A stretch of 59,870 nt of DNA. Source: a virus (lineage: Duplodnaviria > Caudoviricetes). Both the position numbers and the translations under genes were made by a program. The notes beneath the pieces are model-generated. The model was given only the letters and a program-made list of their open reading frames with translations. It made no database searches and was not told the origin of the DNA. Positions 1-59,870 of this stretch are shown here, piece by piece (within the stretch, counting starts at the first letter, position 1; the number at the start of each line of letters is the position of its first letter). The stretch is from the IMG/VR virus record IMGVR_UViG_3300009050_000003, positions 1 through 59,870 of that record. One strand, given 5' to 3'.

Positions 1-506
1 CGTATAATACTTCTCGTAGTACAACGACTACGTGGAATACAAGTAGCAGTACAACAACGACTTATACGACTACTTACTTGACAAGTCATAGCACGACTAC
101 AACTTGGAATACAAGTAGAAGCACAACTACTGCTTATAATACAAGCCATAGTACAACGACTACTTTTAGTACAAGTCACACGACGACTACGACTTTCTTG
201 ACAGCGTATAGTACGTCTCATAGTACAACGACTACTTATAATACAACTCGTCAAACTACGACTACTTATAGTACGTCTAACAGTACAACGACTACTTATA
301 ATACAAGTAAACAGACTACAACTACTTATACAACTACGTATAGTACAAGTCATACAACTACTACTACTTATAGTACGTCTAACAGTACAACAACGACTTA
401 CAATACAACTCGTAGCACGACTACTGTATTTAATACGTCGCACACTACTACGACTACATATAATACAAGTCGTACAACTATCAGAACAACAAGTTTTTAC
501 ACTTAA
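1..506 (+). CDS. C-terminal part of a Thr/Ser-rich repeat protein (probable fibre or decoration protein), 5'-truncated by the window edge
   Basis: Frame is open from position 3 to TAA at 506. It consists of ~10-aa repeats of the form (Y/W/F)(N/S)T(S/T)x(S/T/Q)TTTT. Confidence 0.75.
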   Translation, partial: YNTSRSTTTTWNTSSSTTTTYTTTYLTSHSTTTTWNTSRSTTTAYNTSHSTTTTFSTSHTTTTTFLTAYSTSHSTTTTYNTTRQTTTTYSTSNSTTTTYNTSKQTTTTYTTTYSTSHTTTTTYSTSNSTTTTYNTTRSTTTVFNTSHTTTTTYNTSRTTIRTTSFYT

Positions 507-516
507 TAAGATAAAA

Positions 517-549
517 AGGAGTCAGCCCTTCGGGGCTGGCTAGCCTTTT
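517..549 (+). terminator. Intrinsic terminator-like hairpin
   Basis: AGTCAGCCC-TTCG-GGGCTGGCT stem with a UUCG loop, followed by CCTTTT. Confidence 0.65.
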
Positions 550-566
550 GAAAGGTTAGATTAATA

Positions 567-1478
567 ATGACAGATAAAATGTTTGATACGGAATATTTGA
601 AACAGCACATGGGCGACTATGCTAAAGAGCTAAACCCCGATGTAGCCAAGCTAGAGCCTATTGTAGAAGCTCTAAAAGAGAAGACAAAGACGCTTGGCAT
701 AGAAGTTGAACATGATGTTACTGCTCTAGAAAACCCATATTTTAAAACTTTTAATTATACAAGTTACGCAGGTTTTTTAACAGTACATCCTTTGCAGCCT
801 GAACACTCTGCTCGACAAATGCTTGATGCTTGGTACTCTGATGAATCTGAAGCAAATCATGATTGGTATGATTGGTCTGTTGATAGAATTAATAATAAAC
901 AAGCAAGTAAGTATAATATTAAAAGCACTAAGATCATCCCTAATAAAATCTTTAGTTTAGTTGTACTTCCTGGTGGTAACAAGCTTAAGAAACATATCTG
1001 CATTGGTCAACTAGAAAATATTGCAGACTTCGGTGGCCCCTCTACTGGCATGGAAAATGGAATTTTCTGGAAAGCGCATCCTATCACTAAGCTATCAGAA
1101 GTTTCTGAACTAAACGAGCGTCTTGGTGGAGAATTTGCTGTTCGAGATGGCTATAACCTTTATGAGTTGATGGAACGAGTTGAACAAATTGTTTACACGT
1201 CTCATCTGAGTGAATCCGCATGGATCGCTTCTGTTATGGGTAAGAAAATTGTACCTATTGATAAGTATCAGGCTCGTGCTATGTCGTCTTTCTTTCACAT
1301 TAATCATTTCTTGTTTAGTGAACCAAATCCTATTGAATTTGGATGTAAGGCATTTAATGATTACCGTTCGGGAATATTCCAACCTGATATTGATAAAGAC
1401 TGGGAAGAAAAACTAGATAAATATCTAGCATATATTTCTGAACGTCGCATAATTCAACACGGCTTTTACCAGATGTGA
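567..1478 (+). CDS. Putative GT-B-fold glycosyltransferase (KpsS/capsule-synthesis-like C-terminal motif)
   Basis: FWKAHP...LYELMERVEQIVYTSHLSESAWIASVMGKKIV resembles the KxHP...ell..V.t..S....A...GKpV signature of GT-B sugar transferases. Confidence 0.5.
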   Translation: MTDKMFDTEYLKQHMGDYAKELNPDVAKLEPIVEALKEKTKTLGIEVEHDVTALENPYFKTFNYTSYAGFLTVHPLQPEHSARQMLDAWYSDESEANHDWYDWSVDRINNKQASKYNIKSTKIIPNKIFSLVVLPGGNKLKKHICIGQLENIADFGGPSTGMENGIFWKAHPITKLSEVSELNERLGGEFAVRDGYNLYELMERVEQIVYTSHLSESAWIASVMGKKIVPIDKYQARAMSSFFHINHFLFSEPNPIEFGCKAFNDYRSGIFQPDIDKDWEEKLDKYLAYISERRIIQHGFYQM

Positions 1479-1485
1479 TACGGAT

Positions 1486-1656
1486 ATGATTGAAAAGAAA
1501 AAGTTTATATTCTCAAAAGATAAATACAAAATTTGTGAAGAATGCCCAGAGCTGGATAAAAAAGCTGCTATGGGTCCAACCTGCAAACAATGCGGGTGTT
1601 TAATGAAAATTAAAACAAAAATGCCATTTGTTACCTGCCCCCTAGGTAAATGGTAA
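1486..1656 (+). CDS. Small Cys-rich zinc-binding protein (DUF6171-like), 56 aa, not in the ORF track
   Basis: Translated by hand: MIEKKK...ICEECPEL...TCKQCGCLMKIKTKMPFVTCPLGKW. Confidence 0.75.
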   Translation: MIEKKKFIFSKDKYKICEECPELDKKAAMGPTCKQCGCLMKIKTKMPFVTCPLGKW

Positions 1657-1677
1657 ATTTAAGAGGAACAACTCTGA

Positions 1678-2373
1678 ATGTCCAAAAGAAAATCTCGCTA
1701 CGCTACTAAAAACGAAGAATCCATTTATATTCCTCGTGTTGCTTTTCATGTGATTCCTAAAAATACTAAGCAGGATAACTTGATTAAAGCTATCAAAATG
1801 AATCCGATTACAGTTACTATTGGCTGTGCTGGTACTGGTAAAACATACTGCAGTGCTGGTACAGTAGCGCATCTTTTTCTAAAAGGCGGCTACGGTAAAA
1901 TTGTTCTTACTCGTGCCAATGTTCCTACAGGCAAAACACTTGGGCATTTTCCTGGAACTATTCAAGAAAAGATGACACCTTGGCTACTCCCGATGATGGA
2001 GGTTTTGGAACAAGCATTTGGAAAAGGTAAGTTTCAGTATATGCTAGCTAAAGGTGAAATTGAAATTCAACCTATTGAAACTATTCGCGGTAGGTCTTAT
2101 AAAAATGCTTTAGTTCTTGTTGATGAGGCTCAAAACCTTGATTTTGATGAACTTAAAGCAATCAGCACACGTCTTGGCGAGAATTCGAAACTAGTATTAA
2201 TGGGGGATCCCGCACAATCTGATGTAAAAGATGGCGCGGATCTTCTTAAGTTTTGTTATCTGGTAAATAAGAATGGAATTAATCTTCCTGTAATTAAATT
2301 TGAAGTAGATGATATTGTACGTTCTGATATTGTAGCCGACTTGGTTAAAATGTTTCTCAGAGAGAACGTGTAA
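1678..2373 (+). CDS. phoH: PhoH family ATPase
   Basis: GCAGTGKT Walker A, LGHFPG, IRGRSY, LVDEAQN, GDPAQSD and DIVRS motifs. Confidence 0.95.
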   Translation: MSKRKSRYATKNEESIYIPRVAFHVIPKNTKQDNLIKAIKMNPITVTIGCAGTGKTYCSAGTVAHLFLKGGYGKIVLTRANVPTGKTLGHFPGTIQEKMTPWLLPMMEVLEQAFGKGKFQYMLAKGEIEIQPIETIRGRSYKNALVLVDEAQNLDFDELKAISTRLGENSKLVLMGDPAQSDVKDGADLLKFCYLVNKNGINLPVIKFEVDDIVRSDIVADLVKMFLRENV

Positions 2374-2464
2374 TATAGGCAGGAGCAGTGATTACGCTTT
2401 ACATAGGGGTTCTCTATTAACTAGCGTAATTGCTGCTCTCTGTGCCACTCTGAAGGAGACAGGC

Positions 2465-2908
2465 ATGTATAACAGAGGTATCCTTGAAAAAGCACTTAAC
2501 AGTGCTACACAATTAATAAACAAGAGATCAAAACAATCTAGTAATTATACCCGTGGTTATAACGACTGTTTTGCTTTACTAGTAGCTTATGATGCTTTTT
2601 TAAGAAAAGGCAACTCTAAGTGCAAGTATATAAAAGATCTAGAGTATAACTCTCCTGTTGAATTTCTAAAAGAATTAAAGCGCAGAGGATATACTCTTGA
2701 AGAATTTGCAAACTATTGTGGCTATGAAATTGTCACAAATAAAAGACCCATGTTTGGAGATATCGCATATGAACACGGCTCTGCTATGATAGCTAGTGAT
2801 GGTTGGTGGGTCTCAACCTCTGAGTGCAACGAAGGAGTTAGCAACAAACGTCAAATAAATTTTATAGAAAGGCGTTTGATTCTCCTAGCTAGACCGATAA
2901 GGAGTTAA
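2465..2908 (+). CDS. NlpC/P60-like tail-tip accessory protein
   Basis: GYNDCFALL and PMFGDIAY motifs; lies directly before the tail-tip genes. Confidence 0.5.
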   Translation: MYNRGILEKALNSATQLINKRSKQSSNYTRGYNDCFALLVAYDAFLRKGNSKCKYIKDLEYNSPVEFLKELKRRGYTLEEFANYCGYEIVTNKRPMFGDIAYEHGSAMIASDGWWVSTSECNEGVSNKRQINFIERRLILLARPIRS

Positions 2909-2910
2909 TT

Positions 2911-3516
2911 ATGGCGGTTTACTACTATGAAGGTGCTAAAATTTTAGCGCCACTCACAATTACTTCCAATGAGCCTATGTTTGATATAGACACTGTTTCT
3001 CTTCGTAAACAGCGTACTTCACAAGGTGTTCAACGTTGGGAACTTTCTTTTAACATTCAAGGCGAATTTGACACTGCTGATGATTTATTCGTAGCTTCGG
3101 TTGTTGACTTTGACAATGTTAAAACTATGATTATGCCACAACTTCCTGTTGTTGCTAAAAGACATAATATGAATACAAGCCCTCTCGTAGCTACAGCCGC
3201 AGGTGCGGGATCTGAATATGTATATATTGATTCTGCGATCGTAGATGGTTTGTTACCTAAAGGTGCTTTCATCAAATTTTCTAATCATGACAAAATATAT
3301 GTTGTCCGTCAAGATGTGAGCTTTGATGGTCTTGCTGATAAGTATATTCACATTTACCCTTCCCTCTCTAAGAATGTTAACACTTCAACATCTTTGCTGA
3401 CAGGAAACAACTGCGTACTTACTTATTATCGTGACATTGACAACGCTCAGGGAATTACTTTTACAGACGGTGTTTTGTCTAACGCTGGAACTATTAATCT
3501 TGTAGAGGCACTGTAA
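2911..3516 (+). CDS. Distal tail (Dit-like) minor tail protein
   Basis: Position before the hub and tip genes; QRWELSF motif; beta-rich 201 aa. Confidence 0.55.
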   Translation: MAVYYYEGAKILAPLTITSNEPMFDIDTVSLRKQRTSQGVQRWELSFNIQGEFDTADDLFVASVVDFDNVKTMIMPQLPVVAKRHNMNTSPLVATAAGAGSEYVYIDSAIVDGLLPKGAFIKFSNHDKIYVVRQDVSFDGLADKYIHIYPSLSKNVNTSTSLLTGNNCVLTYYRDIDNAQGITFTDGVLSNAGTINLVEAL

Positions 3517-4073
3517 TGAGAATATTTACACCCGAAGTACAAGCAGTTATCGACAGTGGAGACATTCGATTTTTCTTTCTGATTGAACTTTACTTTAGCC
3601 AAACCTATCGCTTTACTAGCTATAAGCACGACATTACTCACAATAATAAAGTGTATACTGCAGGTGGTGGCCTATTTGAATTTGATTCCCCAAAGTTCTC
3701 AACAGTTGTTGATAGGGAAGCTTATCGAATTGTTATTGCTGACTTAATTGATCAAATGGCAGCTGAATTCCGTTACAATGTGACAGGAAAAGATATCAAA
3801 GTTATGGTTGGCCTTTTAGATGCAAATGATAACCCTCTTGTAAACAGTCATATACTCGATGTGTATAAAGGCTATGTGGACAGCCCTGCAATTAATAATG
3901 ACTGGGAAACCAAGCTAGCTGTTATCGAAGGTACTTCACCAATGTCTGATCTAGATATGGTGAACACATTTATTACATCTAAAGACGGTATGGACCAAAG
4001 AAACATTAACGATACTTCCTTTGACGAGATTTATACGGATAACGAAGTCAGCCTTAAGTGGGGTAAAATCTAA
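3516..4073 (+). CDS. Minor tail protein (gpL/hub-like)
   Basis: FFLIELYF..YRFTSY..DI.HNNKVY...G pattern; overlaps the start of the tail tip gene. Confidence 0.6.
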   Translation: MRIFTPEVQAVIDSGDIRFFFLIELYFSQTYRFTSYKHDITHNNKVYTAGGGLFEFDSPKFSTVVDREAYRIVIADLIDQMAAEFRYNVTGKDIKVMVGLLDANDNPLVNSHILDVYKGYVDSPAINNDWETKLAVIEGTSPMSDLDMVNTFITSKDGMDQRNINDTSFDEIYTDNEVSLKWGKI

Positions 4074-7000
4074 TGGGTATTGAACTTCAAATTGCAATGT
4101 TTATCTTCTCGACTGCTTATCAGTACAGTCAACAGAAGAAACAAGAAGCGAAGATGAAGGCCGAAGCGGATAAACGCAAAGGCTTTGAAATTACTGTGCG
4201 CGGTGAAGCTGCGCATGTTCCTGTGGTTTATGGTAAACAAGCAATAGGTGGTATTGAAACTAAACATCTTGTAAGAGATGGTTTTAGCACAAATACTTCT
4301 TTAGCAAGCGTAAGCTTAAGCAGTGGTTTAGGTACTTCTTATAATGGCTCTAAGAACGAAATTCTAGTCATGCAGTATGCCCTTTGCCATGATGGTATCG
4401 AGGGTGTTCAGCATATTGTTGTTAATGATACTAGCTATAATGACAGTGAAGCTAAATTTAGTCATAGGTTTAACATTTATAATAATGGTGGTGTTGCAGA
4501 TCCTACATCTGGTATTCCTGATTCAAATCTTTTTAGCGGAACTGCAAACGTAACTGCTATTTTTCAACTAAATAGAGACGACTACAACTACAATGGAATT
4601 CCTTACCTTAAATTCCTTGTAAAAGGTCGTAAAGTTAGAAAAATTACGAAATCAGGATCAACCTATACTCTTGACACTAACTACGTTTATTCAAATAACC
4701 CTGCATACTGTTTGCTTGATTACCTTATGAATAAAGATTTTGGTCGTGGTTTAAGTGTTAATGAAGTTGATTTAGAATCATTTTATCATGCGGCTCAAGT
4801 ATGTGATACCACCGTTGCAAATGACAAGGCTATTGGCGGTAAGGTTAACGGCACAGCTACCTCCAGAGATATTCCCCTTTATGAGTGCAATATTACCCTT
4901 GATACCGAAGATAAAATTAGAGATAACGTAGAACGTATTCTAAACACAATGGGTCTGGCCGAACTTGTTTGGTCTTCTAGTGGTAAATACAAGCTTATGC
5001 TTGAATACCCACAAAATTCAACTGAACAAGACGCCTTGGTTCCTGTATCAATGTACTTTACTGAAGACGATATTGTTCGCGATGATGTAGGGCTTGCTTG
5101 GCCTTCTGCAGCAGATCGCTACAATCAAGCGACAGTTCGGTTCTCTAATGAACACGAAGATTTTAAAGAGGACTCTGTAAGCTGGCCTACTAAATTCTCT
5201 GCAACTCATAATTTGTATCTAGAAGAAGATAACCAACAACCTTATAACACTGATATGTCTTTAGATGGAGTTACTGACCCTTATCATGCTCTTGCAAAGG
5301 CAGAACAAATTGTTCGTCAATCTCGTACTCGTTTTACTTTAAGTTTTACAGCTACTACAAAAGCTTTAAAAGTAGAACCAGGAGATTTTATTAAAGTAAA
5401 TCTGCCTCAGATGGCTATTAACAACGAGTTGTTTAGAGTTTCTTCTGTTCAAGTTAATTCTGACTTTACGGTTAAACTTGAATGTTACTCTTTTGATTAT
5501 CGTATGCTAGCTTGGAGTGTTGGTTATAATATTCCTTATGCAACTAAACCTACTTTTGATTTCTCAATTAACCCTCCAACTAATGTTGTTTTTGAAATAG
5601 ATGGGGGTAGCTTACTTGGAACTAGGTCAGGACAGCTTACTTGGAATTCTGCTGACGACTCCTCTGTTAAAGAATACTTGATTGAAGCCTCTCCTGATCA
5701 GGGTAATACTTGGCATACTCTAGGGATTACTCGAAACACAACCTTTGATGTCTTTGGACTAAATACAGGTGTATATGATTTCTCTGTTCGATCAAGGACA
5801 CCTGCAGGAACACTTTCAAACAGGACTGTTGCAACAGGTATTACACTTCAGCGTATCACAGTAGATAAGGTTGCTGTTATTTATGCGGATAGTTCAGACT
5901 CTACTACAAATACACAATCTTATGAAGTTGGAACAAATAAGTTTGTAGCATATTATACTTATTCTGGTGGTAATTTGCCGACATTGCCTATTAGAACTTT
6001 GATTGAGTTCAAGCAATTTGTTGGAGATGATGGTGCGCCAGGTCAGCCTGGAACTAACGGTGTAGACGGTAATCCTGGAAAAGATGGCGTTTCAGCAGGT
6101 GTTCTTGTTGTTTATGCAGATGATGCTATTGGAACAAATAAAACCCTTACGTATAATAATCAAGAATATGTTTTGTATTATGAATGGGAAAACTCCCCGC
6201 CTGCTGTTCAAGATGTATCGGGTACTTGGGTTAAATTTGTAGGCAAAAACGGTAAAGACGGTAATAATGGTCAATCTGTTTGGACAATTTACTCGCCTGA
6301 TGCTACAGGTACTAACCAAAGCTTTACTTATAATGGACAAGCCTATGTAACTTTCTACGAATCTGAAACTCAACCTAGTCTACCTGTAAGTGGTCAGACT
6401 TGGGTGAAATTTGTAGGAAGTAATGGGTATACTCCAGTTAAAGGTGTTGATTATAATGACGGTTTAAATGGAGCGGCAGCAACAAGTGTTGCTCAACTTC
6501 AGATTTATAAACGTTCTGCAACTGCGCTAACTACAGCACCGACTGGCGGTAAATTTAGTTTTACTACAACTACTACTACACCTCCAACAGGTTGGTCTGC
6601 AAGTATTCCTACAGGGACAGACCCAGTTTATGTATCAGTTGGTGTTGCATCTATTGTTGGTACTACAGGTGAAGATCTTAGTATAACTTGGTCTACTCCT
6701 CAACAAGCTTTCCGAATTGGTGATGATGGTATTCAAGGTAAATCTACTTTCCTTGCTACAGTCTATAAGCGTTCTTCAACTGCTTTAACAGGTGGTATTA
6801 GTGGAGGTAGCTTTGAATTTGGTGCTAACTTGCTTACACCCCCAAATGGTTGGTCGATTACTGTCCCTAGCGGCACTGATCCCTTGTATGCTATGCAATA
6901 TTTGTTCAGTGTGACAGGTGATCAGGGAACTGATTCTGTAACTTCACCAGAAGTTTGGTCTACCCCTGTAGAGATTATGCGTAATGGTGATAATGGCTAC

Positions 7001-7729
7001 ACACCTGTAAAAGGTACGGACTACTTTGATGGAGACGATGGTAAATCTACTTACTTAGCTCAAATCTTTAGACGGTCTGCTACTGCACTAACAACTGCAC
7101 CTACAGGTGGCTCTTATAACTTTGGAACTAACACTTTAACTACTCCTACAAACTGGTTTGCTTATCCACCTTCAGGTAGTGATCCTTTGTATATTACTAC
7201 TGCGTTGGCAACTGGTTCTGGACCCACCGCTATTGATAGTAGTTTAACTTGGAGAGCACCTACTCTCTTTGTTAGCAATGGTATTAATGGTACTAATGGC
7301 ATTAACGGTACTAACGGTATTAACGGTACTAACGGGGCTACTGGACCTCGCGGTGCAGGTTGGTGGCGTTATGCAACAGGCACTAGTAGTGGTGTAACGG
7401 GCTTATCTGAATCTACTATTAGTTCTTATTTTAGCACTGCAACAAATAACTTGACTATTGTGGCAGGTGACCGTTTGATTGTATCCAATACTGTAGGTGG
7501 TGCTACAGGCTACGTTAGAAACGAAACCAATACTGCATGGATTGAACAAGCGAAGTTTATTGATGGTAATTTGTTAGTCGCAGGTACTATTGAGGGTACT
7601 GCATTAAAAGCTACAACGCTGTCGGCAATCAAGGCGGACCTTGGTACAATTCAAGCAGGTAAGTTGCAAAACCCTAATGGTACCTTTGTTATTGATTTGG
7701 CAAATGGTACAATCACAATCTCAGTATAA
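4073..7729 (+). CDS. Tail tip / host-specificity protein (lambda gpJ-like) with FN3-like, collagen-like and repeated beta modules
   Basis: VPVVYGK, YSNNPAYCLLDYL...GRGL, DLESF..AA..CD and LKVEPGDFI motifs; FN3-like segment; GxxG triplets; C-terminal FIDGNLLVAGTI...ADLGTIQAG. Confidence 0.85.
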   Translation: MGIELQIAMFIFSTAYQYSQQKKQEAKMKAEADKRKGFEITVRGEAAHVPVVYGKQAIGGIETKHLVRDGFSTNTSLASVSLSSGLGTSYNGSKNEILVMQYALCHDGIEGVQHIVVNDTSYNDSEAKFSHRFNIYNNGGVADPTSGIPDSNLFSGTANVTAIFQLNRDDYNYNGIPYLKFLVKGRKVRKITKSGSTYTLDTNYVYSNNPAYCLLDYLMNKDFGRGLSVNEVDLESFYHAAQVCDTTVANDKAIGGKVNGTATSRDIPLYECNITLDTEDKIRDNVERILNTMGLAELVWSSSGKYKLMLEYPQNSTEQDALVPVSMYFTEDDIVRDDVGLAWPSAADRYNQATVRFSNEHEDFKEDSVSWPTKFSATHNLYLEEDNQQPYNTDMSLDGVTDPYHALAKAEQIVRQSRTRFTLSFTATTKALKVEPGDFIKVNLPQMAINNELFRVSSVQVNSDFTVKLECYSFDYRMLAWSVGYNIPYATKPTFDFSINPPTNVVFEIDGGSLLGTRSGQLTWNSADDSSVKEYLIEASPDQGNTWHTLGITRNTTFDVFGLNTGVYDFSVRSRTPAGTLSNRTVATGITLQRITVDKVAVIYADSSDSTTNTQSYEVGTNKFVAYYTYSGGNLPTLPIRTLIEFKQFVGDDGAPGQPGTNGVDGNPGKDGVSAGVLVVYADDAIGTNKTLTYNNQEYVLYYEWENSPPAVQDVSGTWVKFVGKNGKDGNNGQSVWTIYSPDATGTNQSFTYNGQAYVTFYESETQPSLPVSGQTWVKFVGSNGYTPVKGVDYNDGLNGAAATSVAQLQIYKRSATALTTAPTGGKFSFTTTTTTPPTGWSASIPTGTDPVYVSVGVASIVGTTGEDLSITWSTPQQAFRIGDDGIQGKSTFLATVYKRSSTALTGGISGGSFEFGANLLTPPNGWSITVPSGTDPLYAMQYLFSVTGDQGTDSVTSPEVWSTPVEIMRNGDNGYTPVKGTDYFDGDDGKSTYLAQIFRRSATALTTAPTGGSYNFGTNTLTTPTNWFAYPPSGSDPLYITTALATGSGPTAIDSSLTWRAPTLFVSNGINGTNGINGTNGINGTNGATGPRGAGWWRYATGTSSGVTGLSESTISSYFSTATNNLTIVAGDRLIVSNTVGGATGYVRNETNTAWIEQAKFIDGNLLVAGTIEGTALKATTLSAIKADLGTIQAGKLQNPNGTFVIDLANGTITISV

Positions 7730-7740
7730 TGAGGAAAAAG

Positions 7741-8277
7741 ATGAAGTACGAAGATTATATTAATAAGATTGGTCTTAAGTATAACATCGTAGAAGGAAAA
7801 TTGGTAGAAGACCCTGATAACGGGGTCTTCACCGTTTCCACTACTTTAGCATACAATACGATTTACTTAAATAAGTTTAATAAAACAGCAGAATTAGTTA
7901 CTCACCCAAATTCTTGGATTGGTAGAACTTACAAATTTAGAAAAAGTGACTGTGTAACTCTTGCAGCAGATTACTATGATAGTATTCATAATACAGATCT
8001 CTCAAGGTGGTACAAAAACTTTTCTCATGAAAAGTGGTTTGAATATTATAAAATTGGTATGTCTAAATGGTTTACTGATCATAATTTTATCGAAGTCCCT
8101 AAAGAAAATTTAAAAGATTATGATTTTATAGTTTATAGCTATAATGATAGAGCTTACTCTCATATTGCAATTTACTTAGGTAATGATAAGATATTGCATC
8201 ACTTACCGCAAAGTCTTTCTTGTTATGACAACCTTGACAGAACAAAAATTTTAGGAGTTTACAGATATGGCAACTAG
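7741..8277 (+). CDS. NlpC/P60 family tail assembly protein (gpK-like)
   Basis: SDCVTLAADYY (catalytic Cys) and HIAIYLGNDKILHH. Start could be 7729 or 7741. Confidence 0.75.
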   Translation: MKYEDYINKIGLKYNIVEGKLVEDPDNGVFTVSTTLAYNTIYLNKFNKTAELVTHPNSWIGRTYKFRKSDCVTLAADYYDSIHNTDLSRWYKNFSHEKWFEYYKIGMSKWFTDHNFIEVPKENLKDYDFIVYSYNDRAYSHIAIYLGNDKILHHLPQSLSCYDNLDRTKILGVYRYGN

Positions 8278-8518
8278 AACATTCAGAGCATCATCTAGTA
8301 ACGGTGTTGTAATGATTACTAAGTCAGGAAAAACAGAGGCTCAACTAGATGCTATTGAAAAGAATCCCTATAGCTATTTAGATGATATTTACTTTCATAG
8401 TAGTTTGGACTATGTTCAAGGAACAGGTAAAGCTGCTGTCGGGTCTGTTACATTTCCCGCTGTTACTCGTACAGTAGTGTCTTGGTCTACTAGCAGCAGT
8501 TGCTTTGGACTATGTTAG
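8267..8518 (+). CDS. Hypothetical tail-associated protein
   Basis: ORF with RBS in the tail-tip cluster; DIYFHSSLDY motif. Confidence 0.55.
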   Translation: MATRTFRASSSNGVVMITKSGKTEAQLDAIEKNPYSYLDDIYFHSSLDYVQGTGKAAVGSVTFPAVTRTVVSWSTSSSCFGLC

Positions 8519-8527
8519 GAGATACCC

Positions 8528-8797
8528 ATGCCATCAGTTACAATTCCAAAAATGGATATTCATTATGCAAACGTAGGCAAGTCTCCTGTCGGTGAACCCG
8601 AAGCTATGCTTCTTAAAATTGACGGTGTTAGTTACTCTAACTTTTTTGCAAAAGATACAGGCAGCTATCAAAGATTTTTATTTCCAGTTTATAACTCTGC
8701 TACCGATTACCTACAAGTTGCTTGCTTAACCGTTACTTACAATGGAGACGCTCCTGCAGAAACTTTTAATAACATCGAGGTAATTACACTTGGTTGA
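8528..8797 (+). CDS. Hypothetical tail-associated protein
   Basis: AGGAG RBS; in frame with the preceding ORF. Confidence 0.55.
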   Translation: MPSVTIPKMDIHYANVGKSPVGEPEAMLLKIDGVSYSNFFAKDTGSYQRFLFPVYNSATDYLQVACLTVTYNGDAPAETFNNIEVITLG

Positions 8798-9530
8798 TCG
8801 AGTTTTTATTAGTGATAATACATTTATTACGCGCAATGCTAATAATAATATCACATTTTCAGCAGATAGGTATTACGTAAAAAATGATCCTAACGGAAGT
8901 TTCTTTCTAGGAGGTGTTACAACAACTCCCGTTCTAGTTGGCAGAACTAGTGGAGAAGGTACGCCATCTCCTTATACAAATATAGCAGGTTTTGTTATTG
9001 ATCATAGCTTTAGTAGAACAGTCGTCAATGGATTAAACGTTTCTGGATTTAATTTCAATATACCTGTAAACACTACATCAGTAGCAGGTAAGGCTTTAGG
9101 TTTTCAAACTACTCAATCTCGATATATGTTTAGACCTGCGGATAATGGTAGTTATTATATTTATAATAACAGACAAAGAGTTACTTTGAATTATAGTCTT
9201 GATGGTACTTTTATTTTTTCGGATCCATTGTTGCTCGTGGTAATTTTGGTTTTTGATATGCAAGAAGTGGGTCCATATCAGCCTGTAGGCTCGCTAGGAT
9301 GGTGCGCCAATAATTTTGCTGTATTAAACAATATTAATCAATTGAGAAAAGGCGGGACACTTACAGCAACTCCTTCTCATTCAAGCTACAATGAAATATC
9401 TCAAACTACCGATGGAGTTACATTTAGTTCGCCGCTTTCTCAATTCACAAGCCAACCGCTTACTATTCGGTATGACCCCCTTTGTGCAATAGGTAACCAA
9501 ACAAATGTTGACTTAACGGTGACCCCATGA
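8790..9530 (+). CDS. Putative receptor-binding or tail-associated protein
   Basis: Beta-rich (N/S/T/Y/F) 246 aa; TTG start with a GAGG RBS. Confidence 0.5.
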   Translation: MVDRVFISDNTFITRNANNNITFSADRYYVKNDPNGSFFLGGVTTTPVLVGRTSGEGTPSPYTNIAGFVIDHSFSRTVVNGLNVSGFNFNIPVNTTSVAGKALGFQTTQSRYMFRPADNGSYYIYNNRQRVTLNYSLDGTFIFSDPLLLVVILVFDMQEVGPYQPVGSLGWCANNFAVLNNINQLRKGGTLTATPSHSSYNEISQTTDGVTFSSPLSQFTSQPLTIRYDPLCAIGNQTNVDLTVTP

Positions 9531-9994
9531 CATTAAAAATTACAAGTAATAAGATCTATATCCAAAATACTTCTGGCTTAACTAAATTCGACAGTAATAA
9601 TCATTTACTATATAGGTATGGTTACAAATCGGGTTCATTTGATTTAACAGGATCTAGTAATTATCAAACTCAATCTCTAGGTTTTACAATTAATGAAAAA
9701 GCTATTCCAGTAATTTACATTACAGTAACTTACGCAGCAGGATCTATCTTAAGCACGATGATTAATATTAGACTGCCGTTATCGGGAGCATTTCCCAGCC
9801 ATTGGGAGGGTTTTGTTGAAAATTCTTCTGCTATTTCTCTACAAGAAAATCTAGAATTAGTGGCTGATGGTGATTATATCAAAGCAAGAATAAACCGCTA
9901 CGATCCAAGAACTTTTGATAACATTTGCGGACCTGGCTCGAAGGCAGTATCTTTTAACTACGAAGTATTTGCTTACAAACATCAAGACATTTAA
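9527..9994 (+). CDS. Tail-associated protein
   Basis: N-terminus (KIYIQNTSGLTKFDSN) resembles that of the preceding ORF; lies in the tail cluster. Confidence 0.5.
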   Translation: MTLKITSNKIYIQNTSGLTKFDSNNHLLYRYGYKSGSFDLTGSSNYQTQSLGFTINEKAIPVIYITVTYAAGSILSTMINIRLPLSGAFPSHWEGFVENSSAISLQENLELVADGDYIKARINRYDPRTFDNICGPGSKAVSFNYEVFAYKHQDI

Positions 9995-10006
9995 AGGAAA
10001 AGTTTT

Positions 10007-10225
10007 ATGAATATTACAAACAAACAAATTACTGTTGACAGTATCAGTATTACTTCATTTCCTCCTAAGACAGTTGCTACTGTAACTATTCAGGATGAAA
10101 TCGCAGAAAATATTTTTAAATCAGCAGGAACTTACACACTGACATTTGATCGTGTTTATCAAAATTCTGGTGACACTGAGCTACTTGCAGATATTGGCGA
10201 GATACTAGCGGGGCTTCCCGAATGA
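10007..10225 (+). CDS. Hypothetical protein
   Basis: ORF with an AAGGA RBS. Confidence 0.55.
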   Translation: MNITNKQITVDSISITSFPPKTVATVTIQDEIAENIFKSAGTYTLTFDRVYQNSGDTELLADIGEILAGLPE

Positions 10226-10614
10226 CACCTATAATTACGCTTCTTGCGCCTATTATCGGCGATCTTCTTAACAAACTTATTCCCGATGCGGATAAGAAAA
10301 GTGATATTGAAAAAGAAGTTAAACTTGCCTTACTCGAACATTCTGACAGTATCGAAGCTATTCGCGGTCAAATAGTTCTAGCTGAAGCTAAATCAGAAAG
10401 CTGGCTTACTGCTACTTGGCGTCCACTGCTTATGATGGTTATTGTAACAATCATTGCAATGAACTATCTTCTTTTTCCACTAGCAGGTATCTTCTTTGGT
10501 GTAGAACTTATGATTGATCTTCCTGTTGAACTTTGGGATCTTCTCACTATTGGTGTTGGTGGCTACATTGTAGGTCGCTCTGGGGAAAAGATGATTGATA
10601 AGTGGAAAGAATAA
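10222..10614 (+). CDS. Holin (GTA_holin_3TM-like)
   Basis: AEAKSESWL..TWRPLLM, ELWDLL.IGVGGYIVGRSGEK and hydrophobic segments; precedes the endolysin. Confidence 0.85.
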   Translation: MTPIITLLAPIIGDLLNKLIPDADKKSDIEKEVKLALLEHSDSIEAIRGQIVLAEAKSESWLTATWRPLLMMVIVTIIAMNYLLFPLAGIFFGVELMIDLPVELWDLLTIGVGGYIVGRSGEKMIDKWKE

Positions 10615-11138
10615 TGAAATTTTCTAGTTTAAACTTTAGTAGTATGTTTAAAAAGGAAGAGCCTATGCAAACTTATGATTGGAAATTTGGTACACGTTCT
10701 AAAAATAAACTAGAAGGCGTACACCCTGATCTTGTTGAAGTAGCTACTCTTGCACTAAGCTACAGCTCTGTAGACTTTGGTATCACTCAAGGTCTTCGGA
10801 CAGAGGCAGAACAAAAAGCTTTACTAGCTTCAAAAAAGTCTCAAACTATGAAGTCTCGACACTTGACTGGACATGCGATTGATGTTGCTGCTTATGAAGG
10901 TGCAAATATCACTTGGAACTTTGACAAGTATATCGTTATCGCGGAAGCTGTTCGAAAAGCAGCTATCGAGAAAAATGTAGAAGTTGGTTGGGGTGCTGCT
11001 TGGCTACTTTCTTTGAATTATTACAATTCAGCAGAAGAAGCCTATAAAGCTTACGTTAATCAACGAAAGAAAGAGAATCGCAAGCCATTTATCGATGGTC
11101 CTCACTTTCAACTTTCTTGGAACAATTATCCTAAATAA
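10614..11138 (+). CDS. Endolysin, M15C L-Ala-D-Glu peptidase
   Basis: LEGVHPDL, GLRT, SRHLTGHAIDV, WGAAW and DGPHFQL motifs. Start is uncertain (10614 or 10665). Confidence 0.9.
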   Translation: MKFSSLNFSSMFKKEEPMQTYDWKFGTRSKNKLEGVHPDLVEVATLALSYSSVDFGITQGLRTEAEQKALLASKKSQTMKSRHLTGHAIDVAAYEGANITWNFDKYIVIAEAVRKAAIEKNVEVGWGAAWLLSLNYYNSAEEAYKAYVNQRKKENRKPFIDGPHFQLSWNNYPK

Positions 11139-11156
11139 ATACCTGACCTTTAAGAT
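11138..11156 (+). promoter_or_regulatory. Phage RNAP promoter-like repeat (late class)
   Basis: AATACCTGACCTTTAAGAT; core repeated at 11261 and 55305. Confidence 0.75.
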
Positions 11157-11257
11157 ACAATGCTATGAGACAGACTCTCAAGTCTGAATGTCTCTGCAGG
11201 GGTGTAGTTTATGTCACTGACACGGGGCTTTGCTTTACGCTGGTCGCTACACCCCAC
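11154..11257 (+). ncRNA. Candidate small structured RNA between two phage promoters
   Basis: Hairpin GAGACA-GACT-CTCA-AGTC..TGTCTC (11167-11194), then a 9-bp stem GGGGTGTAG (11199-11207)/CTACACCCC (11247-11255); no ORF. Confidence 0.45.
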
Positions 11258-11260
11258 TTT

Positions 11261-11278
11261 AATACCTGACCTTTAAGA
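11261..11278 (+). promoter_or_regulatory. Phage RNAP promoter-like repeat (late class), upstream of the portal/head operon
   Basis: AATACCTGACCTTTAAGA. Confidence 0.75.
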
Positions 11279-11397
11279 AGGAGGGGGAACCCCTTAGTAT
11301 ACTTTAAAGTATATTTAAAGACCCCTTATAGTATCTTTAAATGAATTTTTAAGTATATTATTGTTCTATTGAAATAATAAAAATAATGGAGTATGTT

Positions 11398-11685
11398 ATG
11401 GCTCAAAAGAAAGACCCACGCCTAGAGCGTGCTGGAGTATCTGGCTACAATCAGCCTAAACGTACTCCTAATCATCCAACTAAATCTCATGTTGTTGTTG
11501 CTAAAGATGGCGATAAAGTCAAAGTTATTCGTTTTGGTGCGCAGGGCGTAAAAGGCTCTCCTAAAACAGCTAACGAATCTGATGCTAATCGAAGCCGCCG
11601 CGAAGCGTGGAAAGCACGACATGCTGAAAATATTAAAAAAGGCAAAATGAGCGCTGCTTATTGGGCTGATAAAGTAAAATGGTAA
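11398..11685 (+). CDS. Basic phage hypothetical protein
   Basis: GGAG RBS; KVIRFGAQG...WKARH...SAAYWADKVKW pattern, which I recognise from other phage hypothetical proteins. Confidence 0.75.
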   Translation: MAQKKDPRLERAGVSGYNQPKRTPNHPTKSHVVVAKDGDKVKVIRFGAQGVKGSPKTANESDANRSRREAWKARHAENIKKGKMSAAYWADKVKW

Positions 11686-11696
11686 AGGAATAAACG

Positions 11697-13265
11697 ATGG
11701 CACTTATCACTACTCCTGCTACCGCTGTTAAACGCTCTGTTGCCGAACCCAGCGATAGCTATCACTCCCTAAAGCCATTGTGGAAAAAGTCGAGAGCAGT
11801 TATTCAAGGTGAAGCTAACGTTAAAGCGCATGATGAAATCCTGCAATACGATTACACAAACCTTCTGCTTCCATTTTCTCCAACAATGACACAACAACAG
11901 TACGATTTTTATCGTGCTGAAGCTGAACTTCCTGGTTTGACATCCCAGTATTGTCGAGTACTTATTAGTGCTTTGCTTCGTAAAGACTCGCATCTTGACC
12001 TACCTGATGATCTGCCTGACGAAGCTTACGAGTGGATTAAAACTAACTTTACACTAGACGGTATGTCTTTGTTTAACTTCCTTGACAATGCTCTTTGGGA
12101 AGAACTTCAAACGTCTCGTGCTTGGGTATATGTTGACCACCCTAACGTTACTGAAGATGAGTATAATTCGATGAATCCTGAAGAGCGTCAAATGATTACT
12201 CCTTATCCTATCATTATTAACGCTGAGAATGTTATCAACATTCATACTAATACTCACCCTGTAACACGTCAAAGAACTCTTACACGGTTTATTACTCGTT
12301 ATCTTGTTCAACGTTATACTTCTGATAACCCTTGGCATCCAACTTATATTGATACTGTTGCAGATCATTATCTTGATGAACAAGGTTATTTGACTATTGA
12401 CATGTATGAAAAATACAATGCTACTAATGAAGTTAAAGTTTTGAATGGCGAAATTCGTCAAGATTACGAGAACTTTATTTCAGAAGATAAATACGAGCTT
12501 GTAAATACAATTACTCCGACTATGTTTGGTGAACGTATTAACCGAATTCCAGCTTGGCCTTTAAACGGTCAACTTGATCCTGTCGAGCCAGTTCTAATGC
12601 CCTTGGTTGATCGTGAGATTGCTTTGTATAACAAAGTATCCCGCCGCAACCACTTGCTTTATGGTGCTGCAACCTATACACCTGTTGTACAATCTGATAT
12701 GACAGATGAAGAGTTCGATACTATTGTTTCTTCTGGTTTAGGTTCTTGGCTACGTGTTCGTAAAGATGAAAGTATTTCGGTTCTAGAAACACCTACTGCT
12801 GCCCTGAAAGATATGGAGCAGTCCATTAAAGCCACTGTTGAAGAAATGGCTAAAATGGGCATTCGTATGCTTTCTCCCGAAGCCGCAGCTTCTGGTGTTG
12901 CTCTTGAAATTCGCAACTCTGCTCAAACAGCACAACTAGGTACGCTGAATGCAAAAGTCTCGACTACTATGCGAGAAATTATTTCATTTATGCTTAACTG
13001 GAAGTACAACACAGACTATACTGGTAATGATATTGAATTCCAGATGTCTAATGACTTCTCGCCTGTTGTTGGTGGTGACGCAGCTATGCGGCTTGTTACA
13101 GAATGGTATGAAGGCGGTCTTATTAGCCGTTCGACATTCATCTCTATTGCGAAGTATAATGACTTCTTGCCAGCAGATTATGATGACGAAGAAGCATTGC
13201 AAGAGATTCAAACGGATCCTCTTACTCGCAAAACAAACGATAACGACATTATTATTGAACAATAA
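11697..13265 (+). CDS. Portal protein (DUF4055-like)
   Basis: 522 aa; Y..Y..RAE.PG.T and ASGVALEIR...LGTL motifs; ISRSTF C-terminal pattern; precedes the MuF and capsid genes. Confidence 0.85.
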   Translation: MALITTPATAVKRSVAEPSDSYHSLKPLWKKSRAVIQGEANVKAHDEILQYDYTNLLLPFSPTMTQQQYDFYRAEAELPGLTSQYCRVLISALLRKDSHLDLPDDLPDEAYEWIKTNFTLDGMSLFNFLDNALWEELQTSRAWVYVDHPNVTEDEYNSMNPEERQMITPYPIIINAENVINIHTNTHPVTRQRTLTRFITRYLVQRYTSDNPWHPTYIDTVADHYLDEQGYLTIDMYEKYNATNEVKVLNGEIRQDYENFISEDKYELVNTITPTMFGERINRIPAWPLNGQLDPVEPVLMPLVDREIALYNKVSRRNHLLYGAATYTPVVQSDMTDEEFDTIVSSGLGSWLRVRKDESISVLETPTAALKDMEQSIKATVEEMAKMGIRMLSPEAAASGVALEIRNSAQTAQLGTLNAKVSTTMREIISFMLNWKYNTDYTGNDIEFQMSNDFSPVVGGDAAMRLVTEWYEGGLISRSTFISIAKYNDFLPADYDDEEALQEIQTDPLTRKTNDNDIIIEQ

Positions 13266-13277
13266 TGTAGATATGGT

Positions 13278-13302
13278 GTCCTTGGCATGACTTTAAACTG
13301 CC
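13278..13302 (+). other. Mini H-type RNA pseudoknot, copy 1
   Basis: GTC-CTT-GGCA-T-GAC-TTTAAAC-TGCC; covaries with the copy at 35323. Confidence 0.5.
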
Positions 13303-13305
13303 TAT

Positions 13306-13381
13306 GCTGGCTTAGCTCAGTTGGTAGAGCTACTGATTTGTAATCAGTGGGTCGGGAGTTCGAGTCTCTCAGCCAGCACCA
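13306..13381 (+). tRNA. trnT: tRNA-Thr(TGT)
   Basis: Acceptor stem GCTGGCT/AGCCAGC, D arm GCTCAGTTGGTAGAGC, anticodon arm ACTGA-TTTGTAA-TCAGT, TTCGAG T-loop and an encoded CCA. Confidence 0.95.
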
Positions 13382-13412
13382 TTTTACACCTAACTACTCA
13401 ATGGAGTACTAG

Positions 13413-16400
13413 ATGACAACTATTAATGACAGAATTTTTGATCGAATTGTTGATCACATGGGAGATGTTCGCCTTTATGAAGAAGGTGTTCAACTTCAAA
13501 ATCGGCGAATTCTTCAACGGCATCGAAAGCAGTTGAAGGATCTGCTGTCGGAGGATATCAAAGCAGACATTAAACGGGAGATGGCGCGTTTTGAGAAGGA
13601 ACTCCTAGCCCACGGGGTTAGTAGCCTTAAAGAGTTCTCCACCGCACAGCTTGACTTTCATTCAGACAGTCTCTACAAAGAAGTACGTTCTTTTTATAAG
13701 GTTCAAAGACCTAGTACTAAAGAACTTCTGGCAGAGATTACTGGACCCAATATTAAGGGTGCAAAAGACATATCTACTAATATACGGAACATCTCTTCAG
13801 GAGAACTTACTCGTATTCAATCAAAGGTAAAGTATGGTCTTGCGCGTGGAATGTCACAAAAAGATATTATTGCTTCAGTTATGAAAACTACTAATCTAAC
13901 TGAAAATCAAGTTAAAACATTAACTCGTACTGCTATTACTAGTACGCAGTCTGCTGCTTTAAGGAATGTTGCTGCACGTAACAAAGGAATTGTTTCTGGT
14001 TTTATGTTTACAGCTATTCTAGACGCTCGTACAAGCCCTATATGTTCTTATCATAATGGTAAGATTTATGAGGTTGATGACCAGCGTTTTGTTCCCCCAT
14101 TGCACTGGAACTGCCGTTCTTCTATGGTACCAGTTATCAAGTCTAAAGATCAACTTCTTGAGACTGATGATGCAAGACTTAAAAAGCGTATAGTATCCAA
14201 TATGGATCCTCAACAGCTTAACGGCCTTCCACCTGTAACTCTTAGTTTTGGTGAATGGCTAAAAAGACAAACTATGGAAATTCAAGCTAAGATGCTTGGC
14301 TCTGAAGATGCTGCAAACATGTTCAGGCAAGGTAAACTAAAAGCTAGTGAATTCATTACTCCCAAAGGTAAGGCGCTTACAATTCAAGCCTTGCGGAATA
14401 GAGCAGCTAATGCTACTACTGTATTTAAACCTAAACAACAGGTTCGCAGTGAAGGTATTAGAGTTCAAGCAACGACACCTAATCAACTACTTAATAATCC
14501 TAAACACAAAGAAGACTTGCGTCAGCTTTTCTTGCTTGATGCGAGTGACTATAATCAATCTTTGTCTTTAACCGATTATAAAGGTACGTCCCTTGTTGGT
14601 AAACAAGAGTCTAGACGAAGGGTTGGTAATCAGTTTGATGAACGAAACTTTAGCGCAGATCCTATTACAGGTGAAGTGCGTAACAATAATATTTATGATC
14701 CTGATTTTAATCTGTATCAAGAACGTCTTGATTTTATGCGTAATTCTAAACTGCTTTCTTCAGAGCAAAAGAGCTTTATTGAAAATGCAGTAGCAGGTCT
14801 AGATGATAAGATTTCAGTAAATCAACAAACAGTTATGATTGAAAACCTTCGTGTTGTTTTCGAACGTTATGCTAAAGATAAAATGAAGTGGGGCGATCTT
14901 ACTTCTGTTATTCGTGCTGAGAATAGGTTTGCTGTACAGAACGTTTCACGACTTCTAGATACACGTTCTCGGCAACGTGTGGATACCTTCTCTAAGTATC
15001 TAACAGACTCTAAAACAGATATGCCTAAAATTCAGATTATGGGTAAATACTATGATCTTGATCAGCTAAACGAAATGTATCTAAAAGACACTCGTTTTGT
15101 AGACGCTTGGGAAAGTACTGCAGGTGTTAATCTTGCTAGGAAAGCTTTCTTTAAAGGCCGTGCGCCTATTATTAACTATTTTAGGCCAATTCTTGATCAG
15201 CTACCTGATCGTAAGACTTACATCGATCGTTTGTTATTAAGAGATACCTTGCTTTACAAGCGTTATAAACAATTTAAAAGCTTGTTTAAAGACAAAGAAC
15301 CAACTGATGACTGGTGGATTCGTAACACTGCAAGAGGTCGGGAAACTATTCGTAGTATTTTGGATTTAGAGTTCTTGAACCTTCGGAAGAAACCTACTAC
15401 TATTGTTATGAATGACAAAGGAACTAAAGCATTAACTAGCGCAGCTAAACTTGTTGCATCAGGAGACGCTACTGACTATGACACACTTGCTATTAACATC
15501 GGAAAGATGCTTAGTAAGGAGTTTGAAGACTTAATTCCATTTATGAAGAATGACTTAAAATCTTATCACAAAGAGGGATCTAAATTCCTTGACTTTATGA
15601 AAGATCAAGGTCTTATTCGTATTCAATTTCGAGGTAAAACTCGAAGAGGTGTTATTGATGTAGAAACAGGTCGTGCAGGAGGTGCATGGGGTGATACTAT
15701 TAGCCGAGAAGTTACAGTTATCAATAAAGATATGCTTAAGCTTCAAGAGGCAAGTCGCCGTATGACTATTGCTCGTCGTTTAGGAAACGTTTCAGATCGT
15801 GATCGTCTTTATGTTAAGGCAGGTAAGAAAACTTACTTTGATGCTAGAGGTAAAGACACGGGTGTTCCTATTGTGTCTCGTGATAAATTTCCTGATTATG
15901 ATCCTAAACAGATTGACTCTGAAATGGCTAATATGATGAATCATGTGATGAATGTCGAATATAGCGTAGACAAAGAGTTCTTTGGTTTTATGGATGACAT
16001 TGTTAGGTTTAGAGACCCTCGTGGTAACTCTAAATACTACGACAGTATCAATGAGCTGCGGCATGAAATTCTTAACCGTGGTGAAGCAGGTTATGGTCTT
16101 ATGGCTACAGCTAAATATCATGCTATTCGTGGCAAGAATTTTAAGACATATGCCTTTATCGATTCTCGTGGTCGTGTTTATCATCGTGGATATCTGACAC
16201 CGACAGGTGGTGAGCTAGTCCGTCCTTTCCTAAACTCAGGTAAAGCTGTTAATATCGATGCGGCTGCTGTGTATGAACTTCGTACTCAAATTGGTGCTTT
16301 AATAGGTCCAGGTACAGAGGCACTTACTCAAGCTGGACGTCAAGCAATCTTTGGTCGTAATAGAGAGAAGATTCTTGATTTAGGTAATCTGATGATGCAA

Positions 16401-17804
16401 ACAACTCAAAGAGATCGTAGACTTCGTGAGTTTCTTGAACACCCCCTTATTAGAGGCTTAGAAGGTCCAGAAGTACCAAAGATGGCTCGTATGGCACTTG
16501 AGTACGCTCGTATTCATAAGCATGTAGATGGTGATTTTAATAACCTTAAAAAGCTTAACACATACAAAACTCAGCTTATGATTGAGAACGATGCGTCGTC
16601 ATCAGGTGCTCAAATTATTGGATTGTCTACGGGCGATAGGGCTATTTCGGAAGCTTCTAATGTTCTTGCAACTACTCAGAAGAACCGTTTGTATGACCTT
16701 GTTGCTATGGATACTGTTAACGATCCAGAATTTTTGAAAATACCTGCCCTTAGAGATGCTAACCTAACTTGGGAAGATCTTGCTAAAGGTGCTAAGGCGC
16801 AAAACATGGTAAGCTTCTACGGTGCTGGCGATGCAACTAAAACCGCCAACGTAGCAGGTAAGCTGTCTAAAGTTCTTGAAGGTAAAGGTTATGTAACCGT
16901 TACTAAAGCTAATTTAAGTGAACAGCTTAGAATTATTGATGGTAAGATTAAAATTGCTCAAAAGCTTGATGCAGAAACTTCTGTAAAAGAGCTTCAGTCT
17001 TTCAGAGCAGAACTTGTTGATCTTATCAATAACAATGAACCTGCTGGTAGTACGCTTATGAAACAAGCTATTGAAGTTCATCCTGATACTGCTGCTTTTG
17101 TTGAAAAGCTTATGAACTCTCGAAAGGGCATTATTGGCCCTAAAGAGTTTGCAGAAGTATCTCGGATTATGTCTAAGAACCTTGCTGCTCGTGCGCCTGT
17201 TACAGATCAGTTTATTAACTTCTGGAAAGATGTGGCTAAGGCTTATGTAACAGAAACACAAAAGGTTGATATTCCGTGGGTTACATTCGACGGTAAAGTT
17301 ATGATGCAACGGTATAGACCCCGTTTGCAAGAACGTATTGAGTTTACTGACCCTGTTACGGGTCGTAAAGTATCTAACATCTATGAGGCAAAAGCTGAAG
17401 ACGGAAAACTTCTTGGGAAGTCTTCTTTGAATGACGCTCGTATTGGCCTAGGTGTTAATGGAAACCATAGTAACGATGCTGTTATTGTTAGACGATTCCA
17501 CTTGTGGGGACGTAAAAACGGTATTGGTACTGCAACAATTCATGACGCATTCTTCACTAATATTGGAGATGCTATGAAGGCAAAGGACGCTCTTAGAACC
17601 ATCTATGCAGATGCTCTTGGGGGCGATACTATAAGACGCACCTTGCAAGAAATGCGCAAGCAAGGCATGTCTTATAATACTTACTTAAAGCTTCTTGATG
17701 AAGCTAAGAGGAGAGGCTTAATTGACCCTCCAAATAAAATTACACGCCGTGACATTCTAGCTCCTATCGCTGATGGGTTTGACTGGTACGGTATTGGTCC
17801 ATAG
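13413..17804 (+). CDS. MuF (SPP1 gp7-like) minor head protein fused to a T7-like single-subunit RNA polymerase; putative virion RNAP
   Basis: N-terminal MuF motifs FTAILDARTSPIC...PPLHWNCRS (~14000-14125). C-terminal RNAP motifs DSRGRVY (~16161), ENDASSSGAQ (motif A), KAQNMVSFYG (motif B, Kx7YG), NGNHSNDA and TIHDAF (motif C). Located between portal and scaffold. Confidence 0.9.
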   Translation: MTTINDRIFDRIVDHMGDVRLYEEGVQLQNRRILQRHRKQLKDLLSEDIKADIKREMARFEKELLAHGVSSLKEFSTAQLDFHSDSLYKEVRSFYKVQRPSTKELLAEITGPNIKGAKDISTNIRNISSGELTRIQSKVKYGLARGMSQKDIIASVMKTTNLTENQVKTLTRTAITSTQSAALRNVAARNKGIVSGFMFTAILDARTSPICSYHNGKIYEVDDQRFVPPLHWNCRSSMVPVIKSKDQLLETDDARLKKRIVSNMDPQQLNGLPPVTLSFGEWLKRQTMEIQAKMLGSEDAANMFRQGKLKASEFITPKGKALTIQALRNRAANATTVFKPKQQVRSEGIRVQATTPNQLLNNPKHKEDLRQLFLLDASDYNQSLSLTDYKGTSLVGKQESRRRVGNQFDERNFSADPITGEVRNNNIYDPDFNLYQERLDFMRNSKLLSSEQKSFIENAVAGLDDKISVNQQTVMIENLRVVFERYAKDKMKWGDLTSVIRAENRFAVQNVSRLLDTRSRQRVDTFSKYLTDSKTDMPKIQIMGKYYDLDQLNEMYLKDTRFVDAWESTAGVNLARKAFFKGRAPIINYFRPILDQLPDRKTYIDRLLLRDTLLYKRYKQFKSLFKDKEPTDDWWIRNTARGRETIRSILDLEFLNLRKKPTTIVMNDKGTKALTSAAKLVASGDATDYDTLAINIGKMLSKEFEDLIPFMKNDLKSYHKEGSKFLDFMKDQGLIRIQFRGKTRRGVIDVETGRAGGAWGDTISREVTVINKDMLKLQEASRRMTIARRLGNVSDRDRLYVKAGKKTYFDARGKDTGVPIVSRDKFPDYDPKQIDSEMANMMNHVMNVEYSVDKEFFGFMDDIVRFRDPRGNSKYYDSINELRHEILNRGEAGYGLMATAKYHAIRGKNFKTYAFIDSRGRVYHRGYLTPTGGELVRPFLNSGKAVNIDAAAVYELRTQIGALIGPGTEALTQAGRQAIFGRNREKILDLGNLMMQTTQRDRRLREFLEHPLIRGLEGPEVPKMARMALEYARIHKHVDGDFNNLKKLNTYKTQLMIENDASSSGAQIIGLSTGDRAISEASNVLATTQKNRLYDLVAMDTVNDPEFLKIPALRDANLTWEDLAKGAKAQNMVSFYGAGDATKTANVAGKLSKVLEGKGYVTVTKANLSEQLRIIDGKIKIAQKLDAETSVKELQSFRAELVDLINNNEPAGSTLMKQAIEVHPDTAAFVEKLMNSRKGIIGPKEFAEVSRIMSKNLAARAPVTDQFINFWKDVAKAYVTETQKVDIPWVTFDGKVMMQRYRPRLQERIEFTDPVTGRKVSNIYEAKAEDGKLLGKSSLNDARIGLGVNGNHSNDAVIVRRFHLWGRKNGIGTATIHDAFFTNIGDAMKAKDALRTIYADALGGDTIRRTLQEMRKQGMSYNTYLKLLDEAKRRGLIDPPNKITRRDILAPIADGFDWYGIGP

Positions 17805-17930
17805 TTATTTGTAATAGCCTATGAACTATAAAACAGAAAAATAGCTTACAAGCTATAAACAACTTTTAACGACTCTGTGAGTCAATACAAATTAACATTA
17901 TAACTCAAGCTGTGCTTGAAAGGAAAAAAC

Positions 17931-18608
17931 ATGAGTGAAGATAATCAAATCAATGAAGAAGTAGAAAATGAGCTCAATGAAGCTAATGAACAAGAAAATG
18001 TTCAAGAGGAAACCAAAGAACAAGAACAAGAACTTGATCCGATTGAACAGGCCGTACAAGAACGACTAGCTAAAATGAAAGCTAATATGGATCGTATGGC
18101 AAAAGAACGTGATGAAGCTCTAAAACTTAAGGCTGAAATTGAACAAGCCCGTAAAGAAGAGCAGATTAAACGTCTTGAGGAAGAAGGTAAAATGCAAGAA
18201 GCCCTTGAAATGAAATTGGCAGAAGCACAAGCAAAACTTCGTGTATTCGAAGAAGCTAATACCAAACTTACTCGTGACAACGTTGTAAATTCCGCTCTTG
18301 CAGGGTTGGAATTCCGTAACGATCGCAGTCGAGATATGGCTCGCCGTGATATCGTTGAGCAACTTGTTCAAAACGAAAATGGTGCTTGGGTTCATCAATC
18401 AGGTACTACTATTCAAGATTTCATCATTTCTTACTCTAAGAATGAAGACAACTCTTTCCTGTTCCGTGCTAAATCAAATACGGGTGCAGGAAATGGTGCT
18501 CCTAACGGCGCTCCTGCAATGAATCAAAAGAAATCTCTTGCAGAACTGTCTACTCAGGAAGTGCTTAATTTGGCGGCTAAAGGCCAGCTAGGTAACTTTA
18601 ATATCTAA
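17931..18608 (+). CDS. Capsid scaffolding protein
   Basis: Acidic coiled-coil protein with a FLFRAKSNTGAG tail, directly before the major capsid gene; AAGGA RBS before ATG 17931. Confidence 0.85.
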   Translation: MSEDNQINEEVENELNEANEQENVQEETKEQEQELDPIEQAVQERLAKMKANMDRMAKERDEALKLKAEIEQARKEEQIKRLEEEGKMQEALEMKLAEAQAKLRVFEEANTKLTRDNVVNSALAGLEFRNDRSRDMARRDIVEQLVQNENGAWVHQSGTTIQDFIISYSKNEDNSFLFRAKSNTGAGNGAPNGAPAMNQKKSLAELSTQEVLNLAAKGQLGNFNI

Positions 18609-18632
18609 TAGTTATAAATAAGGAATAAAATC

Positions 18633-19751
18633 ATGGCTATTACAAATACAGATTTTCAAAACATTGCTCTGGCAATTTCGGCTTACTCTGACGAAGCCTA
18701 CACAACTGAAAAGAAACTGAACTCGACTGGTATCGTTGCTGCTGATCAGCGCATTGACGCTTCGGGTGAATCGTTCATTGGTCAGTTCCGTTGGTACAAA
18801 CCGCTGAACGCAAACATCAACATCGCTTCGTTGAACACAGCTGCTAACGGTACTTACACCGATATCGCAACTGACGTTGCTAACTTCGTGAAGACAGTTC
18901 GTACCTTCGGTGCAGAGCAAGTCAACATGCAAGAAGTTATCTCGAAGCAAAACGGTCTGGCCAAAATTGGTCGTGACTTTGCTGAAGTTCGCGCACAAGA
19001 CGAGCATAACGCTCTTTTGTCGGTTCTGAAGGGTGTTGCTTCTGCTGAAGTCGCTCGTGGCGATGCAGGTGGTGCAGGTAACGGCGGTCTGGTTAGCTTC
19101 GATACTGACGCTGACGCTGCTGCAACTGGTATGTTCGTTGACATCAACGCTGAAGGTGAATTCGGTGCTGCTGCAACTGGTTCTGTAGACGCTCGTCGTC
19201 TGTTCGACTCGTCTGCTATTGGTGCTGCTCGTGGTGAGCGTCTGTTCAAAGCTATTGGTATGGCTTTCAAAGACTACGAACCCGATTACATGTATCTGGT
19301 AACTTCTCCTGAAGTTATGGCAGAAATGCGTGCTGCTAACCTTGTTGACCAAACTATGGTCACAGATGGCAACCTTGAGTTCTCGACAATCTTCGGCGGC
19401 AAATTCCGTCTGGTGATGACTCGCGCTCAACAGCGTATTGCTGGTGAAGCTGCTGGCGATCTGAACACTCAGTCCGCAAAATGCACTTTCGTTGTGAAGC
19501 CTGGCTCGGTAGCTGCTGCTGCTGTTGGCGTTCCGACTCCTGTTGAAGTCGATCGCGTTGCTGCTTCTTACAACGGTGGTGGTTCGACTAACGTTTGGTA
19601 CCGTTATGGCTTCGTAATGCATCCAATGGGTTACGATTGGGCTGGCTCAACTACTGCTTTCGTTTCGAACGCTGGTCTGGGTACTGCTGCTTCGTGGAAC
19701 CGTAAAATGGACGCACTGAACTTGGGTATCCTGCCTATCTTCCACGCCTAA
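18633..19751 (+). CDS. Major capsid protein
   Basis: 372 aa with strong codon bias; GGGSTNVWYRYGFVMHPMGYDW and SWNRK motifs. Confidence 0.9.
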   Translation: MAITNTDFQNIALAISAYSDEAYTTEKKLNSTGIVAADQRIDASGESFIGQFRWYKPLNANINIASLNTAANGTYTDIATDVANFVKTVRTFGAEQVNMQEVISKQNGLAKIGRDFAEVRAQDEHNALLSVLKGVASAEVARGDAGGAGNGGLVSFDTDADAAATGMFVDINAEGEFGAAATGSVDARRLFDSSAIGAARGERLFKAIGMAFKDYEPDYMYLVTSPEVMAEMRAANLVDQTMVTDGNLEFSTIFGGKFRLVMTRAQQRIAGEAAGDLNTQSAKCTFVVKPGSVAAAAVGVPTPVEVDRVAASYNGGGSTNVWYRYGFVMHPMGYDWAGSTTAFVSNAGLGTAASWNRKMDALNLGILPIFHA

Positions 19752-19768
19752 TAATTTAGGAGGGACTA

Positions 19769-20269
19769 ATGGCACTAGTTCTAAATACTAACAGCTATGT
19801 GACTTTAGATGAGGCTGAACTATACTTTGAAACTCGCATCGACAGTGCTAACTGGTTTAACTCTGAAGATGAGATTAAAGAACAGGCATTGGTTACTGCA
19901 ACACAGATTGTAGACAATCATGCTTGGATTGGCTCGGCTATTAGTCCTTCCCAAGCTCTTGCGTGGCCTCGTAAGAATGCAATCTACAATGACCCTCGTT
20001 TGGGCCTTACTGTATCTGTTGCTGAAAACGAGATTCCACAACAGGTTAAAGTTGCTGTTTATGAACAAGCACTGCATTTGATTGATAATGAGGATCTTCT
20101 TTCTGGTACTACTCAAACTTTTGAAAGTATCAAAATTGGCTCAATTGCTATTGAAGATAAAAACTCAGATACCACTAAAACTCCTATGAAAGCAAAGCTA
20201 GTAGTTTCGACTATTAAGCCTTTGCTTCGTAGCAGTGGTACTAGCCTAACATGGTGGAGGGCTAACTAA
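19769..20269 (+). CDS. Head-tail adaptor (often annotated DnaT-like)
   Basis: NSYVTLDEA..YF, KEQALVTAT, QALAWPR and IPQQVKVA motifs. Confidence 0.8.
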   Translation: MALVLNTNSYVTLDEAELYFETRIDSANWFNSEDEIKEQALVTATQIVDNHAWIGSAISPSQALAWPRKNAIYNDPRLGLTVSVAENEIPQQVKVAVYEQALHLIDNEDLLSGTTQTFESIKIGSIAIEDKNSDTTKTPMKAKLVVSTIKPLLRSSGTSLTWWRAN

Positions 20270-20604
20270 TGTCAATTTCTGCGCGAGTAGCTAATGCTGT
20301 AAATAAAGCTTTTATTGCAGCAGGTGATCTTGTTAAAAGTGCAGAATTACAATCAAAAGCAGTTTCTAGTTTTGACTTTCAAACAGGTGAAACTAAAAGC
20401 GTAACCCAGAAAGTTACAGTTGATGTAATCATTCAATCAACTGAAAAACCGTCTGGCGAAGGTTTTACTAAAACCGCGCTTATGAAGTCAGGTCTAGATC
20501 TTAGCGTTTACGACTCTATTATTATTGATGGTAAACGCCATAACATTGTAGACTATGATGATAATGGCTTTACTATTACAGTAATTATTGTTAAGGAGAG
20601 GTAA
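20269..20604 (+). CDS. Head closure / head-tail joining protein
   Basis: Position and size; YDSIIIDGKRHNIV. Confidence 0.65.
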   Translation: MSISARVANAVNKAFIAAGDLVKSAELQSKAVSSFDFQTGETKSVTQKVTVDVIIQSTEKPSGEGFTKTALMKSGLDLSVYDSIIIDGKRHNIVDYDDNGFTITVIIVKER

Positions 20605-20605
20605 A

Positions 20606-21007
20606 ATGTTTGAGACTATTCTCACAGACATTCAGTCTGTTTTTGCCTCTGCGGATTGGACTTCAAAGCAGATTGCAATATACCCTGATAACTATCAAGG
20701 TACTATTGTAAATCCTGACGAATATTTGCGTATGAACATTATACCCGCAGATAGCAACAACTATGCCTATGAAGGTAGGAAAGTTGTTAGCGGTGTAATG
20801 TTTATTAAGATTTTCGTTAAAGCAGGTGAAGGTCAAAAACGCATTATGAAAATTGCGGATGAACTTGATTCTGTTCTTCAAAACAAAACTTTAACTAATA
20901 AAACACAGCTTGGGACTTCCTTTGTTACAATGGAAGGGCTTGACCCATCTAATCAATCGCTTTATAGCGCAAGATACACTATACCATTTAAGAAATACGG
21001 AGAATAA
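20606..21007 (+). CDS. Tail terminator protein
   Basis: GVMFIKIFVKAGEG...IADELDSVL; precedes the tail tube gene. Confidence 0.75.
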   Translation: MFETILTDIQSVFASADWTSKQIAIYPDNYQGTIVNPDEYLRMNIIPADSNNYAYEGRKVVSGVMFIKIFVKAGEGQKRIMKIADELDSVLQNKTLTNKTQLGTSFVTMEGLDPSNQSLYSARYTIPFKKYGE

Positions 21008-21010
21008 CAA

Positions 21011-21541
21011 ATGGCACACATTTCGACACTTGGCGCAGGTATTTATACATACCTTGACCTTTTCAAAGGGACCATCCCTGCTGGCACCGATACCGCTTCG
21101 GAAATCGCTGCTCTGTTCGTTGGTTCGACACCTGGCACGGCTGATGCAGATCATGTTCGTATGCCTTCTGTTCGCGAATTCCCTTCTGTGGGTACTCCTG
21201 CGAACATCGTTAACGTTCCTGTTTACGGCCAAGCAACCTCTTCGCAGGTGCAAGGTCAGTCGGACGCCCCGACTCTGGAAGTTACTGTTAACTACATCGC
21301 TGCTGACATGCAAGCAATTCACGCTCTTGTCGGTCAACAGGTTGCGTTCCGCTTCATGATGGCTGCTGGCCCCGTCACTAAAGACGAAGGTGCAGACGTT
21401 ACTCTGGCAGTTGAAAACACTGAATTCTACTTCGTCGGTAAGATCGAAGCTATTCTGGTGAACCCTGCTCTGACAGACGCAACTACTGCAACCGTTACGT
21501 TGTCGGCTCAAACCGACTTCTTCGGTCCTGCGACTATCTAA
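21011..21541 (+). CDS. Major tail tube protein
   Basis: VREFPSVGTPANIVNVPVYG...QGQSDAPTLEVTVNY; strong codon bias. Confidence 0.85.
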   Translation: MAHISTLGAGIYTYLDLFKGTIPAGTDTASEIAALFVGSTPGTADADHVRMPSVREFPSVGTPANIVNVPVYGQATSSQVQGQSDAPTLEVTVNYIAADMQAIHALVGQQVAFRFMMAAGPVTKDEGADVTLAVENTEFYFVGKIEAILVNPALTDATTATVTLSAQTDFFGPATI

Positions 21542-21599
21542 GCTAGTTTTGGGGGAGATCTTTAGAGGTTTCCCCCTCATCCATAAAAAGAAGTATTAC

Positions 21600-21839
21600 A
21601 TGACAGATAAACCATTTAGTAAAAGCTTTGTTATGCGTACGACATTTCGTCATATGCGTCGAAGCGTAGACATTAGTATTCGAAAATCATTTGATCGTTT
21701 TCAAGACTTTGATGAGGGATCCCGTGAAGGAAAAGAATGTCTAGAAACACTCTCCGTTCTTCATACGGTTCGTAAAATCTTGGATGACTTCCAAGCTGCG
21801 AATCCGCACCTGTTCACTGAAAAAGATAAATTGCAATAA
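21600..21839 (+). CDS. Hypothetical protein
   Basis: ORF MTDKPFSK..., between the tail tube and chaperone genes. Confidence 0.6.
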   Translation: MTDKPFSKSFVMRTTFRHMRRSVDISIRKSFDRFQDFDEGSREGKECLETLSVLHTVRKILDDFQAANPHLFTEKDKLQ

Positions 21840-21851
21840 AGGAAAAGTATT

Positions 21852-22157
21852 ATGAAACATCTAGTAGGTAAAGTTATTACAAAAGAAGTCTCGTTTATGG
21901 ATGACAAAGTTGAAGTCCGCAAACTGTCGGTCTCGGAAGTTATGGCTATCCAAGACCTCGTAAAGAAAGCTGCATCGTCTAAGAAAGATGATTCTCAGCT
22001 TGGAGTATTGCGTGACGTCCTTCGTCGTGCTGTTATCGGTGCAGAAGAAATGACCGATCAAGAATTTGACTCGTTCCCGTTGGCAGAACTGAACAAGCTT
22101 TCTGAAGCTGTTCTTGGGTTCTCTGGCATGGGCGATGGTGGCGCTTCGGGAAACTAA
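21852..22157 (+). CDS. Tail assembly chaperone (gpG-like)
   Basis: Position; ends ...GGASGN over a GGGAAAC slippery site. Confidence 0.8.
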   Translation: MKHLVGKVITKEVSFMDDKVEVRKLSVSEVMAIQDLVKKAASSKKDDSQLGVLRDVLRRAVIGAEEMTDQEFDSFPLAELNKLSEAVLGFSGMGDGGASGN

Positions 22158-22525
22158 CCGATCAGGAAGAAGTAATCTTCGAAGTGGCTTATAACCTTGG
22201 CATTCCTGTTTATAAAATTGAGCAGGAAATGCCTTATACAGAACTACTAAAGTGGATTACTTACTTCCGCAGGAGACCTGTCGGATATCGAGAGGACAAC
22301 CGCACTTACATGCTATTACGTGCGCAAGGTATCAAAGAATCTGCTGAAAACTTATTTCCAACAATTCGTGCTGTTCGAAATTACGAAGACTCTAAAATTG
22401 AAGCTGGCAAAGTTATGCCACAAGGTAAGTTCCTTGAAAAGATGCTTAGAGCAAAGAATGGCGATGGATCTGGTTGGGATTTGCTAACAGGAGGTCAGAA
22501 TGGCAAAGCCGATAATCAGCCTTGA
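22148..22525 (+). CDS. Tail assembly chaperone gpGT extension via -1 programmed frameshift
   Basis: G GGA AAC TAA at 22148-22157; the -1 frame is open (K L T D Q E E V I F E V A Y N L G...) to 22525; MPYTELLKW motif. Confidence 0.8.
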   Translation, partial: GKLTDQEEVIFEVAYNLGIPVYKIEQEMPYTELLKWITYFRRRPVGYREDNRTYMLLRAQGIKESAENLFPTIRAVRNYEDSKIEAGKVMPQGKFLEKMLRAKNGDGSGWDLLTGGQNGKADNQP

Positions 22526-22826
22526 AGTTGTTAACTTCGACAAAGAGCTTGCTCGTATTAAACGAGAAGTGGCTGAAATTGGTGCAATGGAAACCCATGC
22601 ACGTATTGATTATGCAACAGAACAACTACGTATTGTAACCCCTGTAGATACAGGTGAAGCAAGACGTGGGTGGTCTAATACAAAGACTAGAACTATCTTT
22701 GGAGAAGCCGCAGGTACTATCCGTAACCCTGTAGAGCACATCGAATATCTAAACAACGGATCAAGTCGGCAAGCACCTAAATACTTCATTGAAGCGGTGC
22801 TTCTTACTATTGGCGAACTAACGTAG
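22500..22826 (+). CDS. HK97 gp10-like neck/tail completion protein
   Basis: TPVDTGEARRGW, NPVEHIEYLNNGSSRQAP. Confidence 0.85.
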   Translation: MAKPIISLEVVNFDKELARIKREVAEIGAMETHARIDYATEQLRIVTPVDTGEARRGWSNTKTRTIFGEAAGTIRNPVEHIEYLNNGSSRQAPKYFIEAVLLTIGELT

Positions 22827-22906
22827 CCCCTAACATCCTTGCCCTATGATGGCATCTCATTACATCGAGATACTGTTGTAGGGCAATTTTATTAAGGAGG
22901 AACACT

Positions 22907-25900
22907 ATGAGTGGTGTAGAAATTAGAGTACGGTCTAATTCGCAACAGGCTCGACAGGATCTTGCAAGACTTGAGAAGTCCGTTGGTAATATCGATAAAA
23001 CCGTAAACAATGTAACTAAATCTATAGGCCGTTTAGCTGTCGGTCTTGGTGCTGCTTTTTCAGCACAACTAGCTATTAGAAATATTAACAAGTATACAGA
23101 TTCTCTTATCAATCTTGAAAACCGTATTGCCCTAGTTACAGGCCGTACGGAAGAGATGACACAAGTACTTGGTAAACTATATGAAATCTCTGCTCGTTCT
23201 AGAGGCTCTATTGATGGTGCTGCCGAGACGTTTAACCGTTTTGGTCGTTCGCTTCAAGGTACAGGGGCATCTACAGAACAATTACTTCAAGTAACAGAAG
23301 CCGTTCAAAAGAGTATTGCTATCTCTGGTTCTGGAGCTGAATCCGCTCGTGCAGCTATTTTCCAGTTGGGTCAAGGTTTGGCTTCTGGTCAGCTTCGCGG
23401 ACAAGAACTTAACTCCGTGCTTGAACAGGCTCCTCGACTTGCTCAGGCTATTGCGGATTCTATGGGGCAACCTCTCGGTAAACTTCGCGAGTTGGCTGAA
23501 GAAGGCAAGATTACAACTGATGTTGTGTTCAAAGGTCTTCTAAAACAAGCGGAAGCAATCAATAAAGAATTTGCAGATCTTGAAGGCACTACGGCACAAG
23601 CCTTTGAAGTATTTGGTGATTCTGTTGGTCGTGTAACTGGTGAAATCAGTAAGACACTAGGTTTCTCTTATTTATTCACTGATCAACTAAATAGAATGAG
23701 CACTTATCTTCGTGATAACGTTGGTCAGCTAAATAGTATGGCTTTCATACTCAGAGGTGATATTATCACTGGCTTTAGAGACTTTTCTCTTATTGCGGGT
23801 GGTGTTGCTAATGTTCTTGGTGCTTACTTTGGTCGCATTGGTGATGCTATTTATCAGCTTATTCTGCCTATGCGTACTGTTAGTGACCAGCTTAAGGCAA
23901 CGTTGCTATCTCCATTCTTAGAGGCTCGTCAAGAATATCTCAAAATTACAAACAAAATTGGCGATGACATGGCTGATTCTATGATGTCTGGTCTTCGTGG
24001 CAAAATCGGTAATGTTTTTAGAGCCGAAGGTCCAGAAGAAATTAGGGCAGCGCTAGATGATTTAGCTATGACGATTGACGGTTATGGTCGTCAATGGTTC
24101 AACTTTGGAAACCAAATTACGAACTTTATCAACCCTGCTTTTATTACTATTGAAAGGACTTTGGTTGGTTTGGGTATTCTAGATCAGCGATTGCTACGTT
24201 TCCGTAGTGGCTCTTTTGAAGATTTAAACTTTGTTATGGAATTAACAAATCTTATCATTAAAGATCTTGTTAAAAATATTAAAGCTCTAGAAGTTTGGAA
24301 TGATCTGGTTCTAGGTGCTTATATTGCTGCTCAACAAATTAATCGAGTTATGGGCGCAATAAAATCTGAAATTTCTATAGCTGTAAATAAGATCCAAAAG
24401 ACGCTTCAATCTATGTTTACAGGGGTTAAAGATATTGCTGAAAAGAACCTTGGTGCTGCATGGAAATCTGTTAAGGGGTATCTTGACTTAATTGAGCGTA
24501 AATTCTTCTGGCTTTACGACGAAGTTATTGCTAACTCTTGGTGGACTGACACTATGGAGCAAACTGCAGGTTTAGCACAATACTGGCTAGGTCGTGCTGA
24601 AGCCCGTGTACAAAGTTTTGGTAATACTATTAACTCTGTTTATAAAACAATTAGTAAAAGAGCAAGTGGCTTTAAAGAAGCACTTTCTAATTTGTTGCCC
24701 TCTGGTGGCGGTAGGAATATTCTTGAAATTGAGATTTCGACAAGTTCTATCAAAGAAACTGCAGTAACTCTTGTTAATACTGCTGTTAATTTTGGTCGTA
24801 CTATTTCTAGTGGTGCTGCCAATATGGTATCAGACCTATACAAGAAAATCAAAGAAATTGCCCCTGGTATTGGGTCGTATATTGCGTTTGCTGTTACTAC
24901 TGCAGTTGGTTCTGCTTTTGCACCCAAGCTTTTTGCTCCTCTGCTTAAACTTGAACTTATTGGTCTTGGTGCGATTATTGCAAATGAACTTGCAAGTAAC
25001 TTTGGACCTGCATTTATTTCATCTGGGTTTTTAGAAGACCTTGGTACAGGTATTGGTCGAGCCGCAGGAAACTTTGCAGCTGCCATTATTGAGAACATTC
25101 CTATGATTGTTCAAGGTCTTGTACAAGTTGTAAAAGGCTTTGGGAAGGGTGTTGCAGAAGCTTTTGGTGGTATTCCTGGATTTCTTCTAAGAACAATTAA
25201 CTCTATTCCTTTCTTTGGAGGGGATGGTCTTATCGTTGGTTTGATCTTTGGTACTGCAGGACTTTCTATCGTTAGCAAGAAATTCCGTGAACTTGCCTTT
25301 AATGTTATTCAACCTGCTCTTACTGGTATTATTAAGATGGCAGGTGTTGGCAGTGGTGCTAACTTGTTTGGTGCTGGTCAGGGTCTGGCTTCTCGAATTC
25401 TATTTGGTGGTACAGCAGACCCCAAGGCTGTTCTGACACGATTGACTTTCTTTACTGTCGGTGCAACAGCTTTGCTTTCGGGTATTCCTGACACATTGGG
25501 ACAAGGTATTGCACAGCTTGGTTTTGCTTATTTGACTATGTTTGGTACTCGTGGACCAACTGCGATTATTCAAGATTTGCAGAAAGTTGCAAATGTAGGC
25601 GGTAGTGCATTTAGCACAATTATGGCAGGTGGTTGGGGTACTCAACTAGGTGCAACAGCTGCAAAAGCCTTTAATGGTATTAGGTCTATGATGACTATGA
25701 CCAGCCGAGTAGGTGCTATTGAATCTGCTAAAATGTCAGCTTCTTATGTAGCTTCTTTTGCTCGTATTCGCGGCGCAGGTATTTCAAGTCTTGGCGCAGT
25801 TGTCAAGCGTTTTGGTAGAGTAGCACTTATTGCAGGTGCAGCACTTTATGCATTGACTGGAACTGCTGATGCAGCTTCAGAGGAAATGGGTGGTCTTGAA

Positions 25901-28900
25901 AGTACGATTTCAAAATACTCTGACGTAGGTATTATAGGTCTTTCTATCCTTGGGCCTATGCTTGGTGGACCTCTTATGAAGGCAGTTACTAAGGTTACAG
26001 GGTTTGTAGCTAAGTCTATCTCAGGACTTGTTTCAACCGCAGTAGCTACAGGTGCTCGCCTTGGTGGTGCTTTGTTTACAGGTATTATGGCAGGTGTAGG
26101 TAGCCTTGCAACCTCGATTGTTACAGCAATTACAGGTGCTTTTGCTGCAATATTCTCTATGGCGGGGGCTATTGTTGTTGGCGCAGTTGCAGCTATTGGT
26201 TTGCTTGGTGTATGGATCTTCGGCGAAGGTGATGGTTTCTTTGATAAACTAGGTAACGCTTATGACTCTGTTCGTAAATTCTTTGGCATGGCAGATCGTC
26301 GTACAAGAGACGCACGTAACGAACTCGAAGGTTTGTTTGATTTTGATCAGATTGGTGATATTAAGATTAACCTTGCTGCTGAACTTGCTAATGTTGATTT
26401 GTCTAGTATTTCTGACGATGATCTTGATCGTTTGATGCGAGTTAGCCGTGAAGCTAATCGTATCTTCGAAGAAGCTAATACAACACTTATGAATGAAGGT
26501 GAACTTAGTCGGGCTGAAACACGAAATGTTCAACGTGCAGTTTATGCTGTTCGTGATGAACTTCGTAGAGCACCAGCTGTTCCTGAAACAGAACGTGGAC
26601 GTAATCTTGGAGATAGCCTTAAAACTATTCTAGGTGGTATCGAGTTTATTGGTGGCCGTACTAGTCAAAGTCTAAATCCGTTTGGTGATGTTCTAACTGA
26701 ATCTGAACGTGCTGCCCTAACACGCGCTCAATCTCAGGCTGATGAAGGTCGTTTATCAGACGCTATTTCAACTATTCTCACTTCTGAGATGCGTCCAATG
26801 CTTGAAGAAAGTGACCAAGGTCGCGCACTTGTTGAATTGATGGGCCGATTGATGGGTGTATTGGATGCTGGTGCTTTGGATCGTATGAGCCAAGAAGAAT
26901 TCGTTACTTTCTCAGAAAGCGTTTCTGACTTCTCTCGTCTAATTAACCAATTTGGACGTGGTGTAGGATTTAACGAAGTTGGTGCGGGTGTACAAGCTTT
27001 TGGTCGTGGCGGTATTGGCAATGATACAGGTCTTGCAGGTGAGCTAGCGGGTATTCTTCAGACAGTTGCTCGTGAAAATGCTCGTCAAATCTTGCTTGAA
27101 CAGCGTCAAGCTAAGCTAACTAATGCAGAAGAAATTTTGACAAAAGTGGCAGATTTCGGTGTTGATATTGAACCTGAAGAACTTGCAAGACGATTTACAA
27201 ATGCGCAGCTAGATGCCTTTATTGAAGCGGGTAATAATCTGATAACCAATATGGATATCTTTGATCAAGCTCCAGAAACACTGGCTGGTTACACACAAGA
27301 ATATCTTGATCGTCTGAACCATAATGCAGAAATGTATGCTAACGTTCTGAATCATATTATTGAACAATCAGTTCCTCAAGAAACAACTGATGAAATTCAG
27401 AGCCGTCTTGAAGGCTTGCAGTCTCAGTTAGATTCTGTAGGTATCTCTGGTTCTCTTGCATTTGATCCTATGGTTGCTTCTGTTGCGGCTCTTAGCGAAG
27501 AAGCTATTTACCTTGGTGGTGAATACGAAAGAATGCAAGGCAAAATTAAGAGTATTTCTCGTCTACAAAGACAACTTCTTGAAGACGAGTCTCTTAGTGC
27601 GCAACAACGCAGAGACATTACTGTAGAAATTGGTCGTCAACGTCAGTCTCTTGAAACTATGGTTGAGCTTAACAACCTTGCTTATCGTATTGAAGCAGAC
27701 CGTGTTGGTTTGATTGAAGACGCTATGAGTTCGGTAGATAATGCAATGCCTCTGGAGCGTATTTTGGCTCTAGATGTTAGCACAATTAACAAGATTGTTG
27801 CTGCTTCTGCGGCTGTACAAACCTTGTCTCTACAACTTCAAAGTATTGGTGCCTCTGGTGCTGATGTTGATGTTGGTATTCGACGTACGCTTGAAAGACG
27901 TTTGCAGGAAAGCCAAGAATATCTTAACAGTGTAATGGGCGGTTTTAGTGGCAACGATGATAAGAGTGGCAAAACAGAAACCTTCTTGGAGAAACTTTCT
28001 TCTGGTTTGTCTTCTGCAGGGTTTAGTGCGTCTATTCAAGAAATCGGTGCGCTTTCTCAACGTCAAATTGATCAGTTGACTATTGCTGTTGGACGTTACA
28101 ACGATGCTCAAAAGGCATTGAATAACTCTGCACAGAGTGAGTCTGTTATTCGTGCTAATGCTCTTAGAACATTGGATGAGCAACGCGAGCGTATGGCAGA
28201 AATTCTTGCCAGCGGTACTATTCTGGGTATTCAGAAAGCACTAGAAGGTATGGGTTCTCAACTTGATATTGCATCTTTGGTTGGCCTTACACCTGAACGC
28301 TTCCAGTTTGCTGTTGAAAATAGTTTGCGTATTGCAGAACTTCGTAAGAACATTCTAGATACTGCGGGTACTGATCTTGCTCTGGCAAGAGAAATGAACC
28401 TAGAGCTTGAACGCCGTATGCAACTTGAACAAGGCATGACCGACACAGCACGTAGCTCTACAGATGCTATCGCTGAGTCTATCAAAAAGAACCTTGGTGA
28501 AGTTATCCGTGGTGCTCAAACACTTGGCGAAGGGATTATAGGTGTTCTTGATACTGTTACTGACCGTATTATTGACACTGTTCTTAATTCTTTTGTTGAC
28601 GCAATGTTCCAAGCCTCTGGTATGAAAGACATGTTTACAAACTTCTTTGCAGGTTTGTTTCAGTCTGGTCAGTCAATGGGTCAGAAACTAGGTCAAACCG
28701 TTGGTCAATCTATCACAGGTAGCCTTGAAGGTAGTATGACTGGTGGTGGCTGGATGTCTAACATTATGGGTTCTGTTGGTGGTCTGTTTAAGAACATCTT
28801 CGGTTTCCTTGGTGGAATGGGCGGCGGCGGCGGTATGTTTAGCAGCCTATTTGGATTGAGCTTTGGCTCTTTCTTAGGGTTTAGCGAGGGCGGTATCGTA

Positions 28901-29146
28901 CCAATGATGGCAGGTGCTAAAGCTGGTGTAGACTCTGTTCCTGCAATGCTAACTCCTGGCGAAGTCATCTTGAGTACTGATCAAGTTAAAGCACTTGGTA
29001 AAGGCTCTAATGCAGGTAATAGTCAAGTATTTAATTTGAATATTACTGGAGATGTATCTCGTCAAACACGCAAAGAAATCGTCAAGTTGATGCCTCAGAT
29101 TACTCAAGGTGTTAACACCAATAACAAAGAAAATAATAGACGATAA
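22907..29146 (+). CDS. Tape measure protein (2079 aa)
   Basis: Tape-measure N-domain (AIFQLGQGLASGQLRGQELNSVLEQAP), Gly/Ala hydrophobic stretches, and C-terminal FSEGGIV...DSVPAMLTPGE. Confidence 0.92.
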   Translation: MSGVEIRVRSNSQQARQDLARLEKSVGNIDKTVNNVTKSIGRLAVGLGAAFSAQLAIRNINKYTDSLINLENRIALVTGRTEEMTQVLGKLYEISARSRGSIDGAAETFNRFGRSLQGTGASTEQLLQVTEAVQKSIAISGSGAESARAAIFQLGQGLASGQLRGQELNSVLEQAPRLAQAIADSMGQPLGKLRELAEEGKITTDVVFKGLLKQAEAINKEFADLEGTTAQAFEVFGDSVGRVTGEISKTLGFSYLFTDQLNRMSTYLRDNVGQLNSMAFILRGDIITGFRDFSLIAGGVANVLGAYFGRIGDAIYQLILPMRTVSDQLKATLLSPFLEARQEYLKITNKIGDDMADSMMSGLRGKIGNVFRAEGPEEIRAALDDLAMTIDGYGRQWFNFGNQITNFINPAFITIERTLVGLGILDQRLLRFRSGSFEDLNFVMELTNLIIKDLVKNIKALEVWNDLVLGAYIAAQQINRVMGAIKSEISIAVNKIQKTLQSMFTGVKDIAEKNLGAAWKSVKGYLDLIERKFFWLYDEVIANSWWTDTMEQTAGLAQYWLGRAEARVQSFGNTINSVYKTISKRASGFKEALSNLLPSGGGRNILEIEISTSSIKETAVTLVNTAVNFGRTISSGAANMVSDLYKKIKEIAPGIGSYIAFAVTTAVGSAFAPKLFAPLLKLELIGLGAIIANELASNFGPAFISSGFLEDLGTGIGRAAGNFAAAIIENIPMIVQGLVQVVKGFGKGVAEAFGGIPGFLLRTINSIPFFGGDGLIVGLIFGTAGLSIVSKKFRELAFNVIQPALTGIIKMAGVGSGANLFGAGQGLASRILFGGTADPKAVLTRLTFFTVGATALLSGIPDTLGQGIAQLGFAYLTMFGTRGPTAIIQDLQKVANVGGSAFSTIMAGGWGTQLGATAAKAFNGIRSMMTMTSRVGAIESAKMSASYVASFARIRGAGISSLGAVVKRFGRVALIAGAALYALTGTADAASEEMGGLESTISKYSDVGIIGLSILGPMLGGPLMKAVTKVTGFVAKSISGLVSTAVATGARLGGALFTGIMAGVGSLATSIVTAITGAFAAIFSMAGAIVVGAVAAIGLLGVWIFGEGDGFFDKLGNAYDSVRKFFGMADRRTRDARNELEGLFDFDQIGDIKINLAAELANVDLSSISDDDLDRLMRVSREANRIFEEANTTLMNEGELSRAETRNVQRAVYAVRDELRRAPAVPETERGRNLGDSLKTILGGIEFIGGRTSQSLNPFGDVLTESERAALTRAQSQADEGRLSDAISTILTSEMRPMLEESDQGRALVELMGRLMGVLDAGALDRMSQEEFVTFSESVSDFSRLINQFGRGVGFNEVGAGVQAFGRGGIGNDTGLAGELAGILQTVARENARQILLEQRQAKLTNAEEILTKVADFGVDIEPEELARRFTNAQLDAFIEAGNNLITNMDIFDQAPETLAGYTQEYLDRLNHNAEMYANVLNHIIEQSVPQETTDEIQSRLEGLQSQLDSVGISGSLAFDPMVASVAALSEEAIYLGGEYERMQGKIKSISRLQRQLLEDESLSAQQRRDITVEIGRQRQSLETMVELNNLAYRIEADRVGLIEDAMSSVDNAMPLERILALDVSTINKIVAASAAVQTLSLQLQSIGASGADVDVGIRRTLERRLQESQEYLNSVMGGFSGNDDKSGKTETFLEKLSSGLSSAGFSASIQEIGALSQRQIDQLTIAVGRYNDAQKALNNSAQSESVIRANALRTLDEQRERMAEILASGTILGIQKALEGMGSQLDIASLVGLTPERFQFAVENSLRIAELRKNILDTAGTDLALAREMNLELERRMQLEQGMTDTARSSTDAIAESIKKNLGEVIRGAQTLGEGIIGVLDTVTDRIIDTVLNSFVDAMFQASGMKDMFTNFFAGLFQSGQSMGQKLGQTVGQSITGSLEGSMTGGGWMSNIMGSVGGLFKNIFGFLGGMGGGGGMFSSLFGLSFGSFLGFSEGGIVPMMAGAKAGVDSVPAMLTPGEVILSTDQVKALGKGSNAGNSQVFNLNITGDVSRQTRKEIVKLMPQITQGVNTNNKENNRR

Positions 29147-29157
29147 ACAACTTTTTG

Positions 29158-29183
29158 GGTCGCCCTTCGGGGCGGCCTTTTTT
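29158..29183 (+). terminator. Intrinsic terminator ending the late operon
   Basis: GGTCGCCC-TTCG-GGGCGGCC-TTTTTT. Confidence 0.85.
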
Positions 29184-29226
29184 ACCAAAACAGTCAGCTA
29201 ATTTTGCCCAAAAAAAGCCCAAAAAA

Positions 29227-29253
29227 AAGTGAGAAAATTAACGCATCTATAAT
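29227..29253 (+). promoter_or_regulatory. Early promoter-like motif, copy 1
   Basis: AAGTGAGAAAA-TTAAC-GCATCTATAAT; same blocks and spacing as at 31495. Confidence 0.65.
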
Positions 29254-29282
29254 AGAAGAAATCCAAATAGAGGAGAAACCAA

Positions 29283-29456
29283 ATGGAACTTCTGATCGTC
29301 ATTATCGCTATCGCTGGCTGGGCTGCTATCGGTAAAATGACTTACGACATGGCTAATTACCAAGACCGCAACCCGTGGGTCTGGGCAATTCTTGCTGTGT
29401 TGTTTGGGCCACTAGTAATGGCCTATGTATTTTACAACGGTAAATACAAATACTAA
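29283..29456 (+). CDS. Small 2-TM membrane protein (57 aa), first early gene, not in the ORF track
   Basis: GAGGAG RBS; MELLIVIIAIAGWAAIGKMTYDMANYQDRNPWVWAILAVLFGPLVMAYVFYNGKYKY. Confidence 0.7.
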   Translation: MELLIVIIAIAGWAAIGKMTYDMANYQDRNPWVWAILAVLFGPLVMAYVFYNGKYKY

Positions 29457-29524
29457 AAGCTTTGGGGTGTGCTTTAAACACCCTAATCAACCTTCATCCA
29501 AGTGGAATCCAAGAGGAATATAAA

Positions 29525-29758
29525 ATGAAGACTATCACAAACATCATCAAAATCGTAATCGTAATTGCTCTGTTTGCTATTCTTGCAGTATTGGCGAATA
29601 TCGTTGTTAGCGGTTTGACCGCTTTGTTCGGTATCGTTGCAATCATTGCATCTGGCATCTGGACCGTAATCTTTTACGTTACTATGACCTATATCTCGCT
29701 TAAGATTGTAGGTGCAATTGTAGAGTTTGCTATTATCAAGAAGATATTCGCAAAATAA
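29525..29758 (+). CDS. Membrane protein
   Basis: GAGGA RBS; almost entirely hydrophobic. Confidence 0.7.
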   Translation: MKTITNIIKIVIVIALFAILAVLANIVVSGLTALFGIVAIIASGIWTVIFYVTMTYISLKIVGAIVEFAIIKKIFAK

Positions 29759-29776
29759 TAGCTGACCTTAAAGCCC
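29757..29776 (+). promoter_or_regulatory. Variant of the phage RNAP promoter motif
   Basis: AATAGCTGACCTTAAAGCCC; 17 nt identical to 38092-38108. Confidence 0.5.
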
Positions 29777-29824
29777 TAGAGACTCCCTCCCTGTCTTTAG
29801 GGCTAAACTTAAAGGAAACTTTAA

Positions 29825-30106
29825 ATGACAATACTAGGCATCTTCTTAGCCGTTCTAATTGGTCTATTGATTAGATCAATCATCTCTAAAAAGTTATGGG
29901 GAAACAAAATCTATCGAACACCTTGGTGGGTAATTGTTTCTTTCTTTATTCTTTCTGGAACCTATATGCCAAGTGCTATATTTGGTTTAATGGGTTTGTT
30001 TATGTACGACATGATAAGCTATGCTGTACCTAGCGACAATGCATCTAGAAAGATAATTAAAGGTATCCATGAACATCTAACAAAAGGAATCAAAGCCAAT
30101 GCTTAA
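29825..30106 (+). CDS. Membrane protein
   Basis: Three hydrophobic segments; AAGGA RBS. Confidence 0.7.
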   Translation: MTILGIFLAVLIGLLIRSIISKKLWGNKIYRTPWWVIVSFFILSGTYMPSAIFGLMGLFMYDMISYAVPSDNASRKIIKGIHEHLTKGIKANA

Positions 30107-30305
30107 GAATATTGCAAGTGGGTTTGGAAAGGGTATCGGTGAGTCTTTTAACATTGTTAAAGACGTAACCAATGTAATATCTGAATATCTCCGTAGTGAG
30201 AAAGGCCAACACTTTATGGCTAAACACTTTGAAGTAATTTATGAAGAAACTCAACCTTATGAAGAAGTGTTGATGGAAGCTCTAAACGAAATGAAAGGAA
30301 AGTAA
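30099..30305 (+). CDS. Hypothetical protein
   Basis: ORF with RBS in the early region. Confidence 0.6.
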   Translation: MLKNIASGFGKGIGESFNIVKDVTNVISEYLRSEKGQHFMAKHFEVIYEETQPYEEVLMEALNEMKGK

Positions 30306-30306
30306 A

Positions 30307-30528
30307 ATGCTACGTGGTGCTGTTGATAAGAACATCATGCATAATCTTTGCAATCAAGCAGAGGTGGCACAAATTAACCGTAATAATCCGTTCTATGTTG
30401 GAACTGTAAAAGGTTATAAATTCTACGAATGCCCAATCTATGGGGATGAGCGCCCGTTGCTCGTTAAAGACAAACTTGGTCGCTATGGTTATAGCTACTG
30501 GTGTGACCTTCCTGAAGGAGAAATCTAA
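30307..30528 (+). CDS. Hypothetical protein
   Basis: ORF with RBS; FYECPIYGDERPLL. Confidence 0.6.
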   Translation: MLRGAVDKNIMHNLCNQAEVAQINRNNPFYVGTVKGYKFYECPIYGDERPLLVKDKLGRYGYSYWCDLPEGEI

Positions 30529-30653
30529 TGAACTACGAAGACCAACTGCAGTATGAGAATGATGATTACGAGTATTACAGATGGCTTACGAGTGTAAATC
30601 CGTTTTTTGTTGTAGACGCTGAATATCAAATCAAAGGAATGGAGATTCTCTAA
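30528..30653 (+). CDS. Small acidic hypothetical protein (41 aa)
   Basis: AAGGAG RBS; TAATG overlaps with neighbouring genes at both ends. Confidence 0.5.
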   Translation: MNYEDQLQYENDDYEYYRWLTSVNPFFVVDAEYQIKGMEIL

Positions 30654-31036
30654 TGATGACTGCTGCTATGTGTCTTGCATTAAATATGTTTTTTGAAGCA
30701 AGAAATGAGTCATTGATTGGGCAAGTAATGGTAGCTGAAGTAACTCTAAATAGAGTAGTAGATGCGAGATTCCCTGATACAGTCTGTGAAGTCGTCTGGC
30801 AAGATAAACAATTTAGCTGGACACATGACGGTAAAACAGATAATCCTAATAAACTGCCCCATGTTGATCGTGAGGCTTGGAGATGGATAAAGGTACTAGC
30901 CGATATACTTCTCGAAGAACCAGAGTACCTAACTAAAACAGGTGCTTTGTACTATCATGCCGAGTATGTTAACCCGTACTGGACAGACCACTATGAACGT
31001 GTTGCTGTTGAAGGCACACATATCTTTTACAAGTAA
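30653..31036 (+). CDS. Cell wall hydrolase (SleB/Hydrolase_2)
   Basis: CLALNMFFEARNE, VTLNRV, FPDTVCEVVWQ..QFSW, GALYYHA.YV.PYW and HIFYK motifs. Confidence 0.9.
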   Translation: MMTAAMCLALNMFFEARNESLIGQVMVAEVTLNRVVDARFPDTVCEVVWQDKQFSWTHDGKTDNPNKLPHVDREAWRWIKVLADILLEEPEYLTKTGALYYHAEYVNPYWTDHYERVAVEGTHIFYK

Positions 31037-31047
31037 GGACAAATCAA

Positions 31048-31500
31048 ATGAAAAACATCGTAATCGCCTTGGCTTCAATTTTCTTTGCTACCTCTGCTAT
31101 TGCAGGTCAAGAGTATGAATGTAAGAAAAGTTTTCTTGGATGCTATACAACTTATGTAGGAACTAAAACTTCTGCGGATGTAATTGAATACGTTAAAGAT
31201 TCAGAGGAGGCTGTTCAAGAAGTTACATCAACTTACAAGCTGGAAGAAGTAATCTATCAACCAAAAGAAGGTATTCTTGTTATCAAAACCACTAAGGAAA
31301 ACTGGATGCCAAATTTTAGTGAAGTAAAAGCTATGTTTCGAGATCGAAACCTATACTTGAAAACTATCGTATTTACCTGGCCAGGTTCTTATGATGTACG
31401 TAAAGTAATGAACTTCGATGACAATCATAAAGGCAGAGTACGTTACTTAGCCCTTAAGGAAATCAAAGCACCATCTGAAAATATTCTCACAAAGAAGTGA
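31048..31500 (+). CDS. Exported hypothetical protein
   Basis: Signal-peptide-like MKNIVIALASIFFATSAIA. Confidence 0.65.
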   Translation: MKNIVIALASIFFATSAIAGQEYECKKSFLGCYTTYVGTKTSADVIEYVKDSEEAVQEVTSTYKLEEVIYQPKEGILVIKTTKENWMPNFSEVKAMFRDRNLYLKTIVFTWPGSYDVRKVMNFDDNHKGRVRYLALKEIKAPSENILTKK

Positions 31501-31521
31501 GAAAAACAAAGCATCTATAAT
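31495..31521 (+). promoter_or_regulatory. Early promoter-like motif, copy 2
   Basis: AAGTGAGAAAA-ACAAA-GCATCTATAAT. Confidence 0.65.
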
Positions 31522-31548
31522 GAACAGATCAAAATAGGAGATGATATC

Positions 31549-31704
31549 ATGTTCAATGCAAACGTAAAATTCTGGAACTTTGACGCTAACAAAATGGAAG
31601 TTGTTTCTGCTTCTGGAACCACTCGTGAAAAGGCTATTTCTAATTGCTTTCAGAAAGCAAAGAAAATGGGCTTGTCGTATAATGACATGATTTCGGTGGA
31701 GTAA
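31549..31704 (+). CDS. Small hypothetical protein (51 aa), not in the ORF track
   Basis: AGGAG RBS; MFNANVKFWNFDANKMEVVSASG... Confidence 0.6.
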   Translation: MFNANVKFWNFDANKMEVVSASGTTREKAISNCFQKAKKMGLSYNDMISVE

Positions 31705-31705
31705 A

Positions 31706-31879
31706 TTGTTGACTAAGTTCACAAAAGAGTACCTCGAAGAGATTAGCTTTTCTAACCTTGTAAAAGCAATCGATGCAAAATGGGGTCATACTTATATTGA
31801 CCCACCACTAACACTTGAAGATGAAATCAAGGCTATTCTTGACGAATTCGATCCTAAACTCAACAGCCAACATAAATAA
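31706..31879 (+). CDS. Small hypothetical protein
   Basis: TTG start after GGAG; open frame fills the gap between genes. Confidence 0.4.
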   Translation: MLTKFTKEYLEEISFSNLVKAIDAKWGHTYIDPPLTLEDEIKAILDEFDPKLNSQHK

Positions 31880-31890
31880 GGAGATCTCTT

Positions 31891-32127
31891 ATGGCTCGTA
31901 ACATTAAAGCACTAAAGACTGGTTTCAACTACGAACTGACTCAAGGTCGTCCTTGGAGCAGCCGAAACAAAGCTTACAATCATGGCGATCGTATTGCTAT
32001 GGTTGGACAAATTCTTGCTGGCACATACACAATTGCTGAAGCAGCTGATGAAATGGGTGTTGTTAAACAGACTATTAAAAATTGGCTTGCAACAGCCGAT
32101 AAGGATAATCCCCGCCTAATGGGATAA
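31891..32127 (+). CDS. Helix-turn-helix DNA-binding protein
   Basis: TIAEAADEMGVVKQTIKNWL. Confidence 0.8.
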   Translation: MARNIKALKTGFNYELTQGRPWSSRNKAYNHGDRIAMVGQILAGTYTIAEAADEMGVVKQTIKNWLATADKDNPRLMG

Positions 32128-32131
32128 CACA

Positions 32132-32184
32132 GTTCTCCTCGCCCCACTTGGGGGCGGGGAACCCTTCCTTCTTTTTTTTTTTTT
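32132..32184 (+). terminator. Intrinsic terminator upstream of the RNAP gene
   Basis: GC hairpin CTCGCCCC-ACTT-GGGGGCGGGG, followed by a 13-T run. Confidence 0.7.
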
Positions 32185-32320
32185 CAGTATAGGAGATATA
32201 TTATACTAGGTCTGTTAGCAATGATTTATCTGATGATATTCAAAGGTAACAAGACTCTTAACTAAGTTCTGAAGTAAATGGGGTACGCATTGTACTATGC
32301 CCATAATGAAAGGAAGCTAA

Positions 32321-34492
32321 ATGTCTGAAGCCACAGTACTTGATAGATTAGTCGAAGATCTAGCGTATCGAATGAGCGTATTAGATAAACGTCAATCAGC
32401 AAGTTACTTGAATACACTAAGTCCGAGAGATATTATTGAGTTCTCATATACACATGTTCTCAAAGGTCTTGAAAGAAAAGCTACACTAGTGGAAGTAGCT
32501 GCTAGTATAGGTCGTAGACTTCGTCAGAAGCTTCGAATGAAACAAGACAGTATTCTTGATGTTCAAGGTGGTTGGTATGTTCTTATTTCATATATTGAGA
32601 CAGGAATTATCGGCTATCGAAAAAAGCATGTTTACAAAAATGGCAAAAAGTCTAAGCATCTTACGTTTCAGCTTTATGCAAGAGATTGGTCAGCCATTAA
32701 AGACATGATGGACCTAATTGATAACGAAAAGACAGACTTATTTCCAGTTAATACTCCTCCAAAACCGTGGACTAACAAATCTATTCACGAGGAAACTGGA
32801 ATTAGTATCATTAAGAAAGGTGACGAGAGTGCTTTAAAACACATGGAAAACTCAGACACAAGTTATATTGTAGATGTGCTTAATAAGCTATCTAATACAG
32901 CTTGGCGTATTAACGAAAGAGTTTTTGAAGTATACAAAGCTTGTATGACAATGAAAGAAAACCCGTTCAAATTCTCTAAAGAGATCGATCCTGTAAAACG
33001 GGCTTCCTTGATTATTGAAACAGAGGCTATCCAGCGGCTTGCAGAGAAGAACCTGAATAAGCCGTTTTATCATCTGTATAACCTTGACTTCCGAGGCCGT
33101 ATTTACCCTAACACTGCCTTCTTACACGAGCAGTCTAGTGACAATGCGAAAGGTATCCTTTTACTAGAGGAGCCTGTGCCATTAGGTCAGGACGGTTATT
33201 ACTGGTTGTCAGTCCATACTTCAAACATGTGGGGTAATGATAAAGTATCTTTAGACGATCGTGCAGAGTGGGTTCAAGAAAACTTAGACGAAATTCTAAG
33301 TTATGCAAATGACCCTCTTAACAATTTAGGGTGGATGAAAGCAGATAAACCATTTTGCTTTCTTGCTTGTTGTTGTGAAATTGATATGATTAGTAACTGG
33401 CATGGTGATGGTTTTAACACTGAAGACTTTCCAAGCTGCTTGCCAATCTACATCGATGGGTCTAACAACGGTGTTCAACATCTTGTAGCAATGTCTAAAG
33501 ATGATGAAGTTGCACCACTTGTAAACTTAACACCTAGTGACCTTCCTGGTGATGTATATATGTTTATTGCAGAACATGTATGGAAGCGTATCGAGCAAAT
33601 GTATAATGAGCTTGATAAAGACACCATCAATAAGTTTGACGATGTGTTTAACACAGCACTCAAGCTGCAACGAGAGTATGAGAATGCTCCTGATAAGTCT
33701 GAAAGAAAGAAACTTGCTTTTCAGGCAGTACAGACTTATCGAAATCATAACAGAGATCTTCGTGAGAAACTTTTTCCTGTATATTGGCATAATATTCAGG
33801 ATAAAAAAGTACAACGAAAAACTGTTAAACGCAATGTAATGACACTTGGCTACGGTGGCACAGCCTACGGCATGGGTCAACAAGTTAACGAAGATACAAG
33901 GGATATCAATGATTACTTGAGAGACAAAGAGCATTTGTGGGGTAATATGCTAGGTAAACTAGTATATGAAACCTGCTATGAAGAGCTTAAAGGACCAGCC
34001 CGTATGCTAAGGCTGTTCCAGACTCTTGCAGACAGAGCCAATGAGAAGGGGGTTTATCTCTCCTATATCACCCCTATCACAAACTTCCCTGTTGTGCAGG
34101 CGTACAAGACTGCGGCTACTAAGCGTACAGAACTTAAGTATGGTGACGACATCATGAAAGTTCGTATTCAAGTTTGGGAAGACTGTACTGTAAACGAGAG
34201 TAAACAAAGAACAGGTGCAGCACCAAATATTGTACATAGTCTTGACGCTGTTCATTTAACTATGGTTGTACATGATGCACCTTTTACTGTAACTGTTGTT
34301 CATGATTCTTTCGGATGTCACGCAGGAAACATGAACTATATGTTTCATCATGTTCGCAACAAGTTTGTAGAACTTTATGAATCTAACCCTCTAGAATGTA
34401 TTCTAGAACAACTTGAGTCCACAGACCTTATTCCAGAGAAAGGAAAACTTAATGTCAACTCTGTATACCTCTCAGACTTTGCGTTCGCTTAA
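32321..34492 (+). CDS. T7-like single-subunit DNA-directed RNA polymerase (723 aa)
   Basis: DFRGRIY, DGSNNGVQH (motif A), RKTVKRNVMTLGYG (motif B), APNIVHSLD, VHDSFG (motif C) and C-terminal SDFAFA. Confidence 0.95.
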   Translation: MSEATVLDRLVEDLAYRMSVLDKRQSASYLNTLSPRDIIEFSYTHVLKGLERKATLVEVAASIGRRLRQKLRMKQDSILDVQGGWYVLISYIETGIIGYRKKHVYKNGKKSKHLTFQLYARDWSAIKDMMDLIDNEKTDLFPVNTPPKPWTNKSIHEETGISIIKKGDESALKHMENSDTSYIVDVLNKLSNTAWRINERVFEVYKACMTMKENPFKFSKEIDPVKRASLIIETEAIQRLAEKNLNKPFYHLYNLDFRGRIYPNTAFLHEQSSDNAKGILLLEEPVPLGQDGYYWLSVHTSNMWGNDKVSLDDRAEWVQENLDEILSYANDPLNNLGWMKADKPFCFLACCCEIDMISNWHGDGFNTEDFPSCLPIYIDGSNNGVQHLVAMSKDDEVAPLVNLTPSDLPGDVYMFIAEHVWKRIEQMYNELDKDTINKFDDVFNTALKLQREYENAPDKSERKKLAFQAVQTYRNHNRDLREKLFPVYWHNIQDKKVQRKTVKRNVMTLGYGGTAYGMGQQVNEDTRDINDYLRDKEHLWGNMLGKLVYETCYEELKGPARMLRLFQTLADRANEKGVYLSYITPITNFPVVQAYKTAATKRTELKYGDDIMKVRIQVWEDCTVNESKQRTGAAPNIVHSLDAVHLTMVVHDAPFTVTVVHDSFGCHAGNMNYMFHHVRNKFVELYESNPLECILEQLESTDLIPEKGKLNVNSVYLSDFAFA

Positions 34493-34688
34493 AGAAGGGG
34501 ATACCCTTCATATTAAGTCTATAAATGATTATGGTGAGTCTACTATGGTCATTAACGAAATTTTTGAAGGAGGCTTCGGTGGCACTGTAAGATTTCACGA
34601 ACTAGGTGATACTGCTAATGACGGTGAGTACGGCGAACTGTATGAAGAAGACTTCCACCTTATCTACAATATTGATTACGATAGTTAA
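34452..34688 (+). CDS. Hypothetical protein
   Basis: AAGGA RBS before ATG 34452. Confidence 0.55.
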   Translation: MSTLYTSQTLRSLKEGDTLHIKSINDYGESTMVINEIFEGGFGGTVRFHELGDTANDGEYGELYEEDFHLIYNIDYDS

Positions 34689-34691
34689 ACG

Positions 34692-34737
34692 ATACCTGAC
34701 CTTAAAGATCTACTGTCAATACCTGACCTTAAAGATC
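34692..34737 (+). promoter_or_regulatory. Tandem phage RNAP promoter-like repeats (middle class)
   Basis: ATACCTGACCTTAAAGATC twice (34692 and 34719), directly upstream of the SSB gene. Confidence 0.8.
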
Positions 34738-34782
34738 AAACACTACTAACAAATTTACAAACAAACCAAGAGGAAATATAAC

Positions 34783-35316
34783 ATGGCTATTTTGAAAAAC
34801 GTTGAACTGTTCTACGCTAAACTGGACCCTAAGCGCCCTAACGCTACTTTCGACAAAGAGAACCCTACATGGGAAGTGCAAATTCGTACCCGTGATAAAG
34901 CACAAGCAAAACAGTGGAAAGAACTGAACATCAATGTAAAGCCTGACGAAGACGACAAAGGTATGTTCTACAAAGCAACCTTGAAGAAGAAATCTAAGAA
35001 ACGTGACGGTGAGCCAATGGCTCCAGTTAACATTGTCGCAGGAGACCTGTCCTCAATTGATCCTAATACACTTGGCAATGGCTCTAAAGGCCACGTACGC
35101 ATTTACCAATACGAGTATAATGTAGCTGGCCGTAAGGGTATTGCAAGTATGTTGATGGGCGTCCAAGTAACTGTATTGAACGAGTATCAAGCTAAACCCC
35201 GTGAAGACGACTTTGAAATGACTGAATTTGAAGTTAAGAAAGTTGCAGACAATCAAGAAGTTGATGAAGATCAATTTGTAGCAAACGATGATCTTGACGA
35301 CGAAATTAACTTCTAA
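34783..35316 (+). CDS. ssb: Single-stranded DNA-binding protein (T7 gp2.5-like)
   Basis: YAKL..P, LGNGSKG and GVQV motifs; acidic C-terminal tail ending in Phe. Confidence 0.8.
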   Translation: MAILKNVELFYAKLDPKRPNATFDKENPTWEVQIRTRDKAQAKQWKELNINVKPDEDDKGMFYKATLKKKSKKRDGEPMAPVNIVAGDLSSIDPNTLGNGSKGHVRIYQYEYNVAGRKGIASMLMGVQVTVLNEYQAKPREDDFEMTEFEVKKVADNQEVDEDQFVANDDLDDEINF

Positions 35317-35322
35317 TAATAA

Positions 35323-35355
35323 ACTCCTGAGCATGAGTATAAACTGCTCTTTTTT
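35323..35355 (+). other. Mini H-type RNA pseudoknot, copy 2, followed by a T-tract
   Basis: ACTC-CT-GAGCA-T-GAGT-ATAAAC-TGCTC-TTTTTT. Confidence 0.55.
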
Positions 35356-35385
35356 ACGAAATCGGTCAGCTATTAGGAAAAGACT

Positions 35386-35823
35386 ATGAAAGAACATGTA
35401 TACCTTGCAGGACCAATGGAAGACTGCACAAAAGAACATATGACATACTGGCGTGTAACAGCATGGCAAATGTTAGATATGGCGGGTGTAAAAGCTCTAG
35501 ACCCTACACGCCGTGTATCATTTCATGATCAACTACAAGAACACTTGCAAGACGTTACAAAGACCATGAACACCTGTAAGCGTATCTTTAAGCAAGACCT
35601 ACATGACATTGCATCAAGCCGTGTTGTGTTAGCAGATGTACGGCGTTCTTCTGGGCGCGGTACAGGCACTTCTATGGAATTGATGTTTGCTCATATGAAG
35701 AATAAAATCATCATTCTATGGGCTGATGAAGGTGATCTTATTCATCCTTTCTATGAAGCAATGGCGACAGAAAAACACTACAGCTTAGAGGATGCTGTTT
35801 ATGCAGCACTGGAGTACTACTAA
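35386..35823 (+). CDS. Nucleoside 2'-deoxyribosyltransferase / dNMP hydrolase-like protein
   Basis: VYLAGPM, DL..IASSRVVLA and GTSMELMFA motifs. Confidence 0.8.
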   Translation: MKEHVYLAGPMEDCTKEHMTYWRVTAWQMLDMAGVKALDPTRRVSFHDQLQEHLQDVTKTMNTCKRIFKQDLHDIASSRVVLADVRRSSGRGTGTSMELMFAHMKNKIIILWADEGDLIHPFYEAMATEKHYSLEDAVYAALEYY

Positions 35824-36029
35824 TGGGCTTTTCACCTAGACTCTATGAAATTCACTTGTGGCTCCAAGATGACGATGGTGATTACTGGTGGGAAATTTAC
35901 GATGTAGCTTTTTTAGACTTTCAAAAAGCATTAGTTACCTACAACAAGTATAAAGATGAAGGTTATGATGTTCGTATTGTAGAAACCAAGTGCGTAAGAG
36001 CTTGGGAAGACGAAAAGGAATGGAAATGA
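35823..36029 (+). CDS. Hypothetical protein
   Basis: Translationally coupled ORF. Confidence 0.6.
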   Translation: MGFSPRLYEIHLWLQDDDGDYWWEIYDVAFLDFQKALVTYNKYKDEGYDVRIVETKCVRAWEDEKEWK

Positions 36030-36226
36030 GAAACTTTGACCATCAACAAGTACTACTAAAGATTGACGATGTACATGACTTGTCAATCGTATCGCTAAAC
36101 GGTAAACCTGAAATAGCTATCATGGGTCCAGAAGGAGTTTACCATGATAGTGTAGAACCGCTAAATAACGTAAGACAACTAGTAAACTACTTGGCACGTT
36201 ACTTTGGAGGAAAAACAAATGGCTAA
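36026..36226 (+). CDS. Hypothetical protein
   Basis: ATGA overlap with the previous stop codon. Confidence 0.55.
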   Translation: MRNFDHQQVLLKIDDVHDLSIVSLNGKPEIAIMGPEGVYHDSVEPLNNVRQLVNYLARYFGGKTNG

Positions 36227-36608
36227 ATGGTATTCAGAAGAAATGCAAATGTTTCATGTAGCAAACGCAGGAGACAAGTATTTTCTTTATCATTGGTTCT
36301 ATACAGGTTGGGCTAAAGACTGGAATCCTCGTGATCTTGACTGGGGCTACATAGGTGTTGCGCCTTATGAAAATGTTCCTGAACGCTACAGAATTGAGTC
36401 AATGGAGTGTGCAACAGGTAAGCGTCTTAAGAAACGTAAGGTTATTGAAATGCTTGACAAGTTTCGATCACAGAGTAAAATAGGCTTTAGAATTATAGGC
36501 CAAAACTTAACTCGGAAAGAAGCCTTACGCATTGAGCATATGCTTCGTCCTGATAATTGGACTAGTAAAGTAGATCGTCGTGTTTGGAATGAAGTAGCAG
36601 GAGGTTAA
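36219..36608 (+). CDS. GIY-YIG-like protein
   Basis: FLYHW...GYIGV...ERY...EALRIE...WNEVAGG. Confidence 0.5.
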   Translation: MAKWYSEEMQMFHVANAGDKYFLYHWFYTGWAKDWNPRDLDWGYIGVAPYENVPERYRIESMECATGKRLKKRKVIEMLDKFRSQSKIGFRIIGQNLTRKEALRIEHMLRPDNWTSKVDRRVWNEVAGG

Positions 36609-36611
36609 GCT

Positions 36612-37178
36612 ATGTATGATCGTGAAATGAAGCTAATTCGTGAGCATCTTATAAAAACTGGTTCACAAGGTATTGTAGACGTATTTTCTACAGTAATTGC
36701 CACAATCAGAACACCTTTTAAAAACATTGTTCCTTTATCAGAAGATATTCGGGATAAGGGCTTGCAGTCAAAAGCACTGTGGGGTCACAAGAAAGATAGT
36801 TATCAGGGCGTAGTAGAGGCTAAGGACGAGCTTTATACAATGCTAGTAATTAACAAAGCAGACGAGAAGGTTGCACTCGAAAGAGTCCTTCAGATCAAAG
36901 GTTTAGGCTTAGCTAAAGCAAGCTTTGGACTTCAAATGCTAGGCTACAATCTAGCTTGTCTAGATACTCATAACTTAAAGAAACTTGGATATTCCTCTAG
37001 CTACTTTAATCGTAAAGATAAGGTTGAAGAGTATATCAAAGTTGTACAACGAAAAGGAACAGAATACTGGTGGAATAGCTGGTGTAATTTAATCCCTGAT
37101 ACTTCTGCCAATAAATCAACCTTTAGAAACGGTGATGAAGTATCGTATGAACATACAAAAGCAATAAGAGGTTACTAG
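36612..37178 (+). CDS. HhH-GPD superfamily DNA glycosylase-like protein
   Basis: HhH motif LQIKGLGLAKASFGLQMLG followed by CLDTHNL (catalytic Asp position). Confidence 0.6.
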   Translation: MYDREMKLIREHLIKTGSQGIVDVFSTVIATIRTPFKNIVPLSEDIRDKGLQSKALWGHKKDSYQGVVEAKDELYTMLVINKADEKVALERVLQIKGLGLAKASFGLQMLGYNLACLDTHNLKKLGYSSSYFNRKDKVEEYIKVVQRKGTEYWWNSWCNLIPDTSANKSTFRNGDEVSYEHTKAIRGY

Positions 37179-37179
37179 T

Positions 37180-37542
37180 ATGAAAAGAGTAGCAGTATAT
37201 TGGAACTTACACAAAGACGTATACTCAATACAGTCCCGTGAAACAGCAGATTACGGAAAAGTAATCGGTCATGCTGAGTCAGTAGCAATAGCTTTGCCAA
37301 AGTTTGTCGTTCGACAAGCTGGACGTCAACAAGTATTGAAAGAACAAAAGAAGAATGTTCATGCGTTTGTTGTAGGTTATCTTACAGAGAATCTTGTGTT
37401 TAATGAAGAAGGTAAACGTATAACGTATAATCCTTATAAATACAATAGTTTTGTAATAGCTGACACTAAAGAAGAGATACGAGATGGTTCAGCCGCAAGG
37501 CTGTCTATGCACGAAGGTAAACCCTTAATAGAGGTTTGGTAA
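37180..37542 (+). CDS. Conserved phage hypothetical protein
   Basis: VYWNLHK, FVVRQAGRQ.V....KNVHAFVVG and TYNPY motifs. Confidence 0.75.
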   Translation: MKRVAVYWNLHKDVYSIQSRETADYGKVIGHAESVAIALPKFVVRQAGRQQVLKEQKKNVHAFVVGYLTENLVFNEEGKRITYNPYKYNSFVIADTKEEIRDGSAARLSMHEGKPLIEVW

Positions 37543-37709
37543 TGGCAACAGTCCAAGTAATCGTAACGTATGAGTTTGAAGTAGAAGACTCTGACTATAA
37601 AACTATGTATGATCATGCAGTATCAACCCCTTGGGAGTTAAAAGAAGCTATTCAAGCTGATGTGCATATCTATGATGATAACTGGAATGAGGTAACTGAA
37701 GATGAGTGA
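37542..37709 (+). CDS. Small acidic hypothetical protein (55 aa)
   Basis: TAATG overlap; GAGG RBS. Confidence 0.5.
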   Translation: MATVQVIVTYEFEVEDSDYKTMYDHAVSTPWELKEAIQADVHIYDDNWNEVTEDE

Positions 37710-37959
37710 AGTCTGGAAAACATTTGAGATCGAAGAATTTAGAGGAGCTTACTTTGATGTCGAAGTATATGGCTATGTAACTACAGGGGGCTCAAACCGT
37801 TATGGATCAGATGAGCCAGAGTGGATAGAATGTGAAATTAAAGATATCTACAACCCTAGAACAAATAAACGAGTTTCAAAGCGTCTTTACAGTGCGCTAG
37901 AAAAACAGTTTGGTGACTGGTTTGAAGAAATGCTAATTGAGGAGTATCACTATGCTTAA
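37702..37959 (+). CDS. Hypothetical protein
   Basis: ORF with a GAGG RBS. Confidence 0.6.
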   Translation: MSEVWKTFEIEEFRGAYFDVEVYGYVTTGGSNRYGSDEPEWIECEIKDIYNPRTNKRVSKRLYSALEKQFGDWFEEMLIEEYHYA

Positions 37960-38137
37960 AGATCTTAAGAATGACTGGGAATTGCTAGACGACTACTACG
38001 AGGAACGTGCAGCTATACTGGAGTATGATGCAGGGTATTCCCGATATGAAGCTGAAAACTTAGCTGCACAAATGTACGGCTTTGATAACAAAGCTGACCT
38101 TAAAGCCCATATCCAAAAATTAAAAGCAGGAGCGTAA
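37952..38137 (+). CDS. Hypothetical protein
   Basis: GAGGAG RBS; YEERAAILEYDAG.SR.EAE motif. Confidence 0.65.
   Translation: MLKDLKNDWELLDDYYEERAAILEYDAGYSRYEAENLAAQMYGFDNKADLKAHIQKLKAGA
38092..38108 (+). promoter_or_regulatory. Variant phage promoter motif inside a gene end
   Basis: AGCTGACCTTAAAGCCC, identical to 29760-29776. Confidence 0.4.
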
Positions 38138-38138
38138 C

Positions 38139-38837
38139 ATGTTTTTCTACCACGTTTACAAAGACTTTGATGCAGAATTAGACTTTACTACGGATCAATT
38201 TCAAAAGGCTATTGATGCATGGGCTATCTACAAATCAGTAGGTCACTTTCCTTATATTCGTATTGAAGAAGATGGCAGAATGAGAGAAACTCTTAACTCT
38301 CAATATACAATAAAAGCTTGGGCAGACTCGCTCATTCTTAACTATAAAGGTAATGAAATGAACCGTGTAGAGAAACGTATTATCAAAGAAATAGCTGAAG
38401 AACAGGGCTACAACTTAGAAGAATACTGTGAGAAAGAAACAAACTTTAGAGACGAAATCCCTAACCTTATGGGTAAAGTCTTTGGGGGTTCTGAAGAATT
38501 ACATGAGAAAATCTTAAAGGAAATGGATGAACATCTAAAAGATATTGACTTTCATGGTGCTTTTGAAGAAATGTCTAAAGAAGAACAAGACCAAATCATC
38601 AATCCTAAACACTACAAGATGATCCCAAAAGAAGCTTACACTAAGTTTCCAGAGGGTCTTGAGTATATGGATTTGATGGAGTATATTTTAGCTCACCATA
38701 ACGGTGTTCAATCTCACCTTCTCGGACAAGTATTCAAGTATGCTTGTCGCTTGGGTAAGAAAGACGCTAAGCTTCAAGATGCCAAGAAAATCGCTTGGTA
38801 TGCAAACCGTCTAGTAGAGGTAATCGAGAATGAATGA
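38139..38837 (+). CDS. DUF3310 (SaV-like) domain protein
   Basis: C-terminal INPKHY...LGQVFKYACRLGKKD..LQDAKKIAWY. Confidence 0.75.
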   Translation: MFFYHVYKDFDAELDFTTDQFQKAIDAWAIYKSVGHFPYIRIEEDGRMRETLNSQYTIKAWADSLILNYKGNEMNRVEKRIIKEIAEEQGYNLEEYCEKETNFRDEIPNLMGKVFGGSEELHEKILKEMDEHLKDIDFHGAFEEMSKEEQDQIINPKHYKMIPKEAYTKFPEGLEYMDLMEYILAHHNGVQSHLLGQVFKYACRLGKKDAKLQDAKKIAWYANRLVEVIENE

Positions 38838-39105
38838 TAATCAGATAATCTACAATCTTAAGTACGCTATTACCACTATTGAAAGTGACTTAGAGGAGTG
38901 GGATCCTGCAGATAGTAATCACTATCTTGCTTATGGTCCTGAAATGAAAGAAGTTGTAGCGGATCTTTATGATCTGCTGCATCATTTTAAATTACATGCT
39001 AAGTTTGAAAAAGACATAGCAGAAGCCTACAATGACAAAGAAGGTAGAACACCTTATAAACTTGACGATGAATGGCCTGATTTTGTAGATGGAGATATCG
39101 TATGA
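38830..39105 (+). CDS. Hypothetical protein
   Basis: Coupled ORF with RBS. Confidence 0.6.
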   Translation: MNDNQIIYNLKYAITTIESDLEEWDPADSNHYLAYGPEMKEVVADLYDLLHHFKLHAKFEKDIAEAYNDKEGRTPYKLDDEWPDFVDGDIV

Positions 39106-39308
39106 TCGATGAAGAAGTCATGTTTAACGCAATGCAAGAAGCAGCTTTTAAAAATGCAGAACGTGATCTTCGTAATGCGTTGCATGCAGTTAAAACAGCT
39201 TTGCATTACCTTTATGAAACAGGTGACTACGAGTCTAGCCTGTTAGATGAACATGTAGCAATGCTGCAGGATATTGAAAGCGAGATGGAGAACCTGTTAG
39301 ATGCTTAA
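39102..39308 (+). CDS. Hypothetical protein
   Basis: ATGA overlap; GGAG RBS. Confidence 0.6.
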   Translation: MIDEEVMFNAMQEAAFKNAERDLRNALHAVKTALHYLYETGDYESSLLDEHVAMLQDIESEMENLLDA

Positions 39309-39468
39309 GAAGTTTGAACAATTATATATCAGACGTATGGCAAAAGCCTATCGTAATATACATGATGTATCAATTCGTCAAGCAATTCACAAAGCTTATG
39401 AGGCTTACGAAATATACCGTGAAGTAGAAGTGGAAATGATGGATGAAGAATATCGGCGCATTGGATGA
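39301..39468 (+). CDS. Small hypothetical protein (55 aa)
   Basis: Open frame MLKKFEQLYIRR... fills the gap between genes. Confidence 0.5.
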   Translation: MLKKFEQLYIRRMAKAYRNIHDVSIRQAIHKAYEAYEIYREVEVEMMDEEYRRIG

Positions 39469-39640
39469 TCTTGAATTTAATATTGAGGGTGGCAAATATG
39501 AAGAGCTAGCAAACGCTTTAGAGTACTGGGCAGAACTATTTTGGGAAAGGACTTTAGAGGACGCTTATGGAGATAATATCGCTTATCTTCTCTATAATAT
39601 GTCAAAAGAAATGAGGAAAGTTGATGAATCTAGTATTTGA
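39443..39640 (+). CDS. Hypothetical protein
   Basis: ORF track; start uncertain. Confidence 0.5.
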   Translation: MKNIGALDDLEFNIEGGKYEELANALEYWAELFWERTLEDAYGDNIAYLLYNMSKEMRKVDESSI

Positions 39641-41543
39641 TATCGAGGCTAACGGCCTTTTAAACGAAGTAACTAAGTTTCATTGCGCAGGTGCCATCGA
39701 TACTAGAACTGGAAAAGAGTACTGGTTTAAAAACAGCAGGGAGGACTTCGTGTCCTTCCTAAACTTGCTCTCAAAAGCAGACGTTGTTATTGCTCATAAT
39801 GCTTTTGGCTATGACATACCTGCATTAAGAAAGCTAGCAAGCCTGTACGGTATTGATTGGGATATCGACAATAGTAAGGTTAAGTGTACTAAAGTTATGT
39901 CTCAACTACAAAACTTTACTAGGTTTGGATTTGGGCATTCCTTGAAAAAGTGGGGTGAGTTCTTTAAAGATTATAAAGGAGACTACGAAGGCGGTTGGGA
40001 AGAGTTTAACGAAGACATGTTTAACTACATGAAACAAGACGTTAAGCTTGGTGTAAAAGTGTTTGAATATCTTACAAAAGAATTGAAAAGAATCATTCAA
40101 AATTCTAATGGTAAAAACCACATCTTGATGGCATTACGATCTGAAATGGAAATGGATCGTATTATGGTTAAGCAGTGTACTAATGGTTGGCCTTTTAATG
40201 TTGAAGCTGCTAGAGAACTAGCTGACAGTATTGAGAAACAACTAAAGGACATTGAGTCTTACATTAACCCTAAACTTGGCTGTGTAGCTAACTCACCTGA
40301 TGGCTCTGTAAAGAAAATTAAAGAGGCTATTCAAGAACTAAAAGATAAAGGAGAAACTTATGACAATAATGGACACGGATGGCCAACAGTTCCATCTAAA
40401 AAACCAGCTTTCAAAAAGTCTGGTAAATACTATAGTCACACTGAGTCTTGGTTTGGCGGCTTTGACCCCTCTTCTTATGATCTCTCTGATAAATCCAGCC
40501 TTCCTGTATGGGGGGAGTACACTAGGATTAGTCTTGATGCTGGCGATGTGGGTAATACTGACACTGTTAAGACTTATCTTTATTCTATCGGCTGGCAACC
40601 AGACGACTGGAACTGGAAAAAGGTTGAAGGCGAATTCGTCAGGGTATCGCCAAAACTCACAGACAGCTCACTACAGAAATTGGGGGATGTAGGCAAGGCT
40701 CTTACAGAGTATTACACTCTAAGATCTCGCTATTCTATCTTAAAAGGATGGTTTGAGTATATTGATAAAAACTCAAAATTGCACGGTGATGTTTTCAATA
40801 TCGGTACTCCAACTTTTCGTCAAACTCACAAGATCATCGCTAACTTACCTAGCGGTAAGGCAGTGCTTGGTCCAGAGTTTCGAAAACTATTTATAACAAG
40901 AGAGGGTTATAAACTAGTGTCTGCTGATAGTGCAGCTTGTCAGCTTCGACTTCTAGCTCATTTTATGAAAGATCAAGACTTTACTAAAGAAGTTCTTGAA
41001 GGAGATATCCATCAGAAAAATGCGGATATTCTAGGTTGCAGCCGTGCTACAGCTAAACCTTTTATCTTTGCCTTTTTGTATGGTGCGGGTGGAAGGAAGT
41101 TAGGTTCAATTCTTAACGTTTCTGAAGCTGAAGGTAACAAGGCTAAGAAAAAGTTTATGGATGCTATCCCTAGCTTAAAGCGGTTGATTGATGATGTAAA
41201 GACTGCTGCTGAAGAAGAAGGAAAGATCTTTGGTTTAGACGGAAGACCTATTATGGTAGAGTCTTCTCACAAAGCTCTTAACTATCTTATTCAAGGTGCT
41301 GAAGCAGTAGTAATGAAGTACACAATCCTAATGATCGAAGAAGAACTTGAAAAGGCTGGACTAGATACATCTATCCTTTTGTTCTATCATGACGAGGTAA
41401 CTTATGAAGTAAGAGAAGACCAAGCTGAAGCTGCTCGTGAGATAATCATGCGCTGCTTTGAAGAAGCACCTAAGAAACTTGGTGTTAATATCATGACCTG
41501 TGGCGACTGTAAAATTGGAGATGACTACTATGAAGTCCACTAA
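39624..41543 (+). CDS. polA: DNA polymerase family A (T7 gp5-like)
   Basis: Exonuclease motifs FDIEANGL, HNAFGYD and YMKQDV. Polymerase motifs SADSAACQLRLLAH, RATAKPFIFAFLYGAG (Phe at the E. coli 762-equivalent position) and YHDE. Confidence 0.95.
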   Translation: MNLVFDIEANGLLNEVTKFHCAGAIDTRTGKEYWFKNSREDFVSFLNLLSKADVVIAHNAFGYDIPALRKLASLYGIDWDIDNSKVKCTKVMSQLQNFTRFGFGHSLKKWGEFFKDYKGDYEGGWEEFNEDMFNYMKQDVKLGVKVFEYLTKELKRIIQNSNGKNHILMALRSEMEMDRIMVKQCTNGWPFNVEAARELADSIEKQLKDIESYINPKLGCVANSPDGSVKKIKEAIQELKDKGETYDNNGHGWPTVPSKKPAFKKSGKYYSHTESWFGGFDPSSYDLSDKSSLPVWGEYTRISLDAGDVGNTDTVKTYLYSIGWQPDDWNWKKVEGEFVRVSPKLTDSSLQKLGDVGKALTEYYTLRSRYSILKGWFEYIDKNSKLHGDVFNIGTPTFRQTHKIIANLPSGKAVLGPEFRKLFITREGYKLVSADSAACQLRLLAHFMKDQDFTKEVLEGDIHQKNADILGCSRATAKPFIFAFLYGAGGRKLGSILNVSEAEGNKAKKKFMDAIPSLKRLIDDVKTAAEEEGKIFGLDGRPIMVESSHKALNYLIQGAEAVVMKYTILMIEEELEKAGLDTSILLFYHDEVTYEVREDQAEAAREIIMRCFEEAPKKLGVNIMTCGDCKIGDDYYEVH

Positions 41544-41685
41544 GAAAGATATTCGTGAAATGACAGAAGAAGAGCGTCAACGCTCTACGGAACGAGAACG
41601 TATCAACTCTAAACGTTGTGTTTCGTGTAACGGACCAGTAACTACAGAAGAAGATTGGTGTAGCTTTTGCTTGAATGAAGAGTGA
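41530..41685 (+). CDS. Small zinc-finger protein
   Basis: CVSC...CSFC. Confidence 0.55.
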   Translation: MKSTKKDIREMTEEERQRSTERERINSKRCVSCNGPVTTEEDWCSFCLNEE

Positions 41686-41715
41686 AGTCTAACAAAAATA
41701 AGAGGATAGATTGCT

Positions 41716-41943
41716 ATGAATGCACTAGACATAATTATGAGTGCTATGAAAACAAATGCAGGTTTTGAATTTCTAAATGAGATCATTATTGCTGCACTTG
41801 AAGATTCTCGTGACATTTGCATAGAAGAACGTGAACGCCTAGATAATCTTAAATATAAAGAGCCTCATCAAGAAGAAGATTGGGAATGTCTTGTTCAAGA
41901 TATTTACGCATTCAATCGTATAATTAAATACTATGGAGGTTAA
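41716..41943 (+). CDS. Hypothetical protein
   Basis: GAGGA RBS. Confidence 0.6.
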   Translation: MNALDIIMSAMKTNAGFEFLNEIIIAALEDSRDICIEERERLDNLKYKEPHQEEDWECLVQDIYAFNRIIKYYGG

Positions 41944-41944
41944 T

Positions 41945-42184
41945 ATGGCTAAAGGTTGGCACTATCAAGTTATGAGGCATACCGCTACTCATGGCGGTCA
42001 GGATTACTCTTACCTTGCTGTTCATGAATACTACCCATCTGAACTTTTTGGAGAAGGAGAAGAAGCGGGTTGGACAGAAGAACCTGTAACTGTTTCTGGT
42101 GACGATATTGACGATATTAAGTGGATGCTTAAAGCTATCCTGAATGATATCGACAAATACGGAGTAAAGGGTTATAATGAATGA
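41945..42184 (+). CDS. Hypothetical protein
   Basis: GGAGG RBS; WHYQVMRH...AVHEYY motif. Confidence 0.6.
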   Translation: MAKGWHYQVMRHTATHGGQDYSYLAVHEYYPSELFGEGEEAGWTEEPVTVSGDDIDDIKWMLKAILNDIDKYGVKGYNE

Positions 42185-42479
42185 AGATACTGTCCCCTAT
42201 CAGAGACGTCTCAGAATACGTCTTGCTGTTGCTGCTTATGCTTACGAATACAAGAACGACAGCATAATGTCTGATGCAGAGTTTGACAGGCTATCTTATC
42301 TTGTAGATACGAGTGTTTCTACAGGTAATAAGAAGCTTGATAACTTCTTTAAGAAAGAGTTTGAACCCGCCACAGGTATGTGGGTTCGAAAACATCCTGA
42401 CAAAAAAGGTCTAGAAAACCTTTATCAACGTTACTATAACAAAGAAGGAAAATGGTATGTCGGCAACAGTATCAAGTAA
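42177..42479 (+). CDS. Stand-alone NAD-dependent DNA ligase N-terminal (Ia)-like domain
   Basis: AAYAYEYKNDSIMSDAEFDRL resembles LigA Y.YY..D.P.ISDAEYD.L. Confidence 0.6.
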   Translation: MNEDTVPYQRRLRIRLAVAAYAYEYKNDSIMSDAEFDRLSYLVDTSVSTGNKKLDNFFKKEFEPATGMWVRKHPDKKGLENLYQRYYNKEGKWYVGNSIK

Positions 42480-42729
42480 AACAATCGTACAAAAAGAGTT
42501 TGATGTACTCTACAATGAAATCAAATTCAAAGGTATCGAGTTACCTGATGATATGAAGTACTTAATTTCTGAACTTGAAGAAATGCTACTTTATAAACTA
42601 CAACCTTATCTGAACCAACAAGAGTGGCAACAAGAAGTTGATGATGCATATGATAATGGATATGACTATGGTTATGAGGCTGGATATATGGAAGGCCGTG
42701 ATGAACAATTAGCTAACGAGGATGAATAA
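42457..42729 (+). CDS. Hypothetical protein with GYxxG repeats
   Basis: AYDNGYDYGYEAGYMEG. Confidence 0.6.
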   Translation: MSATVSSKTIVQKEFDVLYNEIKFKGIELPDDMKYLISELEEMLLYKLQPYLNQQEWQQEVDDAYDNGYDYGYEAGYMEGRDEQLANEDE

Positions 42730-42932
42730 TGTCCTATATATTTCGAGTAGTAACTGCGTTATCTGTATTGATTAATGTGATACTTGGCGGTCATATTGGT
42801 CAAACGTTCTCAGCAAGAAATTGGCAGTGGAAGAAAGAAAGAAGATTCAATCTAGTTAAATACCTAGATTTTTTTCTAGGAAAAAATCACTGCGCTGAAG
42901 CTTGGGTTTATTGGAAAACAAGGAAATGGTAA
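42729..42932 (+). CDS. Hypothetical protein
   Basis: SVLINVILGG...TFSARNW...HCAEAW. Confidence 0.65.
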   Translation: MSYIFRVVTALSVLINVILGGHIGQTFSARNWQWKKERRFNLVKYLDFFLGKNHCAEAWVYWKTRKW

Positions 42933-43187
42933 ATGTACACTGTTGAAATGGAAGACAAAGAAACTATTGTAACAACACTTGATGAAACAGGTAAATTCGA
43001 AGATGTAACCTTGTTTTTTGACGACAGCAGTGTTGTCTATATTAGGCAATTCAACGAGAAGAGGAATAAGTACGAGTTGATTGAAATGAGCTATCAACAG
43101 CTACTTGACCTTAAAGCTGCACTAGACTCTCCTGTTGGTGCATTCTATATTATTACTCATGATCTTAAAGAAAAAGGTGTGAAATAA
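42933..43187 (+). CDS. Hypothetical protein
   Basis: ORF with RBS. Confidence 0.65.
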   Translation: MYTVEMEDKETIVTTLDETGKFEDVTLFFDDSSVVYIRQFNEKRNKYELIEMSYQQLLDLKAALDSPVGAFYIITHDLKEKGVK

Positions 43188-43543
43188 TGGCAAGCTATAA
43201 TGAACTTCCTGAATACAAAGCTCCAGAAAGAACTTACAAAACAGCTGGTATGAAAACAGGTATTTATAACTCTGTTGCAATGCAATTTGTAGAGAAGGGA
43301 ACTACTGACGAAATCCTATTCACTGGCCTTGCAAGTGAAGTCGGGGAGGTTATGTCTGAACGTATGCGAGAGGTTCGAAAAGGAGAAGAACGTACAAAAG
43401 AAATCATGGATGAACTTTCTGATGTACTCTGGTTTGTTACCGTAATCGCTCAACAACGAGGATATAGCTTGAAAGACCTTATGCTACATAATGTTAACAA
43501 GCTGGAAGATCGTATGCTTAATGGAAAGAAGAACAGAAAATGA
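43187..43543 (+). CDS. MazG-like nucleotide pyrophosphohydrolase
   Basis: GLASEVGEV...DELSDVLWFV...NVNKLEDR. Confidence 0.8.
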   Translation: MASYNELPEYKAPERTYKTAGMKTGIYNSVAMQFVEKGTTDEILFTGLASEVGEVMSERMREVRKGEERTKEIMDELSDVLWFVTVIAQQRGYSLKDLMLHNVNKLEDRMLNGKKNRK

Positions 43544-43722
43544 TGTGTTATAAAGACAGAACATTTTGTGACTCAGACTGCACTCAGTCTAGTTGCTACC
43601 GTTTCTTTAGCTCAGAACAAAAAGAAGGTGCTAGACGTTGGTGGTCGCATGATCCCGATAATGCGCCTATTGCATTTTCAAATTTTAGCAAAACATGTGA
43701 AGCATATAAAGGAGAAGACTAA
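43540..43722 (+). CDS. Small Cys-rich protein
   Basis: CYKDRTFC..DC....CYRF. Confidence 0.6.
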   Translation: MMCYKDRTFCDSDCTQSSCYRFFSSEQKEGARRWWSHDPDNAPIAFSNFSKTCEAYKGED

Positions 43723-44201
43723 TGCCTAATTGGTGTATGAACAGCGTAACTATCGCAGGAACTAAAGAAAAGCTAGAGCTTCTAGTAGAAGCTTGTAAGA
43801 ATGATAAGCTTTTGGAAACATTAAATCCTATTGGAGAATGGGATTACGGCAAAGCTTGTGAAGCTTGGGGTACTAAGTGGGAAGTTCGAGAGGTTGACTG
43901 GGATATGGACTACGATAACCTTGAACTAACTCTTAACTTCGACAGTGCTTGGGGGCCACCCACAGTAGCGTATGCTGAAGGTGAACTTCTACACAATCTA
44001 GAAATCAGAGCAACCTATTTTGAACCTGGTATGATGTTTGTAGGTATGTACGAAGATCGTGAAGATCAGTCTTGGAGTATTGATTTTGAAGACGAAGACT
44101 GGAAAGACAATCTACCAGAAGAACTTATTTCGGATTGGGGATTGGATTACGAGTATGATAGTTGGAAAGAGTATCAAGAAGAAGATGAAATGAATGGATA
44201 A
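43722..44201 (+). CDS. DUF1281/Api92-like ferredoxin-fold protein
   Basis: MPNWCMN, WGTKWE, FDSAWGPP and YFEPGM motifs. Confidence 0.75.
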   Translation: MPNWCMNSVTIAGTKEKLELLVEACKNDKLLETLNPIGEWDYGKACEAWGTKWEVREVDWDMDYDNLELTLNFDSAWGPPTVAYAEGELLHNLEIRATYFEPGMMFVGMYEDREDQSWSIDFEDEDWKDNLPEELISDWGLDYEYDSWKEYQEEDEMNG

Positions 44202-44637
44202 ATGGGATAGGATGTATATGAGGATGGCTTTTATTGCTGCCTCAGAAAGTCATGCAAGGAAAAGAAAAGTTGGCGCAATAGCAGTAAAGGAAAACAATGT
44301 TATCGGAATCGGTATTAACGGCACTCCTTCTGGTTGGCATTCTAATAAGTGTGAAGATTTAGACAACAAGACGTATCCATACGTTCTTCATGCTGAAACG
44401 AATATGATCAGCAAAGTAGCAAAATCAAGTATCTCCAGTCTTGGGGCTACTTGTTACACAACAACAGCTCCTTGTTTAGATTGTGCAAAATCAATCTATC
44501 AAGCAGGGTTTTCTAAAGTAGTCTATCACACAAACTACAAGAACACTGAAGGTATCGATTTCCTGAGAATGATGAGTGTAGAAGTCATTGAAATAGATTA
44601 CGAAAAAATACCTGACCTTAAAGACCAAAACCCATAG
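44194..44637 (+). CDS. dCMP deaminase
   Basis: KVGAI, NGTPSG, HAETN and PCLDC motifs. Confidence 0.9.
   Translation: MDKWDRMYMRMAFIAASESHARKRKVGAIAVKENNVIGIGINGTPSGWHSNKCEDLDNKTYPYVLHAETNMISKVAKSSISSLGATCYTTTAPCLDCAKSIYQAGFSKVVYHTNYKNTEGIDFLRMMSVEVIEIDYEKIPDLKDQNP
44607..44624 (+). promoter_or_regulatory. Phage RNAP promoter-like repeat (middle class)
   Basis: AATACCTGACCTTAAAGA, upstream of the exonuclease gene. Confidence 0.75.
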
Positions 44638-44649
44638 AAAGGGGATTTT

Positions 44650-45384
44650 ATGACACTAGCAATTATTGATGGTGATGTTCTATTATACATGGCTATGTGG
44701 AATCAGCCCACGCTAGGTGAAGCTAAAACTAAGTTTAAAGATATCTTTGATAACATTCTTGAACACATGTTCACAGATGACTACGTTATGGCTTTTGGTG
44801 GCCCTAACAACTTTAGAGATGAATTGTATATTGATTACAAAAAATCTACATCTCGTTCTAAGTCAAGATCTACTAAACCTGAATGGTTTGATGATCTGAA
44901 GTCACATTGTGTAAATGACTATGAGGGTGCAATTCTTACTGACGGTTACGAAGCAGATGATCTTGTTCGTATCTGGTCAACAGAAGCAACAGAAGCAGGA
45001 ATTGACCATGTTGTTGTATCTGTAGATAAAGATCTAGATTGTATTGAAGGTAAACATCTAAACCCCCGTAGCATGGAATTTTATGAGGTAACTAAAGAAT
45101 ATGCAGAAAAACACTACTGGAAACAAATTCTCATGGGCGACTCTGTGGACAATATACCTGGAGTGGCTGGTATTGGCCCCAAAAAAGCTGATATCTTACT
45201 TGGTTATGGCACCGATCACAAAGAAATGAAAGCGGCAGTATGTAAAGCTTATCATGCAAGGTATCTTGAGGATGGTTACGACTACCTAGTAACAAATGGA
45301 CGATTAATCCATATTTGGCGTAAACTCGGAGATCACTTTAAAATTGATCGAAGTTTTTATGAGGAAGCTATTTCTAATGATTGA
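44650..45384 (+). CDS. 5'-3' exonuclease / RNase H (T7 gp6-like)
   Basis: IIDGDVL, NFR...YKK, EADD, SVDKDL and GDSVDNIPGVAGIGPKKA motifs. Confidence 0.9.
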   Translation: MTLAIIDGDVLLYMAMWNQPTLGEAKTKFKDIFDNILEHMFTDDYVMAFGGPNNFRDELYIDYKKSTSRSKSRSTKPEWFDDLKSHCVNDYEGAILTDGYEADDLVRIWSTEATEAGIDHVVVSVDKDLDCIEGKHLNPRSMEFYEVTKEYAEKHYWKQILMGDSVDNIPGVAGIGPKKADILLGYGTDHKEMKAAVCKAYHARYLEDGYDYLVTNGRLIHIWRKLGDHFKIDRSFYEEAISND

Positions 45385-45832
45385 AAACGGTCATTGGAAA
45401 TTTAGCAGTAGCTTTGACAGTGAAGAGTGGTTTGGATTTATATACTGTATTGAGAATACGGTAACTAGTCAATTTTACATTGGTAAGAAACAATTTCACC
45501 ATCATGGTAAAAAGAAGTCTAAGCACTATGGAAAAGAAATGGCGTGGCGGTCCTATGTAGGATCGTCCGTCCATCTCAAAGAGGATATCAAGAAGTACGG
45601 TAAAGATAAATTCAACTTTGAGATAATTGATCTGTACAAAACAAAAGGGGGTTTGTACTATGCAGAAGCTTATCTTCAAATGCTATCAGACTCTATGACA
45701 GAGTATTTATCTGATGGTAAAACACCTAGGTTCTACAATCGACAAATCGCTGCTATTCGGTTTGTCCCTAAAGAACAACCAACTAAGAAGACAAAGCTTT
45801 TCATTAACAAAGTAAGAAAGAAGTTTAAATGA
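45377..45832 (+). CDS. GIY-YIG (Seg-like) endonuclease domain protein
   Basis: FGFIYCIEN....FYIGKKQF, WRSYVGSS and FYNRQI motifs. Confidence 0.75.
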   Translation: MIENGHWKFSSSFDSEEWFGFIYCIENTVTSQFYIGKKQFHHHGKKKSKHYGKEMAWRSYVGSSVHLKEDIKKYGKDKFNFEIIDLYKTKGGLYYAEAYLQMLSDSMTEYLSDGKTPRFYNRQIAAIRFVPKEQPTKKTKLFINKVRKKFK

Positions 45833-46011
45833 GCGTACCACCTATTTCAATTGCACTCTGGATTACTAGTATCTTACTACTTGCCGCACAACTTATCTCA
45901 AGTTTGTTTGGCTTCTTTGTTATGGATCCTGTTATGAGCATTATTTTCTTTTTGCTTGCACAGGAAGTAGCTAAGATAATTGCATCATCAGAGGATGACT
46001 CAGGAGAGTAA
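45829..46011 (+). CDS. Small membrane protein
   Basis: Two hydrophobic segments. Confidence 0.55.
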   Translation: MSVPPISIALWITSILLLAAQLISSLFGFFVMDPVMSIIFFLLAQEVAKIIASSEDDSGE

Positions 46012-46013
46012 TA

Positions 46014-47663
46014 ATGAGCCGAATTGTTATGCGTAATCAGCCCTGTGAAAAATGCGGGAGTTCAGACGCTAAACAAGTTTATGAGGAGGGTAGTGCATAC
46101 TGCTTTTCTTGCAAATCACACTTTAAAGCCGAAGGGGTAACTATGAGTGTTCAACAAGAAGATAACAATAATTCATGGTTTGATCTTGAAGAAATTCTGG
46201 AATACCCGATTAAAGGGTTTAAAGAGAGAAATATCTATAGACAAGTAGCGGAGCATTACGGAGTACGTAGCTCTTATGATTACGAAGGTAATATTGATGC
46301 TCATTATTATCCTTCTGTAGATTCTTCTACTAATCAAATCACTGGTTATAAGATTAGGAAATTGCCTAAAACCTTCACTTCAACAGGTAAGATTCAAAAA
46401 ACTTTATTTGGTCTTCATTTGTATAATGGAGGCAAACGACTAGTTATCACTGAAGGTGAGCTAGACGCGATGGCTGTTCAAACAGCTTGGTATATCAAAT
46501 ACAAAGAGTTTTTTCCTGTAGTATCTCTTCGTTCAGCATCTTCTACTAGTGACCTAGTCGAGGTTCGAGATAAGATTCGTACCTTCGATGAAGTAGTGTT
46601 GTGGATGGATAATGACGAAGCAGGTCACAAAGCTCTTAAAGAAGCTGCTCGTATTATCGGTTATGATAAAATTAAAGTAGCTAAAACTTCAGAGAAAGAT
46701 GCTTGCGATACATGGATTAAAGATCCTGACAAAGTACTAAAAGCTATCTGGAATGCTACTACATACACTCCTGCTGGTATTTTGACTAAAGAGCAACTCT
46801 GGAGTCAACTAGAAAAATACAATGAAATGGAATCTGTTCCATATCCGCCTTTCATGACAGGACTGAATGAAAAGCTTAAGGGTATGCGACTAGGTGAAAT
46901 CACTTTGTGGACTTCTGGTACTGGTAGCGGTAAATCAACTCTGCTACGAGAAATCGCTTTACACCTTCTAGAAGATACTGATGATAAAATCGGTATTATT
47001 TCTCTTGAAGAAAGCCCTGCAGAAACAGCTCGTAAAATGGCAGGTATGGCTATGAAGCGAAACCCTGCAAATGAGGAGATACCTATTGAGGAGTTAAAAG
47101 ATGGCTTTGATGCTGTGTTTGGTAGCGATCGTGTCATGGTTCTGGATCATCAAGGTAGTATTTCAGACGGTTCTATCATGGACTTTCTTGAGTATATGTG
47201 CCTTAGCGGTTGCAAGTACCTTTTTGTTGATCACATTACCATTCTAGCCTCTGAAGGAACAGAGGGTCTAACGGGTAACGAAGCAATTGACAAGATCATG
47301 AATGACCTTTTGCGTCTTGTTAAGAAGCATAATGTTTGGATTGGTCTGATTAGTCACTTGCGTAAAACAGACAACAAAGGTAAGTCCTTTGAAGAAGGTA
47401 AGTTGCCTTCTATGGACGATATTCGAGGATCTGGTTCTATCAAACAAATCTCTATGGACATTATTGCTTTTGCTCGTAATGTCGGTTCAGGTAATATTGA
47501 AGAACGCAATACTATTAAAACCAAGGTTTTGAAGTGTCGGTACACAGGTCTTACAGGTCCATCTGGTAGCTTGTATTATGACTTTGATACAGGTCGCTTA
47601 TCAAAAGGAAACGAGTTTGAAGATCTATCAGAAGACAAATCGGGAAGGTTTATGTCAATATGA
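46014..47663 (+). CDS. Primase-helicase (T7 gp4-like)
   Basis: Zn finger CEKCGSSD...CFSC, TOPRIM ITEGELDA/DNDEAG, SGTGSGKST, VDHI, ISHLRK and DIRGSGSI motifs. Confidence 0.95.
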   Translation: MSRIVMRNQPCEKCGSSDAKQVYEEGSAYCFSCKSHFKAEGVTMSVQQEDNNNSWFDLEEILEYPIKGFKERNIYRQVAEHYGVRSSYDYEGNIDAHYYPSVDSSTNQITGYKIRKLPKTFTSTGKIQKTLFGLHLYNGGKRLVITEGELDAMAVQTAWYIKYKEFFPVVSLRSASSTSDLVEVRDKIRTFDEVVLWMDNDEAGHKALKEAARIIGYDKIKVAKTSEKDACDTWIKDPDKVLKAIWNATTYTPAGILTKEQLWSQLEKYNEMESVPYPPFMTGLNEKLKGMRLGEITLWTSGTGSGKSTLLREIALHLLEDTDDKIGIISLEESPAETARKMAGMAMKRNPANEEIPIEELKDGFDAVFGSDRVMVLDHQGSISDGSIMDFLEYMCLSGCKYLFVDHITILASEGTEGLTGNEAIDKIMNDLLRLVKKHNVWIGLISHLRKTDNKGKSFEEGKLPSMDDIRGSGSIKQISMDIIAFARNVGSGNIEERNTIKTKVLKCRYTGLTGPSGSLYYDFDTGRLSKGNEFEDLSEDKSGRFMSI

Positions 47664-47875
47664 ATGATGCCACATACGTCTCTATAATCTATCAACTACT
47701 TGATACTAAGTGCGATAAAAACAAGCTTGGGCCTGGAGTTAAAGAATTCTTGAGAGGTTTAGAATTAGAAATGGAGGTTATCCGTTGGGATGACCCTAGT
47801 ACAGCAGACTATATAATGCACTATGCAGATGTAGTTTTAAATGACAATGAAGAGATTCGAAAAGGAATGCACTAA
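47660..47875 (+). CDS. Hypothetical protein
   Basis: ATGA overlap. Confidence 0.55.
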   Translation: MNDATYVSIIYQLLDTKCDKNKLGPGVKEFLRGLELEMEVIRWDDPSTADYIMHYADVVLNDNEEIRKGMH

Positions 47876-48159
47876 TGACTAAAATTGAAAATTACTTTGA
47901 AAGTGTTGTTTTGAAGTTGATTAAAACTAAAGAACACTTTGATGCTTTTGTCAGTAACCCTGACGTTCAAAAGAAATTTAACGAAAACGAGATTGAAGAA
48001 CTTCGTGAGATGTTCATTGATCATATGTTTAATGATGATGAAGATGATGAAGAACTTGTAGAATATGTATTTGAAGATGTAGAGGAAGATGATGAAGATG
48101 ATGAAGAACTTGTAGAATATGTATTTGAAGATGTAGAGGAAGATGAAGAAGATGAGTAA
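47875..48159 (+). CDS. Highly acidic protein with an internal duplication
   Basis: DDEDDEELVEYVFEDVEE occurs twice. Confidence 0.65.
   Translation: MTKIENYFESVVLKLIKTKEHFDAFVSNPDVQKKFNENEIEELREMFIDHMFNDDEDDEELVEYVFEDVEEDDEDDEELVEYVFEDVEEDEEDE
48034..48141 (+). repeat. Exact 54-bp tandem duplication
   Basis: 48034-48087 is identical to 48088-48141. Confidence 0.9.
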
Positions 48160-48490
48160 TTCTGTTCAAATTGATGATTTTAAAGATGAAGGATTTAGAT
48201 ACACACCTGAAACACTAACGGAGGCTATGCTTCAGGATCACACAAGTTATCTAGAAATAATCACTGATACAGTTATCAGAGTTGGTTACTACAATAAACC
48301 TAATGAGTTCAACTATGCAGAAGAACTAGCTAACTGGCTTGAAACTGTAACTACTTATACTGATAAACAAAAACTCACCATGCTTTATTTCTTCTGTGTT
48401 GCTAAAGGGGCATCTGAAGTTGAAAAGTTTGTAGCATGGTCTTTTGGAGATAATACTGGAAATAAACCAAGTTTTTTACCAACAACTTAA
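48152..48490 (+). CDS. Hypothetical protein
   Basis: ORF MSNSVQIDD...; start could be 48143 or 48152. Confidence 0.6.
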   Translation: MSNSVQIDDFKDEGFRYTPETLTEAMLQDHTSYLEIITDTVIRVGYYNKPNEFNYAEELANWLETVTTYTDKQKLTMLYFFCVAKGASEVEKFVAWSFGDNTGNKPSFLPTT

Positions 48491-48500
48491 GGAGCTAGCT

Positions 48501-49472
48501 ATGCTTTTCGAAGAACAAATCTCTCGCAAACCTGACTTGTATCCGTGGACTAAACAATTTATTGATGCTATCTGGGAAGGTTTCTGGACCCCAGATGAAT
48601 TTAAGTTTACATCGGATTATGCGCAGTTTAAAACAGAACTAAATAAAGAAGAACAAGAAGTGATTGTTCGTGCATTGTCGGCTATTGGTCAAATTGAAGT
48701 AGCTGTGAAAACTTTTTGGGCTGATATTGGTCGGCATATGCCACATCCCTCTATCCGCGACTTGGGTTTTGCTATGGCTAACTCTGAAGTAATTCATAAC
48801 TTGGCTTATGAAAAACTTCTTGACGTACTACACCTAACTCATGTGTTTGAAGAAAATCTAAATGAAGAAGTAATTAAAGGTCGTGTTGATTATCTTAAGA
48901 AATATCTTGAAAAGGTATATCATGATGATCGTAAGCAGTATATCTATGCTATTACACTATTTACTCTTTTCGTTGAAAACGTAAGCTTGTTTAGCCAGTT
49001 CTACGTTATTCTCCACTTTAACCGTAATCGCGGTGTATTGAAGGATTGTGCTCAACAAGTACAATATACTCGTAACGAGGAAATGCTTCATGCTCAAGTA
49101 GGTATTAAACTTATTAATACACTTCGTGAAGAGTATCCCGAATTGTTTGATGCTGAACTTGAATCTCGTATTCAAGGTGAATGTATGGTATCATTGTTCT
49201 CTGAGTCTAAAGTAATCGATTGGATTATGGATGGTTATGAGACAGACGGTCTTTCTGCCGCTATCTTGAAAGAGTTTATCAAGAAGCGTATGAAAGAAAG
49301 TCTCGGACAAATTGGCTTTGATCACTCTATGATTGAAGTTAATGAAGAACTAGTTGAAGAAGCTTATTGGTTTGATGAGGCTCTGTTGGGCTCAACTATG
49401 AGTGACTTCTTTTATAAACGCCCTGTTGAATATGCAAAAGGCAAAGCTGTAGATGTTGATGATCTGTTCTAA
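48501..49472 (+). CDS. nrdB: Ribonucleotide reductase class I beta subunit
   Basis: FWTPDE, SEVIHNLAY, ENVSLFSQF, RNEEMLH and DFFYKRPVEY motifs; AAGGAG RBS before 48501. Confidence 0.93.
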   Translation: MLFEEQISRKPDLYPWTKQFIDAIWEGFWTPDEFKFTSDYAQFKTELNKEEQEVIVRALSAIGQIEVAVKTFWADIGRHMPHPSIRDLGFAMANSEVIHNLAYEKLLDVLHLTHVFEENLNEEVIKGRVDYLKKYLEKVYHDDRKQYIYAITLFTLFVENVSLFSQFYVILHFNRNRGVLKDCAQQVQYTRNEEMLHAQVGIKLINTLREEYPELFDAELESRIQGECMVSLFSESKVIDWIMDGYETDGLSAAILKEFIKKRMKESLGQIGFDHSMIEVNEELVEEAYWFDEALLGSTMSDFFYKRPVEYAKGKAVDVDDLF

Positions 49473-49486
49473 TAAAGGAAATAAAA

Positions 49487-51163
49487 ATGAACTTTGAATG
49501 GTTGAATAAAGACTCCCGTAAATTTCTTGATGCGGGTTATTTGAAAGAAGATCAAACACCTGAAGAGCGTATTCGGGAAATTGCAGATACAGCTGAAAAA
49601 ATTCTTGGTATTGAAGGATTTGGAGATAAGTTCTATGACTACATGGGAAAAGGTTATTATTCGTTGTCATCACCTGTTTGGGCCAACTTTGGCAATGATC
49701 GAGGGCTACCTATATCTTGCAATGGTGTTTACATTGCAGACGAGATTTCCTCTATTCTAAACAAGGCTTCTGAAGTAGGTACACAGACTAAATACGGTGC
49801 AGGTACTTCTGGTTACTTCGGTGATATTCGTCCTCGTGGCTCTAAAATCTGGACTGGTGGTGTAGCTGATGGTCCAGTACACTTTATGAACATCTTTGAG
49901 ACAATGACTGACGTTATTTCTCAAGGTAATGTTCGTCGCGGTAGCTTTGCTGCTTATCTTGATATCGAACATCCTGACGTTGAAGAGTTTCTTGAACTTC
50001 GGGAAGTAGGTAGTAAGATTCAGAACATGAGCCTTGGTCTGTGCATTTCTGATGCTTGGATGGAAGAAATGATTAAGCAAGGTGAAATGCAGAAAGAAGG
50101 AAAGTTTGACTATCCTAAAGACAAGCTAAAGCTTTGGGCTAAGGTTCTTCGTAAACGTAAAGAGTCTGGTTATCCTTATCTGTTCTTTACCGATACAATT
50201 AACAACAACAAACCTCAAGTTCTTAAAGACCAAGATCGTAAGATTTACGCTTCTAACTTGTGCTCTGAGATTTGCTTGCCTTCAAATGAAGATGAGTCGT
50301 TTGTTTGTAACCTAGCATCGATGAACATGTTGTTCTTTGATGATTGGAAAGACACTGATGCAGTAAAAGTACTGACATACTTCCTTGACGCTGTTATGGA
50401 AGAATACATTGAGAAGACTAAAAATGTTCCTCTCATGGTTTCTTCTAATAACTTTGCTAAACGTTGGCGAGCATTGGGTATCGGTCAGCTTGGTTGGCAT
50501 TCTTACTTGCAAAGCAAAATGATTGCTTTTGAATCTTTTGAAGCAAATCAGCTTTGTGCTATTAGCTCTAAAATTATCGATGAGCAATCTCTGGAAGCAA
50601 CCAAAGAATTGGCTGTAATGTTCGGAGAACCTGAAAGCATGAAAGGTACAGGGGAACGTAACTTGACCCGTACTGCTATTGCCCCTACAACTAGTAGCTC
50701 GTTTATCCACGGACAAGTCTCACCTAGTATTGAACCTCTGCGTTCTAATTACTTTACTAAAGACTTGGCTAAAGGTTCGTTTACTTACAAGAACCCTTAT
50801 CTTCAAAAGCTTCTGGCAGAAAAAGGCAAAGATAACAAAGAGGTATGGCACGAAATCCTAATTAAAGACGGTTCTGTACAGCATCTTAACTTCTTAACGC
50901 AAGAAGAAAAAGATGTGTTTAAAACTTTTGACGAGATTGCCCCAATTAATATTGTACAGCAAGCTTCTATTCGTCAGAAGTTTATCGATCAATCTCAATC
51001 ACTAAATATCATGATCCCACATACAGCAGCTATTAAAGATGTTAACTCGTTGCTTATTGAAGGTTGGCGTTTAGGTGTTAAAACTTTCTACTATCAACGA
51101 TCGTCTAATCCTGCTCAAGAGTTGGTTCGTGATATTATGACTTGTGCTGCTTGTGAAGCTTAA
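49487..51163 (+). CDS. nrdA: Ribonucleotide reductase class I alpha subunit (short, no ATP cone)
   Basis: GLPISC, SQGNVRRG, SNLCSEI, VCNLAS, AIAPTTSSS, QSQSLN, KTFYYQR and a C-terminal CAACEA. Confidence 0.95.
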   Translation: MNFEWLNKDSRKFLDAGYLKEDQTPEERIREIADTAEKILGIEGFGDKFYDYMGKGYYSLSSPVWANFGNDRGLPISCNGVYIADEISSILNKASEVGTQTKYGAGTSGYFGDIRPRGSKIWTGGVADGPVHFMNIFETMTDVISQGNVRRGSFAAYLDIEHPDVEEFLELREVGSKIQNMSLGLCISDAWMEEMIKQGEMQKEGKFDYPKDKLKLWAKVLRKRKESGYPYLFFTDTINNNKPQVLKDQDRKIYASNLCSEICLPSNEDESFVCNLASMNMLFFDDWKDTDAVKVLTYFLDAVMEEYIEKTKNVPLMVSSNNFAKRWRALGIGQLGWHSYLQSKMIAFESFEANQLCAISSKIIDEQSLEATKELAVMFGEPESMKGTGERNLTRTAIAPTTSSSFIHGQVSPSIEPLRSNYFTKDLAKGSFTYKNPYLQKLLAEKGKDNKEVWHEILIKDGSVQHLNFLTQEEKDVFKTFDEIAPINIVQQASIRQKFIDQSQSLNIMIPHTAAIKDVNSLLIEGWRLGVKTFYYQRSSNPAQELVRDIMTCAACEA

Positions 51164-51178
51164 CTTGAAAGAAAATAA

Positions 51179-51790
51179 ATGCTAGCTGAGAAAAAGACTA
51201 AAACTACAAAGACTAAAAAAGAAGAATCACAAGATTACGTGATGGATGGGCCAGGAACTTACCTTCGTGAAAGCGGAGTTATTATGCTTACTTCCTCTTT
51301 TACTAAATCATCTATTATGCCTCTTTGTGCTCAGGTTTTTGAGTACAATATTATGCCTGAAGAAGTCAAGCCCACTCATATTACTTTAATTATCAATAGT
51401 CCTGGTGGTGAGCTTTCTTCAGCTTTTCATCTTATTGATTTGATTAAATCCTCTGAGATTCCTGTACATACTATTGGATTTGGTACTGTAGCTTCAGCAG
51501 GTCTTATGGTGCTTATGGCTGGTAAAGAAGGAGAGCGAACCTGTACTCATAACACAATTATGATGTCTCATCAATATTCTGGAGGTATCAGTGGTAAAGA
51601 GCATGAGCTAGTAGGTTCCTTTAAGAACTTTGAAATGGTATCAGACATGGTACTTGAACATTACGTAAAGTGTACTGGTCTTAAAGAGCAAACTATCTTG
51701 GATCATCTGTTAGGTCCAACTGACAACTACTTAACACCTGATGAGGCTATTAAGTTTAATATCGTAGATCAAGTCTGGGAGACTTATTAA
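51179..51790 (+). CDS. clpP: ClpP-like serine protease
   Basis: LIINSPGG, GTVASAG (Ser), MMSHQ (His), TDNYLTPDEA...IVD (Asp). Confidence 0.85.
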   Translation: MLAEKKTKTTKTKKEESQDYVMDGPGTYLRESGVIMLTSSFTKSSIMPLCAQVFEYNIMPEEVKPTHITLIINSPGGELSSAFHLIDLIKSSEIPVHTIGFGTVASAGLMVLMAGKEGERTCTHNTIMMSHQYSGGISGKEHELVGSFKNFEMVSDMVLEHYVKCTGLKEQTILDHLLGPTDNYLTPDEAIKFNIVDQVWETY

Positions 51791-52788
51791 TGGTTGATAT
51801 TGAAGAACTCGAAATAGAAGGCTATGAACGCTATCTAAAAGGGTTTAACGAAAAGACTGGTAATAAAATTGAACTAGCAATTTATTCAACGAAGCGTGGC
51901 CCTGCATTAGTAGGGCTGCGTCTTCAACACTTTTTGTTGAGTACAGATGCTAGTAAGCTATGCAGGACTGCTGCTAAGAAAACCGCTTATAAGGCTGCAG
52001 TTGCGGGTCTTAATTATGGTGGAGGTTATTGTATCCTCAATGCAGCTATGGTGACAGATCAGATTATTGAAGATCTTGGCACAATGATTGAGTGGCTAAA
52101 TGACACAGGTACACGCGCTATTCTCGCTGTTCCTGACTTTAACATTGGATATTCCGTTCTAGAAAAACTTTCGGAATACACTGCTCATGTTGTAGAGGAG
52201 TACAAACCACAATACAAAGCAGATACAACCTTTGAATGTTTAAAAGCTTATCAACGCTTTACTCAACTAAGTAACCTGTCTGTTAACATTGATGGCTTAA
52301 CTCTTGAAAGTCAACCACTTATTGCTATGGCTAAAGAAGAAGGTTGGGATGTATGTATCTCTAGCTCTGATGAGGAAGAAGGTCTAGCTACAGCTTCTTA
52401 CTATAAAACAGCTTTTGCAAAGCAAGAAGATATTCAATATCTTTCTGGTGTATATGTCCCTATGTGTAATCGAAGGTTCATTGGCCCTACAGTTCTTTCA
52501 GTAACCGATGCTGAAGCAGTTATTGGGCCTAGTTTGATCCAAATTGATAGAGAAGATATTGTAGACGCTCTCTACAATAATAACATCATCTACCTCCCCG
52601 AAATTATTGTAGGTTCAGGAGACTTGATTTCTGCTGCAGAATACCTAGGTAACACGAACACAAAAGAACTAATCGGTTATGCTGCTAAACAAGCTTCTGC
52701 GATTATGCTTGCAGGTACAGCCAACAAACAAAACGTGCTGACTCTTACTAATAAGTTAGCTGAAGATATTATTAATGGAGAAATGTAA
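51790..52788 (+). CDS. Degenerate Glu/Leu/Phe/Val dehydrogenase-like protein
   Basis: AIYSTKRGPALVGLR, YKAAVAGLNYGGGYCIL, I.YLPE.IVGSGDLI. The catalytic GGGK and Rossmann GxGxxG motifs are not intact. Confidence 0.65.
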   Translation: MVDIEELEIEGYERYLKGFNEKTGNKIELAIYSTKRGPALVGLRLQHFLLSTDASKLCRTAAKKTAYKAAVAGLNYGGGYCILNAAMVTDQIIEDLGTMIEWLNDTGTRAILAVPDFNIGYSVLEKLSEYTAHVVEEYKPQYKADTTFECLKAYQRFTQLSNLSVNIDGLTLESQPLIAMAKEEGWDVCISSSDEEEGLATASYYKTAFAKQEDIQYLSGVYVPMCNRRFIGPTVLSVTDAEAVIGPSLIQIDREDIVDALYNNNIIYLPEIIVGSGDLISAAEYLGNTNTKELIGYAAKQASAIMLAGTANKQNVLTLTNKLAEDIINGEM

Positions 52789-52916
52789 TGGCTAAAGTCC
52801 ATAAAGAAAAGGTTAAACATGTTCGTAAACCAAAGCGGACAACTATTGGAAAAGGTAAAGTGAAAACTTCCTCTATGAACAAACATAAACGTCGTCAAAA
52901 AGGAATGAACATCTAA
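52788..52916 (+). CDS. Small basic protein (42 aa)
   Basis: GGAG RBS; RKPKRTTIGKG..KTSSMNKHKRR. Confidence 0.6.
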   Translation: MAKVHKEKVKHVRKPKRTTIGKGKVKTSSMNKHKRRQKGMNI

Positions 52917-53071
52917 TGTCAGATTATAAAGAAGAAATGAAAAAGTTGCCTCTTTGGGGTCAATTTTTAGCTGCTATTTTTATTGTTATACCTATTAACA
53001 TTGTACTACTTTGTGCTAAAGTCTTTATTGCATTGTGGCTTCTTGCTTATTTTGGATGGATGCCCCTCTAA
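52916..53071 (+). CDS. Small membrane protein (51 aa)
   Basis: TAATG overlaps; hydrophobic. Confidence 0.55.
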   Translation: MSDYKEEMKKLPLWGQFLAAIFIVIPINIVLLCAKVFIALWLLAYFGWMPL

Positions 53072-53310
53072 TGACTGATAACGTAGTTGAATTCAAACCT
53101 CGTAAAAAAGTTACAGAAGGTATTGTAGATGCTGGTAACTGGGATCTTCACGATGCTATTCTAGACTTTATTGAAGACAACTTTGAGGAGGGTGGCATTG
53201 CTATCACTATAGATAATGGTGATGTACAAGTTGCAACTGCTCTTAACAGTAATGAAATTGCAGAAGAAGTTCTTCTTGCTGCTTTAGAAGTAATTCGGAG
53301 TCGTTTGTAA
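53071..53310 (+). CDS. Hypothetical protein
   Basis: MTDNVVEFKPR... Confidence 0.6.
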   Translation: MTDNVVEFKPRKKVTEGIVDAGNWDLHDAILDFIEDNFEEGGIAITIDNGDVQVATALNSNEIAEEVLLAALEVIRSRL

Positions 53311-53552
53311 TGTACCTACTAATTACCCGCACGGAATGCCCTTACTGTATCAAAGCTAAAAAGCTTTTGCAAGACAGTAAGACTCCTCATGCCGTAATTA
53401 ACCTTGATAAAGAGACCGAAGAAACTCAACAACAGTATCGGTCTATGTTGAAAGAAACTTTTAATCACAGTACTGTTCCCGCAGTATTTAAACTTGTTGG
53501 TGGCTATAACGAATTAGCCGCTATTGAAATGAACCTAGAGGAATTATTCTAA
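53310..53552 (+). CDS. grx: Glutaredoxin
   Basis: CPYC, TVPAVF and VGGY motifs. Confidence 0.9.
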   Translation: MYLLITRTECPYCIKAKKLLQDSKTPHAVINLDKETEETQQQYRSMLKETFNHSTVPAVFKLVGGYNELAAIEMNLEELF

Positions 53553-53725
53553 TGTCTAATAATGAAACTTTTGAGTTTCTTGGTAAAGTGCTTCGATACT
53601 CGGATATGACCGATCATCAACATTTGCTACTCAGCCTCCTAGTTAAAGCTGAAGAAATGCAATCTACGCTTATCCAAAATCTAAAACAGGAATTCAATAT
53701 CAAAGATGAGCAACAAGACTGGTGA
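53552..53725 (+). CDS. Small hypothetical protein
   Basis: GAGGA RBS; TAATG overlap. Confidence 0.5.
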   Translation: MSNNETFEFLGKVLRYSDMTDHQHLLLSLLVKAEEMQSTLIQNLKQEFNIKDEQQDW

Positions 53726-54122
53726 TACTAAAAGAGGTCGTGGAAGGCCTCCTATTGAGAAAGTTAAGTTAAAGTCTTCACCTCGTTATGCTGTGGAAGA
53801 CTATAACAAAAAATACAAGAACGAGTCAGTTTGTTGTGTTTACGGAATTGATGAGTTTACACTGCTATTGCTTGAAAGCCTATGGCTAAACCCAGAAATT
53901 CTGTTTTATGTAACAGATCCTAACCCCACTATTTTAGCTAATGTAAATAGGAACTTTTCTCAAAGATCCATGTCAATGTATCGTTGGCATGTATCCAGCT
54001 GCAGTGACTTCATTAGCAAACCACCAAACAACTTGATGATTGTTTCTTCTAAACATATTGATCAAGTTAAGAAGCTTCATAACCCTGAAAACGTAGAATT
54101 TATCGTACTAGAGGAACTCTAA
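53706..54122 (+). CDS. Hypothetical protein with an AT-hook-like motif
   Basis: KRGRGRPP at the N-terminus. Confidence 0.6.
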   Translation: MSNKTGDTKRGRGRPPIEKVKLKSSPRYAVEDYNKKYKNESVCCVYGIDEFTLLLLESLWLNPEILFYVTDPNPTILANVNRNFSQRSMSMYRWHVSSCSDFISKPPNNLMIVSSKHIDQVKKLHNPENVEFIVLEEL

Positions 54123-54334
54123 TGCCCGTATCGACTACTGAAACCTTTATCCCTTATGACCAACTGAAACAGTACATTCTTGTTGAGTTTGTAGAACTAA
54201 AAAGAACTGAGCAAGGAATGTTTAGCGACATTATGGTTGTTGAGTATAAAGGAAAAGATTATGAACTTCTTTGGGATGAACATTACTGCTATTATGTAGG
54301 TAAGATTAACGGTGTTGAGGGATTTATTCCTTAA
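54122..54334 (+). CDS. Hypothetical protein
   Basis: Coupled ORF. Confidence 0.55.
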   Translation: MPVSTTETFIPYDQLKQYILVEFVELKRTEQGMFSDIMVVEYKGKDYELLWDEHYCYYVGKINGVEGFIP

Positions 54335-54561
54335 TGCTTTTTGTAAATAATAAGAGAGATAGACTAATGAAGAAACTTGTTAAAGAGAACTGGATAGTTC
54401 GTTACTGGAAATTCCTGAGACATTGGAGAGCACAACGAGATGCCATTAAACAGCTTAATCGACTTACTGATAAGCAACTTAAAGATATTGGAATTAATCG
54501 TAGCGATATCGATCGTCTGGTATGGCTTGAAGAAGATAAAACAATGAGGGGTCGTGGATAA
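54334..54561 (+). CDS. DUF1127 (YjiS-like) protein
   Basis: WRAQRDAIKQLNRLTDKQLKDIGINRSDI; start could be 54368. Confidence 0.85.
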   Translation: MLFVNNKRDRLMKKLVKENWIVRYWKFLRHWRAQRDAIKQLNRLTDKQLKDIGINRSDIDRLVWLEEDKTMRGRG

Positions 54562-54824
54562 TGGATGTTAACTCCATTCAGCTATTAGAAACCAAAGAAG
54601 ATGAAGAAGGTAATGTCATTATGAGTTTTGACATGGATGATGAGTCCTCCAAAATGATGGGTGAGCTAGGTCTTAAATTTCTTCTTTATTGTGGTGCTCT
54701 AGATATTTCCACAGAAGAAGCTTTCGAGATTCTCGGAAAAGAACTCGATAAGAAAAACGAAGAATACATTAAGCAAGACTCTTACGAAGTTGATGGTATT
54801 TATGGAGAAAATCACTATGCTTAA
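54561..54824 (+). CDS. Hypothetical acidic protein
   Basis: Coupled ORF. Confidence 0.6.
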   Translation: MDVNSIQLLETKEDEEGNVIMSFDMDDESSKMMGELGLKFLLYCGALDISTEEAFEILGKELDKKNEEYIKQDSYEVDGIYGENHYA

Positions 54825-54984
54825 AGAGATTATCCTTGGCATTCTTGCCTTCTTTGTTATTATTGCACTTTACACTATGAACAAAGAAACCCAAGCTTAT
54901 AACATGCATAAGATGGAAACTTGTTTGAACCACGGCGGCTCTTACATTGAAGGCCACTGTATTAACCTCTACGAGCCACTCTAA
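54817..54984 (+). CDS. Small membrane-anchored protein with two Cys
   Basis: GGAG RBS; N-terminal TM segment; CLNHGGSYIEGHC. Confidence 0.6.
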   Translation: MLKEIILGILAFFVIIALYTMNKETQAYNMHKMETCLNHGGSYIEGHCINLYEPL

Positions 54985-54993
54985 GGCTCACTT

Positions 54994-55071
54994 TCTTGGT
55001 ATCTTTTCTGGGTTGTCCTTCGGGATGACTTGGGAAGGATACCAAGAGTTACCCCCTTTATTTTTTTTTTT
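54994..55071 (+). terminator. 25-bp UUCG hairpin plus downstream T-run (terminator or RNase III-like site)
   Basis: 54994-55018 pairs fully with 55023-55047 (7 G-U pairs); T-run at 55061-55071. Confidence 0.65.
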
Positions 55072-55085
55072 CGAAAGGAACCACT

Positions 55086-55280
55086 ATGATTACCATCTGG
55101 GTACTAGTTGGAATTCTGGTTACGAGTAACGATGTCTCAGCTACACCTCTGGGAACATTTACTAAGATGGATGATTGTTTTAGAGCAAGAGAGTATATCT
55201 GGAATGATCTCCAAAGGAAAGGTATTGACACGGATAACAAGCAGGTTATTTGTGTTAAGTCTAAATTGAGTGGAGTATAA
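55086..55280 (+). CDS. Small exported/membrane protein
   Basis: MITIWVLVGIL...FTKMDDCFRARE...ICVK. Confidence 0.6.
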   Translation: MITIWVLVGILVTSNDVSATPLGTFTKMDDCFRAREYIWNDLQRKGIDTDNKQVICVKSKLSGV

Positions 55281-55304
55281 ACTCCTTAAAGGTGTGTCTG
55301 AAAT

Positions 55305-55323
55305 AATACCTGACCTTTAAGAT
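55305..55323 (+). promoter_or_regulatory. Phage RNAP promoter-like repeat (late class), upstream of the structured RNA and terminase
   Basis: AATACCTGACCTTTAAGAT. Confidence 0.78.
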
Positions 55324-55508
55324 AGAGACACTCTATTCTAGACGACTTTGCTAAGGTTCTACCTAAGTGATACCCATGGGACTTCTACCGACATCTGAAA
55401 GAAGTATCCCTCATACCCCCCGCTGATGTCACACCAAGAAGCTTACTTTAGCTCCTTTAACGGGGGGTTAATGGGTATCACTTAGGTATCCTTAGAGTAA
55501 GTGTCTAG
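55321..55508 (+). ncRNA. Candidate structured ncRNA: three-way junction with complementary loops
   Basis: 18-bp perfect stem 55360-55377/55471-55488, extended by CTAAGG/CCTTAG and CTAGAC/GTCTAG. Two inner stems. GACATC (55390-55395) is complementary to GATGTC (55425-55430). Confidence 0.65.
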
Positions 55509-55663
55509 GGGGTCTTAAAGGGGCCAAATTGGTCTTATTATTTTTATTTATTATGTAATAAAAACAATGAGTTATTTAGGTACACTTTGGTAGTATTTTA
55601 TTGTTTTGATTAGTAAGAAAAAATTTCGTTTAAATAAACTTTCCCAAATTAAGGAGATTTAAT

Positions 55664-56032
55664 ATGGCTGGTCGAGGAGGAAACTCGAACCCTGTTAATC
55701 AGGAGGGCGGAAGAAAGCCTGGGGCTGGTCGTCCTAAAGGCTCTAAGAACATTAACTCAATGGCTTCTGTTAGGAAGCTTGAACAACTTGGTTTTGATCC
55801 CATCGAAATGATGGTTCAGAAGTATAATGAGATACAAGAGCTGCTAGACAGCGGTTCAGTGAAGATGGGCTCTGGTGCTTATGCTCAACTGACTGCTACA
55901 CAAGGCACTCTGATTAACAACCTTATGGCTTATGGTTATAAGAAGATCCCTGATAAACTAGAGACAGAGGTTACTGAAAAGAAACCTATCAACATTGTCT
56001 TAACCGCCCCTTCAAATAATAACGATAAATAG
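55664..56032 (+). CDS. terS: Terminase small subunit
   Basis: GGRKPGAGRPKGSKN, FDPIE and LMAYGYKK motifs; upstream of terL. Confidence 0.7.
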   Translation: MAGRGGNSNPVNQEGGRKPGAGRPKGSKNINSMASVRKLEQLGFDPIEMMVQKYNEIQELLDSGSVKMGSGAYAQLTATQGTLINNLMAYGYKKIPDKLETEVTEKKPINIVLTAPSNNNDK

Positions 56033-56042
56033 GGATAGAACT

Positions 56043-56330
56043 ATGGAAGAAGATCGTGGCTTATCTGCATGGCACCTCTCTAAGAGCGTTCCAATAACTT
56101 TCATTTTGGCTATTATTATGCAAACTTTTTCTCTTGTATGGTATGTGTCAAGTCTTGATAACAACATTAAAAACAACTCGCGGGATATTATCCGTCATGA
56201 AACTCGTATTGAGCAGCTAGAAAATACTATGCAAGCTCAAGCCTTGACTCTTGTGCGTATGGACGAGAACATTAAAGCTATTCGTCAACTTATGGAACAG
56301 CGTATGAATGAACCCCGCCCAAATCAGTAG
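56043..56330 (+). CDS. Single-TM coiled-coil protein
   Basis: WHLSKSVPI + TM segment + coiled coil ending RMDENIKAIR. Confidence 0.65.
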   Translation: MEEDRGLSAWHLSKSVPITFILAIIMQTFSLVWYVSSLDNNIKNNSRDIIRHETRIEQLENTMQAQALTLVRMDENIKAIRQLMEQRMNEPRPNQ

Positions 56331-56338
56331 TATTACAT

Positions 56339-57670
56339 ATGACAGAAATAAAATTACACGAAGGACAGTCTAAAGTTATTAAAGATCTGTTCGTTGACAA
56401 GTCTTGTCGTTATGCAGTTGTTAATGCATCTCGTGGTTTTGGTAAGTCCTATCTTGCTGCTACAACAGCGCTGATAGCAGTTCAAGAGCTTATTAACTTA
56501 CCTGCTGACGTACCTAACAAAAACGTTGCTCTTATTGCTCCTACTTACTCTCAAGCAGTTGATATTTACTATCCACTTATTGCTTGGCAGATGGGTATGG
56601 AAGACTTTGCAGACAAAGCATCTAAAGCTGCGGGTACCTTTTGGTTCCCTAATAACGTACAGCTTAAGCTTTGGTCTTATGAAGCATCTCAACGTATGCG
56701 TGGTACAGGTCAGTACTTTGTTGTTGCTGACGAGGTTACATCTTGGCATGGCGCAGGTATGAACCTTAAAGAGTCTTGGGAATCGATTATTCAACCATGT
56801 GTTGCTACACGTTGGTCAAGACAGAATGCTCGTACTTGGAATGCAAATCCTGGTCGTGCTTTAATTATTAGTACCCCAACAGGGTATGATTACTTTTATG
56901 AAATGTATAACCGTCAAGATACCGACGATGATTGGAAAAGCTATCACTTTACTTATAAAGATAGCCCTTATCTTGATGACGAAGAAATTGAACGTGTTAA
57001 GCTGACACTCGATCCGCTTAAGTTCGCCAGAGAGTATACTGCAAGCTTCGAAGACTCTGGTAATAATGTCTTCTATACATTTAATAGACAAGAACATATT
57101 GATAAAACTCTACCTTACTTTGAAGATAGTGAAGATGTCCATGTAGCTATCGACTTTAACGTTGGTATCATGGCCTCTGTAATCTTTGCTGTAAGAGGTA
57201 ATCAAATACATATTCTAGACGAAATGCAGGGACACCCTGACACAGAAACTCTTGCTGCTGCTTTGGCTACGCGCTTTAGGAATCATAAGATCATTGCGTA
57301 TCCTGACCCTGCAGGTAAAGCCCGTAAGAGTTCTGCTGCTGTAGGTGTTACAGACTTCAGTATTCTACAGTCTTATAATATTGCTACTAGGGCGCACTCT
57401 AAAGCGCCTCCGATTATTGATTCGGTAGCTGCTGTAAACAAGAAGTTTAAGAATGCTGCAGGTGATGTAGATATGTATATTCATCCAAAATGCGTTAATA
57501 CAATTAAATCTATAGAACGAACTCAGTGGGTTGAGAGCAATCCTAACTCCGCTACTATTGACAAAAAGGAAGGTGTTGAACACTGGACTGATGCCCTTCG
57601 GTATGCCGTTGAATATCTGTATCCTATTAGAGCAGGTTCTAAGGTTGTCACAAAAGGATTTAACTTCTAA
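56339..57670 (+). CDS. terL: Terminase large subunit
   Basis: SRGFGKSY, IAPTYSQA, RMRG, VADE, ISTPTG, FAREY.ASF, IDFNVG and HWTDALRY motifs. Confidence 0.95.
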   Translation: MTEIKLHEGQSKVIKDLFVDKSCRYAVVNASRGFGKSYLAATTALIAVQELINLPADVPNKNVALIAPTYSQAVDIYYPLIAWQMGMEDFADKASKAAGTFWFPNNVQLKLWSYEASQRMRGTGQYFVVADEVTSWHGAGMNLKESWESIIQPCVATRWSRQNARTWNANPGRALIISTPTGYDYFYEMYNRQDTDDDWKSYHFTYKDSPYLDDEEIERVKLTLDPLKFAREYTASFEDSGNNVFYTFNRQEHIDKTLPYFEDSEDVHVAIDFNVGIMASVIFAVRGNQIHILDEMQGHPDTETLAAALATRFRNHKIIAYPDPAGKARKSSAAVGVTDFSILQSYNIATRAHSKAPPIIDSVAAVNKKFKNAAGDVDMYIHPKCVNTIKSIERTQWVESNPNSATIDKKEGVEHWTDALRYAVEYLYPIRAGSKVVTKGFNF

Positions 57671-57671
57671 A

Positions 57672-58193
57672 ATGCTGTATACAAAAGAGTATAAAGATCA
57701 ATTAAAACAAAAACACAAAGGCCAAACATGGGGTGGCGGTGTCGCTAGTAAAGCTAACATCATTGCAGCTCATGCTACTGGACTTGGTGTAACTAACATG
57801 CTAGACTATGGTTGTGGTGCAGGTGTATTTAAGAAATCAATCGATTCAGATCGTTTTAAATCGAGATTTAAGGTCTCTGAGTATGATCCTGGAATTGAAG
57901 GTAAAGATGAATTGCCTGAAACACATGATTATGTAGTCTGTGTAGATGTACTTGAGCATATCGAGCCTGAGTGTCTTGATGACGTTCTTGCTCACTTGGC
58001 TTTGTTAATGAGGGTAGGTGGTTATTTCCTCATTAGCACTGTCCCTGCTTTCCAAGATCTACCAGATGGTCGTAATGCACATCTTATTATTGAACCCGCA
58101 GAATGGTGGGAAAAGAAATTATCAGAAAAGTTTGAGTTAACCACACACTATATCGCTGAAGGGGCGTGCGCCTACTTCATTAAGAAACCTTAA
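57672..58193 (+). CDS. SAM-dependent class I methyltransferase
   Basis: MLDYGCGAG, YDPGI, VVCVDVLEHI and DGRNAHLIIE..EWW motifs; ATG at 57672. Confidence 0.85.
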   Translation: MLYTKEYKDQLKQKHKGQTWGGGVASKANIIAAHATGLGVTNMLDYGCGAGVFKKSIDSDRFKSRFKVSEYDPGIEGKDELPETHDYVVCVDVLEHIEPECLDDVLAHLALLMRVGGYFLISTVPAFQDLPDGRNAHLIIEPAEWWEKKLSEKFELTTHYIAEGACAYFIKKP

Positions 58194-58225
58194 CATGCCC
58201 ATCTGAGGATCGGCAGGAGGAGAAA

Positions 58226-58672
58226 ATGGCAAGAACTCGAATTAACTCTAGATCTAAAGATCTAATCAAAGACAATGGTTCCGTATTGGTATCCGTTGTT
58301 CATGGTGAACAAATTAAACTTGAAATGGTACTTAGCTGGCTAACTAACCTTAGTGGTTATCAAATTACAGCTAAAGCCGCTGAAGCAGACATGACAGGTG
58401 TTAGCAGCTCTAACAATGAACTGCCTACACAACGTACTGCTCTAGAACCTGCTGAACTACCTATTCTGGATTCAGATCCTGCAGATAACAAATTTGACAT
58501 CGTAATCCCTGAACTATTGATTGCTAACTATGCTACTAAACCGACTCCCAACGCACCTGTGTATGCTTGGCTAGATCTGGAAGTGGTAGATACAGGTGTT
58601 GGTGACGCACGTCAAGTATGGAAACCTTTCCGTGGTCTCATTGAGATCCTTTACAGTCCTACAGAAGAATAA
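58226..58672 (+). CDS. Hypothetical structural protein (BppU-like adaptor?)
   Basis: AGGAGG RBS; NLSGYQITA...DLEV.D...WKPFRG.I; precedes the fibre gene. Confidence 0.5.
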   Translation: MARTRINSRSKDLIKDNGSVLVSVVHGEQIKLEMVLSWLTNLSGYQITAKAAEADMTGVSSSNNELPTQRTALEPAELPILDSDPADNKFDIVIPELLIANYATKPTPNAPVYAWLDLEVVDTGVGDARQVWKPFRGLIEILYSPTEE

Positions 58673-58684
58673 TAGGGGGTAACT

Positions 58685-59870
58685 ATGACTACTTATAAAA
58701 TTACTCCTGATTCTAACACCTTCTCTATTTCTCTTTCTCGCACTGGCGGTCAGGGCGCTAAAGGTGATAGCATCAGTAGCGTCTATATTGACGAAAATAA
58801 CGAACTTGTTGCTGAGATTTCTAACTCGGCTGGTGATGTAATTAAAACAGAACAACTTGGTTCTATTGACACTATCGTTGCACAAGCCTCTACAGATGCT
58901 ATTGGCGATCTTATTACTACAGGTAACAACTACCTGATTAATGTTGCTGCTAACGATGAAGGCTCTTATGACTTTACTGTAGAGGCTTATCAAGACGGTA
59001 CTATTCCTAGCAGTCTTGTACAACGTACTGAAGACGGTTATATCCGTGCTAATGCTTTTAAGCTAGAAGCATCTAACATTGAATTCCATGATGTTGTTAA
59101 AGAAGGTGAACTAGGTTGGTCTTCTGAGCGTAATGCTATGATCATGGGCTTGACCGATGATGGTAAGCATACTTATGTTAACCAACAACAAGTAGCTGTT
59201 GTATACAACCCCTATGAGGCTCTTCCTCAAGGTACTGTTGTGTATGTTGAAGGCTCTTATATCGGTGATAGTGAAAATTTCCCAACTGTTGCTAAAGCAA
59301 GTAACAATCAAGTGGGTACATCGACTGCTGTCTTGGGTGTTGTTATGTACGACATTCCTGCCGCAGAAGGTCCAGTATTTCATAAAGGCTATGTTTGTAC
59401 TCACGGTATCGTAGAGTATGTTGATACCTCTGCTTATGTAGCGGGTACTAGGGTATGGCTTGGTGTAGACGGTAATCTTGTTGGTGTAGAGCCACAAACT
59501 CCTGCTGCACGTACTATGATCGGTTATGTTGTTAAACAAGATGCTATAGAAGGATCTATCTATGTTCAAGTTCAGCCTGGTTTTGAGCTTTATGAACTTA
59601 ATGATGTAAGAATTTATAACCCGCAAGACGGTGACTTTATTGCTTGGAACGCCTCTAACTCACAGTGGGAAAATATTAACCTTAACCTTACTTTTGCTTC
59701 TGATGCAGAACTCCAAGCCCTTAATGCAAGTATTCAAGCTTCTTTGGCGAATAAGTCAGATAATACTCACACACACTTGCTTAATGATCTTTCTGACGTT
59801 AACATCTCTGCTAAGACAACCTCGTTTGTTATTACTTATGATGCTGTATCTCAGAAGTGGATTTCTCGTA
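58685..59870 (+). CDS. Fibre/decoration protein, 3'-truncated by the window edge, not in the ORF track
   Basis: Frame open from ATG 58685 (MTTYKITPDSN...) to the end of the window. Contains GTRVWLGVDG, LYELNDV...GDFIAWNASNSQW and HTHLLNDLSDV fibre-type repeats. Confidence 0.75.
   Translation, partial: MTTYKITPDSNTFSISLSRTGGQGAKGDSISSVYIDENNELVAEISNSAGDVIKTEQLGSIDTIVAQASTDAIGDLITTGNNYLINVAANDEGSYDFTVEAYQDGTIPSSLVQRTEDGYIRANAFKLEASNIEFHDVVKEGELGWSSERNAMIMGLTDDGKHTYVNQQQVAVVYNPYEALPQGTVVYVEGSYIGDSENFPTVAKASNNQVGTSTAVLGVVMYDIPAAEGPVFHKGYVCTHGIVEYVDTSAYVAGTRVWLGVDGNLVGVEPQTPAARTMIGYVVKQDAIEGSIYVQVQPGFELYELNDVRIYNPQDGDFIAWNASNSQWENINLNLTFASDAELQALNASIQASLANKSDNTHTHLLNDLSDVNISAKTTSFVITYDAVSQKWISR

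Follow-up and report, generated by a model that had tools for sequence, protein, structure and literature searches.

A putative early promoter of Naomviridae-like siphoviruses and a MuF-fused RNA polymerase as its candidate reader

The window analyzed here, a 59,870-nucleotide stretch from a marine Caudoviricetes virus (IMG/VR record IMGVR_UViG_3300009050_000003), carries two copies of a TATAAT-containing element in front of small genes, which raises the question of what the element is and which RNA polymerase (RNAP) would read it. The original prediction proposed the promoter of a virion RNAP fused to a MuF head protein, or else an unusual promoter of the host RNAP.

Layout of the element and its conservation in relatives

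A scan of the window for AAGTGAGAAAA-N5-GCATCTATAAT, a 27-base pattern, returned exactly two matches, at 29227-29253 and 31495-31521, both on the plus strand, in agreement with the identical blocks and spacing predicted at 29227 and 31495. No further site was found elsewhere in the window with up to three mismatches allowed, and the pattern occurred 0 times in 100 dinucleotide-preserving shuffles of the window. Putative promoter copy 1 (29221-29253) comprises an A-tract (29221-29228), GTGAGA (29229-29234), an N8 spacer, GCATC (29243-29247), and TATAAT (29248-29253), while copy 2 (31497-31521) comprises GTGAGA (31497-31502), GCATC (31511-31515), and TATAAT (31516-31521). Two features had been missed in the first reading: the A-tract extends the conserved element upstream, and the TGA stop (31498-31500) that ends the ORF just before copy 2 (31048-31500) lies within that copy.

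Analysis of the surrounding genes confirmed the predicted setting of both copies. The tape-measure gene (22907-29146) is ended by a terminator-like GC hairpin with a T run on the plus strand (29157-29186), which closes the late operon, and the first match lies 49 bases past its stem (29157-29178). Relatives keep the sequence of this hairpin immediately before their first promoter copy, and ...tcgggg.ggcc-ttttttatcaaaa stands in front of many of the relatives' copies. The two copies in the window have similar leaders on their 3' side, ATCCAAATAGAGGAG and ATCAAAATAGGAG, and each copy is followed by a small plus-strand gene: 29283-29456, located 29 nt past copy 1 and encoding a hydrophobic protein of 57 aa with homologs in 8 motif loci, and 31549-31704, located 27 nt past copy 2 and encoding 51 aa. 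The latter is followed by the ORFs 31706-31879 and 31891-32127, the second of which has weak helix-turn-helix matches below the Pfam cut-offs. Between these small genes and the gene of a free T7-like RNAP lies another plus-strand terminator-like GC hairpin with a T13 run (32140-32186), which is visible in 8 of 10 aligned sequences and through which early transcription has to read to reach the free RNAP gene. An Rfam search of 29000-32400 gave no match.

The window is related to the Naomviridae roseophages DSS3_VP1 and DSS3_PM1, and the motif search in related genomes that had been suggested as a check revealed a family-wide signal. In total, 115 exact motif copies were collected from the window, DSS3_VP1, and 74 IMG/VR stretches, with homologs of window proteins encoded in 73 of the 75 motif loci. 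A motif-independent census through the free RNAP gene identified 38 loci, of which 21 had at least 3.8 kb of upstream sequence, and all 21 carried 1 to 5 copies upstream of that gene. Among the 66 census copies, 65 were upstream of the free RNAP gene and none was on the opposite strand. Across the family the copies are intergenic, and of 165 distinct copies, 160 have a start codon downstream, with a median distance of 42 nt. A search of 185,579 prokaryote genomes returned a single match, at chance level. A near-identity search of a phage collection with positions 28000-33000 found nothing, and the first 50 kb of the partial record of EBPR siphovirus 1, whose fusion is about 30% identical, contained neither a homolog of the free RNAP nor a similar motif, so that this record is uninformative.

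The consensus spans about 33 conserved bp and consists of an A-tract, [G/C]TGAGA, N8 (mostly A/T), GCATC, TATAAT, and a purine, with high information content from the A-tract through TATAAT into the first following bases. A perfect TATAAT is present in 157 of 174 distinct copies; TATAAC is present in 10, and TATAAC or TATAGC in 12, with TATAAC occupying every copy of 8 loci from 5 contigs. Of the 174 distinct copies, 159 have G and 15 have A directly after the hexamer. A diverged clade carries GTGGGG-N8-CCCTC, in which GCATC changes to CCCTC together with the change of GTGAGA to GTGGGG. The five bases next to the hexamer hardly vary inside a clade but switch between clades. One contig, found in two loci (L112 = L165), has both motif forms side by side.

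Candidate start site and the two phage polymerases

Analysis of the sequence downstream of the element revealed perfect hairpins whose first base is the one right after TATAAT; they were present in 71 of 111 distinct sequences, compared with 38 of 2220 shuffles. With loops of up to 12 nt allowed, a hairpin was found in 81 of 114 distinct copies; the stem covaries, with several pair types per position, and the spacing of the palindrome half-sites varies from 3 to 12 nt. These counts come from explicit stem counting, which replaced RNAalifold after the latter returned no structure on 26 downstream sequences whose variable loops MAFFT had aligned without gaps. Both copies in the window itself lack TATAAC and the downstream hairpin. 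In a sigma-70 scan of the window, neither TATAAT served as the second hexamer of a listed site, and no TTGACA-like hexamer was found at 16-18 bp, as originally described; the hexamers at -35 spacing read AAAAGT (copy 1) and AGAAGT (copy 2). No Sigma70_r2 or r4 domain was detected in the six frames of the window. Because the hairpin begins at the first base after TATAAT and neither a -35 hexamer nor a sigma gene was found, we favor a T7-style reading in which transcription would start at the purine right after TATAAT, namely A 29254 in copy 1 and G 31522 in copy 2. These putative positions agree with the starts predicted earlier near 29255 and 31525. In DSS3_VP1 the equivalent G after TATAAT falls at record positions 35820 and 36267, the counterparts of 29254 and 31522.

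The proposed reader is encoded at 13413-17804 on the plus strand, between the portal and head genes, and is a protein of 1463 aa that joins a MuF head protein (PF04233, 2.3e-14) to a divergent single-subunit RNAP (PF00940), the polymerase part covering about residues 560-1463. Such fusions fall into 251 clusters. The motifs DxRGRVY, NDASSSGAQ, K-x7-YG, and IHDAF are invariant in 25 fusion sequences, and the predicted structure (model pLDDT of 81.4) has T7 RNAP as its best PDB match (2.6e-19), whereas phmmer of the fusion against PDB chains gave no match at E <= 1. The fusion thus has intact polymerase motifs and a predicted T7-like fold. The MuF domain and the portal/head gene neighborhood point to a protein that would be carried in the virion and delivered, as in the relays of N4, P23-45, and AR9.

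The free T7-like single-subunit RNAP (723 aa; PF00940, 4e-84; T7 RNAP, 7.6e-62) is encoded on the plus strand at 32321-34492, downstream of both copies of the element. The fusion and the free enzyme are only weakly similar (BLASTP E value of 0.63, hhalign probability of 1.3), with motifs A, C, and DxRGRVY lining up. A second motif, present as a plus-strand tandem pair TACCTGACCTTAAAGA at 34693-34736, directly follows the free RNAP gene, and further copies start at 11140, 11263, 44609, and 55307; it is thus placed right after that gene and before the replication and late genes. An exact second motif is missing from the early region, where variants with one mismatch occur instead, at 29759 in the window and at 38541 in DSS3_VP1; other one-mismatch variants in the window lie at 38094-38106. 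The early motif is common to the window and DSS3_VP1, and the second motif differs between them. Family-wide conservation, strand specificity, intergenic location, spacing to start codons, and placement ahead of the free RNAP gene give strong comparative support to the prediction of a distinct early promoter unrelated to the TACCTGACCTT motif. The free enzyme fits the second motif (TACCTGACCTT type) better than the early motif, suggesting that the second motif is its promoter.

Comparison of the two polymerases revealed a possible co-change of promoter block and putative specificity loop. A beta-hairpin of the fusion (residues 1299-1325) is 74-89% identical among GCATC-form phages, compared with 59-71% for the whole protein. 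All 9 GCATC phages have R at its tip, where all 4 CCCTC loci (three distinct sequences) have E or Q. Between the window and DSS3_VP1, the free RNAP as a whole is 56% identical, but its counterpart of this loop only 26%. The fusion tip follows GCATC/CCCTC and the free RNAP loop follows the second motif, a correlation that amounts essentially to one evolutionary split, with loops assigned only by position and T7 numbering. The contig with both motif forms weakens a strict reading of one loop for one sequence.

On this evidence the element is probably an early promoter of a Naomviridae-like siphovirus, whose duplex form would be recognized by a phage single-subunit RNAP, most likely the MuF-fused one, with a start at the purine. 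GCATC at -11 to -7 would be the specificity block and TATAAT at -6 to -1 the melting region, in a T7-like geometry. The fused polymerase would travel in the head, enter the cell along with the DNA, and transcribe both the small early genes and, by reading through the hairpin 32140-32186, the free RNAP gene; the remainder of the genome would then be transcribed by the free enzyme from TACCTGACCTTWAAGA promoters. Several observations count against this reading: TATAAT is also the sigma-70 optimum, neither TATAAC nor the downstream hairpin is present in the window itself, a terminator-like hairpin precedes the free RNAP gene, and the conserved block is longer than classical T7 promoters. A more detailed version is tentative, and we give it somewhat less than even chances. 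It holds that the MuF polymerase is injected and uses the duplex promoter of about 33 bp, and that with the free polymerase the programme is independent of host RNAP and resistant to rifampicin. It further holds that the arginine at the tip (TGRK) of the hairpin 1299-1325 reads the G of GCATC and that TATAAT is read as UAUAAU in dU-DNA, since cultured relatives replace T by dU.

Weighing the possible readers

A reading by host sigma-70 holoenzyme would take TATAAT as the -10 hexamer, place the start 6-8 nt downstream, and explain the A-tract and GTGAGA as an UP-like or factor-binding region and the palindrome as an operator. Many phages use host RNAP for their early genes, the DNA upstream is A-rich, and A at position 2 and T at position 6 of the hexamer are both present in the window's copies and in the 157 distinct copies with a perfect TATAAT. 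The last T is one of the two most critical bases of a -10 hexamer, yet it is changed in the TATAAC fixed in five contigs. The missing -35 hexamer and the GCATC/CCCTC switch directly beside TATAAT also speak against the host enzyme, as does the near absence of the motif from the 185,579 prokaryote genomes searched. A start 6-8 nt further on is hard to square with a hairpin that opens immediately after the hexamer, and the variable half-site spacing and covarying stem of the palindrome suit a hairpin better than an operator. We therefore regard sigma-70 as an unlikely reader. Sigma-54 and sigma-32 type readings were dropped by eye, as the spacings do not fit their consensus sequences. It is less plausible still that the element is no promoter at all, serving instead as a regulator binding site or, within longer transcripts, as a signal for RNA processing or stability. 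Such a role would suit the conserved leader and hairpin after many copies and the overlap of copy 2 with a coding end, but copy 1 and many relatives' copies lie directly past the terminator-like hairpin that closes the late operon, the strand bias is strict, and the distance to start codons is fixed. Conservation is, moreover, strongest upstream of the hairpin and ends in an AT-rich block and a purine, as in single-subunit RNAP promoters.

The free T7-like RNAP might also use the element, as a second class of promoter, in which case the first transcripts of its gene would come from weak host promoters or from the virion enzyme at unrecognized sites. The free enzyme is a typical T7-like RNAP and the motif architecture is T7-like. 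The two polymerases occur together in 11 of 17 long records, and the records that lack one are 38-71% complete; since every reasonably complete record has both, presence or absence cannot tell the two readers apart. We nevertheless consider this assignment improbable, because the gene of the free enzyme lies downstream of the motif with no other conserved signal before it, its putative specificity loop diverges with the second motif and not with the early one, and the fused polymerase would be left without any conserved promoter. Of the original prediction, the early promoter is strongly supported by family conservation, strand, and position, and the host alternative is unlikely; the assignment to the MuF-fused RNAP, which rests on elimination and the loop correlation, is put forward as the preferred reading.

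Comparison with known systems and meaning for the family

Comparison with bacterial sigma-70 promoters revealed a shared TATAAT hexamer and A-rich upstream region, but the element differs in its lack of a -35 hexamer, in TATAAC being fixed in some lineages, in the hairpin directly after the hexamer, and in flanks conserved well beyond what sigma-70 reads. Like the T7/T3/SP6-type promoters of Autographiviridae, it is one contiguous block with an AT-rich melting segment followed by a putative purine start, and a 5-base block that varies between clades sits at the T7 specificity position; many transcripts here would also begin with a stem-loop. It differs in its length of about 33 bp compared with 23, with an extra upstream A-tract and GTGAGA, and in a proposed reader that is a head-protein fusion whose T7-like fold is a prediction.

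Coliphage N4 offers a relay of virion RNAP (gp50), RNAPII, and then host RNAP, in which a packaged single-subunit RNAP serves early genes, including those needed for the second phage polymerase; packaging would be the corresponding feature here. In the window, too, the putative early promoters precede the gene for a second phage polymerase, one with its own candidate promoter class. In N4, the early promoters form hairpins in the DNA ahead of the start, with a stem of 5-7 bp and a 3-nt loop. Between the two blocks of the present motif, the best stem is 2-3 bp in the GCATC form, including both window copies, and 3-6 bp in the CCCTC form. Unlike in N4, the polymerase here is joined to MuF in a phage with a long tail, and no role of host RNAP is evident. 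The study of Thermus phage P23-45 (10.1101/2022.12.01.518664; PMC10770324) describes a virion RNAP fused to the tape-measure protein, together with a non-virion RNAP. There, as is proposed here, pre-early genes including the second phage RNAP gene are transcribed by a polymerase that is joined to a structural protein of the virion; the P23-45 enzymes are two-barrel RNAPs with a tape-measure carrier, whereas both polymerases here are T7-like and the carrier is a MuF head protein.

In the accessible text of Rihtman et al. 2021 (PMC8323127), "RNA polymerase" has 0 occurrences and "promoter" has one, which concerns an intron, and searches of the literature on DSS3_VP1, DSS3_PM1, Naomviridae, and MuF virion RNA polymerase, supplements aside, found no description of the promoter or of a role for the fusion. 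The analysis provides an exact consensus, predicted start sites, and natural variants (GCATC and CCCTC, TATAAT and TATAAC) that can be tested in cultured DSS3_VP1 and Ruegeria. If confirmed, the element and its reader would give the single-subunit RNAP toolbox a new and compact pair of polymerase and promoter and would offer a case for how a packaged polymerase finds its promoters on DNA that possibly contains uracil. Naomviridae-like phages are widespread in marine samples and include dU-DNA roseophages; if the proposal is confirmed, they would have a defined two-step transcription by two T7-like enzymes, one of them on a head protein. Should the particle-borne polymerase read the early signal, such a phage may switch itself on without the host enzyme.

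Occurrence of the early motif in the window and in its relatives

Searching the whole 59,870-base window for AAGTGAGAAAA-N5-GCATCTATAAT located exactly two sites, at 29227–29253 and 31495–31521, both on the + strand and with identical blocks and spacing, as the original prediction had described. Allowing up to three mismatches added no further site in the window, and 100 shuffles yielded no match. The first copy does stand right after the late-operon terminator, being positioned 3' of a terminator-like hairpin (29157–29178) and T run that close the tape-measure gene of 2079 codons, and the second copy overlaps the stop codon of the ORF at 31048–31500. The small gene expected after each copy is present as an ORF with a GGAG ribosome site 27–29 nt on. 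A sigma-70 scan of the window listed no promoter using either TATAAT, so that no TTGACA-like hexamer lies at 16–18 bp, in agreement with the earlier description.

The motif search in related genomes proposed in the original prediction was run on IMG/VR with 20 specified bases and revealed a family-wide motif, with 74 matching stretches, many of them with 2–4 copies. DSS3_VP1 is among them, and its copies at 35795 and 36242 lie directly 3' of the tape-measure terminator and 5' of gp096 and gp095. Homologs of window proteins are encoded in 73 of the 75 motif loci, the other two being pieces of 1.4 and 2.6 kb. To choose relatives without circularity, a second census was based on the free RNAP, the T7-like enzyme encoded separately in the window, and not on the motif; it gave 38 family loci with 49–75% identity. 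The generalised motif was present in 1–5 copies upstream of the RNAP gene in 21/21 loci whose upstream sequence reached 3.8 kb or more; where less upstream DNA was available (17 loci), a single locus had a copy. Among the 66 census copies, 65 are upstream of the free RNAP gene and one is downstream, with none on the opposite strand. A start codon and ribosome site follow 160 of 165 distinct copies at a median distance of 42 nt. The 20-base pattern matched once in 185,579 prokaryotic genomes, in a contig without flanking features or family genes, which is about the chance expectation for that amount of DNA.

The window is an entire IMG/VR virus record of approximately 90% completeness, and every plausible gene is on the same strand. 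Among named phages, it is closest to the Naomviridae roseophages DSS3_VP1 and DSS3_PM1; their MuF-RNAP fusion protein is 61.6% identical to that of the window. A dCMP deaminase (44194–44637) lies among the replication genes, which include a family A DNA polymerase, a primase-helicase, and a ribonucleotide reductase, and is also found in DSS3_VP1. PMC8323127 describes dU replacing dT in DSS3_VP1 DNA, and uracil DNA is possible in the window phage too. At the related loci L104/L107 (6958–7333), an early ORF consists of GCTGCT-rich 9–12-base tandem repeats encoding Ala/Asp/Trp-rich repeats.

Two forms of the motif and the putative start site

The consensus consists of an A-tract (about 6), [G/C]TGAGA, eight mostly A/T bases, GCATC, TATAAT, and then a purine, which is G in 159 and A in 15 of 174 distinct copies and is usually followed by A. 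Minor variants include CTGAGA, CCGAGA, GTGAGATTTTT, TATAGT, and TATAAC, the last occurring in every copy of 8 loci from 5 contigs. A second form with unchanged spacing, [G/C]TGGGG-N8-CCCTC-TATAA[T/C]-GAAGAAA, is used by relatives with polymerases only ~46–51% identical to those of the window. Scanning for this CCCTC form returned 47 stretches, of which 33 are in family contigs and have the A-tract and GAAGAAA; the remaining 14 have neither the A-tract nor GAAGAAA and look like chance hits of a 16-base pattern. Both forms stand side by side in one contig (seen as loci L112 and L165). In the CCCTC form, the G run of GTGGGG can pair with the C run of CCCTC over 3–6 bp (loci L102, L104, L109, L112, and L161–L204), a potential pairing in the diverged form that recalls the N4 hairpin promoters and may be either functional or a side effect of the substitutions; the corresponding potential pairing in the GCATC form is 2–3 bp only.

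Sequences after GCATCTATA[A/G]T were analyzed for hairpins with a perfect stem of at least 4 bp and a loop of 3–8. In 71 of 111 distinct downstream sequences, the hairpin starts precisely with the base that follows the hexamer; in 8 it starts elsewhere, and in 32 it is absent. Among shuffles, 38/2220 had a hairpin starting at that base. When loops of up to 12 nt were allowed, 81/114 had a hairpin at this base. The mean folding energy is −3.4 kcal/mol, compared with −0.5 for shuffles. The stem varies at pair 3 (T-A 68, A-T 13), pair 4 (A-T 68, G-C 9, C-G 4), and pair 5 (C-G 45, T-A 15, A-T 12, G-C 3). Variation in loop length and compensating stem changes favour a hairpin in nucleic acid over an operator bound by protein. 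A stem-loop at the 5' terminus would be meaningful only if the transcript began with the base that follows the hexamer, the probable start; a sigma-70 start 6–8 nt further on would lie inside the loop. The second motif, putatively the promoter class of the free RNAP, is likewise followed by a hairpin whose first base is the G next to TTAAA or TTTAA (e.g., at 55307, and in relatives). No hairpin follows the two early-motif copies of the window, so the start sites proposed here, 29254 and 31522, rest on homology.

In many relatives, the stretch that separates the promoter hairpin from the start codon contains a conserved leader, CCAAGTGGAA(A/T)(C/T)CAAGAGGA. In the window this leader is found at 29496–29519, where it precedes the second small gene (starting at 29525) and has no promoter copy; it may be a translation or processing signal.

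Two phage polymerases and the reader of the early motif

The fusion ORF (13413–17804, + strand) combines a MuF head-protein domain (PF04233, 2.3e-14) with a divergent single-subunit RNAP (PF00940, 27.3 bits, cut-off 22), and the free RNAP (32321–34492, + strand) is an ordinary T7-like enzyme (PF00940, 4e-84; T7 RNAP match, 7.6e-62). The fusion family contains 251 clusters. In an alignment of 25 members, DxRGRVY, NDASSSGAQ, K-x7-YG, and IHDAF, which we take to be the T7 palm and fingers motifs, are invariant. The solved structures that best match the AlphaFold model of residues 560–1463 (pLDDT 81.4, pTM 0.76) are those of T7 RNAP and of mitochondrial RNAPs (2.6e-19, TM about 0.5). The invariant motifs and these model matches make the fusion credible as an active polymerase. 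Each of the two polymerase genes has interruptions in some relatives: in the long virus records G004, G007, G008, G015, G016, and G020, the match to the fusion is broken into two or three pieces that lie hundreds of bases apart, with an in-frame TGA in G007 and G016; the free RNAP is split into two pieces in G002 and G006; and EBPR siphovirus 1 (L078) has an HNH endonuclease gene inside the fusion. These interruptions look like introns, inteins, or homing-endonuclease insertions.

The second motif, TACCTGACCTTWAAGA, forms a tandem pair directly 3' of the free RNAP gene and recurs 5' of replication and late genes. TACCTGACGTTAAAGAAC is found at the same place in relatives of 70–75% identity (14 of 39 loci scanned). 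In DSS3_VP1 (L077, 2250–46559), 11 copies of AATAGG[G/T]T[G/A]CGTTAAAGAGGGGG, which has the layout of TACCTGACCTTWAAGA with a different inner block, precede late and replication genes, with no copy in the early region except one weak variant; this is probably the promoter of the DSS3_VP1 free RNAP. As DSS3_VP1 and the window differ in the second motif and share the early motif, the second motif diverges between phages that have the early motif in common. One-mismatch variants of the second motif occur in the window at 29759–29774 and 38094–38106; the former falls within the early region, 3' of the second small gene and 5' of the third, and could allow early transcription to be reinforced by the free RNAP. 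Other than the early motif, no conserved signal was found ahead of the free RNAP gene, where a terminator-like hairpin and a small ORF are located. The region between the early genes and this gene (window 32140–32320) contains a GC hairpin with T13, which can be seen in 8 of the 10 sequences aligned, and 3' of it a tiny hydrophobic ORF that in the window seems to have no ATG start. A nested stem, GGGGTAC..GTAC..CCC, lies just 5' of the RNAP start codon, its outer stem varying between relatives with complementarity kept.

The original prediction had offered a virion-RNAP promoter or an unusual host promoter. The early motif is a genuine early promoter in a conserved family of phages, and its use very probably relies on a phage polymerase. 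Four findings speak against host sigma-70 as its reader: a −35 element is lacking; some lineages have fixed TATAAC, although the hexamer's last T and second A are the two bases flipped out by sigma; the neighbouring blocks do not vary within a clade and are switched between clades; and the hairpin is positioned as expected for a start immediately after the hexamer. No Sigma70_r2 or r4 domain was found in any frame of the window.

The free RNAP gene itself lies downstream of the early-motif copies. The segment of the free RNAP at the position of the T7 specificity loop (residues 597–615, located by offset to T7) follows the divergence of the second motif: the window and DSS3_VP1 are 26% identical in it (whole protein, 56%), and the window and a relative with a near-identical second motif are 74% identical (overall, 75%). 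The predicted beta-hairpin of the fusion (1299–1325, between motifs B and C) is 74–89% identical among nine GCATC-form phages, whose whole fusion proteins are 59–71% identical; its tip is TGRK-like with R in 9/9 of these phages and TGEK or TDQK in 4/4 CCCTC-form loci (three distinct sequences). On this double pattern of loop conservation and divergence, the early motif would belong to the fusion and the second motif to the free RNAP; the pattern is suggestive only, being essentially one phylogenetic split with loops assigned by position. The putative virion fusion enzyme is the best candidate for the reader.

A proposed transcription relay

Our literature search found no paper on Naomviridae promoters or polymerases; new here are the consensus that holds across the family, the two forms it takes, and the start site predicted from it and its hairpins. 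In the proposed mechanism, the MuF-RNAP would be packaged via its MuF part and enter with the DNA, two steps suggested by what is known of MuF fusions, which act as ejected proteins (see PMC5512222). The MuF-RNAP would then bind the duplex promoter, start at the purine after TATAAT, and transcribe the small early genes, reaching the free RNAP gene by partial read-through of the hairpin at 32140–32186. Such a relay would resemble in its working design those of N4 and P23-45 (the latter treated in 10.1101/2022.12.01.518664), but would differ from them in its carrier (MuF), in having two T7-like enzymes, and in its promoter, a long duplex signal in place of an N4-type hairpin. Once made, the free RNAP would take over from its own promoters.

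Follow-up and report, generated by a model that had tools for sequence, protein, structure and literature searches.

Two T7-type RNA polymerases and two promoter-like motif classes suggest a transcription relay in a long-tailed marine phage

Several phages are known to carry an RNA polymerase in the virion and to express a second phage polymerase afterwards, namely N4, members of the phiKZ/AR9 group, crAss-like phages, and P23-45, and each of these relays has been informative on how phages escape from host control. In coliphage N4 (Schitoviridae), the virion RNA polymerase gp50 is followed by RNAPII (gp15/gp16) and then by the host RNA polymerase. DNA hairpins serve as the early promoters of N4, RNAPII has two subunits, and the late genes use the host polymerase. 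PBS2 and AR9 are jumbo phages with uracil-containing DNA (dU-DNA), and they possess virion and non-virion multisubunit RNA polymerases. The N4 system is treated in parts of PMC13434306 and PMC13492108. According to sections of PMC10770324, Thermus phage P23-45 has a virion RNA polymerase fused to the tape measure protein and, in addition, a non-virion RNA polymerase. In passages of Iyer et al. 2017 (PMC5512222), MuF fusions and N4-like polymerases appear as separate entries, and our search of the literature found no paper on a MuF-polymerase fusion or on two T7-type polymerases in one siphovirus.

Here we analysed a 59,870-nt stretch of viral DNA (the complete stretch of IMG/VR record IMGVR_UViG_3300009050_000003, hereafter the window) which encodes both. 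Judged by shared core genes and synteny, it is from a long-tailed marine phage related to Naomviridae. The best phage matches of both polymerases are the roseophages DSS3_VP1 and DSS3_PM1 (Naomviridae, Noahvirus), in which the two polymerase genes also co-occur. The window shares with this pair its gene order, with all genes on one strand, and the free polymerase (55.7% identical) and MuF-fused protein (61.6%) both align over their full length. The same class II motif lies directly past the tape measure gene, and related class I motifs are present (both classes are described below). On the other hand, the window belongs to another lineage, with 39% G+C and a 59.9-kb record compared with 75 kb, and the centre of its class I motif differs. 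Parts of PMC8323127 describe DSS3_VP1 and DSS3_PM1 as siphoviruses with dU in place of dT. The window phage may have dU-DNA as well, considering this kinship and a homologue of Dcd (dC-nucleotide deaminase; 36% identity, E 2e-20), which is present along with a MazG and kinase set. RNA polymerase is not mentioned in the main texts of PMC8323127, PMC12697855, and PMC12669031, and the main text of PMC8323127 gives no information on genome ends. In the DSS3 record the fused protein has no annotation beyond 'head morphogenesis', while the free polymerase is already annotated as a polymerase in the records of relatives.

The features of the window considered here are:
11138-11154 and 11261-11277, + strand: two class I promoter candidates, ahead of the portal/MuF-RNAP/capsid/tape-measure operon
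13413-17804, + strand: gene for a MuF (SPP1 gp7-type) minor head protein joined to a divergent T7-type RNA polymerase module (1463 aa; MuF at residues 134-238, polymerase module at about 690-1463)
29157-29186, + strand: hairpin and T run ending the head/tail operon past the tape measure gene
29229-29253, + strand: class II (early) promoter candidate 1, GTGAGAAAATTAACGCATCTATAAT, directly 3' of the tape-measure terminator
29757-29773, + strand: class I candidate inside the early module, AATAGCTGACCTTAAAG
31497-31521, + strand: class II (early) promoter candidate 2, ahead of the o51, o57, and HTH genes
31706-31879, + strand: 57-aa early gene with the core ISFSNLVKAIDxKWxHTY
31891-32127, + strand: HTH-like gene (78 aa), immediately 5' of the polymerase gene
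32136-32184, + strand: terminator-like GC hairpin (32136-32160) and T13 (32172-32184), between the HTH-like and polymerase genes
32278-32304, + strand: bulged hairpin (5 bp and 4 bp, 4-nt 3' bulge), 16 nt before the polymerase ATG
32321-34492, + strand: free T7-type RNA polymerase gene (ATG start, 723 aa)
34691-34707 and 34718-34734, + strand: tandem pair of class I candidates, about 200 nt past the polymerase stop codon
34783-35316, + strand: first gene past the tandem class I candidates, present in 37 of 39 related loci
38089-38105, + strand: class I candidate ahead of the nucleotide kinase and DNA polymerase genes
43100-43116, + strand: class I-like site whose 12-nt core is mismatched at one position, ahead of the MazG gene
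44607-44623, + strand: class I candidate ahead of the 5'-3' exonuclease gene
55305-55321, + strand: class I candidate ahead of the terminase and tail block

Sequence comparison and the predicted structure together confirmed that 32321-34492 encodes a T7-type RNA polymerase: every catalytic motif is present, and the fold is predicted with confidence to be like that of T7. The protein matched Pfam PF00940 (RNA_pol) at E 4e-84 (283.4 bits against a cut-off of 22) and T7 RNA polymerase chains at E 7.6e-62, with 29% identity and an alignment extending from residue 140 to the C-terminal FAFA at residue 720. Motif A (DGSNNGVQH at 379), motif B (KRNVMTLGYG at 503), motif C (H661-D662), and FAFA all align with T7 RNA polymerase, and DFRGR at residue 256 represents the T/DxxGR motif. 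D379, K503, Y511, H661-D662, and DFRGR are T7-aligned and invariant in 31 relatives. The enzyme is one chain, and its relatives have 706-755 aa at 97-100% coverage. The predicted model (pLDDT 89.5) includes a specificity-loop hairpin with strands at 596-607 and 610-624, and its best PDB matches were T7 RNA polymerase (3e2e, E 2.5e-32; 1cez, a promoter complex, TM 0.80). Approximately 139 residues precede the PPKPW segment, compared with approximately 267 in T7, and residue 140 aligns to T7 residue 268, so nearly the whole 160-aa shortfall lies before PPKPW. This N-terminal part, the place of the promoter-binding domain of T7 RNA polymerase with its AT-rich recognition loop and intercalating hairpin, was modelled as five helices and a long hairpin at 97-120, and its profile match to T7 residues 98-150 was not significant.

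The second polymerase is more divergent. Its gene lies in the head operon, between the portal and capsid genes, and the protein matched PF04233 at residues 134-238 (E 2.3e-14) and PF00940 at residues 1045-1425 (E 2e-6, 27.3 bits against a cut-off of 22). The motifs ENDASSSGAQ and KAQNMVSFYG were located at 1058 and 1128, and the FAFA C-terminus is absent. Across an alignment of 34 relatives, with identities as low as 22%, D1060, K1128, Y1136, G1137, D1355, and D1378 are invariant, and R921, H1352, and H1377 nearly so; this conservation argues against decay of the fused enzyme. Direct BLASTP between the free and fused polymerases gave no significant match, and a phmmer search of the PDB with the fused protein gave none, so their kinship is detectable only by profiles and folds. 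The fused-family profile matched T7 RNA polymerase in collinear pieces (E 5.4e-10), hhalign joined the fused and free families with 97.3% probability over 627 columns (free-enzyme residues 57-716), and the predicted model of the fused module (pLDDT 82.4) had T7 RNA polymerase as its best PDB matches in Foldseek (E 8e-20). The family forms 134 clusters at 50% identity. Given the fusion to MuF and the place in the head operon, the protein is a candidate virion polymerase which would be packaged and ejected. A 2079-aa ORF at 22907-29146 was also considered as a fused polymerase and rejected; it is the tape measure protein and has no polymerase match.

A preliminary description of this DNA had reported a separate 723-aa polymerase with canonical T7 motifs that differ from those of the MuF-fused enzyme, about 160 aa shorter than T7 RNA polymerase, and these statements agree with our searches, the quoted motifs lying at 379 and 503 compared with 1058 and 1128 and the lengths being 723 and 883 aa. 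The two enzymes also differ in their loops. In the free enzyme, the segment matching the T7 specificity loop shows lower conservation than the full protein in 29 of 30 rows (equal in one), while the corresponding segment of the fused enzyme shows higher conservation than its whole in 23 of 33, a correlative contrast which is favoured by the poorly conserved linker included in the fused-family whole.

Two classes of promoter-like motif were found. Class I (AATACCTGACCTTWAAG) has nine sites in the window, all on the + strand; its 12-nt core gave eight exact matches and one with a single mismatch against 0.96 expected by chance. The motif is in register with T7 promoters when the mapped T7 starts are aligned on the G, and it then shows AATAC at -16 to -12 followed by an A/T-rich stretch ahead of the G. 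The preliminary description had suggested that the short N-terminus may require a cofactor, such as the adjacent HTH protein or the SSB. The HTH-like and 57-aa genes do lie shortly upstream of the polymerase gene in many relatives, but class I keeps this T7-like AATAC, so nothing seen requires a cofactor. The sequence varies by lineage, with CTGACGTTAAAG in relatives of approximately 70-75% identity and ATAGGGTGCGTTAAAG in DSS3_VP1, although a de novo repeat search for such motifs in related loci was noisy. Class I sites are the predicted cognate promoters of the free enzyme, given their positions on the map and their resemblance to T7 promoters. The arrangement resembles T7 (Autographiviridae), where the polymerase gene likewise closes the early module and phi1.1A and phi1.1B past gene 1 are the counterpart of the tandem class I pair; the 17-nt promoters of the window open with AATAC at -16 to -12 and, so aligned, would initiate at G. 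The differences are that the window enzyme is 160 aa shorter, sigma-70-type early promoters are absent, and the phage is long-tailed with a second polymerase in its head operon. As a separate observation, the class I site at 29757-29773 lies within the early module, which counts against a relay reading.

Class II is bipartite (AAGTGAGAAAA-N5-GCATCTATAAT) and has two sites in the window, only between the tape-measure and polymerase genes. In the window alone its 11-nt core is not above chance (three matches against 1.55 expected), so the case for it depends on the two copies matching over a greater length and on conservation in relatives, some of them near-duplicates of one another. DSS3_VP1 and 14 of 38 related IMG/VR loci searched have it nearly unchanged, in each case 5' of the polymerase gene. 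Under the strict bipartite form, 42 sites were found in 16 of 40 sources; all sites are on the + strand and lie 0.8-6.6 kb upstream of the polymerase gene, with none downstream. In each of the seven more distant loci inspected, visual comparison showed a variant form at this position. The motif itself contains no hairpin but two linear boxes, and hairpins near it are confined to the stretch 3' of TATAAT in a subset of the relatives. Furthermore, approximately 20 additional positions are fixed across phages whose polymerases are approximately 50-56% identical. We infer that the fused enzyme reads these promoters. Class II carries a perfect TATAAT, however, that the host sigma-70 holoenzyme could use.

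The early module between the tape measure and polymerase genes comprises 3 kb encoding small membrane proteins, a cell-wall hydrolase, and the 57-aa and HTH-like proteins. It was considered as a lysis cassette, an assignment we rejected; a holin and M15 peptidase pair is located at 10222-11138. Of 39 related loci, 29 have the 57-aa gene, which in 28 cases lies 0.5-1 kb ahead of the polymerase gene. The HTH-like gene was found immediately ahead of the polymerase gene in 13 of 39 (E≤1e-3), though Pfam HTH matches to its product were only sub-threshold (E about 5e-4). The order o57-HTH-polymerase is conserved in many relatives. The GC hairpin with a long T run, a layout kept in the window and in all ten related loci inspected, lies between the last class II site and the polymerase gene, so the gene would be reached only by read-through; no promoter-like motif was seen past the T run. 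The stems of the bulged hairpin change in compensating fashion among relatives in a hand-set hairpin search, a weak pair count because shuffled sequences often reach 8-9 of 9 pairs, and automatic consensus folding ahead of the ATG returned no structure, owing to differing loop lengths. Past the tandem class I sites, 34783-35316, probably the SSB gene of the preliminary description, possibly encodes a phage ssDNA-binding protein, as its language-model neighbours include phage ssDNA-binding families; PF00436 (SSB) is absent from the window's record.

Taken together, we consider it fairly probable, from sequences and predicted models, that two T7-type single-subunit polymerases run transcription of this phage in relay. 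The MuF-fused enzyme would be made late with the head genes, docked to the capsid via MuF, and delivered with the DNA. It would then start at the bipartite class II promoters past the tape-measure terminator and transcribe the 3-kb early module, with the 723-aa polymerase gene reached by read-through of the hairpin and T run. The free polymerase would recognise the 17-nt, T7-like promoters of class I, including the pair directly past its own gene, and drive nucleotide metabolism, replication, terminase, and tail genes, as well as the head operon, which is preceded by class I sites and includes the fused polymerase for the next generation. The cascade put forward in the preliminary description is supported indirectly by the two distinct conserved enzymes and by two promoter classes wired as a relay needs, and the promoter map bears out the placement of the free polymerase gene at the end of the early region; packaging and ejection of the fused enzyme, and its use of class II, are predicted.

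A T7-style programme appears unlikely by comparison. Here the host sigma-70 RNA polymerase would read the TATAAT of class II and in this way express the free polymerase along with the early genes. The upstream box would owe its conservation to a function as an operator or activator site, and the MuF module would do something else. T7 indeed uses host promoters A1-A3 ahead of gene 1, and in all class II copies TATAAT is perfect or nearly so and preceded by an A-rich stretch, but with GTGAGA at a distance of 13 nt from TATAAT no TTGACA-like -35 hexamer lies at 16-18 nt and sigma-70 geometry is absent. Nor did a sigma-70 scan of 22000-41000 list the class II sites (45 sites against 44.9 expected). 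While the HTH-like protein encoded in the early module could bind the conserved box, the approximately 20 extra fixed positions fit promoters of single-subunit polymerases, not sigma-70. Such a programme would also assign no function to the polymerase of the head operon, despite its conserved catalytic residues, and dU for dT, described for the cultured relatives in parts of PMC8323127, would alter every T of the -10 box.

We regard as quite improbable that the fused module is no early transcriptase but primes replication, pulls or anchors the DNA end at ejection, or is a decaying duplicate, with the free polymerase reading both classes and the HTH-like or 57-aa protein perhaps switching its specificity. 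The invariant catalytic residues and the 134 clusters of the fused family stand against decay, and the free gene is downstream of class II with no class I site of its own past the hairpin and T run, so something else must start synthesis of the free polymerase. This holds even though the two enzymes share a short architecture in the hhalign alignment, both motif classes end A/T-rich followed by G or A, and the conserved o57-HTH-polymerase order would suit such a switch.

Compared with described systems, the proposed relay is closest in logic to N4, as the preliminary description had noted in pointing to a parallel built from different parts. As in N4, infection would begin with an ejected polymerase of the T7 superfamily, through which a smaller T7-type polymerase is then expressed. 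However, N4 is a podovirus with its virion polymerase within a protein of approximately 3,500 aa, whereas the window's carrier is MuF; class II lacks the hairpin that marks N4 early promoters, the second enzyme is a single chain, and class I sites also precede late genes. The fused-family profile matched N4 RNAPII weakly, besides T7 RNA polymerase, but no chain of the N4 virion polymerase at E≤1, and none was among the Foldseek matches listed. PBS2 and AR9 are similar in being uracil-DNA phages that bring and make their own polymerases, with dU-DNA in the window predicted from kinship and the Dcd homologue, yet their multisubunit enzymes are unrelated and their genomes are those of giant myoviruses. 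P23-45 is likewise long-tailed, and in sections of PMC10770324 its polymerase fused to a structural protein transcribes pre-early genes including the second polymerase gene. In the same sections, the P23-45 polymerases are homologues of cellular multisubunit enzymes and the carrier is the tape measure; the window encodes two single-subunit enzymes of the T7 type, with portal-associated MuF as the carrier, and its tape measure has no polymerase match.

The two-polymerase arrangement is found in hundreds of metagenomic relatives and also in DSS3_VP1, which with its host Ruegeria pomeroyi forms a harmless, cultured pair, and is therefore directly testable. If true, the relay would provide two new compact polymerase/promoter pairs, one with a very conserved 25-nt promoter and the other T7-like with lineage-specific specificity, and it might explain how uracil-DNA phages are transcribed. 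A wider, tentative reading, which we hold to be somewhat doubtful, is that the Naomviridae-like group never uses host RNA polymerase: its DNA would contain uracil, both promoter classes would have evolved to be read in the dU form by the two phage T7-type enzymes, the MuF-borne enzyme would leave the capsid with the DNA and fire the family-wide bipartite promoter, and the hairpin/T run and bulged hairpin would meter the second enzyme. If this group-wide reading is true, these phages would represent a third, independent relay from a virion polymerase to the phage's own polymerase, consisting of single-subunit enzymes only, and they would be abundant marine phages that are under-sampled by standard metagenomes.

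The proposed relay between two RNA polymerases, one free and one fused to a MuF domain, is probably real and functional. Every long ORF of the window, an entire linear IMG/VR virus record that is about 90% complete with 39% G+C, lies on the plus strand, including the following:

11697-13265 (+): portal gene, adjoining the fused polymerase ORF
13413-17804 (+): MuF-fused T7-type RNA polymerase, 1463 aa, with MuF and PF00940
32321-34492 (+): free T7-type RNA polymerase, 723 aa

The free enzyme matched Pfam PF00940 (E 4e-84) and T7 RNA polymerase (E 7.6e-62), the latter from residue 140 (T7 residue 268) to a common C-terminal FAFA. Its DFRGR, DGSNNGVQH, KRNVMTLGYG and VHDSF segments aligned with the T7 T/DxxGR, A, B and C motifs, confirming the separate 723-aa polymerase with canonical T7 motifs proposed in the preliminary description. 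T7 RNA polymerase chains were the closest PDB structures (E 2.5e-32) to its AlphaFold model (pLDDT 89.5; input alignment of 31 relatives), which reached a TM of 0.80 against the T7 promoter complex 1cez. The enzyme is also, as had been claimed, 160 residues shorter than T7 RNA polymerase, and nearly all of the shortfall is N-terminal to the PPKPW segment. This part takes up about 267 residues in T7, whereas the model builds it from five helices plus a long beta-hairpin at residues 97-120.

The fused enzyme is encoded between the portal and capsid genes. Its MuF domain spans residues 134-238 (E 2.3e-14), and PF00940 covers residues 1045-1425, barely above the cut-off. Plain sequence searches found no link between the free and fused polymerases; they were linked by profiles and folds. 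The two families aligned in hhalign with 97.3% probability over 627 columns (free residues 57-716 onto fused residues about 690-1449), and a model of fused residues 341-1463 (pLDDT 82.4) was nearest to T7 RNA polymerase (E 8e-20). The fused-family profile matched T7 RNA polymerase in collinear pieces (E 5.4e-10) and N4 RNAPII weakly, and did not match the N4 virion polymerase at E≤1. The fused enzyme has no C-terminal FAFA. Across 34 relatives, down to 22% identity, its motif A/C aspartates, motif B Lys/Tyr/Gly and D1355 are invariant, and R921 (T/DxxGR), H1352 and H1377 are nearly so. Neither polymerase looks dead; a catalytically dead enzyme was the second of the two outcomes that the preliminary description had named as counting against it.

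The roseophages DSS3_VP1 and DSS3_PM1 (Naomviridae) are the nearest phages for both genes; their gene order matches that of the window, and full-length identities are 55.7% (free polymerase) and 61.6% (fused protein). These phages are siphoviruses in which dU replaces dT (PMC8323127). The Pelagibacter siphophages Kolga and Aegir have the free polymerase (31%) and, of the fused protein, the MuF part only, while EBPR siphovirus 1 has the complete fused protein split in three pieces. Metagenomes held hundreds of free-enzyme relatives (706-755 aa) and 397 fused-protein relatives at E≤0.001; among the 120 listed of these 397, full-length proteins were mostly 1400-1600 aa, and most of them carried both Pfam families. 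An exhaustive search for the polymerase module gave 134 clusters at 50% identity. The main texts of the Naomviridae papers PMC8323127, PMC12697855 and PMC12669031 do not mention RNA polymerases, and passages of Iyer et al. 2017 (PMC5512222) handle MuF fusions and N4-like polymerases separately.

Two classes of candidate promoter were found. The 12-nt core of the class I sequence AATACCTGACCTTWAAG occurs in the window in eight exact copies and one with a single mismatch (0.96 expected by chance), on the plus strand only:

(+): two in tandem, about 200 nt 3' of the free polymerase stop codon
(+): upstream of the kinase/DNA polymerase block
(+): upstream of the MazG gene
(+): upstream of the exonuclease gene
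(+): upstream of the terminase/tail block
(+): two upstream of the portal-to-tape-measure operon, which contains the fused polymerase
(+): one within the early module, between the tape measure and the free polymerase gene

When T7 promoters were aligned by their annotated start sites and the G of the window sites was taken as +1, the two were in register, with AATAC occupying -16 to -12 and A/T-rich sequence leading up to the G. T7 likewise has a tandem promoter pair directly 3' of gene 1. Relatives at about 70-75% identity carry CTGACGTTAAAG at the same position after the polymerase gene. In DSS3_VP1 the form is ATAGGGTGCGTTAAAG; the first 50 kb contain 11 copies, all of them outside the interval from the tape measure gene to the polymerase gene.

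Class II, AAGTGAGAAAA-N5-GCATCTATAAT, occurs twice in the window, the first time beyond the 2079-aa ORF at 22907-29146, which is the tape measure and not a polymerase:

29229-29253 (+): class II, directly 3' of the tape-measure terminator
31497-31521 (+): class II, second copy

The 11-nt core by itself is no more frequent in the window than expected by chance. With the strict bipartite pattern, 16 of 40 sources (the window, DSS3_VP1 and 14 IMG/VR loci, some of them near-duplicates) yielded 42 sites, every one of them on the plus strand and ahead of the polymerase gene by 0.8-6.6 kb; no strict site lay downstream of that gene in the 40 sources. A variant, AAAAAGTGGGG...CCCTCTATAAYGAAGAA, occupies this position in all seven more distant loci inspected, one of which carries both forms. 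With the GTGAGA box 13 nt from TATAAT, the arrangement does not have sigma-70 geometry, and a sigma-70 scan did not list the class II sites. A short palindrome, GATACnnnnGTATC, which would give early RNAs a 5'-end hairpin, was seen just after TATAAT in many relatives (L005, L006, L007, L021 and L040); both window copies are without it.

Upstream of the free polymerase gene there are only class II sites, and upstream of the head operon of the fused enzyme there is class I. Class I resembles T7 promoters, which suggests the T7-like free enzyme as its reader. The stretch aligned with the T7 specificity loop was below the whole protein in conservation in 29 of 30 rows of the free family (equal in one). 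Its counterpart in the fused family was above the whole in 23 of 33 rows, a comparison favoured by the variable linker included in the whole. As a correlation only, this fits the variation of class I and the near constancy of class II, and it is from such patterns that we infer which enzyme reads which promoter.

The leader that separates the HTH-like gene from the polymerase gene has a layout common to the window and all 10 relatives inspected:

32128-32320 (+): leader with GC hairpin and T13, ribosome-binding site and tiny hydrophobic ORF, and bulged hairpin
32278-32304 (+): bulged hairpin, 16 nt 5' of the polymerase ATG

The GC hairpin core (-21 kcal/mol) is followed by the long T run. The tiny ORF, about 21-26 aa in relatives, is readable in the window only from ATA/ATT near 32206 or ATG 32223, and the stems of the bulged hairpin covary among relatives through compensating changes. 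No promoter-like motif was seen between the T run and the polymerase gene, which would therefore be reached by read-through. The hairpin/T-run element may meter polymerase expression, and the leader could combine an attenuator with a site for processing or for control of translation; in T7, an RNase III site occupies the corresponding position before gene 1.

Other early-module and lysis genes are:

10222-10614 (+): holin, paired with the M15 peptidase
10602-11138 (+): M15 peptidase, separate lysis pair with the holin
30653-31036 (+): SleB-type cell-wall hydrolase (PF07486, E 1.9e-23)
31706-31879 (+): 57-aa gene, very conserved core ISFSNLVKAIDxKWxHTY

The 57-aa gene, whose product had no family match, was found in 29 of 39 related loci; in 28 it precedes the polymerase gene by 0.5-1 kb and in one (L033) by 5.3 kb. 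The HTH-like gene was detected in 13 of 39 (E≤1e-3), always directly upstream of the polymerase gene. As a hint of cofactors, this linkage is suggestive, no more. Language-model neighbours of the gene that follows the tandem class I pair fall among phage ssDNA-binding families. In 26 of 39 loci, the presumed early module includes the conserved hydrolase, which is additional to the holin/peptidase pair.

In its logic, the proposed relay follows N4 but with different components, as the preliminary description had suggested, and it likewise shares the logic of P23-45 (PMC10770324), whose parts again differ.

The record starts and ends within ORFs (3-506 and 58685-59869). The first contains 30-nt tandem repeats that are Thr/Tyr/Asn-rich, and sequence similar to the repeat unit opens the last (58682-58715); a repetitive tail-fibre-like gene is probably where the assembly broke. 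Further genes include a nucleotide-pool set, with Dcd, MazG and kinase roles as in PMC12697855:

35386-35823 (+): nucleoside 2-deoxyribosyltransferase-like protein, nucleotide-pool set
38139-38837 (+): nucleotide kinase, nucleotide-pool set
43187-43543 (+): MazG protein, nucleotide-pool set
44194-44637 (+): dCMP-deaminase-family protein, 36% identity to the DSS3_VP1 dC-nucleotide deaminase (Dcd)
45344-45832 (+): SegE-type GIY-YIG homing endonuclease (E 9.8e-30), between the exonuclease and primase-helicase genes
51179-51790 (+): ClpP-family protease (E 1.3e-28), 3' of the ribonucleotide reductase genes and far from the capsid genes

The nucleotide-pool set is consistent with dU-DNA synthesis, and uracil DNA is plausible for this phage because the window encodes the Dcd homologue, the MazG protein and the kinase. 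The dU jumbo phages are independent of the host polymerase; if the window phage does have uracil DNA, any host-polymerase independence of its own would parallel theirs.

What the first reader, a model, noticed from the sequence alone, without database searches (positions are those of the whole stretch)
55321..55508. ~170-190-nt three-way-junction RNA with complementary loops, upstream of terminase (pRNA-like architecture)
Seen: directly after a late promoter motif there is a short hairpin (55322-55336), then a long basal helix (18 bp perfect plus extensions, 55338-55508). The helix closes two inner stems: GGGACTTCT/AGAAGTATCCC and CCCCCCG/CGGGGGG. The loop of the first carries GACATC and the second arm carries GATGTC, an exact 6-bp complement. 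There is no ORF. Known: phi29 pRNA is a ~174-nt three-way-junction RNA that oligomerises through complementary loops on the packaging motor. Inference: this is either an intramolecular kissing pseudoknot or an oligomerising RNA tied to packaging or head assembly, which would be unexpected in a terminase-type phage.
Basis: partly seen in the sequence, partly recalled or inferred. Interest (0 to 1): 0.8.

Follow-up and report, generated by a model that had tools for sequence, protein, structure and literature searches.

The report
New pseudoknotted leader RNA in marine phages
The flagged stretch is a real, conserved, folded RNA of about 165-190 bases, made from a phage promoter just ahead of the DNA-packaging genes; it matches no catalogued RNA family, some relatives have lost it, and its job is unknown.

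Summary
Window 55321-55509 folds far better than shuffles (z -6.1). Homologues occur in 39 of 80 related viral contigs and 34 further fetched entries, some re-fetches of the same contigs.

Covariation supports every helix: 98% of 1017 cells pair and 26 of 42 pairs show double changes. The 6-bp loop to internal-loop pairing is fully Watson-Crick in 36 of 36 distinct cores, in 7 sequence versions. G-U pairs (63) far outnumber A-C (4), so selection acts on the + strand RNA.

The element starts about 6 nt after the predicted start of a promoter motif present 6-8 times in the window. The phage encodes a T7-like RNA polymerase. No Rfam family matches.

The conserved core is two hairpins plus the pseudoknot. 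The basal helix varies from absent to 48 bp. One lineage keeps the promoter but has deleted the core, so the RNA is accessory. It is not a phi29 pRNA family member.

Best reading: an accessory promoter-proximal leader or non-coding RNA with an intramolecular pseudoknot. Intermolecular pairing is not excluded.

The parts
55302..55322 (+). Phage promoter-like motif AATAATACCTGACCTTTAAGA. The predicted transcription start is G55321.
   Evidence: 6 copies with 3 or fewer mismatches, all on the + strand, against 0 expected. A looser scan gives 8 copies. TACCTGAC.TTTAA is invariant in 27 of 27 aligned relatives directly upstream of the RNA. The phage encodes a T7-like RNA polymerase. The start site is inferred by aligning the motif to the T7 promoter consensus, which is recalled and comes from no call.
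55322..55336 (+). Lineage-specific 5' hairpin ATAGAG-ACA-CTCTAT.
   Evidence: Read. Present only in the window and its near-identical contigs. Other lineages have a different inserted hairpin (L014, L032, L025) or none.
55337..55377 (+). P1, 5' strand. Outer pairs 55337-55350, CTAAGG 55351-55356, internal loop TTC 55357-55359, 18-nt core 55360-55377.
   Evidence: Fold; self-complement match. In one search the two modelled P1 helices are 98.1% and 100% paired, and 13 of their 21 pairs show double changes.
55378..55410 (+). P2 hairpin: GGGA/TCCC and CTTCT/AGAAG with a TA bulge. The 13-nt loop ACC-GACATC-TGAA lies at 55387-55399.
   Evidence: helices 3 and 4: 7 of 8 pairs show double changes. The loop flanks AYY and TGRA are conserved.
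55390..55395 (+). Pseudoknot 5' strand, GACATC, in the P2 loop.
   Evidence: Pairs with 55425-55430. 100% paired and 5 of 6 pairs covary in 25 distinct sequences. 36 of 36 distinct cores are fully Watson-Crick, in 7 sequence versions.
55416..55467 (+). P3 arm: P3a CCCCCCG (55416-55422) with CGGGGGG (55461-55467); linker CT; pseudoknot 3' strand GATGTC (55425-55430); variable distal hairpin P3b (about 55436-55457).
   Evidence: P3a is almost invariant in sequence: 4 of 7 pairs never vary and 98.3% of cells pair. P3b differs in sequence and length between relatives.
55471..55509 (+). P1, 3' strand.
   Evidence: The covariance-model match spans 55340-55507 at 125.7 bits, E 8e-31.
55520..55550 (+). 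Weak terminator-like hairpin GGGGCCAAATTGGTCTT followed by a T-rich run.
   Evidence: Consensus scan. Comparable A/T-rich hairpins with U runs follow the RNA in L021, L051 and L059, but not in L050 or L019.
55510..55663 (+). A+T-rich spacer (about 28% G+C) before the next gene.
   Evidence: In relatives that carry an extra ORF after the RNA, the equivalent spacer sits directly before the small basic-protein gene, so it belongs to that gene and not to the RNA.
55664..56032 (+). 122-aa basic protein with a GRPKG motif, in the position of a small terminase subunit. That identity is not confirmed.
   Evidence: Conserved in relatives at 61-74% identity. No Pfam or NCBIfam family; PHROG of unknown function; low-confidence helical model, pLDDT 62.
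56339..57670 (+). Large terminase subunit.
   Evidence: Pfam Terminase_6N, E 6.8e-10. 68% identity to the terminase of roseophage DSS3_PM1.

Best explanation
The stretch encodes an accessory structured RNA module.

Transcription. It is transcribed on the + strand from a phage-specific promoter, probably by the phage's own T7-like RNA polymerase. It begins about 6 nt after the start site and forms the first 165-190 nt of the transcript that runs toward the packaging genes.

Fold. The RNA closes on itself. A basal helix P1, of variable length, carries two side-by-side arms. The 13-nt loop of P2 pairs through 6 Watson-Crick pairs with the strand just above the invariant C6G:CG6 helix P3a. I read this pairing as an intramolecular H-type pseudoknot that locks P2 and P3 together.

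Action. It most likely acts at the RNA level on the transcript that carries it, as a compact 5'-terminal domain that sets the stability, processing or expression of the downstream message. Where P1 is long, RNase III could cut in P1 and release the domain as a discrete small RNA. The sequence-invariant P3a helix and the P2 loop flanks may be a protein-binding surface.

Shown and inferred. Shown: the fold, its conservation, the strand, the position and the dispensability. Inferred: the start site, the intramolecular nature of the pairing and the function.
For: Fold and conservation:
- Fold energy z -6.1, 0 of 200 shuffles as good.
- Covariance-model matches at E 1e-17 to 1e-46 in the window and 39 of 80 contigs fetched by terminase similarity.
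- Matches in 34 of 79 entries fetched by a core pattern, some of them re-fetches of the same contigs.
- 98.0% of 1017 cells paired. 26 of 42 pairs have double changes. 0 of 500 shuffles reach this. Slid controls pair at 40-55%.
- Pseudoknot 6 of 6 Watson-Crick in 36 of 36 distinct cores, in 7 versions.

RNA level and strand:
- G-U/U-G 63 cells against A-C/C-A 4 cells.
- No conserved ORF; the longest stop-free stretches are 24-50 aa and vary between relatives.

Promoter:
- Motif repeated 6-8 times, all on the + strand, and invariant directly upstream in 27 of 27 aligned relatives.
- RNA_pol PF00940, E 4e-84.

Leader role:
- In L050, L053, L019 and L020 an ORF starts 11-14 nt after the element with no terminator between.

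Module and accessory character:
- Single copy in the window and in a 60.8-kb relative.
- P1 ranges from none (L180) to 48 bp (L166), while the P2-pseudoknot-P3 core is kept.
- L034, L060 and L062 keep the promoter, about 25 nt of P1 and the spacer but lack the core.

Intramolecular geometry (inference):
- P2 has about 10 layers. P3a has 7 pairs plus a 2-nt linker.
- A 3-nt loop segment precedes the 6-bp pairing, which fits classical H-type pseudoknot dimensions (recalled rule).
- Both pairing strands are mostly unpaired in the nested ensemble, 0.85-0.98 and 0.23-0.89.
- Insertions in relatives fall in junction strands, bulges and distal hairpins, never between the stems and the pairing strands.
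Against: - No expression data. The one metatranscriptome found held contigs over the downstream genes only, which allows no conclusion.
- A simple stabilising hairpin or RNase III site would not need a covarying pseudoknot and an invariant helix.
- The L180 lineage has no long P1, so RNase III release cannot be general.
- In most relatives the RNA is followed by a 96-215 nt A+T-rich spacer. That spacer stays with the next gene and carries terminator-like and promoter-like features. This favours a stand-alone RNA gene over a leader.
- In two other phage-associated RNAs, ROOL and GOLLD, covarying loop-to-junction pairings once read as tertiary proved to be intermolecular (passages read in 10.1101/2024.12.08.627333).
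Confidence: 0.45

Rival explanations
1. It is a stand-alone, trans-acting small RNA gene: promoter, RNA of about 165-190 nt, weak terminator. The two complementary hexamers pair between molecules and build dimers or rings. In the strongest form this is a pRNA-like part of the packaging machine or an RNA-only assembly.
For: - The architecture has the same elements as phi29 pRNA: an end-to-end helix, a three-way junction, one hairpin loop and one internal-loop strand that are complementary, and a distal hairpin. The pRNA features come from passages of PMC4201828 and from recall.
- Terminator-like hairpins with U runs follow the RNA in the window, L021, L051 and L059.
- The next gene keeps its own A+T-rich upstream region.
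- Precedent: covarying loop-to-junction pairings in ROOL and GOLLD are intermolecular.
- The element always lies upstream of the packaging gene block.
Against: - No match to any Rfam model at the element, pRNA included.
- The phage has a terminase-type motor.
- The core is deleted in L034, L060 and L062 with the packaging genes intact.
- It is absent from an 88%-complete relative's record and from DSS3_PM1, DSS3_VP1 and EBPR siphovirus 1 in the stretches searched.
- No terminator follows the RNA in L050 or L019.
- The arm order is the reverse of pRNA (recalled).
- The stem and linker lengths suit pairing within one molecule (inference).
Confidence: 0.22
2. It is a riboswitch-type sensor. The junction and pseudoknot form a ligand pocket that controls termination or translation of the downstream genes.
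For: - A three-way junction with two parallel arms tied by a loop contact is a common aptamer plan (recalled).
- It lies in a 5' leader, and a terminator-like hairpin follows in some members.
Against: - The junction strands vary between relatives: J1/2 is UAU, UAC, UUU, CUA or CCA, and J2/3 also varies.
- No alternative pairing or expression platform is conserved.
- The distance to the next gene ranges from 11 to 305 nt.
- P1 is up to 48 bp, too stable to switch.
- No Rfam riboswitch match.
Confidence: 0.08
3. It is a self-cleaving ribozyme that trims the 5' leader.
For: - Compact pseudoknotted fold with a few invariant unpaired nucleotides, the AYY and UGRA loop flanks.
- Phages carry several ribozyme classes (recalled).
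Against: - No match to any Rfam ribozyme family.
- No recognisable catalytic core.
- Nothing in the data points to a cleavage site.
Confidence: 0.04
4. It is a DNA-level element: a cruciform, pac site, replication origin or miniature inverted-repeat mobile element. The RNA fold would then be incidental.
For: - Long inverted repeat; the - strand also folds well (z -8.7).
- Position next to the packaging genes and an A+T-rich stretch.
- A 48-bp perfect inverted repeat in L166.
Against: - 63 G-U cells against 4 A-C cells. Those G-U pairs would be mismatches in DNA and on the other strand.
- The covarying pseudoknot has no DNA-level rationale.
- Single copy per genome.
- The A+T-rich stretch separates from the element in relatives.
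- The element is deleted in a lineage that keeps the promoter and spacer.
Confidence: 0.03

Closest known systems
phi29-family prohead/packaging RNA (pRNA)
   Same: - Similar size class. pRNA is transcribed as 174 nt, with a functional domain of about 120 nt (PMC4201828 passages).
- The 5' and 3' ends pair in a long helix, with a three-way junction above it.
- One hairpin loop is complementary to a single-stranded segment that lies between two helices of the other arm, and a distal hairpin follows.
- It is encoded by a phage.
   Different: - No sequence or model similarity.
- The order of the two arms is reversed (recalled).
- The pairing is 6 bp here, against 2-5 bp in pRNAs.
- The phage uses a terminase-type packaging enzyme.
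- The RNA is dispensable in a sister lineage.
- The basal helix is not conserved in length.
Three-way-junction 'tuning-fork' RNA domains with a loop-to-loop or loop-to-internal-loop contact (purine and THF-I riboswitch aptamers; recalled)
   Same: - Closing helix P1, with two roughly parallel arms tied by Watson-Crick pairs between a hairpin loop and a strand of the other arm.
- Location in a 5' leader.
   Different: - Much longer P1.
- Variable junction strands, so no obvious ligand pocket.
- No conserved expression platform.
- No Rfam match.
5'-terminal stem-loops and RNase III processing hairpins of T7-group phage transcripts (recalled)
   Same: - Sits directly after a phage RNA polymerase promoter.
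- In most members it has a duplex of more than 20 bp interrupted by a small internal loop.
- It would protect or process the message.
   Different: - Branched and pseudoknotted, with an invariant G-C helix.
- The long duplex is missing in one lineage.
- Only one of the 6-8 promoter copies in the genome carries it.
ROOL and GOLLD, phage-associated RNAs that assemble without protein (10.1101/2024.12.08.627333, passages read)
   Same: - Phage-encoded, function unknown.
- Covarying pairing between a hairpin loop and a joining strand.
   Different: - Those RNAs are several times larger.
- No sequence or model similarity.
- Oligomerisation is untested here.

Membership tests
phi29-type pRNA | Match to the curated covariance model of the family in Rfam | tested here: not met
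   There is no pRNA row among 4 weak matches at E up to 10 in 55200-55700. There is none among 9 matches at E up to 5 in 7 relatives. The gathering-threshold scan of the whole window found only a tRNA.
phi29-type pRNA | End-to-end helix, three-way junction, and two complementary single-stranded segments on different arms | tested here: met
   Consensus fold and pair counts. The arm order is reversed relative to pRNA (recalled).
phi29-type pRNA | The complementary segments pair between molecules to form a ring on the portal | not testable with these tools
   Covariation cannot tell cis from trans pairing. The stem and linker lengths are compatible with cis pairing (inference).
phi29-type pRNA | Belongs to a phage with a phi29-type packaging ATPase and no terminase nuclease | tested here: not met
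   The 443-aa protein at 56339-57670 matches Terminase_6N. It is 68% identical to the large terminase of DSS3_PM1.
phi29-type pRNA | Indispensable for packaging | tested here: inconclusive
   L034, L060 and L062 lack the core but keep the promoter and the packaging genes. The 88%-complete record G005 has none. All of these are uncultured fragments or incomplete records, so a copy elsewhere cannot be fully excluded.
Riboswitch aptamer (three-way-junction type) | Highly conserved unpaired nucleotides lining a pocket at the junction | tested here: not met
   J1/2, J2/3 and J3/1 vary between relatives. The best-conserved unpaired bases are the P2 loop flanks.
Riboswitch aptamer (three-way-junction type) | Conserved expression platform with mutually exclusive pairing | tested here: inconclusive
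   None was seen. The downstream distance is 11-305 nt and the downstream sequence is not conserved with the element. No formal search for alternative pairings was made.
RNase III processing or stabiliser hairpins of T7-group transcripts | Duplex of about two helical turns, often with an internal loop, in a phage polymerase transcript | tested here: inconclusive
   Met in the window and most relatives: P1 is about 25-30 bp with a 3x1 loop, and 48 bp in L166. Not met in L180, L179 and L203. Cleavage itself cannot be tested here.
Miniature inverted-repeat mobile elements (Correia-like) | Many dispersed copies per genome | tested here: not met
   One copy in the 59.9-kb window and one in a 60.8-kb relative.

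The most novel reading that the evidence does not exclude
The covarying 6-bp pairing may be intermolecular. It would be a second, independently evolved oligomerising RNA in a tailed phage, this time one that packages DNA with a terminase. It could act as a scaffold or decoy during late infection.
Probability: 0.15. Interest if true: 0.85.

Novelty: new variant of a known kind. Interest (0 to 1): 0.6.

Why it matters
Structured non-coding RNAs of phages are poorly charted, and few have a tertiary contact proven by covariation. This one is small enough for direct biophysics. It has seven natural compensatory versions of its pseudoknot, natural variants with no basal helix and with a 48-bp basal helix, and a natural deletion lineage. 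Together these make a ready-made mutant series.

It belongs to an uncultured marine or estuarine group related to the Naomviridae, whose transcription by a phage-encoded T7-like polymerase has not been described in the papers I could search. The Naomviridae paper holds no occurrence of 'RNA polymerase'.

If the pairing proves intermolecular, it would extend pRNA-like self-assembly beyond phi29-like phages. If it is a leader, it offers a compact RNA module that works with a single-subunit polymerase.

Tried and rejected
- **Expression.** One metatranscriptome run, X1, shared 14% of sampled words. Its 5 contigs lie on 55923-57345 and 59296-59540, none on the RNA. These are low-depth contigs, so no conclusion either way.
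- **Close DNA relatives among named phages.** None.
- **DSS3_PM1, DSS3_VP1 and EBPR siphovirus 1.** No model match, even with filters off. The promoter-proximal stretch of DSS3_PM1 does not fold better than shuffles, z -0.9.
- **Replication-origin idea** (promoter plus A+T-rich stretch). Weakened, because the A+T-rich stretch stays with the small basic-protein gene when an extra ORF separates it from the RNA.
- **Mobile-element idea.** Rejected: single copy and the G-U bias.
- **Ro/Y-RNA idea.** No TROVE-type or other RNA-binding family among the 36 window ORFs scanned against Pfam.
- **Identity of the 122-aa protein as small terminase.** Not established. The model was too weak for a fold search, which I did not run.
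- **First collection scan for the core pattern.** It carried one N too many and returned 10 unrelated stretches. The corrected pattern reported 92 stretches, of which 80 were listed and 79 were new entries. 45 of those 79 are not this RNA. Nine of the 45 were read and show an unrelated conserved stretch.
- **Earlier notes of this scan.** Nothing on this genome or this sequence.

Full report
**What is there**

The window is a 59,870-base uncultured virus record, with its ORFs of 150 aa or more almost all on the + strand. Its large terminase (56339-57670, Pfam Terminase_6N) is 68% identical to that of roseophages DSS3_PM1 and DSS3_VP1, family Naomviridae.

- A small hairpin at 55322-55336.
- A basal helix with an 18-bp perfect core, 55360-55377 with 55471-55488 (also found). 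It extends outward to 55337/55509.
- An arm GGGACTTCT/AGAAGTATCCC whose 13-nt loop holds GACATC (55390-55395).
- An arm closed by CCCCCCG/CGGGGGG (55416-55422 with 55461-55467), with GATGTC (55425-55430) two bases above it.

No ORF of 30 aa or more lies between 55281 and 55663 on the + strand. The + strand folds at -89.2 kcal/mol against -59.4 +/- 4.9 for shuffles (z -6.1, 0 of 200 as good). The - strand also folds well (z -8.7), as any long inverted repeat must.

**Promoter**

The 21 bases before the element recur in the window 6 times with 3 or fewer mismatches. All copies are on the + strand, none is expected by chance, and 0 of 100 shuffles match. A looser scan gives 8 sites: 11141, 11264, 29762, 34694, 34721, 38094, 44610 and 55308. 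The six stricter copies lie just upstream of the next long ORFs.

The phage encodes a T7-like single-subunit RNA polymerase (32321-34492, PF00940, E 4e-84). It also has a 1463-aa head protein with an RNA-polymerase-like C-terminal part (PHROGs). Aligning the motif to the T7 promoter consensus, which I recall and did not compute, places the start at G55321. 'Late' is not shown, because the same motif precedes replication genes.

**Relatives and structure**

Terminase similarity brought in 80 of 188 related viral contigs. A covariance model built on 16 of them matched the + strand of the window and of 39 of the 80 contigs, at E 1e-17 to 1e-46. It did not match DSS3_PM1 or DSS3_VP1.

The element lies 993-3334 nt upstream of the terminase gene. 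37 of the 41 contigs without a match hold less than 2500 nt upstream, so they are uninformative. In 27 of 27 aligned sequences the promoter core TACCTGAC.TTTAA is invariant directly upstream. In most of the distinct sequences P1 starts 6 nt after the predicted start.

On 29 matches, 25 of them distinct, I counted pairs for a structure that includes the pseudoknot:
- 98.0% of 1017 cells pair, against 86.5% in shuffles and 40-55% when partners are slid.
- 26 of 42 pairs carry double changes, and 0 of 500 shuffles reach any of the measures.
- The pseudoknot helix is 100% paired, and 5 of its 6 pairs covary.

Over all matches collected later, 36 of 36 distinct core sequences have six Watson-Crick pairs. 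There are seven versions:

| Loop strand | Partner strand |
|---|---|
| GACAUC | GAUGUC |
| GGUACU | AGUACC |
| GAUACU | AGUAUC |
| GAUAUC | GAUAUC |
| GGUAUC | GAUACC |
| AACAUC | GAUGUU |
| GACAGU | ACUGUC |

One 5'-truncated match could not be scored. G-U/U-G cells number 63 and A-C/C-A cells 4, so selection acts on the + strand RNA and not on DNA or the opposite strand. There is no conserved reading frame.

**Wider family and the conserved core**

A scan of the viral collection for the core pattern (after a mistyped first try) gave 79 new entries. 34 of them match the model, and some are re-fetches of contigs already held. The other 45 do not match. Nine of those 45 were read and show an unrelated conserved stretch.

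The new members come from the same phage group, with the same small basic protein and the same terminase downstream. They differ in the basal helix:
- L166 has a 48-bp perfect helix (z -11.5).
- L193 has about 21 bp.
- L179, L180 and L203 match only model positions 38-129 and have no convincing basal helix.

Their upstream motif differs from that of the window but is similar among them (read).

The conserved unit is therefore P2, P3a and the pairing between them:
- P2 is 3 + 5-6 pairs, with loop AYY-N6-UGRA.
- P3a is almost invariant in sequence.
- Insertions occur at the 5' end, in J1/2, in the P2 bulge, in J2/3 and in P3b.
- No insertion falls between a stem and a pairing strand.

**Dispensability**

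- L034, L060 and L062 retain a promoter copy, GAATAA, about 25 nt resembling the P1 5' strand and the A+T-rich spacer. They lack about 120 nt of core.
- The 16-kb record holding L062 has no copy elsewhere.
- G005, an 88%-complete 63.5-kb record of a more distant relative, has none.
- G004, an 89%-complete 60.8-kb record, has exactly one.

**Context**

After the RNA comes one of two arrangements:
- A 96-215 nt A+T-rich spacer and then a conserved 115-144 aa basic protein with a GRPKG motif. This protein sits in the small-terminase position, but that identity is unconfirmed.
- Other ORFs first, such as a 247-aa protein of unknown function that starts 11-60 nt after the RNA.

When such an ORF intervenes, the A+T-rich stretch stays directly before the basic-protein gene. 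It therefore belongs to that gene. A weak terminator-like hairpin follows the RNA in the window and in some relatives, but not in L050 or L019.

**Known families**

- The Rfam gathering scan of the window found only tRNA-Thr.
- Permissive scans of the element and of seven relatives gave nothing at the element.
- Literature searches found no description of it.
- The Naomviridae paper does not contain 'RNA polymerase' or 'noncoding'.

**Interpretation**

The RNA is real, conserved, accessory and promoter-proximal. I favour an intramolecular pseudoknot for four reasons:
- P2 (about 10 layers) and P3a plus linker (7 + 2) are matched in height.
- A 3-nt segment precedes a 6-bp pairing, as in classical H-type knots (recalled rule).
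- Both pairing strands are free in the nested ensemble.
- Peripheral insertions avoid the core.

Covariation cannot exclude pairing between molecules, and in ROOL and GOLLD such pairings proved to be intermolecular.

As to function, the data fit best a leader or non-coding module that acts on the fate of its own transcript or binds a protein. A pRNA-type essential motor part is unlikely, given the deletion lineage, the terminase and the lack of homology. No expression data could be obtained.

Noticed in passing
window 11141, 11264, 29762, 34694, 34721, 38094, 44610, 55308: A family of promoter-like sites, ATACCTGACCTTWAAGA and two weaker variants, all on the + strand before gene blocks. One pair is in tandem, 27 nt apart (34694 and 34721). 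They probably form the regulon of the phage's T7-like polymerase.
   Followed up: partly
window 11154-11262: The 109 nt between two promoter copies fold into two hairpin domains (z -2.85; 1 of 200 shuffles as good). This could be a second promoter-proximal leader RNA before the portal gene. Conservation was not checked.
   Followed up: partly
window 13413-17804: A 1463-aa protein joins a Mu F-like head-morphogenesis domain to an RNA-polymerase-like C-terminal part. It could be a virion-carried polymerase, in addition to the T7-like enzyme at 32321-34492.
   Followed up: no
window 54985-55075: A long G+C-containing hairpin followed by a run of 13 T, read. It looks like a strong intrinsic terminator closing the upstream gene block. 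DSS3_PM1 has an equivalent hairpin plus a T run at L007 1940-2045.
   Followed up: no
window 55664-56032; L041, L053 and L078 upstream regions: The small basic protein in the small-terminase position carries an invariant GRPKG motif, which resembles an AT-hook (recalled name). It is preceded by an A+T-rich region. In several relatives that region holds the palindrome TTTCAATTGAAA, which could be its binding or pac site.
   Followed up: partly
L110 about 190-420; L102 about 1850-2350: An ORF with a GIY-YIG-like start (YIG.T...R...H, judged by eye and not tested) lies between the RNA position and the basic-protein gene. It may be a homing endonuclease insertion.
   Followed up: no
L021 1274-1467: Two tRNA genes lie about 460 nt upstream of the RNA in this relative. 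The window has a single tRNA-Thr at 13306-13381.
   Followed up: no
L007 2050-2170; L008 1850-1970: DSS3_PM1 and DSS3_VP1 carry two copies of a related motif, ATAGGGTRCGTTAAAGA, at the equivalent position. This suggests a homologous polymerase-promoter system with a different specificity in the cultured Naomviridae.
   Followed up: partly
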